In this document: piece by piece, positions 1-32,000 of the stretch | How the letters are laid out: each line of letters begins with the position of its first letter | Numbering within the stretch: the stretch's first letter is position 1 | DNA from: Candidatus Saccharimonadota bacterium | GTDB lineage: Bacteria; Patescibacteriota; Gracilibacteria; UBA1369; 2-02-FULL-48-14 | Direction of reading: 5' to 3' | Length of the DNA stretch: 32,000 bases | Assembly: GCA_041661045.1 (NCBI GenBank) | Contig: JBAZVE010000001.1 | Span: forward strand, 30,001 to 62,000 | Program-made: the position numbers and the translations under genes | Notes under the pieces: generated by a model | The model's database searches: none | Seen by the model: the letters and a program-made list of their open reading frames with translations, nothing else | What the model was told of the DNA's origin: nothing

Positions 1-2111
1 AATTAAAGAAAATAAGGGGCCGACAGCGCGTTTCCGACCCTAATCCCGAGAACAAATACCAAGTGCTTGAAAAATATACAGTGGACCTCACCCGCAGAGC
101 TGGCGAGGGTAAAATTGATCCCGTCATTGGACGAGATGAGGAAATCCGTCGCACCATGCAAATTCTTTCACGAAGAACTAAAAATAACCCTGTTTTGGTG
201 GGTGAGCCGGGTACCGGAAAAACCGCCATTGTAGAGGGTCTGGCAAAGAAAATCGTGGAAGGAGATGTGCCTGAAAATTTGAAATATAAAAAACTCCTTT
301 CCTTGGACTTGGCCGCCATGATTGCCGGCACCAAGTTCCGTGGGGAATTTGAAGAACGACTCAAAGCGGTGATTACGGAAATTGAAGGATCCAGCGGAGA
401 CATCATTCTTTTCGTCGATGAACTCCATACTATTGTGGGTGCCGGAGGCAGTGCAGACGGAGGTGCAATGGATGCGGGGAATATGCTTAAACCCGCTTTG
501 GCCAGGGGGCAGCTGCGCACCATTGGCGCCACTACCCTTAAAGAGTACCGCCAGCACATCGAAAAGGATGCCGCTTTGGAACGCCGATTCCAACCGATTA
601 TGGTGGAGGAACCCAGCATCAAAGACAGCCTCTCCATCCTTCGTGGAATCAAAGAAAAATATGAAGTTCATCATGGGGTGCGTATTCGTGATAATGCTTT
701 GGTTGCCGCCGTGAATCTTTCGAGCCGCTATATCACCGATCGTTTTTTGCCCGATAAAGCCATCGACCTTATGGATGAAGCGTGCAGCGTGATTCGCATT
801 GAAAACGACAGCATGCCTACTGACATCGACCGCTTGAGAAGAAAGATTTTACAGCTTGAGATTGAGCGGGAGGCTCTTAAAAAAGAAGAGGACAGTGCTT
901 CTCAAAAACGCCTGCAGGAATTGGAAAAAGAATTGGCGGAGTTGAAAGAAGAAAACAAAGGCTTGGAGCTCAAGTGGCGCAAAGAAAAAGAGGCTATGGA
1001 TGAGATGAAAGCGATAGACAAAGAGTTGGAGGACTTGAAACAGGAATCGGCGGCGGCCGAACGCAATGGAGATTTGCAAAAAGTGGCGGAGATTAAGTAT
1101 GCAAAAATACCGGCCTTGAAAGAAAAGGCCGCCGCCCTTGAAAAAAAGATGGAGCGCAAACAAGGTGGTGAAAAACTCCTGCGAGAAGAAGTGACGGAAG
1201 ACGATATTGCCCAAGTGGTTTCGCGCTGGACGGGCATTCCGGTCACCAAAATGTTGGCCCAAGAATCGGACCGTTTGGCGCACCTGGAAGAGGAAATTGG
1301 TAAGCGAGTGATTGGGCAGAAAAAAGCTATTGAGGCCGTGGCAAAAGCGGTGCGCCGCAGCCGGAGTGGACTCCAAGATGAGGATCGCCCGATGGGTTCA
1401 TTTTTATTCCTCGGGCCCACCGGCGTTGGGAAAACCGAATTGGCCAAGGCGCTTGCGGAATCTCTTTTTAGTGACGAACGCCACATGGTTCGCATCGATA
1501 TGTCCGAGTACATGGAAAAACAATCGGTGGCACGACTCGTGGGCTCCCCCCCCGGGTATATCGGCTATGAGGAAGGTGGCCAACTCACGGAGGCGGTTCG
1601 AAGGCACCCTTATTCCGTCGTCCTCTTTGATGAAGTGGAAAAGGCGCACCCGGATGTTTTTAATGTGCTTTTGCAACTCCTGGATGATGGCCATTTGACC
1701 GACAGCAAGGGCCGCACCGTGGATTTTAAAAACAGTGTCATCATCATGACCTCCAATTTACCCCCCGAAAATCTTCAAAGCTTCTTCCGTCCTGAATTTT
1801 TGAACCGCATTGATGGAACTATCCTTTTCGACCGCTTAACCCCGGAAGAAATCACCGAAATTGTAGGCTTGCAAATGGCACGCATCGAAGAACGACTTCA
1901 AAAGAAAGGTATTTCACTCAAGATCAGTCAGGCCGTGCTCAAACACATTGCGGAGGCCGGTTACGACGAAGTCTTTGGTGCTCGCCCCCTCAAACGCTTC
2001 ATTCAAAATGAAATTCTGGATGAACTTTCTCTCCAAATCATCGAGGGTAAACTCAAAGAAGGCGACAGCATAAGCATCGACATGAAAGGAGGGAAAATCA
2101 GCTTCAATTGA
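1..2111 (+). CDS. clpB: ClpB AAA+ disaggregase, 5'-truncated by the window edge
   Basis: Frame 3 is open from nt 3 ([26 protein letters not shown]...), so the gene continues upstream of the listed start at 63. Two Walker A motifs ([16 protein letters not shown]), a long charged coiled-coil middle domain and GARPLKR near the C-terminus. Stop TGA at 2109-2111. Confidence 0.95.
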
Positions 2112-2188
2112 TGGTGGACCCGATCGGAATCGAACCGACGACCTCTTCCATGCCATGGAAGCGCTCTAGCCAACTGAGCTACGGGCCC
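2112..2188 (-). tRNA. tRNA-Ala (anticodon GGC), CCA encoded
   Basis: Reverse complement GGGCCCGTAGCTCAGTTGGCTAGAGCGCTTCCATGGCATGGAAGAGGTCGTCGGTTCGATTCCGATCGGGTCCACCA folds as a 77-nt cloverleaf. Anticodon loop is AT-GGC-AT, and the G3:U70 pair is the Ala identity element. The gene starts directly after the clpB stop codon. Confidence 0.9.
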
Positions 2189-2252
2189 GTAATGAGGTGA
2201 GGATAACAAAAAAGCGATGCTAGGGTAACTCAGTCCCCGTGGGCATACAAGA

Positions 2253-2675
2253 TTATTTTGCAGCGAGAGCTTCTAGCACTGGAGCTGCCATCACTTCAAC
2301 GACTTGATGAGCTGTTTCTTCTTGTGGGATGGAGAGAGAGGCGGACTGCCTATTGGTGCGAAGCGTCATGAGGTATTGACTGAGCCCTCTGTAGTCTGAA
2401 ATGGAGAGACTGATCTGACCCCGATTACTCGCCATCAAAGCTCTTTCCAAAAAGCTTATCCAATCTCCCCTAATGACCTCCCGAACTTCTGGTTTCACCT
2501 TGAAACAAGTCAAAAAAGTGATCAAACAATGTATTTCTTGTGGGGTATTTGCATCTCTCAAGGCTGCCTTTAATGCACTTGGGTCTTGCCTCCATGTCTC
2601 GAACTGGCGGCGATTGTCTGGAATCGTGTAGCCCTGATCCTCGTTTGTTCTTTTTTCTTTGAGGAAAGTATTCAT
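2253..2675 (-). CDS. hypothetical protein (140 aa)
   Basis: ORF with no competing frame. Same strand as the four genes upstream of it. No motif recognised. Confidence 0.5.
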   Translation of the reverse strand: MNTFLKEKRTNEDQGYTIPDNRRQFETWRQDPSALKAALRDANTPQEIHCLITFLTCFKVKPEVREVIRGDWISFLERALMASNRGQISLSISDYRGLSQYLMTLRTNRQSASLSIPQEETAHQVVEVMAAPVLEALAAK

Positions 2676-2723
2676 CGTCTTTATTGGACTCTTTTTTTAA
2701 GCGAAAAACAACTTGAAAATATG

Positions 2724-3107
2724 TCAAAGTACGGGTAGATTTTTTTCCGCTGCTTTTGTCAATCCATCAAATAATTCATCAGGGCGCTCCATGGCGGAAG
2801 CCTCCATTTCGACTGCGGTGGTGGCAATTTCCAAAACTCCTTCCCACTCTGGCCCCATTTGCTCCTTTTTAATCAAACCATGCCTAAGCATGTGAATAAT
2901 CAGACTCAGCTCAAACTCGTCTTCTTCTTGAGCGTTCTCTCCTAACTCCTGAATTATTTCTTTCTCTAAAAATATCCCAGCTTCTGCTAAAACAGTTTGA
3001 ATCGCTTCATACCAATCGGTAAATTCATCCTCACTGACCCATCGCCTTCCAGCTTCTTCAATAAAGTTGATATCTAATACCTTTATTTCTTCTGGAGATT
3101 CTTCCAT
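2724..3107 (-). CDS. hypothetical acidic protein (127 aa)
   Basis: Clean ORF, strongly Glu/Asp-rich (MEESPEEIK..., ENAQEEDEFE). No motif recognised. Confidence 0.55.
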   Translation of the reverse strand: MEESPEEIKVLDINFIEEAGRRWVSEDEFTDWYEAIQTVLAEAGIFLEKEIIQELGENAQEEDEFELSLIIHMLRHGLIKKEQMGPEWEGVLEIATTAVEMEASAMERPDELFDGLTKAAEKNLPVL

Positions 3108-3162
3108 GCCTGAATTATAACATAAAATTTATGTTAATGGAAGGGCCTGCCAACTGGGGTTG

Positions 3163-3630
3163 CTAGGATTTTTCTACCTGGTTTAGTTTTCTGGGTTGGT
3201 AGTCACATAATCTTTCAAGCCAAGGCTCTGGTGTATCGCCGTTCTCTTCCGTCTTCCGTCTCAACTCCTCTGCAAGGTCTCTCATACGAGCGGCAAGCTC
3301 ATTTTCGAGGTCCGGTTCCTCCCCTCTTTTGTTCAACTCTCCTGCATACTGAGTGACATCTTCCATATCTTCCAAGGCTCGATCCATGAAGCCATTCCTT
3401 TTAAAAATTTTCGCTCGACGCAATCTATGAGCGATCTCTTCCTTAAGAGGAGCTGCCAGCGGGAAATACACTCTATCCATTTCTGCCGTCCACTGATCTT
3501 CCCACTTATTCAATAGAGCTACACTTTCTTCCGTTAGTTTCCCTGGATCGTCAGGGTCTCTTTTTATAAATCCAATGAAATCATGATCTTCTACTATTTC
3601 GTCATCTGGGGGTTCTGGAGAGGTTTCCAT
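3163..3630 (-). CDS. hypothetical acidic protein (155 aa)
   Basis: Clean ORF, Glu/Asp-rich and predicted helical (METSPEPPDDEIVEDHD...). No motif recognised. Confidence 0.55.
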   Translation of the reverse strand: METSPEPPDDEIVEDHDFIGFIKRDPDDPGKLTEESVALLNKWEDQWTAEMDRVYFPLAAPLKEEIAHRLRRAKIFKRNGFMDRALEDMEDVTQYAGELNKRGEEPDLENELAARMRDLAEELRRKTEENGDTPEPWLERLCDYQPRKLNQVEKS

Positions 3631-3694
3631 GACAATTTAATGCTGAATAGGAATTGTAGCACAAATTGATGCTACATGAAAGGCGGTGGGCATT

Positions 3695-5305
3695 TTAATA
3701 CACCACTTTCAGGTAACACGCCGGGCATAGGATGCTTTGTGAGTTCTGCGAAGTGGTGGCGCTGGGAACAGTTTGGCCACAGTGGGTGCAGGCCACTTCT
3801 TGAAGTCGGTATTCCGGGCGTTTGAGCATGCGGTCGGCATGTCTTTGGTCCGGGTGCCTTTTGGGGAGTGGCAGGTCCATGTTTTTATAAAAAGCGAGTT
3901 CTTGTGGTGTGAGTTTGTAGACTTTTCCCGTGACTTCACAGCGGATTGTATCGGGAACATTGGTGTCTGCCGGCGCGGGCATTTCATAATCAGACCACTT
4001 ATAGCCTTTGGCCAAAGCCTCTTCTCGTGTGAGCGGAAAGTGATCCATGACCAGGGTCTCGTTGTATCCGTAAGGATTGAGTTCGACTGGGAAAAATTCA
4101 CCATACTCCCCCGTCTGCTTCATGTGCTCGATGAGCTTGGCACGGAGGATATGGTAGTCGGCCTCGGAATATTGTTTATTAAAAATACAAAAGCGTTTTT
4201 TCTTGAGTCCGGTGCAGCCAAAGCAGTCGCTGCAACCCGTGACTTGAAAGCAGTATTCCAAGTTGGAATTGTTGGTGGTGCAGGTGGAACAAAACTTTAA
4301 GTTGTAAGCGTTGTCTCCACATCCCGCTGAATGATAGATGAGCTCCGCCTTGCAGCCCCAAGAAGTGTAGTCCATGCAATTCTTGGCATGAAGAGCCACT
4401 TTGATGCAGTAACGACAATCTTCAAGATCCTTGGAATCAAAACAGTGAAAGGCGTTTTTGGAATTGTAGAGATGGTCGCCCAGTACATTTTCATTGTTTT
4501 CGCCTTCGGTAGCTTTGCGGGGCTGAGTTAAAAAGAAGGCTTCGGCACGATGCCTCAATTCCGCAATCCCCTCTGGCGTGTTGAGTTTCATTTTTGCTTT
4601 TTCTTGTTCGTATTCTTCCTTGCTGAGCTGTTTGTTGAAAATCATGTACTGCTTGTGGCGCTGGTTCACCGAGGCGATGCAATCTTTGCAACTCACGCAA
4701 CTTTTAAGGAAGAAGCCGTCTTGGCAGCCGGTGCATTCTTGCGAGAATTTTAAGTTGTAGGATTTTTGACAATCGATGCATTCGTAGGCCAATTCACACT
4801 CGTAACAATTGGTGCAGTCCAGCACATTCTTGCAGTGGTAGATTCGATTTGAAAAAGCACAGTCCTCACTGTAATCGCTTTCAGAAACCAAATAACAATT
4901 TTTTAAATAACCTGTGCAGTTGGTGTATTCGCTATTTTCCAGTGTGCCGCCAATCACAAATAAAGAAAGATGCGGAACCTGATTGAGCAGCTCAGCAAAT
5001 TGTTCAAAAAAAGGCCGATTGAAATCCACTTCACGGCCGTACGACAGCGCATCCCACTCGTCTCCCCACCATGTTTCGTAGTGGTAGACCGGAAAGGGCT
5101 GATTTTCATGATAAGTGGAGAGGATGGTTTTGCCGGAAAAGTCACATTTCCTTTTATAGAGCTTCCGCCCATTTCTTTCCTGAAGCCGCCGAATCAGCCG
5201 GCACTCCGGACACTGCTTTGGCGCAGGCACGCCGATTTGTTCATAAAATTTTTGATCCTCCGGAGCGGGTTCAAAGTCGATTTTACATTGCAAACAGGTG
5301 CTCAT
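3695..5305 (-). CDS. Cys-rich multi-zinc-ribbon protein of unknown function (536 aa)
   Basis: N-terminal CxxC...CPxCR ribbon (CLQCKIDF...QCPECRLIRRL) and C-terminal CTHCG...CPACY. Two internally duplicated Cys-ladder segments each end in YNLKF...IFNKQxSxExY. The overlapping ORFs in other frames are much shorter. Confidence 0.8.
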   Translation of the reverse strand: MSTCLQCKIDFEPAPEDQKFYEQIGVPAPKQCPECRLIRRLQERNGRKLYKRKCDFSGKTILSTYHENQPFPVYHYETWWGDEWDALSYGREVDFNRPFFEQFAELLNQVPHLSLFVIGGTLENSEYTNCTGYLKNCYLVSESDYSEDCAFSNRIYHCKNVLDCTNCYECELAYECIDCQKSYNLKFSQECTGCQDGFFLKSCVSCKDCIASVNQRHKQYMIFNKQLSKEEYEQEKAKMKLNTPEGIAELRHRAEAFFLTQPRKATEGENNENVLGDHLYNSKNAFHCFDSKDLEDCRYCIKVALHAKNCMDYTSWGCKAELIYHSAGCGDNAYNLKFCSTCTTNNSNLEYCFQVTGCSDCFGCTGLKKKRFCIFNKQYSEADYHILRAKLIEHMKQTGEYGEFFPVELNPYGYNETLVMDHFPLTREEALAKGYKWSDYEMPAPADTNVPDTIRCEVTGKVYKLTPQELAFYKNMDLPLPKRHPDQRHADRMLKRPEYRLQEVACTHCGQTVPSATTSQNSQSILCPACYLKVVY

Positions 5306-5374
5306 GGGGAGAGCTTAGCATGGCAATTATTTCCTGAGTAGCAATAAAACGAGGCCGACCATGCGGTCTTTCTC

Positions 5375-5956
5375 TTATGCCGCTACTGAAAATGCACGAT
5401 TATTGTTTGCGGCTCGCCCTGTATCGAAATATTGGGTGCTTGAGTAGCCATAAGCATCGCGATCCCAAGCGCTTCCCCAGCCGTTAGCTCTAACGGCAGC
5501 TTGCGTGTGTTCTCTGCCGTCTAATCCTGTAACAACCCAAGGAATTTCACGCCCCTGCCCATCAAAAAAGGTAAAGCGCCCACCACCATCTGCGTTGGCT
5601 TTGATCACTAGGGAAACTCCGTAATTGCTGACTTGGTCTTCTAGCTGCCCGGAATAGCTGATGTCGGCGGAACTCGGTCCATTGGCCTCAGGTCCAAGCT
5701 GTGGTCCGTGCGTGTGGGCCATAGACCAAGTGGGCGTATGCGGATTGAGCCTCAGTTCTTCTTGAATCTTGGCTCTTGTTTGGTCTCCTACTTCGAACTT
5801 GTTCGTTTTAGGACTATCGCCCAGCCCCAAGCCTACACATCCCTCAACATTAAAAACCGTTCCGTCCATTATTCCACCCAAAAGCAGAGCTCCCGTTTCC
5901 GCTTCTTGATTGCGCATTTGCGCATCACCAATTCGAAGCAAATCCTCAACTGACAT
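5375..5956 (-). CDS. JAB/MPN-like (JAMM motif-like) protein, unknown role
   Basis: The listed ORF starts at 5986. An internal ATG at 5954-5956 is preceded by a perfect SD, AAGGAGGT (reverse complement of 5961-5968), 5 nt after the GGAGG core. Motifs: EAETGALLLGG, then AHTHGPQLGPEANGPSSAD (HxH-x11-SxxD; the canonical JAMM spacing is x7). Confidence 0.5.
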   Translation of the reverse strand: MSVEDLLRIGDAQMRNQEAETGALLLGGIMDGTVFNVEGCVGLGLGDSPKTNKFEVGDQTRAKIQEELRLNPHTPTWSMAHTHGPQLGPEANGPSSADISYSGQLEDQVSNYGVSLVIKANADGGGRFTFFDGQGREIPWVVTGLDGREHTQAAVRANGWGSAWDRDAYGYSSTQYFDTGRAANNNRAFSVAA

Positions 5957-6037
5957 GTGAACCTCCTTTGGTATCGTTCGTTCCATGCTGTCATTTTAAC
6001 ACTTATTTTGGCTTCGGCAAGGGTTTGGGCTAAGCAT

Positions 6038-6066
6038 TTGCTAAGGTCGTCAAAAGGGTGTATAAT
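6038..6066 (+). promoter_or_regulatory. sigma70-like promoter for the 6091-7333 operon
   Basis: TTGCTA (6038-6043), a 17-nt spacer, then TATAAT (6061-6066); 24 nt upstream of the ATG at 6091. Confidence 0.5.
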
Positions 6067-6090
6067 ATTGGATGTATTAAATGAAAATTT

Positions 6091-6378
6091 ATGCTAACAC
6101 TTAATGAAGTGATCCAAGTTGATGGTGGAGACAGACCCCTTCTTCCATCTGAAATTGATGGAGTTTTAGCCGCTGCACTTCCAGAAGACTATTCGGGGCT
6201 GATTGGGCTTCGCAGTTCAGAGTTTAGGGCACGAGTTGGCGATCTAGATTTAGGAGATTTAGTAAGAAAAGCTGAGGCAAATGCAGTAAATTCTGACCAC
6301 TATGAGCCAGGCTCTAACTCTAGTAACGCCGTACTAAGAGCGGTTGCAGCAGTTAGGCGAGACTTCCTCAATGAATAG
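6091..6378 (+). CDS. hypothetical protein (95 aa)
   Basis: ORF directly downstream of the promoter at 6038-6066. No motif recognised. Confidence 0.5.
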   Translation: MLTLNEVIQVDGGDRPLLPSEIDGVLAAALPEDYSGLIGLRSSEFRARVGDLDLGDLVRKAEANAVNSDHYEPGSNSSNAVLRAVAAVRRDFLNE

Positions 6379-6420
6379 GGCTATTTTTGATCGTATTAGG
6401 GTTACTTTTAATTATTTTGT

Positions 6421-6627
6421 ATGGATCGTGTCCCAATAGCCTTGTCTGGGCCTCAAAGATTAGTTTTAGAGGCAATCACCCTATCTCACACGGGGATGCA
6501 ATCCGCTTGGCTTAGACAAAGAACTCTTGATGAATGTGGAGCAACTTTGGGAGACTTACAAACACTATTAGAGGAAGGTTTAGTTGAGCTCAGAGCTGAC
6601 CGTTACTTCGCGACTTCAAAAAAGTAA
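6421..6627 (+). CDS. small hypothetical protein (68 aa), possibly winged-helix-like
   Basis: ORF whose stop lies 4 nt before the methyltransferase ATG. A helix-rich pattern (LVLEAITLSH...LQTLLEEGLVELRADRY) is the only hint of a fold. Confidence 0.4.
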   Translation: MDRVPIALSGPQRLVLEAITLSHTGMQSAWLRQRTLDECGATLGDLQTLLEEGLVELRADRYFATSKK

Positions 6628-6631
6628 ACCT

Positions 6632-7333
6632 ATGAAAGATACTTTTGGGCAAGCCTTGTATGGGTACTGGAAGGGCGATCATAAAACGCCTCATTTCGTT
6701 AGGCGGGAGGATGGCTTTTTAGATGAGACTCCTAATGCTGATTATTTTCGGCCCGAGCTTATGTCCAAGGAGAAAGCTTTGGTCAAATTCGCTCGTGGGA
6801 AGATTTTGGATGTCGGCTCCGGGGCTGGTCGAGCGCTACTCTATTTTGGAAAGAAGGGTTTTGATATTTGTGGAATCGACTTCTCCCCTCTTGCTGTTCG
6901 CGTTTGTAAGGAACGGGGACTAAAGGCTGAGATGAAGGATGTTTTCAAAATGCGAAAAACTTCTGCATACAATACTGTTTTGCTCTTTGGAAACAACATT
7001 GGAATTGGCGGCGATTTGAAAGGAGCCGAGAACTTACTTAAAAAATTGAACACACTTGTCGACAAAAAAGGCCGTGTGCTGCTCACCAGTATGGATGTTA
7101 GCAAGACGGACAATCCAAAGCATAAGGCTTATCACCAAATGAATCTCAAAAGGAGAAAGTATGTGGGTGAGGTGAAAATTCGAGTGGAATACAAGAAAGC
7201 CATTGGAACTTACTTCAAGTGGATTCATCTTGATTCCGAAAAACTTAAGGAACTCGCGGCAAAAACGGGGTGGAAGGTCATTTACCTTAAAGTCACTAAG
7301 GATGGCTCTTACTCGGCGGTTCTGGAGAAGTAG
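6632..7333 (+). CDS. class I SAM-dependent methyltransferase
   Basis: SAM-binding motif I ILDVGSGAGRALLYF followed by DICGIDFS. The start was moved from the listed 6584 to the ATG at 6632 (MKDTFGQ...) to avoid overlap with the upstream ORF. Confidence 0.8.
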   Translation: MKDTFGQALYGYWKGDHKTPHFVRREDGFLDETPNADYFRPELMSKEKALVKFARGKILDVGSGAGRALLYFGKKGFDICGIDFSPLAVRVCKERGLKAEMKDVFKMRKTSAYNTVLLFGNNIGIGGDLKGAENLLKKLNTLVDKKGRVLLTSMDVSKTDNPKHKAYHQMNLKRRKYVGEVKIRVEYKKAIGTYFKWIHLDSEKLKELAAKTGWKVIYLKVTKDGSYSAVLEK

Positions 7334-7389
7334 ACTCTAGAATCGTAGTAGGTCGCACGCGGATAATTTTGAACTTTTCTGATGTCCAC

Positions 7390-7749
7390 CTAAGTACGCA
7401 ATGGAGGCTCTTCTTCACCCTTTGGAAGTACTGGCAATGGTTCTATAGGAGGAGGCGGGAGCACAGGTAATGCCTGACAACATTCACATGAACAACCGAT
7501 TGGATGGCCTGGGCCACAAGGTTCCGATGGATCTACTATCGTGGACTCTTCTAAATTTATTGAGCAGCCTTTCTCCACCCTCTGCGCAAATTCAACCTGC
7601 CAACAAGGAACTCCTTCTTTTGAAAATGGAGTGGGGTCGACTTGAGTTTGAGTTGGCTTTATCCCTTCTTCAGCCAAAACAGGGCTGGAGCTTGCCAGAA
7701 AGATGGATAACATTGTTTCTTTCATCTCTATATTGGTTGATACTGCCAC
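7390..7749 (-). CDS. small Cys/Pro-rich protein, probably secreted
   Basis: Signal-peptide-like MKETMLSIFLASSSPVLA (from the internal Met at 7725), a Cys cluster (PCGPGHPIGCSCECCQ) and a proline-rich tail (LPVLPPPPIEPLPVLP). Confidence 0.45.
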   Translation of the reverse strand: MAVSTNIEMKETMLSIFLASSSPVLAEEGIKPTQTQVDPTPFSKEGVPCWQVEFAQRVEKGCSINLEESTIVDPSEPCGPGHPIGCSCECCQALPVLPPPPIEPLPVLPKGEEEPPLRT

Positions 7750-7793
7750 TCATTTTAACATTAATTGTCGAAAAGTCATCAACCTGTCTACAC

Positions 7794-8639
7794 TCAGCAA
7801 AAAACTGAAATCGCATATCCTTCAAGATAAATCTTCTTAGCGCTTCCAGCTCCTTCCATTCGTACGGTCAAATCCCCCATTCCTTCTAAACCAGGACCAC
7901 AACGGATAAGGAATTCTTGCTGACTGGATCTTAAGTGTTTTTGTAAGTATTCAGCGAGAGCTATGGAGCCCACACCGCAGACCAAATCTTCTTCATCTCG
8001 ATTCGGGAAATGACGCGCGTGAGCATCTAGAGCTTCAGTTTCTAATGCAAAAGGAAACAATCCTGTGATTGGATCCTCATCGGTTGAGTAACGAGTACAA
8101 AATGCTCGAATTGCCTGAAAATCTCTCTGAATTTTAAGCAAATTTTCGAGTGTTACAGGAATCATAAGTTTCATTTTCCCTGGAGCGCCTACGAGTTGAA
8201 TGGGCAGGGACTCAAGAATGTGATCAATATGAAGGATCTCAGCAAGTGCTTCTTTTGGAATTTCCAAATCTCTAAATCCTGGAAGGGACTGAGTTTGAGA
8301 AATTTTGCCATCAGGAAAGCGAGTCGCTTCAATGACTGTTCCTTTTGTGTTCACAAACTTTCCCTCCATCACTTGGCTTTGAGGCGGAAAGGCAAGATGT
8401 GCTGCCGCTAAGGTGGCATGCCCACAAGCGAAAGTTTCAGTCGCCCCGTTTTCATAGAGGAAACGGATTGGAATTGGCTTTTTTCTTGTATCAATAATGG
8501 CTGCTACTGTGCATGCAGACTCTCTCACTAGTCTCATGGCTTCCTCGGAATCAAGATCTGCATCAATAACTAGAGCTGGATTCCCCAACTTTGGATTTTT
8601 TGTGAAGGCCTTTACTGTGGTCGCTTGAATCTGTTGCAT
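7794..8639 (-). CDS. PhzF-family isomerase-like protein
   Basis: 281 aa. N-terminal VKAFTKNPKLGNPALV and overall length and pattern typical of the PhzF/YddE family. No competing ORF. Confidence 0.8.
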   Translation of the reverse strand: MQQIQATTVKAFTKNPKLGNPALVIDADLDSEEAMRLVRESACTVAAIIDTRKKPIPIRFLYENGATETFACGHATLAAAHLAFPPQSQVMEGKFVNTKGTVIEATRFPDGKISQTQSLPGFRDLEIPKEALAEILHIDHILESLPIQLVGAPGKMKLMIPVTLENLLKIQRDFQAIRAFCTRYSTDEDPITGLFPFALETEALDAHARHFPNRDEEDLVCGVGSIALAEYLQKHLRSSQQEFLIRCGPGLEGMGDLTVRMEGAGSAKKIYLEGYAISVFC

Positions 8640-8647
8640 GGAGTGAG

Positions 8648-8675
8648 TTTAGCAGATTTTTCGACATTTAATATC
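8648..8675. repeat. degenerate junction repeat R0
   Basis: tttagcagatttttcgacatttaatatc aligns with ttttagtagattttcgacttatttcttg at 10137-10164. Confidence 0.35.
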
Positions 8676-8693
8676 CACTCGTCTGCGACGAGG

Positions 8694-8707
8694 GTGGTGG
8701 GCCCGGC
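8694..8707. repeat. 14-bp copy of the tRNA(CAU) 3' end
   Basis: gtggtgggcccggc is identical to 17556-17569, which is the 3' end of the tRNA gene on the same strand. Confidence 0.5.
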
Positions 8708-8731
8708 CGTGCAAGAGACGAATTTGATTGA

Positions 8732-8917
8732 CTATTTCCTTAATGCCTCACTTCCTCCTAACGCTTTTTGAAGTCCTAACTGTCTTCTGACTTGATCTAC
8801 TTCACCACCTGTTCTTCCAAGAGCACCTGCCGAAATTATTAATTCAGGGATTCTAGGCTCAGGCTCCCGACTAATCATAGCAGCTAAGCTTTCCAGTCTT
8901 GTTGGCCCTCCTGGCAT
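8732..8917 (-). CDS. small hypothetical protein (61 aa), cassette 1
   Basis: ORF 31 nt downstream of a strong promoter (8949-8978) and bounded by repeat elements. No motif recognised. Confidence 0.4.
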   Translation of the reverse strand: MPGGPTRLESLAAMISREPEPRIPELIISAGALGRTGGEVDQVRRQLGLQKALGGSEALRK

Positions 8918-8948
8918 AATATTTTGGTTAAGTTATTATCAAGGTAAG

Positions 8949-8978
8949 ATATTACATCATTTCTTCACATCCTGTCAA
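8949..8978 (-). promoter_or_regulatory. sigma70-like promoter (minus strand)
   Basis: On the minus strand: TTGACA (reverse complement of 8973-8978), an 18-nt spacer, then TAATAT (reverse complement of 8949-8954). Confidence 0.5.
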
Positions 8979-8990
8979 TATTTGTGCGTG

Positions 8991-9025
8991 TGGTCACACT
9001 AGTCGCTCGACTTATTTTTTGTTGG
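8991..9025. repeat. junction repeat R1
   Basis: tggtcacactagtcgctcgacttattttttgttgg. It ends 1 nt before the stop codon of the 9026-9574 ORF. Confidence 0.8.
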
Positions 9026-9574
9026 TTATGAAGCTGTGGCTCCTCTTGACCCCTGAGCTAATTTCCCTTCTAGGATGGCTAATAATGCCTGCGTTCTCCT
9101 GATGTCACCCGCCATGCTAATCAGGCCCTCGTTGCGTCCACTACTTAATGAAGTACCTTCTTGAAATTCTGGAAGGACCCTCCATGCTCTATATCCCTCA
9201 ACAGTAGCTACTTGCCATCCAGAAGATGCTAAAGGTCTTTGCAGATTAACACCTAGCGTATCTCCCCTACTAATTAGTTCAACCTCCGTCCATGGGAAGT
9301 CCCCGGCGTATGTAGTTTGTACAAGCAAGCGGGTCTGTCCGCCTTCACCCTGTTGACCGTGCTGAGCTAAGAGCCTCTGAGCCCTAGTTCGATTGCTATC
9401 AATAAGCTCTTCCAAACCTCCATTCATGCCATTGCTGCTCTCTAAGAAAGCCTCGTCACCCTTCCTCATTCTACTTTCCTCTTCATCTTCTAAGGCCTCT
9501 GTTGCTTCGCTGTCTAAGAGTCCACCTCCATCATACACTGCTCTGAGCCTAGGGAATGGGGATTCTGTTCTCAT
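9026..9574 (-). CDS. hypothetical protein (182 aa), cassette 2
   Basis: Clean ORF bounded by R1 and R2. No motif recognised. Confidence 0.55.
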   Translation of the reverse strand: MRTESPFPRLRAVYDGGGLLDSEATEALEDEEESRMRKGDEAFLESSNGMNGGLEELIDSNRTRAQRLLAQHGQQGEGGQTRLLVQTTYAGDFPWTEVELISRGDTLGVNLQRPLASSGWQVATVEGYRAWRVLPEFQEGTSLSSGRNEGLISMAGDIRRTQALLAILEGKLAQGSRGATAS

Positions 9575-9626
9575 TTTTAAGGAGTTATTGGTTGGTAGGT
9601 AAACTTACCATACGAAAATTGGATTT

Positions 9627-9673
9627 AGCAAACTATTAAAAATTTAATAGTGGTGGGCCTCGACTTATTTTTC
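9627..9673. repeat. junction R2: exact copy of the tRNA(CAU) flank and 3' end, fused to the repeat core
   Basis: 9631-9659 (aactattaaaaatttaatagtggtgggcc) is identical to 17537-17565. It is followed by the core cctcgacttattttt (9658-9672). Confidence 0.85.
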
Positions 9674-10097
9674 AATAATTATCAAAGCCAGATTCACCAA
9701 AAACAGTTTTCTTGGCAAACCTTAGCACATCTTCAAAAGGAGACATGTTGCTGATACTTAGTCCTTCAACCTTGCAAGCTTTTATACCTCCAATAGAAAG
9801 GCTTATCTGAATGTTAAGAAACTCGGTTTTCTTGAAGCTACAGTTCTCAAAGTTACAGCCAACAAGTGCAGATTCTAAAAAAATACAATTATTGAAAGTG
9901 CAATCATTAAAAATTCCGCTTGCAAAATCCCCTCCAAGAATCAAACAGTTTTCAAAAACTCTACCCATAAAATCGCTGTCCATTACATCTCCACTTCCTA
10001 AGCCTCCTGCATAATTTGTAGTTCTCAAGTCGAAAAAACCAGTGAAAGTTTCTTCACTTCTATAAACCCGATCAAATTCTTCTAAGTTTTTTGTCAT
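9672..10097 (-). CDS. pentapeptide-repeat protein (141 aa), cassette 3
   Basis: Tandem 5-residue periodicity: CTFNN CIFLE SALVG CNFEN CSFKK TEFLN. Confidence 0.75.
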   Translation of the reverse strand: MTKNLEEFDRVYRSEETFTGFFDLRTTNYAGGLGSGDVMDSDFMGRVFENCLILGGDFASGIFNDCTFNNCIFLESALVGCNFENCSFKKTEFLNIQISLSIGGIKACKVEGLSISNMSPFEDVLRFAKKTVFGESGFDNY

Positions 10098-10148
10098 ATT
10101 AAAAAATGCAGTTTTACTTTAGCAAACTTTCTGCGTTTTAGTAGATTT

Positions 10149-10178
10149 TCGACTTATTTCTTGGTAGTGATTCGAGTG
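10149..10178. repeat. junction repeat R3
   Basis: tcgacttatttcttggtagtgattcgagtg. The right arm GTGATTCGAGTG is shared with R5 and R8. Confidence 0.7.
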
Positions 10179-10224
10179 AAAGTTTGAACTGGGGGCTAAT
10201 GTAGACAGGAGTATAGTGCTTTGA

Positions 10225-10253
10225 TTGACATGGCTTACTGTATGTAGTATTGT
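10225..10253 (+). promoter_or_regulatory. cassette-internal promoter
   Basis: TTGACA (10225-10230), a 17-nt spacer, then TATTGT (10248-10253). The same elements are conserved at 15429-15457 in the paralogous cassette. Confidence 0.55.
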
Positions 10254-10274
10254 ATACCACTGTAACAGATTGAT

Positions 10275-10910
10275 ATGCCTATATCATCAAAAGTTGAAGA
10301 GGGCGTCGACTATGAGCCAGGGTTCCCTGAAGATTTACGCATTGAAGAGCTCTTCCTATTGGTAGATTCTTGGACAGAGGCTCTTCGTAAGGCGTTGATC
10401 TCTTTAGGTTACAATCCCTTTACAGGAACCAGAGAGCAAAAACCTGAGTACGCAGATCACTTTGAAGGAAGAACTGTTTTGCCAGATGGTAGAGAAGTAA
10501 GGGCCTATTTTATGACTGTTGGAAAGTTCCATGATGGTCAAAGGGTAGCAAATGACCGCTTGGAACTCAGTATAACTCCGGTAAGAGAAGATCAGCATGG
10601 CATCAGCACTGTTTCGATGGGTGAAAATCTTAGATTAGAAGAGGTTAGACTCCTCTTGGGTATACCAAGCCATCACACTAAATGGGTGACCCCTTTCTAT
10701 GCCAGATCCAGGGATACAAAGGATCCTAGAGATTATACCTTTGACGAGCAAAGAGTTTATATCCAGTATGCTCGTTTGCTAAAACAAATCTTAGATCTGC
10801 ATTTCCAACATTCTCTGGGAAGAGTAGCAGAAGACTCTACAGATGTGACAAGCGCGACCGTGACACCGCGTCTTTTAGAAGCTTCAGAAGTTATAGAGGA
10901 AAAAAATTAA
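10275..10910 (+). CDS. hypothetical protein (211 aa), cassette 4; paralog of 15479-16102
   Basis: MPISSKVEEGVDYEPGFPEDL... aligns end to end with the 207-aa product of 15479-16102. No motif recognised. Confidence 0.7.
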   Translation: MPISSKVEEGVDYEPGFPEDLRIEELFLLVDSWTEALRKALISLGYNPFTGTREQKPEYADHFEGRTVLPDGREVRAYFMTVGKFHDGQRVANDRLELSITPVREDQHGISTVSMGENLRLEEVRLLLGIPSHHTKWVTPFYARSRDTKDPRDYTFDEQRVYIQYARLLKQILDLHFQHSLGRVAEDSTDVTSATVTPRLLEASEVIEEKN

Positions 10911-10925
10911 GCAGCCTCAAGTTTT

Positions 10926-10957
10926 GTCACAATTTCCCTCGACTTATTTTTTGGTGG
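10926..10957. repeat. junction repeat R4
   Basis: gtcacaatttccctcgacttattttttggtgg. It supplies the last codons and the TAA stop of the 10944-11456 ORF. Confidence 0.75.
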
Positions 10958-11456
10958 CTCTCAATAGAGTAATCCCTACATCTATTATGTAGACTATGCT
11001 CAGGACTGACAGCCCCAAAGTTAGAAGACCCATTGTATCTATCATTTCAACTCTTAAGTTATCCCAATTTGTGTTGCCTGCTTCCATTAGGCCTATGATT
11101 GTAGAATTGAAATCATTTTTTATAAAAAGCAAGGTGGGCCAAGCACCAATAAGGATTCCTGAGAATAGATAAAGCCATTTTTGTGAAGAATTACTGGATG
11201 TATTGTTTTTTGTTTTTCCTGTTACAAAAAGCCAGCGTTTTTTGCCGTCCAAATGGTCCATAGAAGCGTGGAGCATCTCATACTGACCTGTTTGTAACTG
11301 ATTATTCAAATTCTCAAAGCTATCACCCCCCTCATGGCCGATACAATATGTTTGAATCCCATAAATAATTCGACTCTTGTGCCAAGAAAGATAAAGGACC
11401 AAAAGAGTGATGCAGTTCACAATCAAAGCGATAAGACTAAGAATGGAATCAGGCAT
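10944..11456 (-). CDS. small integral membrane protein (170 aa, ~3 TM), cassette 5
   Basis: Hydrophobic segments ILSLIALIVNCITLLVLYLSW, WLYLFSGILIGAWPTLLFI and LLTLGLSVLSIVYIIDVGITLL. Confidence 0.65.
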   Translation of the reverse strand: MPDSILSLIALIVNCITLLVLYLSWHKSRIIYGIQTYCIGHEGGDSFENLNNQLQTGQYEMLHASMDHLDGKKRWLFVTGKTKNNTSSNSSQKWLYLFSGILIGAWPTLLFIKNDFNSTIIGLMEAGNTNWDNLRVEMIDTMGLLTLGLSVLSIVYIIDVGITLLRATKK

Positions 11457-11487
11457 GTAAGAACTGTGTTAGTAGATAAGCCTATAA

Positions 11488-11496
11488 ATTATACCA
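11488..11496 (-). promoter_or_regulatory. extended -10 element TGgTATAAT (minus strand)
   Basis: The reverse complement of attatacca is TGGTATAAT, 31 nt upstream of the ATG at 11456. The same attataccag string recurs at 12437-12446. Confidence 0.45.
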
Positions 11497-11528
11497 GTGC
11501 TATAGAGTCTTGAAATACATCTTGGAAT

Positions 11529-11590
11529 GCTGCACTTTGTGCAGTATGGTCACACTAGTTCCTCGATTTATTTTTTGGTGGTGATTCGAG
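11529..11590. repeat. junction repeat R5 (hairpin module, core and right arm)
   Basis: gCTGCACtttGTGCAGtatggtcacactagttcctcgatttattttttggtggtgattcgag. Confidence 0.85.
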
Positions 11591-11597
11591 TAAAAAA

Positions 11598-12410
11598 TCA
11601 TAAGATCAGTTCTCCTTCCGTATTAAAAAGAGCTACATTTTCAAAAACCGATCTTATAAACGCTACCTCATCTTTGTCTTCAGCTAATTTTGGTGGCAAA
11701 ATAATTCCTGATATAAAGTTCCCAGGTATACCGCACAAAATTGAAGATAACCTTTGCCCTTCGGGTGAATTCGGGTCATACGGCAATTGATTTATAATCC
11801 CTTTCATTTCTTCTCTCCCCTCAGCGTTATATGGATCCATATGTAGAAGTTCTTTCAATTCAGCAATGTTAGGGTCAATTAGAATTGCTACTTGATCATT
11901 CGTTCTACTGTTTTTGTTTGGCAAAAAAGTGCGTTCCATTTTTGAACTTTTCATTATAAGAGAGCCATCAGGACGCCGTTTTTCATCTGGCACATGGTAC
12001 CAATCCACATAATCCTTTACCGAGGTATCGTGCGGTATTTTATAAAAATCTGCACAGAAATGTGTTTCACTATCTTCAGGTATACCTATCAATTCTCCTG
12101 ATAACACCCCATTTGCTTGCAGAGCTTGGATTTTCTCTCTTGAATAAGATGTTCCGTGAACAAGTGTTCCCGCTACAAGTGGAGTTAAGCCAGCTTGAAT
12201 ACGTATTTGCAAAGGATTTGGAACCTTTAAGGTACTTAATCTTTGAAATAGACCCCATTGTTTTCTTACCTTTGTAAGCTCTTCATCGTTCAACTCCTTC
12301 TCGAGAATCATAGTATCTGGAAGAGGCAATCCAGCTGCCTCCTTCACTTCTGGACTAGTTGCTTCTCTTGCCACCTCCTCTTCAGGTTTTTCTAGGTCTA
12401 AATCTCTCAT
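11598..12410 (-). CDS. hypothetical protein (270 aa), cassette 6; weak H-Y-E ADP-ribosyltransferase-like pattern
   Basis: Clean ORF. LVHGTSYSREKIQALQANGVL resembles the HG[ST]...I...G[LV] NAD-binding motif of the PARP, diphtheria toxin and Tpt1 fold. HFCADFY and DEVAFI are possible second and third motifs. Confidence 0.6.
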   Translation of the reverse strand: MRDLDLEKPEEEVAREATSPEVKEAAGLPLPDTMILEKELNDEELTKVRKQWGLFQRLSTLKVPNPLQIRIQAGLTPLVAGTLVHGTSYSREKIQALQANGVLSGELIGIPEDSETHFCADFYKIPHDTSVKDYVDWYHVPDEKRRPDGSLIMKSSKMERTFLPNKNSRTNDQVAILIDPNIAELKELLHMDPYNAEGREEMKGIINQLPYDPNSPEGQRLSSILCGIPGNFISGIILPPKLAEDKDEVAFIRSVFENVALFNTEGELIL

Positions 12411-12436
12411 TAATTTATCTGATTATAAATCAGCTC

Positions 12437-12445
12437 ATTATACCA
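12437..12445 (-). promoter_or_regulatory. extended -10 element TGgTATAAT (minus strand)
   Basis: The reverse complement of attatacca is TGGTATAAT, 26 nt upstream of the ATG at 12410. Confidence 0.45.
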
Positions 12446-12510
12446 GATTTGCAAAAAACTAACCAGTGATGAGGTTTTAGCAAGACATTTCTGTACAGTA
12501 AAAACCTTGA

Positions 12511-12547
12511 ATGGTCACACTAGTTCCTCGACTTATTTTTTTGGCGG
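12511..12547. repeat. junction repeat R6
   Basis: atggtcacactagttcctcgacttatttttttggcgg. An 8-bp palindrome, ctgtacag, lies at 12491-12498, where R5 and R7 carry their hairpin. Confidence 0.85.
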
Positions 12548-12578
12548 TAGTACGGATGAAAATCGCTCAATAGACTAA

Positions 12579-13763
12579 TCAGACTGACTTACTGGCTACT
12601 TTTTTACGCATGATTGGCAAGACTATCAAGAAGCCTACGAGCATTAATGCCGTCAAAACGATGAGGGGGATTTTTTGACTCTCCAAGGAATCGCTGGACC
12701 ATCCGTATAAAATGGGCCCTATGATCACGGCCGCCTGAGAAACAAAAGAGTAAAAACCGAATTCCGTGCCTGAATTTTCTGGCTTTACCACTCGAGCATA
12801 GTGGGCTCTTAGTATCGACTGGCTATTCCCTACCGCTAACCCACCCAATATTGAAATCAAAATGACCGTTGGTGCGTAGGGTGGGAGCAAAAGAAGCACA
12901 AAGGCCACCAGCATACAGATCATGGAGCTTGAAAATATAGTCGCCATTTTCCCTTTCGCAGCTAAGCGACCGCCTATTAGCGTAGCCGGAAAGGCTACCA
13001 GTTGAATGAGCAAAAGCATGTATCCGATTTGCATTGAAGTCAGTCCCAGTTCTTTTGAGCAATACAAAGCAAAGAAGAGTATGAAAACGGTGATGCACTC
13101 GCTGATGATCCAAAACCCCAAAAGGAACTGTATTTTTTGTTTACGAGTTAAAGTTACTGATTCCTCGTAGCTCGCCGGTAAAGCACTGAAAGACTTCAGA
13201 CCTTTGAGTGCTAATCCTGAGAAAAATGTATAAAAAATGCTGACGCTCAAAAAAACAGGCAGTGAAAATTCCGAACTTTGGCTTTGTATGATGAGTACAA
13301 TGAGCAGACTTAGGATTCCTCCGACATAACCGAAACCCCACGCGAAACCGCTGTAGCGATAGGATTCGGGCCCTTGAGAAATATGAGGCAATACAGAATC
13401 TGAAAGCGATAGTGAGGCAATGAAAATGGCCTGCGTGAGGATAAAAAGTGGAGCAACCAGTGTCTGGGAAAATGAAGTGGCTAGCCCCAACACAATCATT
13501 CCCACGGAGCTTAGAATGATTGTCCACTTTAAGAATCTATATTTTCCATATTTATCAGAAATTTTTCCCAACCACAAAGCTAGTAAGATCCCTAAAAAGG
13601 TCGCGATGGCATTTGCCGTCCCCCACGCCGCAAGCGGATATCCAAAATTGATGAGTACGGTCGCAAAATAAGCTGGGAGAAGAAACGCCCCATAGGAAAG
13701 TATGTAGCTGGAATTTGCAAAATCGTAATAAGCCCAACTCCGTACTATGCTGTTTTTGTTCAT
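12579..13763 (-). CDS. MFS transporter (Atg22/UMF1-like), cassette 7
   Basis: 394 aa and highly hydrophobic, with about 10-12 TM segments. The N-terminal WAYYDFANSSY signature is typical of the UMF1/Atg22 MFS subfamily. Confidence 0.8.
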   Translation of the reverse strand: MNKNSIVRSWAYYDFANSSYILSYGAFLLPAYFATVLINFGYPLAAWGTANAIATFLGILLALWLGKISDKYGKYRFLKWTIILSSVGMIVLGLATSFSQTLVAPLFILTQAIFIASLSLSDSVLPHISQGPESYRYSGFAWGFGYVGGILSLLIVLIIQSQSSEFSLPVFLSVSIFYTFFSGLALKGLKSFSALPASYEESVTLTRKQKIQFLLGFWIISECITVFILFFALYCSKELGLTSMQIGYMLLLIQLVAFPATLIGGRLAAKGKMATIFSSSMICMLVAFVLLLLPPYAPTVILISILGGLAVGNSQSILRAHYARVVKPENSGTEFGFYSFVSQAAVIIGPILYGWSSDSLESQKIPLIVLTALMLVGFLIVLPIMRKKVASKSV

Positions 13764-14578
13764 GGTGCCAGGTTAAACTGTTGTGTATAAACCTCTGGCC
13801 TTCTTAGCTTAAAATAAGGCTTTTGATCCCTAGTTCTAGTGGCTAGTTCCATTTCAATATCTGCATAAACTATCTGTTCTTGATCGTTCGCCTTTACGAT
13901 CACACCACCGTTTGGATCTACAACAATGGATTCCCCACAAAAGTCCATTTTCCCTTCAAGGCCCACTCGATTGCACATCGCAATGAAAACAGAATTTTGC
14001 ATTGCAGGGACTCGAAGTTCCCATTCAAACATTTCAAGAGGTTCGTCCTTGGTATTGGCCGTTGGGATAATGATGATTTGTGCTCCCTGTAAAGCACACG
14101 AGCGAATGCTTTCTGGGTAGTGCCTATCAAAACAAATCACCACACCCACTTTTCCAATGGCCGTGTTGTATACCTTAAAGCCGCTTTCAGATGGGTTGTA
14201 GTAATCCTGCTCGTAGAAACCCTCTGCTTGAACAATATGAACCATTTTAGAAATACCTAAAATTTCCCCATTTGAATCGATCAATGGAGAGGCATCAAAC
14301 TTATCCGCGCCTTCGTTTAGGTAAAAATTTGGCACTGCCACCATCTTCAGCTCTTTACACTTTTCCTGTAGTGATTTAATCACCTGGTCTTCGATTCCTA
14401 TTTCGTAGGATGAGGTGTCTTTGCCTTTATACTGAGGAAAGAATGGGTAAAACTGGAGTTCTGGGAAACAAATGAGGTTTGCTCCATTTTTAGCTGCTTC
14501 CTCCATTGTTGAGATAGCTTTTTCAATATTTCCTTGAATGTTCTCTCCGAGTTTTAGTTGAGCTAAAGCGATTTTCAT
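13760..14578 (-). CDS. carbon-nitrogen hydrolase (nitrilase superfamily), cassette 7
   Basis: Candidate Glu-Lys-Cys triad contexts CFPELQ, ...HYRK-like region and VVICFDRHYPE. Overlaps the downstream MFS gene by 4 nt (ATGA), indicating an operon. Confidence 0.85.
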   Translation of the reverse strand: MKIALAQLKLGENIQGNIEKAISTMEEAAKNGANLICFPELQFYPFFPQYKGKDTSSYEIGIEDQVIKSLQEKCKELKMVAVPNFYLNEGADKFDASPLIDSNGEILGISKMVHIVQAEGFYEQDYYNPSESGFKVYNTAIGKVGVVICFDRHYPESIRSCALQGAQIIIIPTANTKDEPLEMFEWELRVPAMQNSVFIAMCNRVGLEGKMDFCGESIVVDPNGGVIVKANDQEQIVYADIEMELATRTRDQKPYFKLRRPEVYTQQFNLAP

Positions 14579-14628
14579 GATTCAAAAATACCAAAAACTA
14601 AGGAATTTGCCAGACCAAGATTTTTTAA

Positions 14629-14678
14629 GCTGCACTTCGTGCAGTATGGTCACACAAGTCCCTCGATTTATTTAATTG
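14629..14678. repeat. junction repeat R7 (hairpin module and core)
   Basis: gCTGCACttcGTGCAGtatggtcacacaagtccctcgatttatttaattg. Confidence 0.8.
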
Positions 14679-14725
14679 TTATCAAATTAAAGTTAATGTA
14701 TAATAGTTATAACTAATTAATAACT
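14676..14725 (+). promoter_or_regulatory. phd-doc promoter with palindromic operator candidates
   Basis: TTGTTA (14676-14681), a 17-nt spacer, then TATAAT (14699-14704). This is followed by the perfect 10-bp palindrome AGTTATAACT (14705-14714) and a further ATAACT (14720-14725) abutting the ATG. Confidence 0.5.
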
Positions 14726-14968
14726 ATGTTCTATAAACTTATAAAAGTAGGCAATTCAGTCGGAGTCACTTTACCAAGAAAACTACTTGACCTGATGCAG
14801 CTTGAGCAGGGTGAAGATGTTATGATCGAACCCAATATGGAAACTCGAACTATAGTCATCAAACCTGTTTCTGTGGCGAAAGAACAGGTGAATAAATCGG
14901 TCATTGAAGGGACCGCAAAGTTTATCAAACGCTATCCAAAAGCACTTAAAAACTTGGCTGGAAAATGA
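14726..14968 (+). CDS. AbrB/SpoVT-fold antitoxin (Phd-type partner of Doc), cassette 8
   Basis: KVGNSVGVTLPRKLLDLMQLEQGEDV is a swapped-hairpin AbrB/MazE motif. Overlaps the doc gene by 4 nt. Confidence 0.8.
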   Translation: MFYKLIKVGNSVGVTLPRKLLDLMQLEQGEDVMIEPNMETRTIVIKPVSVAKEQVNKSVIEGTAKFIKRYPKALKNLAGK

Positions 14969-15348
14969 AATACTTGAGCGTTCAAGATCTGATCTATATC
15001 AACCAAGCTGTGGTGGATGCATCTGGTGGCACTATTGGCGTGCGTGATGTGGGCCTAATAGACTCCGCAGTGAATAGGCCACGCGCCACTTTTGGAGACG
15101 ATGACTTGTATCCAAGCTTATTTGATAAAGCTGCTGCACTTTTTCATTCAGTAATTTTCAACCATGCTTTCTTAGATGGGAACAAAAGAACGGCCGTTGC
15201 TTCAGCTGCCCAACTTTTATACCTCAATGGATTTGAGCTTATCACCAGCGAAAAAGAACTTGAATCTTTTACCATGAAAATCGTTGACGAAAGATTGGGG
15301 TTGGATGAAATTGCAAAGTGGCTAGAAAAATATTCTATTGAATGTTAG
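14965..15348 (+). CDS. doc: Doc (death-on-curing) Fic-fold toxin
   Basis: The Fic/Doc active-site motif HAFLDGNKRTA is present. 127 aa, typical Doc length. Confidence 0.9.
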   Translation: MKYLSVQDLIYINQAVVDASGGTIGVRDVGLIDSAVNRPRATFGDDDLYPSLFDKAAALFHSVIFNHAFLDGNKRTAVASAAQLLYLNGFELITSEKELESFTMKIVDERLGLDEIAKWLEKYSIEC

Positions 15349-15382
15349 ACCATCAACTTATTTTTTAGTGGTTATTCGAGTG
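15348..15382. repeat. junction repeat R8
   Basis: gaccatcaacttattttttagtggttattcgagtg. The ~100 nt that follow are conserved with 10179-10274. Confidence 0.65.
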
Positions 15383-15428
15383 AAAATTTGGACTGAGGAC
15401 TAATGTAGACAGGAGTATGGCGCTTTGG

Positions 15429-15457
15429 TTGACATGGCTTACCATATGTAGTATTGT
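15429..15457 (+). promoter_or_regulatory. cassette-internal promoter (paralog of 10225-10253)
   Basis: TTGACA (15429-15434), a 17-nt spacer, then TATTGT (15452-15457). Confidence 0.55.
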
Positions 15458-15478
15458 ATGCCACTGTAACAGATCAAT

Positions 15479-16102
15479 ATGCCTATATCATCAAAAGCTG
15501 AAGAGGGCGTCGACTATAAACTAGGGTTTCCTGAAGATTTATCCATTAAAGAGCTCATCCCGTTGGTAGATTCTTGGACAGAGGCTCTTCGTGAGGCATT
15601 GGTATCTTTAGGTCACAATCCCTTCACTGGATCACGAGAGCAAAGCCCTGAGTATCCTGATCACTTTGAAGGAAGAACTGTTTTGCCAGATGGTAAAACA
15701 ATAAGTGCCTATCTTGTGAGCCATTCAAAGTTCCATGATGCTGAACGGGTGGCGCGTGACCGCTTGGAACTCAGTATAACTCCAGCAAGAGAAGACCAGT
15801 ATGGCATCTTCACTGTTTCGAGGGGTGAAAGGCTTAGATTACATGAGGTTCGAATCCTCTTGGGTAAACCAAGCCGTCCCACTAAATGGATGCCCTCTGT
15901 CTTTCTTGGGCTTATAAGGAATCGTAGTGATTATGAGGAGGAAACAGCTTATCTTCAGTATGCTCGTGCGCTAAAACAAATCTTAGATCTGCATTTCCAA
16001 AGTTCCCTCGAAAGATCAGAAGGAGCCTCTACAGAAGTGACAACGGCGGACATTACGCTGGGTCTTTTAGAAGCTTCAGAAGTTGGAGTGGGGGAAAAAT
16101 AA
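15479..16102 (+). CDS. hypothetical protein (207 aa), cassette 9; paralog of 10275-10910
   Basis: MPISSKAEEGVDYKLGFPEDL... is collinear with the 211-aa paralog. Confidence 0.7.
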   Translation: MPISSKAEEGVDYKLGFPEDLSIKELIPLVDSWTEALREALVSLGHNPFTGSREQSPEYPDHFEGRTVLPDGKTISAYLVSHSKFHDAERVARDRLELSITPAREDQYGIFTVSRGERLRLHEVRILLGKPSRPTKWMPSVFLGLIRNRSDYEEETAYLQYARALKQILDLHFQSSLERSEGASTEVTTADITLGLLEASEVGVGEK

Positions 16103-16115
16103 GTAGCCTGAAATT

Positions 16116-16157
16116 TGGCCACACCAGTCCGTGACTTATTTTTTGGTGGTTATCAAG
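16116..16157. repeat. junction repeat R9
   Basis: tggccacaccagtccgtgacttattttttggtggttatcaag. Confidence 0.75.
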
Positions 16158-16172
16158 ACAAGCATTTAGTTT

Positions 16173-17486
16173 TCAAGTGTCAAAATTGATCACCGTAGAT
16201 GTTAACCAATTTGGATCATAAATATCCTTGACTAAGGCCATGTGTGAATTATCCGCTTGTGACCAAATATCCTCTAAAAAATCTATAAATTTAGTGATGT
16301 TTCTTTTGGAAAAGATATTTGTATTAAACTTTTCTTTCTCTGATTTTAATGGCTCACGCCCAAACAAGTTATCATTCTCTTTATCGGTAAAGACTGCGTC
16401 ACAATAAGGTAAAAAGGTCGATAAAGATTCAGAATCACTTATCATACCTCTGCTTGGATTGTTCCCACCCTCCTTGAGTTTTCTTGCCAAAGATGCAAAA
16501 TATGTGGCTGAGAGCCTAACACAGGGAACATTCAATATGGTCTTGGAATTAAGGCAATCCATTATTGTTGAAAGGATTTTGTCCTCACCTATCGAATGTG
16601 CATTTGCAATTTTGTATAACTTTTCAAATAGGTCTACAGCTGGTGGTTTCGACATTTTTTCTAAGGCCTTACCTTCCATTAATTTTTTTATGTACTTTAC
16701 ATATCGACCGAACCACCTTAACTTTTCTTTACCAAAATCTTGCGCCTCCTCCCACACTAAATCATCAAAACTTTTTTTATCCTCCCTCCACCTATCATAA
16801 ACATGATCTGTTAAATTTGTGTGTGAATCATCGCGTACTTTTCTCACTGATGACACTCCTTCTTCAGTTAGAGGAAAATCCAAGCGAAAGTCGTCTGTTG
16901 CTTTTGCTCTGAAATACCAACAATTTGGATCCATATCAAAACAGTCCTGCTCATTTAGAAATATCGTTGCATCCTGTTCTCCCTTAAGATAATTTTCAAA
17001 ATGTTTGGCTACTTGTGCATCTTGAACAAGGTTGTGATGCTTAAAAGCAACTTTATTCGCCAGTATTTTTTGAAAAAACTGTAAGTCATTAAATTCTGCT
17101 GCCGTTATTGATTCTTCAATATGAATATCTGAATAAGGACAAATAATCAGATTGTATTTAATAAGCTTAAGCAGTTTTTCAAAAACTTGCATCCAATACT
17201 TATCTTCCATGGCTTTTTTATGTTTTTTACTTTTTGGATTAGCTACAAACATCAAATTGCTCAAAACAAACTGATCAAGGTATATAATTTTCTTTTTTAT
17301 TTCGGGTAACTTACTTTGTTCGTGGAACCGACAGTTTGCACACAATCTAATTAAAACACTTATTCGGGTGTCTGGAAGTGGCATGACCGAAAATACGCCA
17401 TATTTATTACCTTTACATTTTGGGCATAGCTTGAATGGACTCGATAAATGGTCATGAATATCCATATCGCTAGAGTTTTGCGTCAC
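16173..17486 (-). CDS. hypothetical protein with N-terminal C4 zinc ribbon (437 aa), cassette 10 (next to the tRNA)
   Basis: CPKCKGNKYG...CANCRF at the N-terminus. GTG start as listed; ATG alternative at 17463-17465. The rest is unrecognised (IYLDQFVLSNL...ICPYSDIHIEESI). Confidence 0.65.
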   Translation of the reverse strand: MTQNSSDMDIHDHLSSPFKLCPKCKGNKYGVFSVMPLPDTRISVLIRLCANCRFHEQSKLPEIKKKIIYLDQFVLSNLMFVANPKSKKHKKAMEDKYWMQVFEKLLKLIKYNLIICPYSDIHIEESITAAEFNDLQFFQKILANKVAFKHHNLVQDAQVAKHFENYLKGEQDATIFLNEQDCFDMDPNCWYFRAKATDDFRLDFPLTEEGVSSVRKVRDDSHTNLTDHVYDRWREDKKSFDDLVWEEAQDFGKEKLRWFGRYVKYIKKLMEGKALEKMSKPPAVDLFEKLYKIANAHSIGEDKILSTIMDCLNSKTILNVPCVRLSATYFASLARKLKEGGNNPSRGMISDSESLSTFLPYCDAVFTDKENDNLFGREPLKSEKEKFNTNIFSKRNITKFIDFLEDIWSQADNSHMALVKDIYDPNWLTSTVINFDT

Positions 17487-17527
17487 TTTGATAGATTCTT
17501 ACCAGCAAACTCCCCCAACTTTTCCGT

Positions 17528-17565
17528 ACTTTCTCGAACTATTAAAAATTTAATAGTGGTGGGCC
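17528..17565. repeat. tRNA-proximal sequence resembling the junction repeat (candidate att site)
   Basis: actttctcgaactattaaaaatttaatagtggtgggcc compared with R6 agttcctcgacttatttttttggcgg. Both share a TTYCTCGA(A)CTnATT block, an A/T run and TGGYGG. Confidence 0.55.
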
Positions 17566-17633
17566 CGGCTGGACTTGAACCAGCGACCAAGAAGTTATGA
17601 GCCTCCTGCTCTAACCAACTGAGCTACGGGCCC
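17557..17633 (-). tRNA. tRNA with CAU anticodon, probably tRNA-Ile2 (lysidine type) rather than elongator Met; CCA encoded
   Basis: Reverse complement GGGCCCGTAGCTCAGTTGGTTAGAGCAGGAGGCTCATAACTTCTTGGTCGCTGGTTCAAGTCCAGCCGGGCCCACCA. The G1:C72 pair excludes an initiator. C4/C5 in the acceptor stem and the TGGTCGCTGGTTCAAGTCCAGC arm closely resemble E. coli ileX as I recall it. Confidence 0.85.
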
Positions 17634-17775
17634 GTAATGAGGTGAGGAAGAGTTTACTCTTCCGAAAGTGAATGGAGGGCTTTGTAGACCCCGAAGGGTG
17701 CTACGGGCCCGACATGTAAAAGGACAAAGCTAAAAGGCGCCCTCAATCTAAAGAAAAGCGTGGATTTTGGCAAAC

Positions 17776-18009
17776 TTATTGTTGGGGCTTAGTCCACACT
17801 TGTACTGCTTCCTCTTCTGCTTCGGTTGGGCGCACTTCACAATTGGGAAGCGCTTCGTGAGACCTGTCGACGAGCACAACAAGACTACCAAAACCTTTTT
17901 GCTCTGCCCATACTGTCATGTCCTCCGTCTGTCCGTCTAAGCATTGTCCAGGCCGAAGAAATAAGGGCATTCCTCTCCCTTCCGTTCTTGGTTCTTCTGG
18001 TTTATCCAT
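17776..18009 (-). CDS. possible small hypothetical protein (77 aa)
   Basis: Only an ORF in an otherwise empty 0.5-kb gap. A + strand ORF (17826-18110) overlaps it, and nothing discriminates between the two. Confidence 0.3.
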   Translation of the reverse strand: MDKPEEPRTEGRGMPLFLRPGQCLDGQTEDMTVWAEQKGFGSLVVLVDRSHEALPNCEVRPTEAEEEAVQVWTKPQQ

Positions 18010-18168
18010 CGTTTAGTAAAGAAGTACGCTCACTATACGCCAAACTGTTCGATAAAATCAAATTGATTTCATGCAAGAGGTGCAGGCGTTCATATGGGTG
18101 GCTCGATTAGACGGCGGCATTGCTTCATGAGGAAGATCCAGGTATGATTTGGGTCCAGATTTCACCCT

Positions 18169-18954
18169 ATGATGCTCTCGATTAAGGATTTGCACATTTC
18201 GGCGGAGGAGAAGGAGATTGTGAAGGGTTTGTCGCTCGATATTCAGGCTGGAGAGATTCATGCGATTATGGGGCCGAATGGGTCCGGAAAGAGCACTTTG
18301 TCGGCGTCCTTGATGGGGCATCCAAAGTATAAAATTACAGATGGGACGGTGAAGTTTGGCGGCAAGGATCTGTTGAAAATGGATCCCAGCCAGCGAGCTG
18401 CAGCGGGTTTGTTTTTGGCCTTTCAGTATCCCAAGGAAATTCCCGGGGTGAAGATGGTTTCGTTTTTGCGGGCTTCGTACAATGCGGTGCATAAAGCGCG
18501 GAATAAAAAATTTGTGGCTATGCCTTTGTACAACTTTAAAAAACTTTTGAAGGAAAAAATGGATTTGGTGGGTTTGAGCAAATCGTTTATGGAACGGAAT
18601 ACCAATGAAGGATTTTCGGGCGGAGAAAAAAAGAAAGCAGAGGTTTTGCAGTTGGCTTTGCTGGAACCCCAATTGGCTATTTTGGATGAGATCGACAGCG
18701 GCCTCGACATTGATGCGCTGAAAACCATTTGTGAAGCGATTCGGAGTGTGAAACAGCCGGGACAAAGTTTGCTTTTGGTGACGCACTACGAACGGTTGCT
18801 CAAATATTTGAAACCGGATCACATTCACATCATGATGGATGGAAAAATTGTGCTTTCTGGCGGGAAGGAATTGGCGGCACGATTGGAAGAAGAGGGTTAT
18901 GATTTTGTTCGCAAAATTCTGAGTGAAAAAAATCCCTTAAAGATTTTAAAATGA
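18169..18954 (+). CDS. sufC: Fe-S cluster assembly ATPase SufC
   Basis: Walker A GPNGSGKST, ABC signature FSGGEKK and Walker B ILDEIDSGLD. ATGA overlap with sufB. Confidence 0.95.
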   Translation: MMLSIKDLHISAEEKEIVKGLSLDIQAGEIHAIMGPNGSGKSTLSASLMGHPKYKITDGTVKFGGKDLLKMDPSQRAAAGLFLAFQYPKEIPGVKMVSFLRASYNAVHKARNKKFVAMPLYNFKKLLKEKMDLVGLSKSFMERNTNEGFSGGEKKKAEVLQLALLEPQLAILDEIDSGLDIDALKTICEAIRSVKQPGQSLLLVTHYERLLKYLKPDHIHIMMDGKIVLSGGKELAARLEEEGYDFVRKILSEKNPLKILK

Positions 18955-20360
18955 CCGCACTCGACTACCTCGCCGAACTCGACCGCAGCGTCTTTGATGA
19001 CCACAACAAACAAGGAGACGCGGGGCGGGCACAAAAAGGCCTTTCGGAGGCCCTGGTTCGAAGAATTTCTGCGGATAAAAAAGAGCCGGAGTGGATGCTG
19101 AAGCACCGTTTGAACAGTTTGAAAAAATGGCATGAGCTGGCCTTGCCTTCGTTTGGCGTGGACCTTTCTCCGATTGATTTTGAAGACATCATTTACTACG
19201 CATCGCCAGGAGAAATGAAGGGCTACGCGAGCAAGTGGGAGGATGTGCCGGAAGACATCAAACGCACTTTTGAACGACTCGGAATTCCGGAGGCGGAACG
19301 CAAAGTTTTGGCGGGAACGGGGGCTCAATACGACAGCGTGAATGCGTATCACAAGCTCAAAGAAGAATGGGAAAGCAAGGGCGTTCTTTTTGAAGACATG
19401 GACATCGCGCTGCAAAAATATCCGGAGCTGGTGAAACAGTATTTTATGAAATTGGTGCCTTCGCACGATCACAAATTTGCGGCGCTGCATGGGGCCGTGT
19501 GGAGTGGTGGAACCTTTTTGTTTATTCCAAAGGGCGTGAAGGTGACGGCGCCGCTGCAGGCGTATTTTCGCATGAATGCCAAGAGCATGGGGCAATTTGA
19601 ACACACTTTGATTATTATTGAAGAGGGCGCGGAAGGTCACTATATAGAGGGGTGCAGTGCCCCAAAGTACGGCTCCACTTCCCTGCACGCGGGCTGTGTG
19701 GAAATTTTTGTGAAGGCGGGAGCGAAATTCCGTTACTCCAGCGTGGAGAATTGGTCTCAGGATACTTACAATTTGAACACCAAACGCGCGGTGGTGGATG
19801 AGGACGCGACCATGGAATGGGTGGGTGGAAATTTGGGCAGCGGCCGCACCATGCTTTACCCTTGCTCCATTTTGCGCGGCCGCGGGTCCCATGCGGATCA
19901 CTTGGGCGTTGCGTTTGCGAATGCCGGACAGGTACAGGATACCGGCGCAAAAGTGATTCACTTGGCGCCCGACACCAGCTCCACCGTTTTGAGTAAAAGC
20001 ATTTGCAAGGGTGGAGGGCGCAATGTCTACCGTGGGCTTTTGCAGGTAAATAAAGGTGCAACTGGAGCGAAATCTCAAGTGCGCTGTGACAGTTTAATTT
20101 TGGATTCGCTTTCCGTGAGTGACACCTATCCCATCATGCGGATCAATGAGGATGATGTGTCTATTGGGCATGAAGCGAGCACTGGAAAAATCAGCGAAGA
20201 CCAGCTCTTTTATTTACAAAGCCGCGGGTTGAGTGAAGATGAAGCCCTAGCCATGATTGTGAATGGTTTTATCGACCCCATCGTGAAAGAACTTCCGCTG
20301 GAATACGCGGTGGAAATGAATCGTTTGATTGAAATGGAAATGGAAAAAGCTATTGGATAA
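18951..20360 (+). CDS. sufB: Fe-S cluster assembly scaffold SufB
   Basis: 469 aa with conserved SufB blocks (GGTFLFIPKGV, FEHTLIIIEEGA, HEASTGKISEDQLFYLQSRGL). Confidence 0.95.
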   Translation: MTALDYLAELDRSVFDDHNKQGDAGRAQKGLSEALVRRISADKKEPEWMLKHRLNSLKKWHELALPSFGVDLSPIDFEDIIYYASPGEMKGYASKWEDVPEDIKRTFERLGIPEAERKVLAGTGAQYDSVNAYHKLKEEWESKGVLFEDMDIALQKYPELVKQYFMKLVPSHDHKFAALHGAVWSGGTFLFIPKGVKVTAPLQAYFRMNAKSMGQFEHTLIIIEEGAEGHYIEGCSAPKYGSTSLHAGCVEIFVKAGAKFRYSSVENWSQDTYNLNTKRAVVDEDATMEWVGGNLGSGRTMLYPCSILRGRGSHADHLGVAFANAGQVQDTGAKVIHLAPDTSSTVLSKSICKGGGRNVYRGLLQVNKGATGAKSQVRCDSLILDSLSVSDTYPIMRINEDDVSIGHEASTGKISEDQLFYLQSRGLSEDEALAMIVNGFIDPIVKELPLEYAVEMNRLIEMEMEKAIG

Positions 20361-20389
20361 CACTCGACGAAGTCGAGCTTAATAAAAAC

Positions 20390-20938
20390 ATGAAATTCAC
20401 TTCTAAACAATTCGTCCTCAAAAATGGGGAGAAGCTGTCCATCCGTGAAGGAAAAAAATCCGATGCATCTGATTTAATTAAATACTTGAATCAAGTGGCT
20501 GGAGAAAGTGATTTTTTAACTTTTACCGAAGGGGAATTTAAGATGACAAAAAAGGGGGAGGAAGCCTTCGTAGAAGAAGCACATAAAGCTGATAACGAAA
20601 TTTTCCTCGTCGCGGAAATTGGCAAAGAAATCGTCGGAGTCTTGAATGTGAATGCTAATTCCAAAAAAAGAATGAAGCACATCGGCACTTTTGGAGTCTC
20701 ACTTAAAAAAGCTCATTGGGGTAAAGGGATTGGGGCTCTTTTTATTCAAACTATGTTGGACTGGGCGAAATCTAACGGAGTGACGCGAAAAATGAATCTT
20801 AGTGTAATGGCCAACAATAAACGTGCCATGAAGTTGTACAAAAAGTTTGGCTTTAAAAAAGAGGGTCTCCTCAAGCGAGATGCTTTGATCAATGGTAAAT
20901 TCTACGATGCTTATTTGATGGGACTTTTAATAGACTAG
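20390..20938 (+). CDS. GNAT-family N-acetyltransferase
   Basis: Acetyl-CoA-binding pattern WGKGIGALFIQTMLDWAK and ...NKRAMKLYKKFGFKKEG. Confidence 0.85.
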   Translation: MKFTSKQFVLKNGEKLSIREGKKSDASDLIKYLNQVAGESDFLTFTEGEFKMTKKGEEAFVEEAHKADNEIFLVAEIGKEIVGVLNVNANSKKRMKHIGTFGVSLKKAHWGKGIGALFIQTMLDWAKSNGVTRKMNLSVMANNKRAMKLYKKFGFKKEGLLKRDALINGKFYDAYLMGLLID

Positions 20939-21694
20939 ATGAAAAAAACTCTCAAAAATCAGGATGTCTATACTCTGCCAGAAGCGGATTCCGTTTCATT
21001 GGTGATTGAAGAGGGTGCAGAGGTGTGGGTGGAATGTGACCGGGCACAGATGGATCAAAAAGTTGCTATTCATTTAAAGTCCGGCGCGCATTTGCGATGG
21101 ATGAGCGCTTATGCCGGGAAATCCGAGAAGACTTTTACCCTGGAGGAAGGTGCCCAGCTCGATTACTTCCACCATATCCTTGGTGAAAGTGAGGAAAGTA
21201 CTACGATTTTTTTGGATGGGGATGAAAGTAGCGTGAGCAGTCAAACGCTTTTCTTTGGCAAAAATACGGACAAGCAAAATCTACGCGTGGACCACATCCA
21301 CAAGGGTAAAAATACACGATCCTTGATGATTTCACGAGGGGCGGTGAAGGACAGTGCTTTTGGCCATTTTTATGGGAATATTAAAATGTTGCCGGGCTGC
21401 AGTGGGGCTGATGCTTCGCTGCAAGAACACAATTTATTGCTGAGCAAGGGAAGTAAAATTGAAGCAGTGCCCGGCCTGGAGATTGCGCACAATGAAGTGC
21501 AAGCTGCACATTCCGCCACGCTCGAAAAAATTGATGAAGAAAAACTTTTCTATTTGCAAAGTCGTGGACTCCAAGCGCAAGAAGGTTTAGAACTTTTGGT
21601 GGAAGGATTTTTTTGGGATGCTCTGCAAAAATGTCCCAACTTGGCCTTTTCTCAGAGAATTTTTAAAAACATTCTTCAATGCCTCTCCAAATAA
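20939..21694 (+). CDS. sufD: SufD-like Fe-S assembly protein (short form, 251 aa)
   Basis: The C-terminal block HSATLEKIDEEKLFYLQSRGL parallels the SufB motif. Position between sufB and sufS. Confidence 0.8.
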   Translation: MKKTLKNQDVYTLPEADSVSLVIEEGAEVWVECDRAQMDQKVAIHLKSGAHLRWMSAYAGKSEKTFTLEEGAQLDYFHHILGESEESTTIFLDGDESSVSSQTLFFGKNTDKQNLRVDHIHKGKNTRSLMISRGAVKDSAFGHFYGNIKMLPGCSGADASLQEHNLLLSKGSKIEAVPGLEIAHNEVQAAHSATLEKIDEEKLFYLQSRGLQAQEGLELLVEGFFWDALQKCPNLAFSQRIFKNILQCLSK

Positions 21695-22890
21695 AAGACC
21701 GCTTCCCCATCTTTCAAAATCATCCGGATTTGGTGTATTTGGACAGTGCTTCCACCACGCAACGCCTGGATGATTCTTTGCTCGCGGAACAAGAATATTA
21801 TTTGGATTTTAATGCCAATGTGCACCGCGGGCTCTACCCCATGGCGGAGATGGCCACGGAGCGCTACGAAGCCGTGCGCACCGTTGCACGAAGATTCTTG
21901 AATGCGGGCAAGGATGGCGAAATACTTTTCACACGAGGCACTACGGAGGGTCTTAATATTGTGGCGCAGTGCTGGGGACGCAAGTTTTTGAAAAAAGGAG
22001 ATGAAGTGGTGCTGAGTGTTTTGGAACACCATTCCAACTTGGTGCCTTGGCAAATGATTGCGAAAGAAGTCGGAGCTGTTTTGAAATTTTGCCCCATTCT
22101 GAGCACGGGGAATTTGGATTACAAAGCCCTTGAAAAATTGATTGGGAAGCGCACCAAAATGGTGAGCATCACCGGGCTTTCCAATACTCTTGGAACGGTT
22201 ATTGACCTTTCCATTGTGAGTCGATTGGCCAAAAAAGTTGGTGCAAAATTATGCATCGATGCAGCTCAACTTGCCGCGCACTTCCCCATTGATGTGCAAG
22301 ACATTGATGCCGACTTCTTGGCTTTTTCAAGCCATAAAATTTACGGACCCACCGGAGCCGGCGTGCTCTACGCCAAACGAGAGCTTTTGGAGGCCATGGA
22401 CCCTTGGCTTGGCGGCGGAGATATGATTCGTGAAGTGCATGAAGAATTTTCGACTTGGAACGATTTACCCTGGAAGTTTGAGGCCGGCACTCCGAACATT
22501 GCGCAGGTGCTGGGCATGGGTGCCGCCATGCAGTTCTTAATGGAACTTGGAAAAAATACTCTCATGAAACACGACCGTGAGATGCAAGAATACACCTTTA
22601 AAAAACTCAATGAACTCCCCTTTATTACGGTCTATGGCCCCAAGGCTTTCGACCAGCATCGCGGCTCTATTTCTTTCACCATGCACGGAGTCCATCCTCA
22701 CGATATTGCGGCCATTTTGGGTGAAGAAGGTATTTGCGTCCGGGCCGGTCACCACTGCACCATGCCGCTCATGAAAGCGCTCTGCCTTGTTTCCACCGTG
22801 CGGGTGAGCTTTGGAATCTATAATACGAAAGAAGATGTGGAGGCCTTAGCGAAGGGTCTTAAAAAAGTAGCGGAGGTTTTTAAACTATAG
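21679..22890 (+). CDS. sufS: cysteine desulfurase SufS (class II aminotransferase V)
   Basis: VYLDSASTTQ at the N-terminus, PLP-lysine context FSSHKIYGPTGAG and active-site RAGHHC. Confidence 0.92.
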   Translation: MPLQIKDRFPIFQNHPDLVYLDSASTTQRLDDSLLAEQEYYLDFNANVHRGLYPMAEMATERYEAVRTVARRFLNAGKDGEILFTRGTTEGLNIVAQCWGRKFLKKGDEVVLSVLEHHSNLVPWQMIAKEVGAVLKFCPILSTGNLDYKALEKLIGKRTKMVSITGLSNTLGTVIDLSIVSRLAKKVGAKLCIDAAQLAAHFPIDVQDIDADFLAFSSHKIYGPTGAGVLYAKRELLEAMDPWLGGGDMIREVHEEFSTWNDLPWKFEAGTPNIAQVLGMGAAMQFLMELGKNTLMKHDREMQEYTFKKLNELPFITVYGPKAFDQHRGSISFTMHGVHPHDIAAILGEEGICVRAGHHCTMPLMKALCLVSTVRVSFGIYNTKEDVEALAKGLKKVAEVFKL

Positions 22891-23268
22891 CTGTGGCTCA
22901 TATCTCAGTTCTTTTGGTGTTTGTTTTTTTAAGTTTTTGTCTAAAGTCCAAAGCGGTGATTCCGTTTGTATGGCTGTAAACAAAATGGTCGAGTCCACCA
23001 GGCCCAAGCCCTGTGCAATCCACTTCTTCTTACTGGACTCCTCCGCCGCCTTTAAGAGTAGCTCTGTGATCTCCGGCTTGTTGAGGTTATCGTAATAGGC
23101 TCTGATCATTTTGACCTCCCCACCACTCAGGGCTCCCTGCATCAACTCGGCAAAAATGATGTCTAGCGTGAGCACTTCATTGTGGTGCAGCAAATACAGT
23201 AAATATTTGTAGCAAGGCTCTTTCCCTTTCAAAAATTCAATCCAGACTGAGGTGTCTACCAAAATCAT
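22885..23268 (-). CDS. vapC: PIN-domain toxin VapC
   Basis: MILVDTSVWIEFL carries the first PIN acidic residue, followed by ...DSTIL. 127 aa. 4-nt overlap with the upstream antitoxin. Confidence 0.85.
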   Translation of the reverse strand: MILVDTSVWIEFLKGKEPCYKYLLYLLHHNEVLTLDIIFAELMQGALSGGEVKMIRAYYDNLNKPEITELLLKAAEESSKKKWIAQGLGLVDSTILFTAIQTESPLWTLDKNLKKQTPKELRYEPQL

Positions 23269-23483
23269 GTGACCCTGCGGTTTAGTGTACGAACGGCTTC
23301 CGCATTGAATCCCTTCTTAAATTTGAGTGGTTTTTTTGCGAGGATTTGATTGAGCTCTTTGATTTTCTCCAGCTTTGCCCACTCAGACAAGGCGATGATC
23401 AAAGATTCTGTTAAGTTTTCTCCTTTTGAAAAAACTCTGACATCGGTGAGCAGTGCATCCGGAATGAGAGCGGTAACTTTCAT
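23265..23483 (-). CDS. vapB: VapB-type antitoxin (72 aa)
   Basis: Small ORF translationally coupled to vapC, with a promoter and operator directly upstream. Confidence 0.65.
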   Translation of the reverse strand: MKVTALIPDALLTDVRVFSKGENLTESLIIALSEWAKLEKIKELNQILAKKPLKFKKGFNAEAVRTLNRRVT

Positions 23484-23489
23484 GCTTCT

Positions 23490-23518
23490 ATTATACGATA
23501 GCTCATCGTATGACGCAA
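23490..23518 (-). promoter_or_regulatory. vapBC promoter with overlapping inverted-repeat operator; leaderless geometry
   Basis: On the minus strand: TTGCGT (reverse complement of 23513-23518), a 17-nt spacer, then TATAAT (reverse complement of 23490-23495), with only 6 nt to the ATG (23483). The inverted repeat ATACGA (23493-23498) / TCGTAT (23506-23511) overlaps the spacer. Confidence 0.5.
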
Positions 23519-23547
23519 CTGATTGTTTCCGCGTAGCGAAAATTTTC

Positions 23548-24042
23548 TCACTCTAATCCCTCAAAAATCCCGGTCTCTAGGTTTTTCCTTACTTTGTTGT
23601 GTGGCCAGACTCGACCATTCATCGTGACATAAATGCCAGGAGGCAAGGCCTGAACAAAGGCCAGAGCGCAACCCATATTGAACTCGGCATCGGAGTTTCG
23701 AAATTCGTAAGGAATCATGGAGCCTGTAAAAACGACTGTTTTATCCTGCACTTGACCCTCCAAAAAAGTGGCTGTTTTTACCATTCGATCGGTTCCGTGT
23801 GTCACCACAATATGTTTTTCCGGTGCGGCCTTTACCCGTTCGCAAATCTTTAGATGATGTTCATCCGTCATGTCCAAACTATCCATTAGAAAAATCATTT
23901 CAATTTCAACGGGTAGCATGGAACGCCCCACACTCAAGATCTCCGGAAGATGTGATTCCTCAAACACCAGGGTTTGAGGAATTTCATTGTATTTCTTCTC
24001 GAAGGTTCCTCCGGCGCACAGAATTCGAATAGGATGATGCAT
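23548..24042 (-). CDS. short L-asparaginase-family domain protein (164 aa)
   Basis: ILCAGGTFEK (catalytic Thr motif), DSLDMT, VVTHGTDRM and VVFTGSMIP match the asparaginase N-domain signature. Confidence 0.75.
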   Translation of the reverse strand: MHHPIRILCAGGTFEKKYNEIPQTLVFEESHLPEILSVGRSMLPVEIEMIFLMDSLDMTDEHHLKICERVKAAPEKHIVVTHGTDRMVKTATFLEGQVQDKTVVFTGSMIPYEFRNSDAEFNMGCALAFVQALPPGIYVTMNGRVWPHNKVRKNLETGIFEGLE

Positions 24043-24105
24043 GAGCTCATTCTACTCACTATTTTTGATGGGACCAGATCTTTTTTTCGTGCTAAAGTGG
24101 CAGCC

Positions 24106-24465
24106 ATGGACCTCTATGCAGAACAAATTGTTGATCTGGCAAAGAATCCGCTCAACCGCGGGGAAATGCCCGCAGCCACACTCACCGGTAGCGGGGTGAA
24201 CACCACTTGTGGAGACCATCTCCGCATTTACTTGCTTGTGAAGGATGGAAAAATTGCGCAGGCGCAATGGGAAGGAGAAGGCTGTGCCATCAGCATTGCG
24301 GCAGCCAGTGTGCTCACCGAAGAGATCAAGGGAAAGACCACGAAGAACGCTAAAAACCTTGAAAAAGAAGATTTGTATGAATGGCTTGGCATCGATCAAC
24401 TGGGGCCGGCACGGGTCAAATGCGTCACACTTTCACTGGAAACTTTACTCACTGCTCTTAAATAA
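24106..24465 (+). CDS. sufU: SufU/IscU-type Fe-S scaffold or sulfur acceptor
   Basis: The start was moved to the ATG at 24106 (MDLYAEQIVDLAKNPLNRG). Conserved Cys contexts CGD, GCAIS and RVKC. Confidence 0.85.
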   Translation: MDLYAEQIVDLAKNPLNRGEMPAATLTGSGVNTTCGDHLRIYLLVKDGKIAQAQWEGEGCAISIAAASVLTEEIKGKTTKNAKNLEKEDLYEWLGIDQLGPARVKCVTLSLETLLTALK

Positions 24466-24467
24466 AG

Positions 24468-25838
24468 ATGAAAAGCACCTTCCAAGATTATTTTCGAGCT
24501 TTGATTGGAGAGACGGAGGCTGAACAATTTTTTTGTACAATAGAGAGTGGCCTGACGGCCCCTCGGAGCATACGGGTCAACACCTTGAAGATTGAGAAAG
24601 AGCAGCTTGCCGCCTGGTTCAAAAGCCAGGGTTACACGGTAAAAAACAGCCCTTATTCCAGTGACGGACTGGAACTCACCGGGAGTGGGAAAGAATGGGC
24701 GCTCAAACTCCCCTACCACGCGGGCTTCACTTATCCGCAAGACAGTGCCTCCATGTTTGCCGTGGAAATTTTAAATCCTCAACCGGGTGAATTTGTTTTG
24801 GATCTCACGGCCGCACCCGGAGGAAAAAGCACGCACATGGCGCAGCGCATGCAGAATACCGGCGTTCTGGTGGCCAACGATATGGACACGCATCGCCTCA
24901 AAGCACTGCGCTCCAATTTGAGCCGTCTGGGCATTATGAATGCCTACATATCCAGACTCCCCGCCTCTAAACTTGCCGGGCTCTACCCGGAACTCTTCGA
25001 CCGCATTCTTTTGGACCCCTCCTGCAGCGGCGAAGGGCTTTTTGTGACCAAGGAAGGCCAACCGGATTATTGGAATAAAAAAGCGCTTAAACATTTTGCG
25101 GGACTCCAATTTGGACTTTTGAAACAAGCTTTTTTGATGCTCAAGCCGGGCGGCCGATTGGTGTATTCCACCTGTGCGCTCAATGCCGTGGAAAATGATG
25201 GAGTGCTGAAAGACTTTTTGGATAAAAATCCAGAGGCCGCCCTCGATGAGTCCGCCCTGCAAGAGCTGAAAAAAAAGAAGATTAAAATCCCCAAGCAAGT
25301 GGGAGATTTACAGGGCATTCGTTTTTGGCCGCAGCAAACGGGGACCAAGGGTTTCTTTTGCGTGGTGCTCACCAAAACCGTTTCTCAAAACTTGGCTCCT
25401 TCACAAGCGCATTCCGGCCTTCGTGTGCTTAAAAAAGACGAACGAAAACTTTATGATGATTTCCTTAAAAACCACTTTGGAATCCCCCCTTTGAATGCGG
25501 AATGGGTTCCTTACGAACATCACCTTTTCTTGGTCTGCAAAGATCTGCTGCGCGTTCCCCCTCCCCCCGGCTTCTCCCTCTCGCTGCCCGCGCTTAAAAC
25601 TTATGAAAATGAGGAGATGAAACCCAGCCATGAAGGCGCTGTTTTCCTGACCGGACTTGCACGGAAAAACATTGTGGAACTCAGCAAAGAAGACATGGAA
25701 AAAGCCATGAAGCATGAGCCCCTCATCCTTCCCAAAACCAAAGAAGGTGTGTACTTTGCAAAACATTTGGACTTCCCCATCGGACTCCTCAAAGTGGGCT
25801 CACAGCGAACGGAGCTCTTGGTGCCTAAGATGGCCTAG
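24468..25838 (+). CDS. RsmB/RsmF (NOL1/NOP2/Sun) family RNA m5C methyltransferase
   Basis: DLTAAPGGKSTHMA (SAM motif), catalytic Cys contexts DPSCSGEG and VYSTCAL, and a C-terminal extension. Confidence 0.88.
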   Translation: MKSTFQDYFRALIGETEAEQFFCTIESGLTAPRSIRVNTLKIEKEQLAAWFKSQGYTVKNSPYSSDGLELTGSGKEWALKLPYHAGFTYPQDSASMFAVEILNPQPGEFVLDLTAAPGGKSTHMAQRMQNTGVLVANDMDTHRLKALRSNLSRLGIMNAYISRLPASKLAGLYPELFDRILLDPSCSGEGLFVTKEGQPDYWNKKALKHFAGLQFGLLKQAFLMLKPGGRLVYSTCALNAVENDGVLKDFLDKNPEAALDESALQELKKKKIKIPKQVGDLQGIRFWPQQTGTKGFFCVVLTKTVSQNLAPSQAHSGLRVLKKDERKLYDDFLKNHFGIPPLNAEWVPYEHHLFLVCKDLLRVPPPPGFSLSLPALKTYENEEMKPSHEGAVFLTGLARKNIVELSKEDMEKAMKHEPLILPKTKEGVYFAKHLDFPIGLLKVGSQRTELLVPKMA

Positions 25839-25848
25839 AGGCTTTGGC

Positions 25849-26553
25849 CTAATTCCAAGACTCCCTTTCCATTGCATTGCGAGCGGCGGCCTGTTCGGCT
25901 TCTTGTTTGGATTGACCGCTGCCTTCTCCGGCCAGTTTTTTTCCAAAGTAGATGCCCATCACAAATTTTTTGTCGTGATCGGGACCGTCTTCGTTTAAAA
26001 GTTCGTAAGTGGGAGTGAGATTGAATTTGTCCTGCGCCAGCTCTTGCACCCTGGATTTTGCGTCCACATTCAAACCCTTGGCGATGATTTCATCGAGCAT
26101 CACCACAATGCGATCCAAAATAAACTGATTGGCCACCTCAAAGCCTTGATCCAAAAAGATTGCGCCGATGAGTGCTTCACAAGTATTGGCCAAAATATAT
26201 TCCTTCTCGCGGCCTCCTGAGAGGTCTTCCCCACGGCTGAGCAGTAAGAATTGCCCAAGCCCAAGGCTCTTGGAAACTTTGGCGAGGTTTTTTCCCTTCA
26301 CCAACGCACTGCGCCAACTGGTGAGCTGACCCTCTGGCTGATCCGGGTATTTGTGGTACAAAAATTGAGTCACCGAAAGCTCCAAAACGGCATCGCCCAA
26401 AAACTCCAGCCGTTCGTTGTATTCCTTTTCTTCCGTGTGTTCGTTGATGAAGGACTTGTGGACAAAGGCCAAAGTGAGCAGATCTTTATCTTTAAATTCC
26501 ACTCCAATCGTTTGCTCCAGTTCGGAGTGTTTTTTAATGCTTGTTGTCTTCAT
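25849..26553 (-). CDS. rnc: ribonuclease III
   Basis: RNase III signature [13 protein letters not shown] plus a C-terminal dsRBD (GPDHDKKF...[10 protein letters not shown]). Confidence 0.93.
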
Positions 26554-26944
26554 GTATTGAGCTTAATACACCATTGATAAATTTTGAAGAGCTTTCTGTA
26601 CCAAATTCCTTGGCCAGTTCAATCGCTTCATTGATGGCCACCAAATTGGGGATTTCCTCATCAAAGAGCAATTCACAGGCTCCGACCTCTAAAACGGCTC
26701 GATCTATGGGTGCAATTTTCTCCCAAGGCCACTCCGGAGCGTAGGTTTTAATGGTTTCCATGAGTTCTTCGCGATGAGCCATGACTTTTTCGAGCAATTG
26801 GAGGGCAAAACTCTGATCTTCCATTCCATGCCCGCCGTTCACCAGGTTATACGACAAAACAGCCTGCGCATCGCCCCCTCGAAACTCCCAGGCAAACACC
26901 GTTTGCATGACTAGAGCTCTGAGAATATGGCGTTTTGAGGCCAT
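26534..26944 (-). CDS. nusB: transcription antitermination factor NusB
   Basis: 136 aa; R[14 protein letters not shown]... and ...[13 protein letters not shown] pattern. Overlaps the rnc start. Confidence 0.85.
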
Positions 26945-26971
26945 GCTGAAAACATTAAAGAACGGATTAAA

Positions 26972-27214
26972 CTAGGCTTTAACCTTGGTGATTTTTGCTT
27001 CCTGAGCAGCCTTCTTGTTGCTCACAGAATTTCCTCGGTAAGTTTCACAAGCCGTGCATGCCTTGTGTGCCACTCTTGCAGCTCCACATGCCTCACATTT
27101 TGTCATTTGAGCCATCCGTCCAAGCTTGATGCGCGTCAGATTTTCGAATGTGTGGTAGCGACGACCCGAACGGGTTGTAGACTGCTTCTTTTTTGGAACT
27201 GCATGTTTTGCCAT
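26972..27214 (-). CDS. rpmF: 50S ribosomal protein bL32 with a Lys/Ala-rich C-terminal extension
   Basis: MAKHAVPKKKQSTTRSGRR plus CxxC...CxxC (CEACG...CTACETYRG). The yceD-rpmF synteny is classical. Confidence 0.85.
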   Translation of the reverse strand: MAKHAVPKKKQSTTRSGRRYHTFENLTRIKLGRMAQMTKCEACGAARVAHKACTACETYRGNSVSNKKAAQEAKITKVKA

Positions 27215-27266
27215 GGGCGCATTTTATAGGATTTTGATGGAAATGCAAGAGATTTAGGTGCTTCCT

Positions 27267-27740
27267 TTAAGAGAGCATGTCCTTTAATCCCGCTAAGGCC
27301 TTGATGGTTTTCTCTTCTTCGGGCTTGGACTCTTCAAATTTTGCGCAGAGTTTCTTGCAGCGGGGGATGGCTTGTAAGTTCAAGAGAAGGTCCTGACGAA
27401 CAGGTTCCATGGGGTCCAATTCCAAACGGTGACTGTCCAAAAGAAGGGTTTCGTCTTCATCATCGTCTTCGTGGGGTTTTTCTTCATAAAAAAGCCATTC
27501 CGAAGGAGTGAACTCCAGGGGAATTTTAAGGGGTTTGGCGCATCTGGAGCAAAGGGTGCTCTGCGTTGCCTCTATTTTTTCGATCATCATCATCACTCCC
27601 TCTTCCATTCGCATGAACTGCCCCTCCACTATTATGTCACTCTTGATCTCCGGAATATTAAAATCTTCAGCCTTGAACTCCAAATGAAAGGGCTCCCTGG
27701 CCCCGGTAACGGCTCTGTAAATTTGTGCAATTTTAATCAC
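27267..27740 (-). CDS. yceD: YceD/DUF177 family protein
   Basis: 157 aa, acidic, with CSRC...C...C pattern and position directly upstream of rpmF. Confidence 0.8.
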   Translation of the reverse strand: MIKIAQIYRAVTGAREPFHLEFKAEDFNIPEIKSDIIVEGQFMRMEEGVMMMIEKIEATQSTLCSRCAKPLKIPLEFTPSEWLFYEEKPHEDDDEDETLLLDSHRLELDPMEPVRQDLLLNLQAIPRCKKLCAKFEESKPEEEKTIKALAGLKDMLS

Positions 27741-28404
27741 GACGAAGGGCGCCGGTGAGGCGCAGTATGAAAATAAAGAGGTTGAATATGTCTAAATATA
27801 AAGCAATGGCGGCCTGTACCGCGCCTTCATCGGGCATGGTTTTGAGCCTTTGAATGTCCACCAAGGCGTAGAGTGAAAAAATCAGCACTCCCGCACCCGA
27901 ATAGACCATTTCCATGGTGTTGCCCCAGGGTAAAAAGATACCCAGCACCCCGGTGAGAATCATTCCAATGAGGGCCACAAAGAGAAAGCCCGTGAGACCT
28001 TGAAAAGAACGGTTGCTGGTCAAGCCGACCACGGCCAGTGCCGCAAAAGTAAGCGTGGTGGTGAAGAGCGAACGGTAAATGATGTCGAAACCGCCAAATT
28101 CTGCGGCAAAACTTGCCAAAAGGGGCACAACGGTGATTCCACTGGAGAGGGTGAACAATGAGAAAAGCACGAAGTTGAGCGGTTTTTTGGTGCTCCACCA
28201 GCGAGAGGTGAGAATAAGTCCCAATTCCAAGATGAAAAGTCCAAACATCAAGGAGGGATTTTTGGCGAAGATGGGCAAAAGGGTATGAAATCCCAAATAT
28301 ACTCCTGCGCCGGTGGCCAGAATCGAGAGACCGAACCACGCCATCACTTTATTGAAGAAGTCGCTGGACCGAGTTTGAGTGGCGATGCCTTCCAATGGAC
28401 TCAT
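27733..28404 (-). CDS. Bax inhibitor-1/YccA family membrane protein
   Basis: 223 aa, ~7 TM. The N-terminal FFNKVMAWFGLSI and the C-terminal basic tail LRLTGALRRD are typical of BI-1. Confidence 0.85.
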   Translation of the reverse strand: MSPLEGIATQTRSSDFFNKVMAWFGLSILATGAGVYLGFHTLLPIFAKNPSLMFGLFILELGLILTSRWWSTKKPLNFVLFSLFTLSSGITVVPLLASFAAEFGGFDIIYRSLFTTTLTFAALAVVGLTSNRSFQGLTGFLFVALIGMILTGVLGIFLPWGNTMEMVYSGAGVLIFSLYALVDIQRLKTMPDEGAVQAAIALYLDIFNLFIFILRLTGALRRD

Positions 28405-28469
28405 TTGATTGAAGTTTAAGGGCCATCATTTTAACAAGCCTCATGGGCTTTTACAAGAAAGGGATTGAT

Positions 28470-28498
28470 TTGCAGCGTGACACCAGATTGGTTAGACT
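28470..28498 (+). promoter_or_regulatory. candidate ftsA promoter, leaderless geometry
   Basis: TTGCAG (28470-28475), a 17-nt spacer, then TAGACT (28493-28498), with 6 nt to the ATG at 28505. Confidence 0.35.
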
Positions 28499-28504
28499 AG
28501 CGCC

Positions 28505-29758
28505 ATGTTTGGTTTAAAAAACAATTTGGGGCCCAAACGAGAACGCATCTTCACCGTCTTGGACATCGGCACGGAATTTGTGAAAGTGCTGGTGTGTATG
28601 GCTCAAGGGAAAGAGGTGGAAGTGCTGGGCAAAGGCGTTCGCCGACAAAGCAGTGGAGAAATGGAGCAAGGGGCCATCACGGACATCGCGGGAGTGGTGG
28701 ATCGTTGCCACGAAGCCATGCGGGATGCCGAGCGAATGGCCGGCTGTGCCCCGCAGAGCTTGATTATGGGTATTGCGGGCGAACTGATTAAAGGAGAAAC
28801 CTCCATGGTGACTTATAAACGAAAGGACCCCGGCGGCAAGGTGCAGCAAGAAGAACTGAAAAACATCATTCACAAGGTTCAGTGGAAGGCCTTTGAACGG
28901 GTGCGCGGAGATTTGGCCTATGAAACCGGCTTCAATGAGATTGATGTGAAGCTTGTGCATGCGGCGATTGTGGACACGCGTATTGATGGATATAAGGTTT
29001 CGAACCCCATCGGGTTTCAAGGCAGAGAAGTGACCATGAGTGTTTTTAATGCCTTCTCCCCTTTGATGCATTATGGGGCTCTGCAAACCATCAGCGCGGA
29101 ATTGGACAAAGAACTTTTGGCCATTATGGCCGAACCGTACGCGGTGGGTAGACTCTTGGGCGGTACGGAACTCCAAGGCTACAGCGGTATTTTTATTGAT
29201 GTCGGTGGAGGTACCACGGACCTGGCGATCACCGTGGATGGCAGCGTGATTGGGACTAAAATGTTCAATCTTGGGGGACGATCCTTCACCAAAAGGCTGG
29301 CTCAAGCTTTAAATGTTTCTCATGACGAAGCGGAAGAGGTTAAAATTGCGTTTTCCAACAATCAACTCGAGCATCAATCCCAAACCATTGTGGCCAAGGC
29401 GCTGGCTTCCGACACAGAAATTTGGCTCTCCGGTGTTTATTTTAGTCTTCAAGAATTCTCCGAGCTGGATTCCCTCCCCCCTACGCTTTATCTTTGTGGA
29501 GGGGGTTCTTTGCTTCCGCTCCTCAAAGAGGGCCTCGAGACCTCCGACTGGTATAAAAATTTGAAGTTTCCACGAAAGCCCCAAGTGAAGTATCTTCTTC
29601 CTAAGAACATTTCGCACATTAAAGACCAAACCAAACAACTGGACTCCCCCGCCGACATTACGCCCATGGCGCTGGCTTCCATCGGAATGGAAATCATGAG
29701 TGAAGAAAAACTGCTCACCAAAATGCTCCAGAAAGTTGTTCGCCTTATGCAAGTCTAA
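28505..29758 (+). CDS. ftsA: actin-like cell division ATPase FtsA
   Basis: Phosphate-1 motif VLDIGTEFVKVLV, GAITDI...AERMAG..., and phosphate-2 motif FIDVGGGTTDLAI. 417 aa. Confidence 0.8.
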   Translation: MFGLKNNLGPKRERIFTVLDIGTEFVKVLVCMAQGKEVEVLGKGVRRQSSGEMEQGAITDIAGVVDRCHEAMRDAERMAGCAPQSLIMGIAGELIKGETSMVTYKRKDPGGKVQQEELKNIIHKVQWKAFERVRGDLAYETGFNEIDVKLVHAAIVDTRIDGYKVSNPIGFQGREVTMSVFNAFSPLMHYGALQTISAELDKELLAIMAEPYAVGRLLGGTELQGYSGIFIDVGGGTTDLAITVDGSVIGTKMFNLGGRSFTKRLAQALNVSHDEAEEVKIAFSNNQLEHQSQTIVAKALASDTEIWLSGVYFSLQEFSELDSLPPTLYLCGGGSLLPLLKEGLETSDWYKNLKFPRKPQVKYLLPKNISHIKDQTKQLDSPADITPMALASIGMEIMSEEKLLTKMLQKVVRLMQV

Positions 29759-29769
29759 TTCTCCACACT

Positions 29770-32000
<2,231 letters not shown>

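Follow-up and report, generated by a model that had tools for sequence, protein, structure and literature searches.

A tRNA-Met-anchored array of small gene cassettes with a conserved junction site in Peribacteria

Integrons and CALINs (IntI, attI, attC) hold ordered arrays of unrelated, mostly single-gene cassettes, each ending in one directional site oriented the same way throughout, with entry at a fixed proximal site, a cargo of toxin-antitoxin pairs, acetyltransferases, methyltransferases and many orphan genes, and stop codons near or inside the site. The locus described here resembles them in these traits. It differs in that its site, named R, is a conserved sequence of ~43 nt without inverted repeat, hairpin or GTTRRRY cores, that the target is a tRNA 3' end, that neither a neighbouring integrase nor a Pc-type common promoter is present, that many cassettes carry promoter-like sequences of their own, and that the host belongs to the CPR. 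Prochlorococcus tycheposon islands grow at a tRNA 3' end with newer units proximal and older ones decaying distally, are separated by partial tRNA copies, and are multi-gene and integrase-carrying (bioRxiv 10.1101/2020.12.28.424599). Polarity, hypervariable gene content and true partial tRNA copies inside the island (here at 8694-8707 and 9651-9659) are points in common, whereas the units here measure 0.5-2 kb, lack a recombinase and use a dedicated site sharing ACCA alone with the tRNA. Xer modules (pdif modules, IMEX) are also small gene modules with short recombination sites and a recombinase encoded elsewhere, as is proposed here, but R lacks the dif-like 11-6-11 inverted structure, its copies are direct rather than inverted repeats, and contig coordinates suggest a locus beside a tRNA near the start of the chromosome record, not at the terminus.

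CIMEs are found beside ICEs, and SCC/pseudo-SCC composites at rlmH are served by Ccr large serine recombinases (review: PMC5704250). Such accretions share with this locus recombinase-less units, att-type repeats, stacking behind a conserved gene, at its 3' end, and the ability to sit in tandem with an autonomous element that occupies the same site; here a serine-recombinase element adjoins R cassettes in lineage L008. CIME and SCC-type elements typically span many kb between two copies of a target-derived repeat, whereas the units here are single-gene with a single R each, the arms of the recombinase element are unlike R, and mobilisation in trans is inferred. The ssrA-specific islands of Dehalococcoides reportedly each carry a recombinase gene and an ssrA-derived repeat and are not single-gene cassettes. 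Their integration site, as here, is the 3' end of a gene for a small stable RNA (PMC3146451).

The window (the whole 32-kb stretch of DNA analysed) held an array of about ten unrelated gene units separated by R, with one gene or gene pair each. Its features are given from the tRNA outward:

17557-17633, minus: tRNA-Met(CAT) (ARAGORN; Rfam tRNA model, 70.5 bits)
17504-17556, minus: L-type leader of the tRNA-proximal cassette (L-profile match 17551-17504, E 0.009)
16173-17486, minus: cassette 1, 437-aa orphan with N-terminal CxxC...CxxC (ORF and translation)
16113-16156, minus: R site 1 (nhmmer E 6e-10)
15479-16102, plus: cassette 2, inverted, 207-aa orphan (promoter-like site 15429-15457, 10/12)
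15344-15379, minus: R site 2 (nhmmer E 1.6e-7)
14965-15348, plus: cassette 3, inverted, Fic/Doc toxin (Pfam PF02661)
14726-14968, plus: cassette 3, inverted, MazE/AbrB-type antitoxin (Pfam PF04014; promoter-like site 14676-14704, 10/12)
14644-14681, minus: R site 3 (nhmmer E 1.2e-8)
13760-14578, minus: cassette 4, CN-hydrolase (Pfam PF00795, 2.8e-43)
12579-13763, minus: cassette 4, MFS transporter (Pfam PF07690, 2.7e-18)
12510-12549, minus: R site 4 (nhmmer E 7.5e-11)
11598-12410, minus: cassette 5, 270-aa orphan (ORF list; no family match)
11544-11589, minus: R site 5 (nhmmer E 1.4e-13)
10944-11456, minus: cassette 6, 170-aa orphan (ORF and translation; stop codon within R)
10921-10962, minus: R site 6 (nhmmer E 2.8e-8)
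10275-10910, plus: cassette 7, inverted, 211-aa orphan, NCBI locus tag WC777_00215 (promoter-like site 10225-10253)
10139-10175, minus: R site 7, degenerate (nhmmer E 5.9e-6)
9672-10097, minus: cassette 8, pentapeptide-repeat protein (Pfam)
9624-9684, minus: R', hybrid junction (R-profile match 9655-9684, nhmmer E 3.3e-5)
9026-9574, minus: cassette 9, 182-aa orphan (stop TAA inside R)
8989-9032, minus: R site 9 (nhmmer E 4.1e-12)
8708-8988, minus: most distal unit, 61-aa ORF (8732-8917), promoter-like site 8978-8949, without R
8694-8707, minus: exact tRNA 3'-end copy, 14 nt (13 nt of tRNA plus 1 nt)
8648-8675, minus: L-like leader upstream of a PhzF-like gene (77% identity to 9624-9649)

R read ATAACCACCAAAAAATAAGTCGAGGRACTWGTGTGACCA in the tRNA sense, with the 3' terminus ...GTGTGACCA. 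The pattern CTCGAYTTATTTTTTGGTGG, with at most 3 mismatches, matched seven times in the 32 kb, always on the plus strand and within 9006-16149, while 0.00 matches were expected from 100 shuffles; TGGTCACACTAGTYCCTCGA matched four times against 0.01 expected. A profile trained on 21 copies and run with nhmmer over the window gave nine matches (E 1e-13 to 3e-5) spanning 8989-16156, all on the minus strand, i.e., that of the tRNA, and its best match outside the island had an E value of only ~3. Identity of the window sites to the consensus ranged from 59 to 95% (R site 5 being the best copy, at 95%) and followed no gradient along the array. Since many of them are decayed, the window array may be inactive. 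R site 2 preserved its 5' half, its 3' half being overlapped by the doc stop codon, and hairpins adjoined R site 3 (GCTGCACTTCGTGCAG, 14629-14644) and R site 5 (GCTGCACTTTGTGCAG, 11529-11544). Genes in the arrays ran both ways, R was never flipped, and stop codons often fell inside R or at most 30 nt away.

Homology between the two paralogous cassettes of the window (2 and 7) ran exactly from R to R: the cassette 2 ORF was a paralogue of the 10275-10910 ORF, with 81% nucleotide identity to 10149-10964, and this paralogue in the same genome was the sole database homologue of its protein. The cassette 1 protein had no match in Pfam, NCBIfam, PADLOC, PHROG or PDB. Relatives of cassette 6 were found by blastn in the arrays of L003 (651-814) and L023 (5772-6013), and homologues of cassette 8 in two cassettes of the L002 array. 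The cassette genes are orphans and so point to no donor context. Most units carried promoter-like sequences of their own, and the three plus-strand units held three of the four best sites (10/12 each); promoter and terminator scans showed no enrichment over shuffles.

An earlier note had read this stretch as a repeat-bounded array of unrelated units ending at the 3' end of tRNA(CAU). The nine R sites, ~10 units and null expectation in shuffles bear this out, and the array indeed reaches the terminal base of the tRNA. Its cargo calls were confirmed by Pfam (pentapeptide, MFS with CN-hydrolase, and Fic/Doc with a MazE/AbrB-type antitoxin), its impression of AT-richness agreed with GC contents of 0.35-0.44 in the island against 0.45-0.52 in the flanks, its promoters for three inverted units matched the 10/12 sites above, and the 10944-11456 ORF did take its stop from the repeat, at R site 6. 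The single junction repeat it described held for the constant element, R, and has to be completed by a second element, L, and by true tRNA-end copies; 8648-8675, listed there as a weak repeat copy, resembles L instead.

L was made of A5GT-type decamers with the final part GTTTGCTA. It was optional, opening many cassettes and lacking from several. It lay just before start codons of tRNA-sense genes, as R lay just after stops, and its opposite strand read TTAGCA-16-TATACT, a promoter-like sequence; L probably serves expression. The leader at 17504-17556, where the palindrome CTATTAAATTTTTAATAG was followed by ...GTTTGCTGG, was 92% identical to 9624-9659.

The array terminus coincided with the 3' terminal base of tRNA-Met (ACCA), whose end ...GCCGGGCCCACCA reads TGGTGGGCCCGGC on the plus strand (17557-17569), and we propose this end as both anchor and insertion point. 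Alignment of R with the tRNA revealed no relationship, the shared part being ACCA only. Conservation ends at ACCA on the right, so the two sites have just 4 nt in common; sites of tyrosine or serine recombinases that act on double-stranded DNA seldom share so little. True tRNA-end copies were also present: 8694-8707 formed a classical att-type direct repeat with 17556-17569, and in R' (hybrid site proper, 9651-9684) the 5' half of R (AAAAATAAGTCGA) was joined directly to the tRNA's final 9 nt (GGCCCACCA, 9651-9659), after which came the palindrome and leader that also stand behind the real tRNA. Such copies are typical of classical integrative elements, and the two seen here are records of classical integration, at least two events that each duplicated the genuine end of the tRNA. 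Since the most distal unit and one internal junction carry them, the island combines events of different types.

Peribacteria are ultra-small uncultured bacteria (CPR). Among 185,579 species genomes scanned for the exact pattern, R turned up only in four Peribacteria MAGs, one stretch each, beside tRNA-Met in three of the four. With the relatives compared in detail, R is present in at least nine Peribacteria lineages and only ever at this locus. In total, 28 R sites were collected in nine lineages (window, L002, L003, L004, L005/L017, L006, L008, L009 and L022); all 21 in tRNA-visible loci were co-oriented with the tRNA, and the core flanks of all loci examined had no R match. Cassette DNA directly followed the tRNA ACCA in eight related lineages (including L003, L004, L005/L017, L006, L009 and L022). 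The first cassette of L022 stood there without L, as the TAG of its inverted gene abuts TGGTGG. At the other end, the last R of L004 and L006 ended at ACCA, followed by unrelated core DNA. R was conserved far beyond the level of neutral DNA: between species its mean identity was 93% (39 nt), while the suf genes next to the array reached ~73-75%.

The sister species L017 and L022, 89.5% identical across suf, had their distal cassettes in common, a racemase and a 220/204-aa gene arranged alike in both, while their tRNA-proximal cassettes were wholly different. Judging from this pattern, array growth appears to be polar, at the tRNA end; together with the cassette DNA found right after ACCA, it agrees with the insertion point suggested earlier. 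The lineages draw on a common pool of cassettes, and one family can occupy different positions from array to array: a DNA methylase (L002, L004, L008), a SAM-methyltransferase (window, L002, L023), a pentapeptide protein (once in the window, twice in L002), the 170-aa orphan (window, L003, L023) and a 317-aa gene (L002, L003). The two pentapeptide copies of L002 were 86% identical overall and mosaic-looking. Shared cassettes were no more similar between species than core genes, and thus gave no hint of transfer in the very recent past. Neither circular cassettes nor empty-site variants were observed; the arrays of five samples from one species were near-identical (0-14 differences).

No substantial ORF of the 32 kb yielded a recombinase domain, and beside eight of the nine arrays no recombinase was found. 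In CP064962.1, an element of 5.75 kb is inserted between the tRNA and an L/R cassette array, bordered by 9-nt copies of GGCCCACCA, the 9-mer also found in R' of the window; it encodes a large serine recombinase of 527 aa, whose gene overlaps the 3' end of tRNA-Met. This was the only recombinase seen at the site in any relative. The insertion of this element proves that the tRNA-Met 3' end is a recombinase target in the clade. Its attachment arms were unlike R.

The anatomy of the array, its exact junctions, the conserved and uniformly oriented R and the pattern seen from species to species are observations. On these grounds, we consider it fairly probable that mini-cassettes without a recombinase of their own build up at the 3' end of tRNA-Met through site-specific recombination, with the enzyme supplied in trans. 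In the tRNA sense, the layout would be tRNA...GGGCCCACCA, then [cassette ... R] units in series, then older DNA. A site-specific recombinase whose gene lies at another place in the genome, or on a helper element, possibly a large serine recombinase as in CP064962.1, would act on R, and the R of a circular cassette would recombine with the tRNA end. The exchange point may lie at or within the common ACCA, in which case the tRNA would stay intact and reusable as a target. Newcomers would enter beside the tRNA, displacing older cassettes outward while their R decays, and recombination of R with R or with the tRNA end would release cassettes as circles. The array would then be a gene-capture site with integron-like logic but different parts, a variant of tRNA-anchored additive islands convergent on integron logic. 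The unlike arms of the lone recombinase element, the unseen circles and empty sites, the eight arrays without recombinase, the 4 nt shared by R and tRNA, the decayed R sites of the window, the missing signs of very recent transfer and the orphan cassette genes without donor context are points against it.

Without any dedicated recombinase, R (with L) could act as portable homology for RecA-type recombination, taken-up cassettes being swapped, duplicated or deleted between junction repeats and gene conversion keeping R uniform. The ~45-100 nt of near-identical sequence that R and L place at every junction, the mosaic-looking L002 duplicate and the missing linked recombinase fit this account, which we nevertheless hold unlikely: it leaves the outer junctions unexplained (first cassette right after ACCA, last R at ACCA against unrelated core), several cassettes lack L, and growth is polar at the tRNA end. 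Furthermore, R keeps the same 39 positions where suf differs by ~25%, which points to recognition by a protein.

R and L might otherwise be expression or regulatory modules (terminator/insulator plus promoter/leader, or a foreign-gene silencer operator) in a hypervariable island built by ordinary integrative elements, e.g., a serine-recombinase element, and later decayed. The placement of R after stops and L before starts of tRNA-sense genes, the promoter-like opposite strand of L and the classical integrations recorded by the tRNA-end duplications are in its favour. However, R had no terminator hairpin or T-run and no Rfam match, and folded no better than shuffles (z -2.0 to +0.9). Its constant orientation puts it on the wrong strand beside inverted genes, the promoter and terminator scans did not rise above shuffles, the last R stands against core DNA, where there is no gene for it to regulate, and R is confined to one locus per genome. 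We regard this account as quite improbable.

A true integron array (CALIN), with its integrase outside the window and highly divergent attC sites, is very doubtful. The unrelated, mostly single-gene units with one 3' site each in uniform orientation, the toxin-antitoxin cassette and the many orphan genes would suit it, but no R''/L''-L'/R' inverted-repeat structure, RYYYAAC/GTTRRRY core or stable hairpin was found in R on either strand, insertion is at a tRNA 3' end and not at an attI beside intI, most units come with their own promoter-like sequences, and no intI was found in ~200 kb of related loci inspected. As these defining features fail, the array is not an integron or CALIN; of the integron-like reading first given, the array logic, uniform site and tRNA anchor stand, as do its statements that the window has no such core and no integrase gene; attC-type sites are lacking too (R folding and domain searches were negative). 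A generic dispersed intergenic repeat (REP/MITE-like) or an assembly artefact clustering here, which the MAG origin of the data and the breaking of Logan contigs at the locus could suggest, is most improbable given one R stretch per MAG in the species-genome scan, core flanks without R, and the same architecture in independent NCBI, JGI, ENA and Logan assemblies, including a closed 1.34-Mb genome.

On its left, the variable region probably continues beyond 8648, as far as a tRNA-Ala at 2188, and 2189-8639 is probably an older, decayed part of it, consisting of orphan ORFs apart from the following:

7794-8639: PhzF-like gene
~7365-7400: faint remnant of an R/L junction
6632-7333, plus: SAM-methyltransferase, 82% identical to a cassette of the L002 array
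2112-2188: tRNA-Ala(GGC), boundary of the variable region

In relatives, the distance from tRNA-Ala to tRNA-Met was just 2.9-4.5 kb.

Each cassette of the island behind tRNA-Met(CAT) was closed by a directional repeat of about 43 nt, called R here (ATAACCACCAAAAAATAAGTCGAGGRACTWGTGTGACCA; its end reads ...GTGTGACCA). With up to three mismatches allowed, CTCGAYTTATTTTTTGGTGG matched seven times, always on the plus strand and within 9006-16149 (0.00 matches expected, 100 shuffles), and the left half TGGTCACACTAGTYCCTCGA matched four times in the window (0.01 expected). A profile that combined 21 copies, taken from six genomes, recovered nine sites, all on the minus strand, with E values of 1e-13 to 3e-5, and nothing better than E about 3 outside the island in the 32-kb window. 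The junction repeat described in the earlier note was therefore real; its supposed weak copy at 8648-8675 belonged instead to a second junction element, L.

Features of the array in the window (R sites from the profile search)
17557-17633, minus strand, tRNA-Met(CAT); the array runs up to its last base
16156-16113, minus strand, R site
15379-15344, minus strand, R site
14681-14644, minus strand, R site
12549-12510, minus strand, R site
11589-11544, minus strand, R site
10962-10921, minus strand, R site
10175-10139, minus strand, R site
9684-9655, minus strand, R site
9651-9684, hybrid site R', which comprises the R site at 9684-9655; here the 5' half of R is joined to a copy of the tRNA's terminal 9 nt (9651-9659)
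9032-8989, minus strand, R site
8694-8707, 14-nt stretch identical to the tRNA 3' end

The island lay directly at the 3' end of an intact tRNA-Met, in the window as in eight related loci, and its GC content was 0.35-0.44 against 0.45-0.52 in the flanks. Both the exact stop at tRNA(CAU) and the AT-richness had been proposed from the sequence, and both held, while the 14-nt tRNA-end copy and the hybrid site R' had been overlooked. After R' came the palindrome that also stands behind the genuine tRNA. Nine cassette units were delimited, with one R apiece on a single strand throughout. Stop codons frequently lay inside R (ORF ends at 9026, 9672 and 10944 in the window and at 3596 and 6384 in the related contig L002), and in two paralogous cassettes of the window homology ran exactly from R to the next R. 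As the R sites of the window were 59-95% identical to the consensus, its own array may be largely fossil; no gradient was seen along it.

Two linked forms of R, GAGGAACTAG and GAGGGACTTG, occurred across loci, and a 5-bp stem (AAGTC/GACTT) was possible in the GAGGGACTTG form and impossible in the GAGGAACTAG form. A short hairpin or palindrome directly 3' of ACCA was displayed by several R sites, the tRNA and the distal tRNA-end copy (11529-11544, 14629-14644, 8676-8694, 17538-17557 and 9632-9651 in the window), with three different hairpin sequences in this position. Blocks shared by R and tRNA-Met could be picked out by eye (ATAAC, AAGTC.AG and ACCA). R was nevertheless rejected as a decayed 3' half of tRNA-Met, the global alignment score (14.0) equalling the shuffle mean (13.95) and a tRNA-Ala control scoring higher (16.0). 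Rfam models matched only tRNAs and held no family for R. Terminator-like sites were not enriched, and none fell at R save one chance overlap, which dismisses R as a terminator.

When 185,579 species (one genome each) were scanned for the exact pattern, the sole carriers were four "Candidatus Peribacteria" MAGs with a single stretch of the repeat apiece, three of the four beside tRNA-Met, and a metagenome scan added a single 1-kb contig. Profile matches were confined to the arrays in every locus, so that a dispersed intergenic repeat (REP, BIME or MITE), the generic genome-wide element considered in the earlier note, was rejected. Orthologous loci were fetched through homologues of SufC, encoded about 0.6 kb from the tRNA, and six of them (L009, L015, L017, L022, L023 and L024) shared one conserved gene order around the array: maf, rpsT, a pair of conserved genes, the variable array, tRNA-Met and sufCBDS. 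Two R sites were found in L008 (the closed genome CP064962.1), one in L009, two in L017 and three in L022; R was weak in L023 and L024, and the profile search of L015 found none. The total reached 28 sites in nine lineages, and at loci where the tRNA was visible R was co-oriented with it in 21 of 21 sites. R-positive genomes that are closed or nearly so were the 1,316,577-bp contig of the window's genome, CP064962.1 and the MAGs CAZFAV01, CAZUWE01, CAZHKJ01, CAZROM01 and CAYZBT01, and ERZ21828271 contig-100_1 and JGI Ga0315335_000004 represent relatives that lack R. Between species, R averaged 93% identity (over 39 nt) versus about 73-75% for suf in these lineages.

The contigs L004 and L006 contained whole small arrays, with the following layouts.

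L004: tRNA...GGGCCCACCA, then L, DNA methylase, R, then L, kinase-like gene (inverted), R, then an unrelated core gene
L006: tRNA, then L, one gene, R, then a core gene

From these complete arrays, the cassette unit is read as an optional L, one or more genes and a closing R. The first cassette began immediately 3' of the tRNA's ACCA, and the terminal R stopped at its own ACCA, beyond which the DNA differed between species and no conservation was found to the right. Genes pointed either way while the orientation of R was constant. Two other ways of cutting the units, one ending them at the internal CCACCA of R and one starting them with the 3' part of R, were discarded, since each implied a wrong sequence at both outer junctions (tRNA-proximal and distal) in L004 and L006. 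The element L consisted of two to five A5GT-type decamers with the final sequence GTTTGCTA; in some cases the palindrome ACTATTAAAATTTTTAATAG came before it. L is dispensable: an inverted gene of L022 has its stop codon flush against the tRNA end with no L between, and the only recognisable L in the window was the tRNA-proximal one. Its role as an essential recombination arm was rejected, since the L022 cassette next to the tRNA lacked it, as did several cassettes of the window.

The cargo identities proposed earlier agreed with Pfam (one pentapeptide protein, a CN-hydrolase and its MFS transporter partner, and a toxin-antitoxin pair of Fic/Doc and MazE/AbrB type). The remaining ORFs were orphans, and sequence searches of Pfam, NCBIfam, PADLOC, PHROGs and PDB, all empty, gave no hidden recombinases or defence genes among them. 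In a set of 5.8 billion proteins, cassette-protein homologues were limited to self-matches or a paralogue of the same genome. Cassette families recurred at different array positions in different species, as follows.

DNA methylase: L002, L004 and L008
SAM-methyltransferase: window (6632-7333), L002 and L023
pentapeptide protein: window and L002 (twice)
170-aa orphan: window, L003 and L023
317-aa gene: L002 and L003

Evidence on how the array grows came from the sister species L017 and L022, which are 89.5% identical across suf. They had their distal cassettes (a racemase and a 220/204-aa gene) in common and in one order, and differed next to the tRNA, where L017 carried one methyltransferase cassette and L022 four different units. 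This comparison supports insertion at the proximal end as the probable mode of growth. The part of the earlier proposal that made the tRNA end an attI-equivalent stands to this extent. The anatomy, the exact junctions, the conservation and polarity of R, the polar differences between these sister species and the recurring cassette families were observed, and the recombination reaction, its circular intermediates and its enzyme are inferred. The presence/absence differences suggested earlier were not seen at strain level among five samples of the L009 species, whose arrays were near-identical (0-14 differences). A contig of the sample that carries the L017 species (L018, Logan SRR31757421) stopped precisely on the final base of tRNA-Met, an end that is suggestive of, and would fit, a population differing from the first base after ACCA.

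The distance from tRNA-Ala(GGC) to tRNA-Met was 2.9-4.5 kb in L015, L023 and L024 versus 15.4 kb in the window, and the SAM-methyltransferase copy of the window had lost its flanking sites, bar a faint remnant near 7365-7400. The orphan-rich region at 2189-8639 is therefore probably an older, decayed part of the same variable region. Within it, a 536-aa orphan (3695-5305) weakly matched PHROG 15341 (unknown function, E 1e-7), and a PhzF-like gene was bracketed by inverted copies of TTTTCGACAWTTAAT (8658-8672, plus strand; 7754-7768, minus strand). The genome of the window, a MAG that carries the label "Candidatus Gracilibacteria bacterium" at NCBI, bears the locus tags WC777_ on a 1.32-Mb contig.

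No recombinase domain was detected in the substantial ORFs of the 32-kb window, and no recombinase beside the arrays of L003, L004, L009, L017 or L022. In L008, a large serine recombinase of 527 aa was encoded by a gene that ran into the tRNA-Met 3' end and overlapped it; its Resolvase, Recombinase and Zn_ribbon_recom domains passed the Pfam cut-offs throughout. The gene belonged to a 5.75-kb element (3701-9473) located at the tRNA-Met 3' end before the array of L/R cassettes, so that recombinase element and R cassettes adjoined at one tRNA end. The element also encoded a SMODS/AGS_C (CBASS-type cyclase) protein, and was bounded by 9-nt direct repeats, GGCCCACCA, the same 9-mer as in R' of the window. 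This arrangement shows that in this clade the tRNA-Met end serves as the target of a site-specific recombinase. The reconstructed attP of the element had inverted ends (GTGCAA...TTGCAC) about 53 nt apart. Its arms were unlike R, and tblastn with the recombinase found nothing in the window, remnants included, and nothing in the other loci. IMG/VR, searched for a viral or plasmid source, gave no match for R, the tRNA end or this recombinase.

The island has likenesses to three described kinds of system: integrons (same logic, different parts), additive islands of the tycheposon type, and the accretion of non-autonomous elements (CIMEs, pseudo-SCC). Integrons require an IntI-type tyrosine recombinase next to attI, which CALINs by definition do without, and their attC sites, which fold as single strands, are imperfect inverted repeats (R''-L''...L'-R') that contain RYYYAAC/GTTRRRY cores. 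The island shared with integrons the layout of one ORF and one site per cassette, with co-oriented sites and a single proximal insertion site, a layout common to integrons that does not by itself define one. Of the integron-like array proposed in the earlier note, this layout held; the absence of canonical cores and of an intI-like gene in the window, already remarked there, was confirmed, and R had no inverted-repeat structure. The bulged attC-like hairpins suggested for the junctions did not appear (single-strand folds of four junctions, both strands, z -2.0 to +0.9 relative to shuffled sequence), no hairpin spanning R, and integron identity was rejected. Tycheposon-type islands likewise sit at an intact tRNA 3' end, but they carry an element-encoded integrase, and none was found in the window. 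Their units are parted by partial tRNA copies; here two junctions had true tRNA-end copies (14 and 9 nt) and the other eight carried R. CIMEs and pseudo-SCC are non-autonomous att-flanked elements that share a site with, and are mobilised by, an autonomous element; the L008 element at the same tRNA end would be comparable, but its arms differ from R. No literature linking Peribacteria with integrons, or describing the locus, was found.

Taken as a whole, these sequence comparisons make it fairly probable that mini-cassettes without a recombinase gene are inserted singly by site-specific recombination at the tRNA-Met 3' end. The R of a mini-cassette, presumably circular, would recombine with the tRNA end, one cassette at a time, with the crossover within, or at, the ACCA that both have. 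The tRNA would survive undamaged and could serve as target again, older cassettes would be displaced distally while their sites decay, and excision would proceed through R x R or R x tRNA end. An exchange of the RecA type, with R and L as portable homology, is improbable, as it leaves the outer junctions unexplained. Slightly less credible still is an island built by ordinary elements with R and L as expression modules, for which the constant orientation, the missing structure and the terminal R would have no explanation.

Insertion of single cassettes at the tRNA may further be part of an independently evolved, integron-like gene-capture platform of Peribacteria (CPR/Patescibacteria), a proposal to which we give somewhat less than even chances. 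The tRNA-Met 3' end would act as attI and the double-stranded R of about 43 nt as attC, and an unlinked, one-sided recombinase, possibly a large serine one, would insert and excise single-gene cassettes of a clade-wide pool. CPR bacteria are host-dependent and have very small genomes, and how they gain and retain accessory genes is little understood. If true, a locus dedicated to stacking single-gene cassettes at a tRNA would answer the same problem as integrons, independently and for a second time, with a simple double-stranded site and a target that stays intact. Methylases, toxin-antitoxin pairs, acetyltransferases and a transporter were among the cargo seen, besides many orphans. With a 43-nt site and a target that are both defined, and a few closed genomes in which to look for the enzyme, the locus offers a concrete handle on gene flow in uncultured ultra-small bacteria, and an enzyme reading only one side of the crossover would be a potential programmable landing-pad recombinase.

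Further observations concerned the surroundings of the array. In L009 (9258-9585; also in L010-L013 and L028), the anticodon loop of tRNA-Met(CAT) was split by an insertion of about 245 nt, because of which ARAGORN misses this tRNA; the insertion matched the model for group I introns in Rfam (65.1 bits, E 2.7e-16). The L009 SufB (10783-13326) had 847 aa with Intein_splicing and LAGLIDADG domains, versus 469 aa and no intein in the window, which indicates an intein in the L009 sufB. A GNAT acetyltransferase gene between sufB and sufD (20390-20938 in the window) was present in L015, L017 and L022 and absent in L008 and L023, and is a variable insertion inside the suf operon. Just after sufS, the window (22885-23483) encoded a 127-aa toxin with a PIN domain and, upstream of it, a partner of 72 aa, and the same position, occupied by DUF7793 in L017 and by PIN, Phd and a hydrolase in L015, may be a second small variable spot.

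Follow-up and report, generated by a model that had tools for sequence, protein, structure and literature searches.

The stretch between positions 8694 and 17556 of the window (the whole 32,000-nucleotide piece of DNA analysed here) is probably a gene-capture hotspot that grew as one site-specific insertion followed another at the 3' end of a tRNA-Met(CAU) gene. The array spans about 8.9 kb. Followed outward from the tRNA it runs tRNA, F, cassette, P-F, cassette and so on to a last P, where P and F are the two parts of a repeated junction unit; beyond this come a remnant, the displaced ancestral tRNA end with its native hairpin, and phzF. The evidence observed directly is the anatomy of the array, the conservation of its junctions, an empty site in a relative, recombinase elements bounded by the same nine bases of the tRNA, and turnover of cassettes at the tRNA end.

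A first-pass annotation of this DNA had pointed to two displaced copies of the tRNA end and proposed that they are attachment scars. Comparison of the window with itself bears out both copies. Positions 9631-9659 match 17537-17565 exactly over 29 nt, that is, the 9 nt of the tRNA-Met 3' end (17557-17565) plus 20 nt of downstream flank (17537-17556); a repeat finder lengthens the match to 36 nt at 92% identity (family D9), and the chance expectation for an exact 29-mer in 32 kb is none. The 29-nt indel proposed between 17504-17547 and 9627-9640 is correct as read, the former consisting of agcaaact, cccccaacttttccgtactttctcgaact and attaaaa, and 9627-9641 reading agcaaactattaaaa. The second copy, a 14-mer at 8694-8707, equals 17556-17569 exactly (13 nt of tRNA and one flank nucleotide) and now lies 8.85 kb away. 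It is the sole extra copy in the window, with no others found when up to two mismatches are allowed; taken alone it is moderately unlikely, at roughly 0.03 by our estimate for any 14-nt piece of the tRNA region. The Logan assembly of run SRR18595301, which is independent of the source assembly, contains a contig (L002, equivalent to window 2174-10484) that carries the stretches 8640-8760, 8950-9060 and 9560-9760 exactly, so the junctions located there are not an artefact of a single assembly. Rfam matches in the window are two tRNAs and nothing else.

The count of two scars from self-comparison proved too low. The 29-mer belongs to a repeat family of ten junction units, all intergenic and on one strand, which lie within 8979-17559 and delimit nine cassettes (Table 1). 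They were located with a profile built from the units of relatives and applied to the whole 32-kb window; outside that interval the profile finds no P/F unit, members of the 29-mer family included, and within this window and the four GTDB genomes with the exact P pattern the repeat is not dispersed in the manner of REP or MITE sequences. The profile itself puts unit 3 at 10142-10175 and unit 5 at 11532-11589, and next to the tRNA it detects a half unit at 17504-17559. Each unit consists of a 45-nt core, P (TGGTCACACTAGTTCC followed directly by TCGACTTATTTTTTGGTGG), and a T-rich flank, F (TAGCAAACTTTT...GAACTTTTT), which in some units is extended by a palindrome, ACTATTAAAAATTTAATAGT. A complete unit is visible in the related locus L003, with F as TAGCAAACTTTTCCGACTTTTTATACTTTTTGAACT, at times the palindrome ATTAAAAATTTTAATAGT, and then P as TGGTCACACTAGTTCC followed directly by TCGACTTATTTTTTGGTGGTTATTCGA; the palindromic module found in the flank of the 29-mer is present in four of the eight L003 units. 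The repeat family thus accounts for the 20 flank bases within the 29-mer, and the tRNA-derived part of the copy is TGGTGGGCC only.

Table 1. Features of the array and its surroundings, from the distal end to the tRNA gene.
Feature	Position	Strand	Remarks
Native 3'-flank hairpin of the ancestral tRNA-Met end	8675-8694	minus	stem CTCGTC/GACGAG; homology to the L024 hairpin
Displaced ancestral tRNA-Met 3' end	8694-8707	minus	oldest scar, outer limit of the insertion zone; exact match and L024 context
Presumed remnant of the first inserted element	8708-8978		271 nt; 61-aa ORF at 8732-8917 (minus)
Unit 1, distal terminal	8979-9030	plus	P without F; core 8991-9025 TGGTCACACTAGTCGCTCGACTTATTTTTTGTTGG; nhmmer E=1.2e-9, profile positions 36-81
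Cassette 9	9026-9574	minus	182-aa orphan protein; GC 0.48
Unit 2	9622-9674	plus	copy reported in the first-pass annotation
Cassette 8	9672-10097	minus	pentapeptide-repeat protein; GC 0.34
Unit 3	10120-10175	plus	F start TAGCAAACT, then degenerate P
Cassette 7	10275-10910	plus	211-aa orphan, paralogue of cassette 2; own TTGACA-17-TATTGT promoter
Unit 4	10926-10959	plus	P, left part degenerate
Cassette 6	10944-11456	minus	170-aa membrane protein; stop codon within P
Unit 5	11529-11589	plus	GC hairpin replaces F, then P
Cassette 5	11598-12410	minus	270-aa orphan protein
Unit 6	12488-12552	plus	P; shares a 30-nt stretch at 100% identity with units of L003, L005 and L008
Cassette 4	12579-14578	minus	MFS transporter (12579-13763) and CN-hydrolase/nitrilase (13760-14578)
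Unit 7	14633-14680	plus	GC hairpin, then P
Cassette 3	14726-15348	plus	Doc-partner antitoxin and Doc (death-on-curing) toxin
Unit 8	15346-15379	plus	P, right half only
Cassette 2	15479-16102	plus	207-aa paralogue of cassette 7
Unit 9	16114-16154	plus	P
Cassette 1, tRNA-proximal	16173-17486	minus	437-aa zinc-ribbon protein; GC 0.35
Tenth unit, proximal	17503-17556	plus	full-length F (CAGCAAACT...GAACT plus palindrome ATTAAAAATTTAATAG), abuts the tRNA 3' end
tRNA-Met(CAT), intact	17557-17633	minus	anchor and insertion site; ARAGORN, Rfam

In unit 2 a short F (TAGCAAACT plus the palindrome) takes up 9626-9650, TGGTGGGCC takes up 9651-9659, and the P arm TCGACTTATTTTT takes up 9660-9672. An alignment of 25 units from nine genomes has TGGTGGGCC in place of TGGTCACACTAGTTCC in this one unit; the remaining units read TGGTCACAC(T/A)AGT(T/C)CC, in some cases decayed, and then the arm TCGACTTATTTTTT. 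At the copy at 9631-9659, and at no other unit junction, the displaced piece retains the genuine terminal 9 nt of the tRNA. In the window, eight junctions out of ten have just TGGT in common with the tRNA end, and reading these as tRNA scars therefore depends on their position and family membership. At the tRNA end of the array the tRNA's own 3' end stands where P would, and the unit profile detects no gradient of decay in unit quality from the tRNA outward.

The cassettes are 0.45-2.1 kb in size, with one or two genes each. Their GC content ranges from 0.34 to 0.48, with flanking core genes at 0.47-0.49, and drops at unit 2 from 0.48 in cassette 9 to 0.34 in cassette 8. Cassettes 2 and 7 are duplicates, their units included (repeat families D1 and D2). 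After searches of Pfam, PADLOC, PHROGs and NCBIfam most cassette proteins remain orphans, and the same searches detect no recombinase in the array or in any ORF of the 32-kb window. The 437-aa protein of cassette 1 was considered as a hidden recombinase and rejected: its AlphaFold model is confident (pLDDT 89.5) and has no recombinase-like PDB match, the best match (E=0.15) being confined to the zinc ribbon. Plasmid matches to 8500-18000 were not found, nor was any Pfam or PHROG match, or homologue in the related loci, for the remnant at 8708-8978. The closest homologue of the 437-aa protein sits in an unrelated defence-like island.

Arrays of this kind occur in eight related Peribacteria or Peregrinibacteria genomes and hold from one to at least eight cassettes. 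The exact P pattern is found in four GTDB MAGs (uncultured Candidatus Peribacteria), at one locus each. In the fetched DNA, tRNA-Met(CAT) lies within 0.3-1.5 kb at three of these four loci; at the remaining locus, L003, at least eight cassettes are densely arrayed and the fetched 8 kb is tRNA-less. Homologues of SufC were then the means by which the same neighbourhood was fetched from relatives. tRNA-Met is directly upstream of sufC in the five relatives whose loci cover both genes, and there the array, 3' of the tRNA, is bordered by tRNA-Met and sufC in one direction and by variable or conserved genes in the other. The distal end of an array consists of P, alone or with a short remainder of F (window 8979, L005 1758, L008, L026 8578, L003 2902), and the tRNA end is F only (window 17503, L004 955, L005 3235, L006/L112, L008, L026 9218); L111, in which the proximal cassette abuts the tRNA without F, is the exception. 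With one exception, the related loci are known from metagenome assemblies, in which such repeats can be mis-assembled; L023 is a 1.34-Mb contig (CP064962.1). A scan of viral contigs for the P pattern gave no match. A looser F pattern gave 75 matches there, all of which fail the unit profile and are therefore attributed to chance, and of 16 stretches returned by a metagenome scan only L008 holds a true unit.

The first-pass annotation had suggested looking in related genomes for an empty site, and L024 (78% SufC identity) provides one. It has the tRNA-Met and no units, and the tRNA is joined at once to a hairpin (CACTCGGCTATGCCGAGGG followed directly by TGGTGGGCC). Window 8675-8707, which reads CCACTCGTCTGCGACGAGGG followed directly by TGGTGGGCCCGGC, is homologous to this hairpin, with a compensatory stem change from T-A to G-C. 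Since the native flank in L024 matches that of the 14-mer, the latter is a displaced tRNA end: on this homology 8694-8707 is the ancestral tRNA-Met end with its native flank, and L024 represents the empty-site state.

Array length and content vary between these genomes. Cassettes number none in L024, one in L008 and in L026, two in L005, three in L112 (three genes), about six in L111 (about ten genes), at least eight in L003, and nine in the window. The cargo in relatives includes GNAT acetyltransferase, pentapeptide proteins, N6/N4 DNA methylase, SAM methyltransferases, flavin reductase, kinase, Asp/Glu racemase and a Fic/Doc pair. One cassette, with the N6_N4 DNA methylase, is internal in L003 and L023 and tRNA-proximal in L005. 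The pentapeptide cassette is common to the window and L003, where cassette 8 has two homologues, and the membrane-protein cassette to the window and L004, where the homologue of cassette 6 is tRNA-proximal. As judged from these comparisons, we count the recurrence of a cassette at differing array positions as support for cassette mobility. The core DNA of L111 and L112 is about 80% identical and their distal cassettes are common to both, while the tRNA-proximal ones are wholly different, from which it follows that turnover takes place at the tRNA end.

Several relatives carry recombinase elements at this same tRNA. In L023 a 5.75-kb element lies between tRNA-Met and an older P/F array and codes for a SMODS/AGS_C protein as well as for a large serine recombinase (LSR) of 527 aa, the latter at 7890-9473; the element is bounded by TGGTGGGCC at 3695 and 9452, and F precedes the displaced copy. 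An LSR element in L031 is bounded by the same 9-mer at 7484 and 11548, with a second, nested scar of 18 nt at 6465. These recombinases belong to one clade, whose genes end within the 3' end of a tRNA in L023, L034 and L031-33 (tRNA-Met) and in L029 (tRNA-Arg); as homologues of the L023 LSR, those of L034, L031-33 and L029 are 45-63% identical. An integrase is thus found beside the tRNA in L023, L031 and L034, and not in the array of the window. The right limit of identity, immediately after GGGCC, is the same in the LSR elements and at window 9651-9659, and nothing else speaks as strongly for 9651-9659 being a true scar of recombination. The enzyme that moves the cassettes may be a tRNA-targeting LSR. 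The left arms of the LSR elements (TAATGCC..., TGTTGCC...) are unlike the P arm, which counts against the LSR of these relatives as that enzyme and leaves it at most a candidate; among its best 120 matches no close homologue could be assigned to the source genome. A 10-mer shared by window 8708 and the end of the L023 LSR gene (CGTGCAAGAG) was tried as an LSR remnant and set aside as chance-level, with no tblastx support.

The reading of both copies as attachment scars is supported by these results. Both behave as displaced tRNA-Met 3' ends, the LSR elements of L023 and L031 are flanked by the same 9 nt, L024 has the empty site, and arrays vary in length; one correction is that, of the 29-mer, the 20 flank bases belong to the repeat family and TGGTGGGCC alone to the tRNA. 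Likewise, the suggestion of at least two successive insertions was right as to serial insertion and far too modest as to number, given ten junction units and the ancestral scar.

In the mechanism we propose, the target would be the boundary between tRNA end and flank, and the incoming circular cassette would bear P joined to F. Each cassette would bring the conserved 45-nt P end, usually the T-rich F end, and no recombinase. Recombination within or beside TGGT...GGGCC, which comprises the ACCA end and the acceptor stem's 3' strand, would yield the order tRNA, new F, cassette, P, old flank: the tRNA would be kept intact and gain the new F as its flank, and P would join the previous flank. The tRNA-plus-F target would then be restored for the next insertion, with older cassettes pushed outward. 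An exchange whose product keeps the tRNA, the tRNA-plus-F target and the P-F junctions would leave exactly the anatomy observed. For unit 2, the incoming segment would have carried a site composed of F + TGGTGGGCC + TCGACTT, such as could belong to a block cut out of a sister array, from the tRNA-proximal site to one of the internal units. Because unit 2 coincides with the step in GC content, the last event may have delivered several cassettes. On this view the cassettes would be non-autonomous and would move like integron cassettes, as cis-mobilisable units that depend on a recombinase provided in trans.

That same step in GC content, which falls precisely at unit 2 (block mean 0.395), invites another account that we consider unlikely: that 9660-17536 entered once as a classical 7.9-kb island, with 29-bp attP/attB identity, and that the inner repeats are its cargo. 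The perfect 29-nt identity suggests a recent event, no unit junction besides unit 2 has the tRNA's own 9 nt, and excision of a block from a sister array would be expected to give F + TGGTGGGCC + TCGACTT. However, the interval is a mosaic of eight cassettes without an integrase, and its GC content is uneven (0.34-0.44). The unit family also occurs outside it, at 8979-9030, and relatives have lone cassettes bounded by the same units. A single island would account at most for the latest event and not for the whole structure.

The junction units themselves have properties that bear on what they do. P cores are 83-97% identical across genomes, whereas suf operons are about 74% and common cassette genes 66-82% identical; P is therefore constrained or recently exchanged. 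P sits downstream of genes in either orientation. F terminates in TGCTAnnnT, and in six units its boundary lies 10-11 nt from the ATG of the adjacent minus-strand cassette gene, a spacing that suggests an extended -10 promoter and leaderless mRNAs. F may thus be an outward extended -10 promoter for leaderless cassette genes; a generic promoter and terminator scan gave no enrichment over shuffles. The palindrome following the CCA end occupies the place of the native hairpin in L024, which suggests that the F palindrome has taken over from that hairpin. Folding z-scores of the units run from -2.1 to +0.7 and are not significant, the sole stem being the optional AT palindrome. The att sites of large serine recombinases are about 40-50 bp long and imperfectly dyad-symmetric, with a 2-bp crossover at the centre. 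The units appear to be without the symmetry that core sites for serine or tyrosine recombinases should have, and by inspection the arms flanking TGGT are T-rich direct, not inverted, repeats. Also on inspection, P was rejected as a dif/Xer-like site (no dyad symmetry), as an IS200/IS605-type end (subterminal hairpin missing) and as the decayed 3' end of another tRNA (implausible acceptor stem).

Slightly less probable than a single island is the explanation that the units are expression modules, spread and homogenised by duplication, homologous recombination and gene conversion, the 29-mer identity then being a short gene-conversion tract from the tRNA-proximal copy. The position of the TGCTAnnnT box relative to cassette start codons fits this, as do the lack of a recombinase in cis and the paralogy of cassettes 2 and 7, and units of 45-100 nt at 85-97% identity suffice for homologous exchange. 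Homologous recombination between units surely does contribute, as cassettes 2 and 7 were duplicated with their units. It is unable, however, to make the first tRNA/F and P/chromosome junctions, and in most of the genomes compared these fall at TGGT in one common register. There is, moreover, one locus per genome, adjacent to the same tRNA wherever the fetched DNA has the tRNA; the ends of the arrays are polar, P-only against F-only; and P is better conserved than coding DNA even though it lies downstream of genes in both orientations. Repeated insertion at the tRNA end is the reading that we prefer, although the missing recombinase, the units' apparent want of dyad symmetry and of hairpins, the junctions with TGGT only, the even unit quality along the array and the negative scan of viral contigs count against it.

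It is very improbable that the array is an integron-type array without integrase (CALIN) with the units as attC sites, despite mostly single-gene cassettes, polar insertion at one end, and integron-like cargo (toxin-antitoxin here; acetyltransferase, methyltransferases and small enzymes in relatives). The folding scores contradict the defining attC structure, RYYYAAC...GTTRRRY core and inverse-core boxes are missing from the 25-unit alignment, no IntI is found in the window or beside any related array, and three of the nine cassettes lie on the opposite strand with their own promoters. The array is not a member of the integron/CALIN family. Finally, chance or assembly error is hardly credible: TGGTGGGCC does have a chance copy at 31064 and nearly all of the related loci are metagenomic, but the 29-nt match is exact, an independent assembly agrees, and eight further genomes, which stem from different samples, show this architecture too.

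It would appear that this tRNA-Met is a lineage-wide slot in which accessory genes are stacked singly between highly conserved junctions, its cargo including a toxin-antitoxin pair, methyltransferases, an acetyltransferase, transporters and many orphans. Within the literature collection that was text-searched, no description of the locus was found, and the genome paper on Peribacter riflensis leaves it unmentioned. The genomes of CPR bacteria are tiny, and both the mobile elements of this group and the ways in which it acquires genes have been poorly documented. A possible though tentative extension is that P/F is the site of an undescribed integron-like capture system in Peribacteria, with a recombinase acting in trans on the CCA end of tRNA-Met. 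The tRNA end would then play the part of attI and the asymmetric, non-hairpin 45-nt site that of attC, with every junction bringing a promoter for a leaderless cassette gene. If P is a true recombination site, it would constitute a compact, programmable-looking cassette platform distinct from integrons and would show which genes make up the flexible pool in these organisms. The P motif can serve as a practical annotation marker for the variable region of Peribacteria.

Among known systems the array resembles segments of the CIME type (ICESt1/ICESt3) and the SCC and pseudo-SCC elements at rlmH, which are recombinase-less, have att-type ends and form tandem stacks at a conserved gene's 3' end, with a related element presumably supplying the recombinase that moves them. 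The corresponding feature here is the set of ten same-strand conserved units bounding nine recombinase-less cassettes; unlike in CIMEs and SCC, the sizes are far smaller, and no cognate autonomous element with P-type ends was found. With integrons the array has in common its polarity, its small and mostly single-gene cassettes, its repeated site, its one fixed growth end and its miscellaneous accessory or toxin-antitoxin cargo. It differs in having neither IntI nor an attC hairpin, in a fixed end that is a tRNA 3' end and not attI, and in an apparent promoter at each junction, where integrons have one common Pc.

The tycheposons of Prochlorococcus are integrase-bearing elements that target a few tRNAs, including tRNA-Met(cat) and tRNA-Ala(ggc); their islands grow by successive integration, accumulate partial tRNAs and degraded elements, and bring niche and defence cargo into a streamlined genome (bioRxiv 10.1101/2020.12.28.424599). 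They are autonomous: they encode an integrase, in most cases a tyrosine recombinase, and sometimes a replication module, and they leave partial-tRNA repeats (bioRxiv 10.1101/2020.12.28.424599). The logic here is similar, and we also count the two target tRNAs as alike, but this array has a conserved P/F repeat that is not tRNA-derived and cassettes without mobility genes.

The closest described case is that of the ssrA islands of Dehalococcoides, which lie in tandem at the tmRNA gene with 20-bp 3'-end repeats and the CcrB-like LSR DsiB (PMC3146451). About 85 bp of extra conservation surrounds each repeat there, including an adjoining motif that is not part of the RNA gene; the integrase is an LSR adjoining the RNA gene, with older material farther out; and 15 islands without an integration module are interpreted as cis-mobilisable (PMC3146451, which also cites the CIME concept). 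In both systems insertions stand in tandem downstream of a single small RNA gene, with repeats of that gene's 3' end in direct orientation as their boundaries and extra conservation around each repeat; both also have older material farther from the gene, and recombinase-less segments. The Dehalococcoides islands, however, are about 10-30 kb, as opposed to single genes of 0.45-2.1 kb here; their repeat is 20 bp, where most junctions here retain TGGT only; and the present array has no recombinase within it, has tRNA-Met as its target, and belongs to a CPR host with a 1.3-Mb genome. A gene-capture hotspot at a tRNA end is a known kind of structure, and this is a miniature, integrase-less form of it, distinct in its single-gene recombinase-less miniaturisation, in having a P/F junction in place of a tRNA-derived repeat, and in its CPR host.

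The nine small cassettes stacked at the 3' end of tRNA-Met(CAT) may not mark the full former extent of the variable zone. A SAM-methyltransferase gene lies left of phzF, that is, beyond the displaced original tRNA end that forms the ancestral scar, and its counterpart in L003, a related locus with an array of at least eight cassettes, is a bona fide array cassette. An apparent decayed copy of the junction repeat found between cassettes, ttttgaacttttctgatgtccacctaagt, comes after the gene; the profile search of the window with that repeat did not detect it. Together, the cassette homology and the apparent decayed repeat suggest that the variable zone may once have extended past the scar towards tRNA-Ala. 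A small orphan protein adjoins tRNA-Ala itself, and its L003 homologue (57% over 49 aa) sits just beyond the distal end of that array.

Coordinates of features in the window and in related loci (L numbers)
Feature	Position	Strand	Remark
tRNA-Ala(GGC)/tRNA-Met(CAT) shared stretch	window 2163-2203 and 17608-17648	same strand	41 nt, 98% identity
Small orphan protein adjoining tRNA-Ala	window 2724-3107	minus	homologue at L003 1885-2031
SAM-methyltransferase gene left of phzF	window 6584-7333		82% nt identity to L003 array cassette 4886-5604
Apparent decayed junction repeat	window 7368-7400		
Paralogous orphan-protein cassettes, 211 aa and 207 aa	window 10142-10964 and 15346-16156		78-86% nt identity
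437-aa tRNA-proximal protein	window 16173-17486	minus	
Group I intron in tRNA-Met	L026 9320-9508; L031 11611-11847; L110 start		Rfam RF00028, 65-71 bits
Large serine recombinase ORFs, one clade	L023 7890-9473; L029 10001-11581; L031 10001-11569; L034 1704-3284		
sufB with intein	L026 10783-13326		

Within the array, the duplication that produced the two paralogous cassettes spans the junction repeat and a strong TTGACA-17-TATTGT promoter as well as the genes, which are encoded on the strand opposite to the majority of cassettes; their orphan products have no family match in any library searched. The 437-aa protein nearest the tRNA belongs to a small family (about 30 members) of sporadic distribution, one member being in Dehalobacterium, that shares invariant CxxC...CxxC residues and a Y-D-Q / P-S-H-E-S set. 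Its AlphaFold model is confident (pLDDT 89.5, pTM 0.87) and, zinc ribbon aside, matches nothing in the PDB. The closest homologue (52% identity), in the locus L117, shares its defence-like island with Fic and a large helicase; a QRPTase gene is split by the island.

The stretch shared by tRNA-Ala and tRNA-Met, which lie 15.4 kb apart, takes in an identical 15-nt 5' leader (TCCTCACCTCATTAC, read on the tRNA strand). In L024, where tRNA-Met carries no array, the two leaders are unlike each other. This pairing of identity here and difference there suggests that the two genes have recently undergone conversion or recombined with each other, or else share a promoter element. Both Logan contigs end within the repeat. 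Five independent Logan assemblies (L113-L116 and L001), from the window species and one related species, all stop at or inside the tRNA-Met gene, as they would if the sequence on the array side were repetitive or polymorphic in the populations sampled.

The window tRNA-Met gene is intron-free; in several relatives a group I intron interrupts the anticodon loop of its orthologue, and because of this split ARAGORN overlooks the gene. In L026, sufB contains an intein that includes a LAGLIDADG endonuclease (product 847 aa, versus 469 aa in the window). Finally, large serine recombinases of a single clade are encoded in elements at tRNA-Met (L023, L031, L034) or tRNA-Arg (L029), each with the final ~20 nt of its ORF inside the 3' end of the target tRNA, an arrangement by which the recombinase C-terminus is predicted to differ between the integrated and excised forms.

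Follow-up and report, generated by a model that had tools for sequence, protein, structure and literature searches.

In the SCC and pseudo-SCC composite islands of staphylococci, the Ccr large serine recombinases act at the 3' end of the rlmH/orfX gene; many units have no recombinase of their own and are served in trans, and new units enter beside the conserved gene. Xer-dependent modules include the IMEX elements at dif and the pdif modules of Acinetobacter plasmids. The genomes of CPR bacteria are tiny, these bacteria rely on other organisms, and their ways of gaining and exchanging genes are poorly known. Integrase and replication genes are carried by tycheposons themselves, which are flanked by partial tRNAs of about 40 nt and have targets that include tRNA-Met(CAU) and tRNA-Ala(GGC) (Hackl et al., bioRxiv 10.1101/2020.12.28.424599). 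In the literature, no description was found of an array in Peribacteria or CPR bacteria such as the one reported here.

The locus belongs to an uncultivated Peribacteria (CPR) bacterium in which single-gene cassettes are stacked beside a tRNA gene, with a conserved recombination-type repeat between the units. Nine junction repeats were found in the window (the whole 32-kb stretch of DNA that was analysed), all on one strand between 8988 and 16170 and none elsewhere, and they bound units of one or two genes (Table 1). The sufCBDS genes lie on the side of tRNA-Met(CAU) that faces away from the array in every genome, and the ACCA terminus of this tRNA reads TGGT on the plus strand (17557-17560). 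The spacing between tRNA-Ala and tRNA-Met is 15.4 kb in the window compared with 2.9 kb in L013, where the interval contains four genes and no junction repeats. The G+C content of the cassettes is 0.37-0.43, against 0.45-0.53 for the flanking core genes. An Rfam scan of the window returned two tRNAs and no further RNA families. The tRNA-Met(CAU) gene was named from its anticodon, and tRNA-Ile2 is possible.

Table 1. Positions of the junction repeats, relics, tRNA genes and cassette genes in the window
Feature	Position	Strand	Description
tRNA-Ala(GGC)	2112-2188	-	Far limit of the variable interval (ARAGORN and locus comparison)
Decayed junction	7368-7400	+	ATAATTTTGAACTTTTCTGATGTCCACCTAAGT, after the methyltransferase gene 6584-7333
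Relic of older tRNA-proximal site	8651-8707	+	Arm-like TTTAGCAGATTTTTCGAC…, GC hairpin CTCGTCTGCGACGAG, 13 nt of the tRNA-Met 3' end TGGTGGGCCCGGC (8695-8707)
Junction R1	8991-9030	+	TGGT and core, without left arm
Cassette cargo, overall span	9026-16102	mixed	
182-aa protein	9026-9574	-	No assigned function
Junction R2, hybrid	9624-9685	+	Left arm with the same A/T hairpin as the tRNA-proximal arm, 9 nt of true tRNA 3' end TGGTGGGCC (9651-9659), right part TCGACTTATTTTT
Pentapeptide-repeat protein	9672-10097	-	
Junction R3	10119-10178	+	Short left arm TTAGCAAACTTTCTGCG, then diverged core
211-aa protein	10275-10910	+	No assigned function
Junction R4	10922-10964	+	From repeat and profile searches
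170-aa protein	10944-11456	-	No assigned function
Junction R5	11529-11590	+	GC hairpin, TGGT, core near consensus
270-aa protein	11598-12410	-	No assigned function
Junction R6	12488-12555	+	Diverged left arm TTTAGCAAGACATTTCTGTACAGTAAAAACCTTGAA, then TGGT and core; nhmmer E = 2.6e-11 from model position 27
MFS transporter with C-N hydrolase	12579-14578	-	
Junction R7	14629-14683	+	GC hairpin GCTGCACTTCGTGCAGTA, then TGGTCACACAAGTCCCTCGATTTATTT
MazE/Doc toxin-antitoxin pair	14726-15348	+	
Junction R8	15346-15382	+	Diverged, without left arm
207-aa protein	15479-16102	+	Paralogue of the 211-aa protein
Junction R9	16111-16156	+	Diverged core TTGGCCACACCAGTCCGTGACTTATTTTTTGGTGGTTATC
First cassette	16173-17486	-	437-aa protein with N-terminal CxxC…CxxC motif
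tRNA-proximal (left) arm	17503-17556	+	Four phased (A/T)ACT(T)n units at about 10-nt spacing, ending in A/T hairpin CTATTAAAAATTTAATAG (17539-17556)
tRNA-Met(CAU)	17557-17633	-	ARAGORN; Rfam RF00005, 70.5 bits; comparison of site types

The array resembles integrons (IntI, attI, attC) in being mostly single-gene, in its miscellaneous cargo with toxin-antitoxin pairs, in the separate site borne by each cassette, in its duplicated and shuffled cassettes, and in a fixed insertion point at one end, the polarity being taken from the L012 genome. In both, the sites have very little sequence in common (G|TT in integrons, TGGT here), and, as in CALINs (attC clusters without an integrase), no recombinase adjoins the array. 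The locus differs from integrons in that no intI is present at the insertion site, the repeats are non-palindromic and non-folding compared with the hairpins of attC, a tRNA gene end takes the place of attI, the cassettes have both orientations, and many of them seem to come with an upstream arm of their own. With the Xer modules, which are mobilised by a host enzyme, it shares recombinase-less gene modules between conserved short sites; unlike them, it has a tRNA end as its target and direct repeats rather than inverted pairs, and no dif-like 11-6-11 inverted structure or XerCD site was found in the junction consensus.

Nine other genomes have the same junction repeat downstream of their orthologous tRNA-Met(CAU)-sufCB locus, and the array recurs in at least 10 Peribacteria genomes, with one to eight or more units in the relatives. 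The first cassette differs in each of the nine, a comparison of orthologous loci that an earlier reading of the window alone (the preliminary description) had proposed as a check. An exact-pattern genome scan placed the repeat in a single stretch per genome, beside tRNA-Met(CAU) in three; in L002 the 8 kb examined contain no tRNA. L006 was obtained from a metagenome scan for the core, as one 1-kb contig. Scans of viral contigs for the repeat were empty or gave a single chance match, in a GC-rich gene of a phage (L009), and distant SufC loci at 63-65% identity (L019, L020) have no adjoining tRNA-Met and no repeats. Cassettes turn over between genomes. The methyltransferase gene at 6584-7333 is also a cassette in L002 (4886-5604), with 82% nucleotide identity over 720 nt (window 6613-7332), and a cassette identity of 85% was found between L002 and L003; shared cassettes are thus at or above the level of the suf core genes, which are 73-75% identical.

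Comparison of the related genomes (n = 10, with 22 repeat copies) divides the full junction into three parts, namely a left arm, TGGT and a conserved right arm or core of 40 nt (CACACtAGTyCCTCGACTTATTTTTTGGTGGTTAT). The left arm reads TAGCAAACTTTTCC-AACTTTTT-ATACTTTTT-GAACTTTTT, in which the A/T hairpin is optional, and an identical 35-nt core is present in L002, L004 and L006. Sites are of three types, distal, internal and tRNA-proximal. In arrays of one or two cassettes (L006, L004, L015 and L017) the distal junction is without a left arm and the proximal site has one. To the left of the distal TGGT each genome has unrelated sequence (GTGATTT, GGGGAAG, GAATAGG and GTTGAGGA), so that no more than TGGT can be shared. 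The same DNA-methylase cassette occurs in L002 (4039-4839) and L004 (2483-3278) at 74.7% nucleotide identity; the two copies are homologous as far as TGGT, after which L002 has the core and L004 the tRNA. Only TGGT is common to the distal, internal and proximal sites, so exchange probably takes place at the extreme 3' end of tRNA-Met(CAU), and from these alignments we infer that TGGT at 17557-17560 is the exchange point. The interval 2189-17556 is, in our judgement, probably an accretion island of small gene cassettes formed by site-specific insertion at that end of the tRNA gene.

The tRNA flank of the window aligns with the left arm of the junctions. Positions 17503-17556 are identical at 44 of 54 nt to the left arm of the L002 junction at 3579, a score reached in 0 of 5000 shuffles. 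An nhmmer left-arm profile built from the L002 junctions only matches the window at 17504-17550 (E = 5.6e-4) and also matches the other tRNA-proximal flanks (L004, 1.7e-11; L005, 8e-8; L006, 5e-5; L003, 0.012); with another profile, built from relatives only, the tRNA-proximal arm gave E = 0.0093. On these alignments 17503-17556 represents the first cassette's left arm, the tRNA 3' end takes the position of the core, and 17528-17569 is a hybrid arm-TGGT-tRNA site, not a diverged copy of the core. A passing remark in the preliminary description, that AGCAAACT to the left of R3 matches the tRNA flank, had therefore touched on real homology, as the E value of the left-arm profile indicates.

The main alignment of the preliminary description was another one, in which the flank was taken as a copy of the CTCGACTTATT…GGTGG block. 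The strings it quoted are all present (tRNA flank and 3' end at 17528-17569, R5 and R6 as quoted, agcaaactttctgcg at 10121-10135 and 'agcaaact' at 17504-17511), and the register is the wrong one. Local alignment of CTCGAACTATT…TGGTGG with CTCGACTTATT…GGTGG scored 13, compared with 11.0 +/- 2.1 for dinucleotide shuffles (p = 0.18), and the flank against the junction consensus gave p = 0.06. An nhmmer profile of R1-R9 matched the flank only at TAATAGTGGTGGGC (-0.4 bits, E = 34), below ten background matches. The CTCGA match is a coincidence restricted to the window, where 'CTCGAAC' corresponds to 'TTTGAAC' in relatives. On such an alignment the junction core TTCCTCGACTTATTTTTTGGTGG would be a diverged tRNA flank with its CCACCA end, and exchange would take place at the T-run/GGTGG on the right side, which we regard as unlikely. 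Besides the chance-level alignment in the window, this version predicts arm-core-tRNA at the proximal site and a distal site without a core, and the opposite was found in 8 of 8 arm-bearing proximal sites and in all distal sites examined. What speaks for it comes from other genomes: the proximal site and the right part of the junction share the exact 11-mer TTTTTTGGTGG in relatives (p about 0.003-0.01), a 26-column alignment TACTTCCTCAA..TTTTTTGGTGG is found in L003 (p = 6e-4), and the L012 recombinase element has CACTTTTTTTGGAGG in the equivalent arm. The shared 11-mer thus allows a fossil relationship of this kind, while the site logic places the exchange elsewhere.

That the cassette boundaries are att-type sites tied to the tRNA-Met 3' end is borne out by the site types and by the relatives; the homology offered for it in the preliminary description was at the level of chance. 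A plausible hand alignment in AT-rich DNA can in this way reach the right biology via the wrong homology. Derivation of the core from tRNA sequence was not detectable against the 3' 50 nt of the tRNA (p = 0.17-0.96). An idea of our own, that the core is the decayed 3' two-thirds of the tRNA (AAGTC as T-loop, CTCATAAC as anticodon loop), was rejected after global alignment against shuffles (p = 0.17-0.96).

The structure of the repeat was also compared with known signals. On either strand, the fold of a typical junction is no more stable than that of shuffled sequence (z = 0.69 and 0.17). The 22-copy consensus has no dyad symmetry of the kind expected of serine-recombinase att half-sites, the best complementarity being 44%, and a GAACT…AGTTC pentamer pair was read around TGGT in some copies only. 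Scans for sigma-70 promoter and terminator consensus sequences found no enrichment at junctions and none at the cores. By reading of the sequence, minus-strand start codons follow the outer end of the left arm at a distance of a few to about 30 nt, and this end often reads TGnTAnnnT on that strand; hairpins abut TGGT in several copies. These features, together with a repeat length of 85-100 nt and 90-100% identity between genomes, favour a reading of the repeats as intergenic regulatory or insulating modules (promoter, UP-like A-tracts, terminator hairpins) that turn over by DNA uptake and RecA-dependent recombination with no dedicated recombinase. This is improbable, as homologous recombination fails for a first insertion that shares just TGGT (L006, L004, L015, L017), breakpoints exactly at TGGT are left unexplained, signatures of promoters or terminators are absent from the core, which is the most conserved block, the junctions show no enrichment of consensus sites, and the repeat is limited to one tRNA locus. 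Far less probable still is a non-autonomous transposable element (MITE/REP-like or of the IS200/IS605 type, targeting a tetranucleotide) scattered in a pre-existing variable region. The fixed TGGT tetranucleotide and the hairpins abutting the end in some copies do recall HUH-transposase elements, but the repeats have a single orientation, one locus per genome and always the same tRNA, lack terminal inverted repeats, target duplications or a stable fold (z = 0.2-0.7 for a typical copy), and no transposase was found in the window or in the relatives' loci examined. Unlike MITE/REP repeats, the window copies lie on one strand and the repeat forms one stretch per MAG, beside tRNA-Met.

Further probable traces of site-specific insertion at the tRNA 3' end lie within the window. 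The tRNA end with its flank (17537-17565) recurs at 9631-9659 in R2 as an exact direct repeat of 29 nt, unmentioned in the preliminary description, and we read R2 as a putative displaced former tRNA-proximal site. The extent of tRNA identity in R2, 9 nt, is that of the displaced site beside the serine-recombinase element of L012. In the relic at 8651-8707 the hairpin and GGTGGTGGGCC are closely like the native tRNA-Met trailer of L013. Sequence of the tRNA beyond TGGT is confined to these two relics (9 nt at 9651-9659 and 13 nt at 8695-8707), with displacement like that in L012; this is more than exchange at TGGT would transfer, and therefore at least two kinds of event are indicated. In R7 the promoter region of the MazE/Doc cassette stands in place of the right part. 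Left arms are degenerate or missing in most of the window junctions (R1, R4, R5 and R7-R9) and an age gradient among them is absent; the window array may therefore be old or inactive.

Scattered partial tRNA 3' ends of this kind (8695-8707 and 9651-9659), a tRNA that seeds a hypervariable island, and new elements that push older ones outward are also features of tycheposons and Islander-type islands (PMC4383910). The 9- and 13-nt partial ends would suit an island made of decayed tandem elements of the tycheposon or prophage type that encoded their own integrases, with the junctions as leftover, functionless attL/attR scars, and so would the recombinase-bearing element of L012 and the documented tandem accretion of tycheposons with partial tRNAs (bioRxiv 10.1101/2020.12.28.424599). 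We consider this quite unlikely: scars should decay, whereas the 40-nt core is identical or almost identical between genomes whose suf genes are about 25% different; the units consist of single genes (0.5-1.4 kb) and contain no integrase fragments; and most junctions hold 4 nt of tRNA, not a partial tRNA of about 40 nt. In contrast to tycheposons, most units here have no recombinase, and their boundaries share just TGGT with the tRNA and have a conserved non-tRNA core.

In L012, a complete genome, a 5.75-kb element with a large serine recombinase is inserted exactly at the tRNA-Met site, and its insertion moved the old tRNA-proximal site 5.75 kb away. With the new element against the tRNA and the older proximal site displaced outward, L012 supports the proposal of the preliminary description that the tRNA-adjacent unit arrived last, which in the window may apply to the cassette at 16173-17486. 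The recombinase (527 aa) has Resolvase, Recombinase and Zn_ribbon_recom domains (78.7, 28.2 and 35.1 bits, against Pfam cut-offs of 23.3, 21.1 and 25.3), its PDB match is the TP901-1 integrase, and its gene reads into the tRNA 3' end. The element is flanked by TGGTGGGCC, and the displaced site consists of the left arm, TGGTGGGCC and element DNA; the attP of the element and the cassette junction are alike only in the CACTTTTTTTGGAGG motif and the tRNA core. No recombinase domain (Phage_integrase or other; Pfam, PHROGs and NCBIfam) was found in the window ORFs scanned (50-680 aa, including those of 437, 536, 203 and 270 aa), tblastn with the L012 recombinase gave no trace in the window, and no recombinase gene was found in the examined DNA of other junction-bearing loci. 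The cassettes examined contained no integrase fragments or transposase, and an element-encoded integrase, of the serine and not the tyrosine type, was present solely in the 5.75-kb element of L012. Neither excision products nor population variants were seen.

Like the SCC islands, the locus has units in tandem at a single position, where a conserved gene has its 3' end, with short direct att repeats between them; a large serine recombinase is present at the site in one relative, L012, and was not found in the window or in the other loci examined. Very short identity between partner sites (TGGT, and TGGTGGGCC flanking the L012 element) is a further likeness to composite islands formed by large serine recombinases, and the lack of convincing inverted half-sites around TGGT in the 22-copy consensus is a difference from them. 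The locus also departs from SCC in that the target is a tRNA 3' end and not a protein-coding gene, the units are mostly single-gene and of 0.5-1.4 kb, the host is a CPR bacterium, each unit has a conserved site of about 85-100 nt of which 4 nt match the target, and no recombinase is tied to the cassettes. An integron-like or SCC-like cassette array with a recombinase acting in trans is most likely. A large serine recombinase supplied in trans, as for ccr-less SCC elements, would be the most likely catalyst, a suggestion we hold with rather less than even confidence, because the exchange region is very short (4 nt, and 9 nt in some events) and an element with such an enzyme sits exactly there in L012. 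Canonical large serine recombinases are not known to recombine attP with a site that is already occupied (attR-type), which counts against this model.

In the mechanism that we propose, the mobile unit would carry an attP-like site made up of a variable left arm (phased ACTTTTT units, often ending in a hairpin), TGGT and the conserved 40-nt right arm; the left arm, judging from its position, may also serve as promoter for minus-strand cargo. Exchange with the terminal ACCA/TGGT of the tRNA would give (i) a distal site of chromosome, TGGT and core and (ii) a tRNA-proximal site of left arm, TGGT and tRNA, and further insertions at the tRNA would convert the boundaries between units into (iii) internal junctions of left arm, TGGT and core. 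The locus looks like a dedicated gene-capture site. More tentatively, it may represent an undescribed gene-capture system of Peribacteria, integron-like in its working and differently built, with the 3' ACCA of tRNA-Met(CAU) as insertion point, promoter-bearing single-gene cassettes that carry a non-palindromic site of about 40 nt and a phased A/T-tract arm, and a large serine recombinase supplied in trans from elsewhere or by larger elements such as that of L012. If a serine recombinase does act in trans, the locus would be a second, independent route to cassette arrays besides integrons, would offer a compact tRNA-end attB/attP pair for genome engineering, and would explain why MAG assemblies break at this tRNA-Met.

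Across genomes the cargo includes DNA and small-molecule methyltransferases, toxin-antitoxin pairs, pentapeptide-repeat proteins, a transporter, a CBASS nucleotidyltransferase and many proteins of no assigned function, and is typical of flexible gene pools. One cassette is duplicated within the window (repeat families D1 and D2). The 437-aa protein of the first cassette has no Pfam or PHROGs match; its nearest homologue, 52% identical, lies in a different, unrelated island in which junction repeats are absent. An identical 437-aa protein is encoded on a 1616-nt contig whose assembly breaks at both repeats, and exact-protein look-ups led to short Logan contigs that end at the repeats.

The tRNA-Met(CAU) gene of the window has a 3' end that reads TGGTGGGCCCGG… on the plus strand, where it is preceded by …CCAGCAAACTCCCCCAACTTTTCCGTACTTTCTCGAACTATTAAAAATTTAATAG. 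The cassette junctions are marked by nine repeats (R1-R9, consensus TGGTCACACTAGTyCCTCGACTTATTTTTTGGTGGTTAT), which are absent elsewhere in the window and are separated by units of one or two genes in both orientations. The cargo comprises a pentapeptide-repeat protein, an MFS transporter with a C-N hydrolase, a MazE/Doc pair, two paralogous proteins of unknown function (211 and 207 aa) and several unknowns, and the cassette DNA is lower in G+C than the flanking genes. The paralogues are encoded by R3-R4 and R8-R9, which are duplicates of one whole cassette, including both junctions. The MazE-type antitoxin and Fic/Doc toxin form one cassette, whose own promoter-like site has replaced the right part of R7; at the related locus L015 the sole unit is a Doc cassette in decay. 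No recombinase domain was detected in any ORF of the window.

Positions and properties of features in the window and at related loci
Locus	Feature	Position	Detail
Window	clpB, tRNA-Ala(GGC)	left side	
Window	tRNA-Met(CAU)	17557-17633, minus	Rfam 70.5 bits
Window	sufC, sufB, sufD, sufS	right of tRNA-Met	
Window	R1-R9	8988-16170, plus	
Window	R3-R4; R8-R9 cassettes	10142-10964; 15346-16156	78-86 % identity
Window	MazE/Doc cassette	14726-15348	
Window	Promoter-like site of MazE/Doc cassette	14676-14704	TTGTTA-17-TATAAT
Window	Junction left arm	17503-17556	
Window	Left-arm profile match	17504-17550	E=5.6e-4
L003	Left-arm profile match	tRNA flank	E=0.012
L004	Left-arm profile match	tRNA flank	E=1.7e-11
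L005	Left-arm profile match	tRNA flank	E=8e-8
L006	Left-arm profile match	tRNA flank	E=5e-5
L004	Distal site		GGGGAAG/TGGTCACAC
L006	Distal site		GTGATTT/TGGTCACAC
L015	Distal site		GAATAGG/GGTCACAC
L017	Distal site		GTTGAGGA/TGGTCACAC
Window	First unit		437-aa unknown
L003	First unit		101-aa protein
L004	First unit		N6/N4 DNA methylase
L005	First unit		SAM methyltransferase
L006	First unit		roughly 190-aa unknown
L012	First unit		recombinase element
L015	First unit		decayed Doc module
L017	First unit		~110-nt mini-unit
L018	First unit		256-aa protein
L002; L004	Shared cassette	4039-4839; 2483-3278	74.7 % identical
Window	Cassette shared with L002	6613-7332	82 % identity
L002	Cassette shared with L003	7393-7973	85 % identity
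Window	tRNA copy at R2	9631-9659	29 nt, exact
Window	tRNA relic	8651-8707	
Window	Decayed junction	7368-7400	
Window; L012	10-mer CGTGCAAGAG	8708-8717; 9427-9436	
L010	Island with homologue of first-cassette protein	2299-12265	homologue: 52 % identity
Window	tRNA-Ala and tRNA-Met shared 41 nt	2163-2203; 17608-17648	
Window	tRNA-Met 5' end and second copy	17623-17634; 17700-17711	GCTACGGGCCCG
L015	Group I intron	9258-9581	RF00028, 65.1 bits (cut-off 50)
L015	SufB with intein	10783-13326	Intein_splicing, LAGLIDADG_3
L006	CAACTTTTTGGTGGGC	~903, minus	15-16 nt
Window; L013	PIN-domain toxin gene	22885-23268; 15271-15872	

In the preliminary description the junction repeat had been aligned with the tRNA flank as its diverged copy, and the test proposed there was run with an nhmmer profile made from R1-R9. 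The profile recovered 9/9 repeats (E 2e-14 to 9e-8); the tRNA flank matched it over TAATAGTGGTGGGC only (-0.4 bits, E=34) and was outranked by ten background matches. Local alignment in the original register scored 13 against 11.0 +/- 2.1 for dinucleotide shuffles (p=0.18), and the flank compared with the junction consensus gave p=0.06, so that the similarity is at chance level and the alignment as written fails by the criterion which that description had set for it. The shared CTCGA is a coincidence, because CTCGAAC in the window corresponds to TTTGAAC in relatives, and no significant similarity was found between the core (the conserved part right of TGGT), supposed to derive from the tRNA end, and the 3' 50 nt of the tRNA. 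That register would put the exchange at the second T-run/GGTGG, a placement that is excluded because it predicts a distribution of the core opposite to that seen. TTTTTTGGTGG occurs exactly in the right part of the junction and in the proximal sites of relatives, and may be left over from a proximal site of ancestral type, which would be the grain of truth in the alignment. The likeness of the AGCAAACT motif left of R3 to the tRNA flank proved meaningful, and the flank is a junction left arm.

Relatives were sampled by an exact-pattern scan with one genome per species, in which four Candidatus Peribacteria MAGs proved to carry the repeat. The L002 array holds at least eight copies, and at L003, L004 and L005 it is found a short way downstream of the tRNA-Met(CAU) 3' end, with sufC and sufB following the tRNA as in the window. 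Five further genomes were added from a metagenome contig (L006) and through SufC homologues (L012, L015/L016, L017 and L018). The core is identical over 35 nt in three genomes, and 22 copies from ten genomes gave a strong consensus lying wholly right of TGGT. L013 has the same tRNA-Ala…tRNA-Met-sufC synteny as the window and no repeats in the 2.9 kb between the two tRNAs, and two more distant SufC loci had neither tRNA nor repeat.

The full junction in relatives consists of a left arm, TGGT and the core, in that order. The left arm reads TAGCAAACTTTTCC-AACTTTTT-ATACTTTTT-GAACTTTTT and is closed in some copies by a hairpin, CTATTAAAAATTTTAATAG. In most genomes it forms the tRNA-proximal flank, running directly into TGGT/GGGCC… of the tRNA, the exceptions being L012 and L018, where a plus-strand ORF adjoins the tRNA in its place. 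A left-arm profile built from L002 junctions alone matched the tRNA flanks of the window and four relatives, and the window flank was identical at 44/54 positions, hairpin included, to the arm of L002 junction 3579, a score reached by 0/5000 shuffles. On this profile and identity, the tRNA flank of the window is a junction left arm, beside which the tRNA 3' end takes the place of the core. The outer end of the arm, as read from the sequence, is often TGnTAnnnT just upstream of start codons, and the arm may also be a promoter for minus-strand cargo.

The sites are of three types. Distal ends of short arrays consist of unrelated chromosome, TGGT and core, internal junctions of left arm, TGGT and core, and proximal sites of left arm, TGGT and tRNA. 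This is exactly the outcome expected of successive attP x attB events at TGGT, in which the attP of each unit would be arm-TGGT-core and each new unit would enter adjoining the tRNA. The breakpoint at TGGT is visible in the cassette common to L002 and L004, where homology stops at TGGT; beyond that point L002 has the core and L004 the tRNA.

The polarity of entry is seen in L012, a complete genome (CP064962.1), in which a large serine recombinase of 527 aa is encoded by a gene that runs into the 3' end of tRNA-Met. The protein has Resolvase, Recombinase and Zn_ribbon_recom domains, each above the Pfam cut-off, and matches the TP901-1 integrase (PDB). Its element is 5.75 kb long, also encodes a CBASS-type SMODS/AGS_C protein, and is bracketed by TGGTGGGCC. 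The far end holds what was once the tRNA-proximal site (left arm, TTTTTT, TGGTGGGCC, element DNA), beyond which lie two ordinary junctions, and this is direct evidence that new units arrive beside the tRNA and displace older sites away from it. Two relics in the window are comparable to this displaced site. At R2, an exact copy of tRNA end and flank is fused directly to the repeat, so that the right part of the junction is preceded by arm, hairpin and a 9-nt piece of the tRNA (TGGTGGGCC), as long as the one in L012. The other relic joins arm-like sequence to a GC hairpin and 13 tRNA nucleotides, and resembles the native tRNA trailer of L013. Together with a decayed junction after a gene found as a cassette in L002, these relics show that much of 2189-17556 is accreted material. 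Directly to the right of the 13-nt relic is the 10-mer CGTGCAAGAG, which recurs in L012 at the 3' end of the recombinase gene, just left of the tRNA. The two copies thus stand on opposite sides of the tRNA sequence, and the match may be due to chance or to rearrangement of a recombinase-element end. No recombinase remnant was found in the window by tblastn.

A classical tyrosine integrase needs a 6-8-bp identical overlap and is less suited to these sites because the common region is only 4 nt (9 nt in some events), from which we infer that a serine recombinase or integron-like single-strand exchange fits better. The sole recombinase seen at the tRNA-Met site is the large serine recombinase. 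Against such an enzyme, however, the attP of the L012 element is unlike the cassette junction save for the core and CACTTTTTTTGGAGG motif, no dyad symmetry is evident in the junction, and occupied sites are not used by canonical serine integrases, although staphylococcal SCC arrays do accumulate at occupied sites.

Cassettes turn over at the tRNA. In the comparison that the preliminary description had proposed for orthologous tRNA(CAU) loci, the tRNA-adjacent unit differs in every genome listed. Cassettes that recur in other arrays and positions are as similar as, or more similar than, core genes (suf, 73-75 %), and the window and L002 both have pentapeptide cassettes, L002 two of them. The nearest homologue of the 437-aa first-cassette protein belongs to a ~9-kb island at L010 that also encodes a Fic protein and a helicase of 1507 aa. 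A duplicated piece of the nadC (QRPTase) gene, from its 3' part, flanks this island, which is different in kind but carries the same cargo family.

The locus resembles integrons/CALINs in function but has neither IntI nor a folding attC. Its architecture recalls that of SCC-type composite islands, and also that of tRNA-seeded islands such as tycheposons, the latter differing in their long partial-tRNA repeats and element-encoded integrase in the units. It lacks defining features of each of the three, and no description of such a locus was found in literature searches on Peribacteria, CPR and integrons.

The 41 nt shared by tRNA-Ala(GGC) and tRNA-Met(CAU) comprise the tRNA 5' part and 16 nt upstream. 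The second copy of the tRNA-Met 5' end, 77 nt further upstream, is followed by ACATGTAAAAGGACA, the flank directly adjoining the tRNA in relatives, an arrangement that suggests either an insertion of ~77 nt at the tRNA-Met 5' end or a conversion there from the tRNA-Ala locus. At L015, L016 and L017 a group I intron splits the tRNA-Met(CAU) gene in the anticodon loop, and for this reason ARAGORN misses it. A copy of the motif of the tRNA-proximal site, CAACTTTTTGGTGGGC, lies in L006 within the coding region of the distal flanking ORF, and may be a secondary target or a coincidence. In short-read assemblies (L001, L003, L005, L007 and the P0002 contig) the sequence is broken off at the tRNA or junction repeats, examples being a 1616-nt contig with the first cassette alone and one starting inside the tRNA, so that MAGs will often lack or misjoin the island. 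On the conserved side of the tRNA, a PIN-domain toxin gene lies among suf and nifU genes and is paired with an antitoxin in L013, and SufB of L015 carries an intein (847 aa in place of 469 aa).
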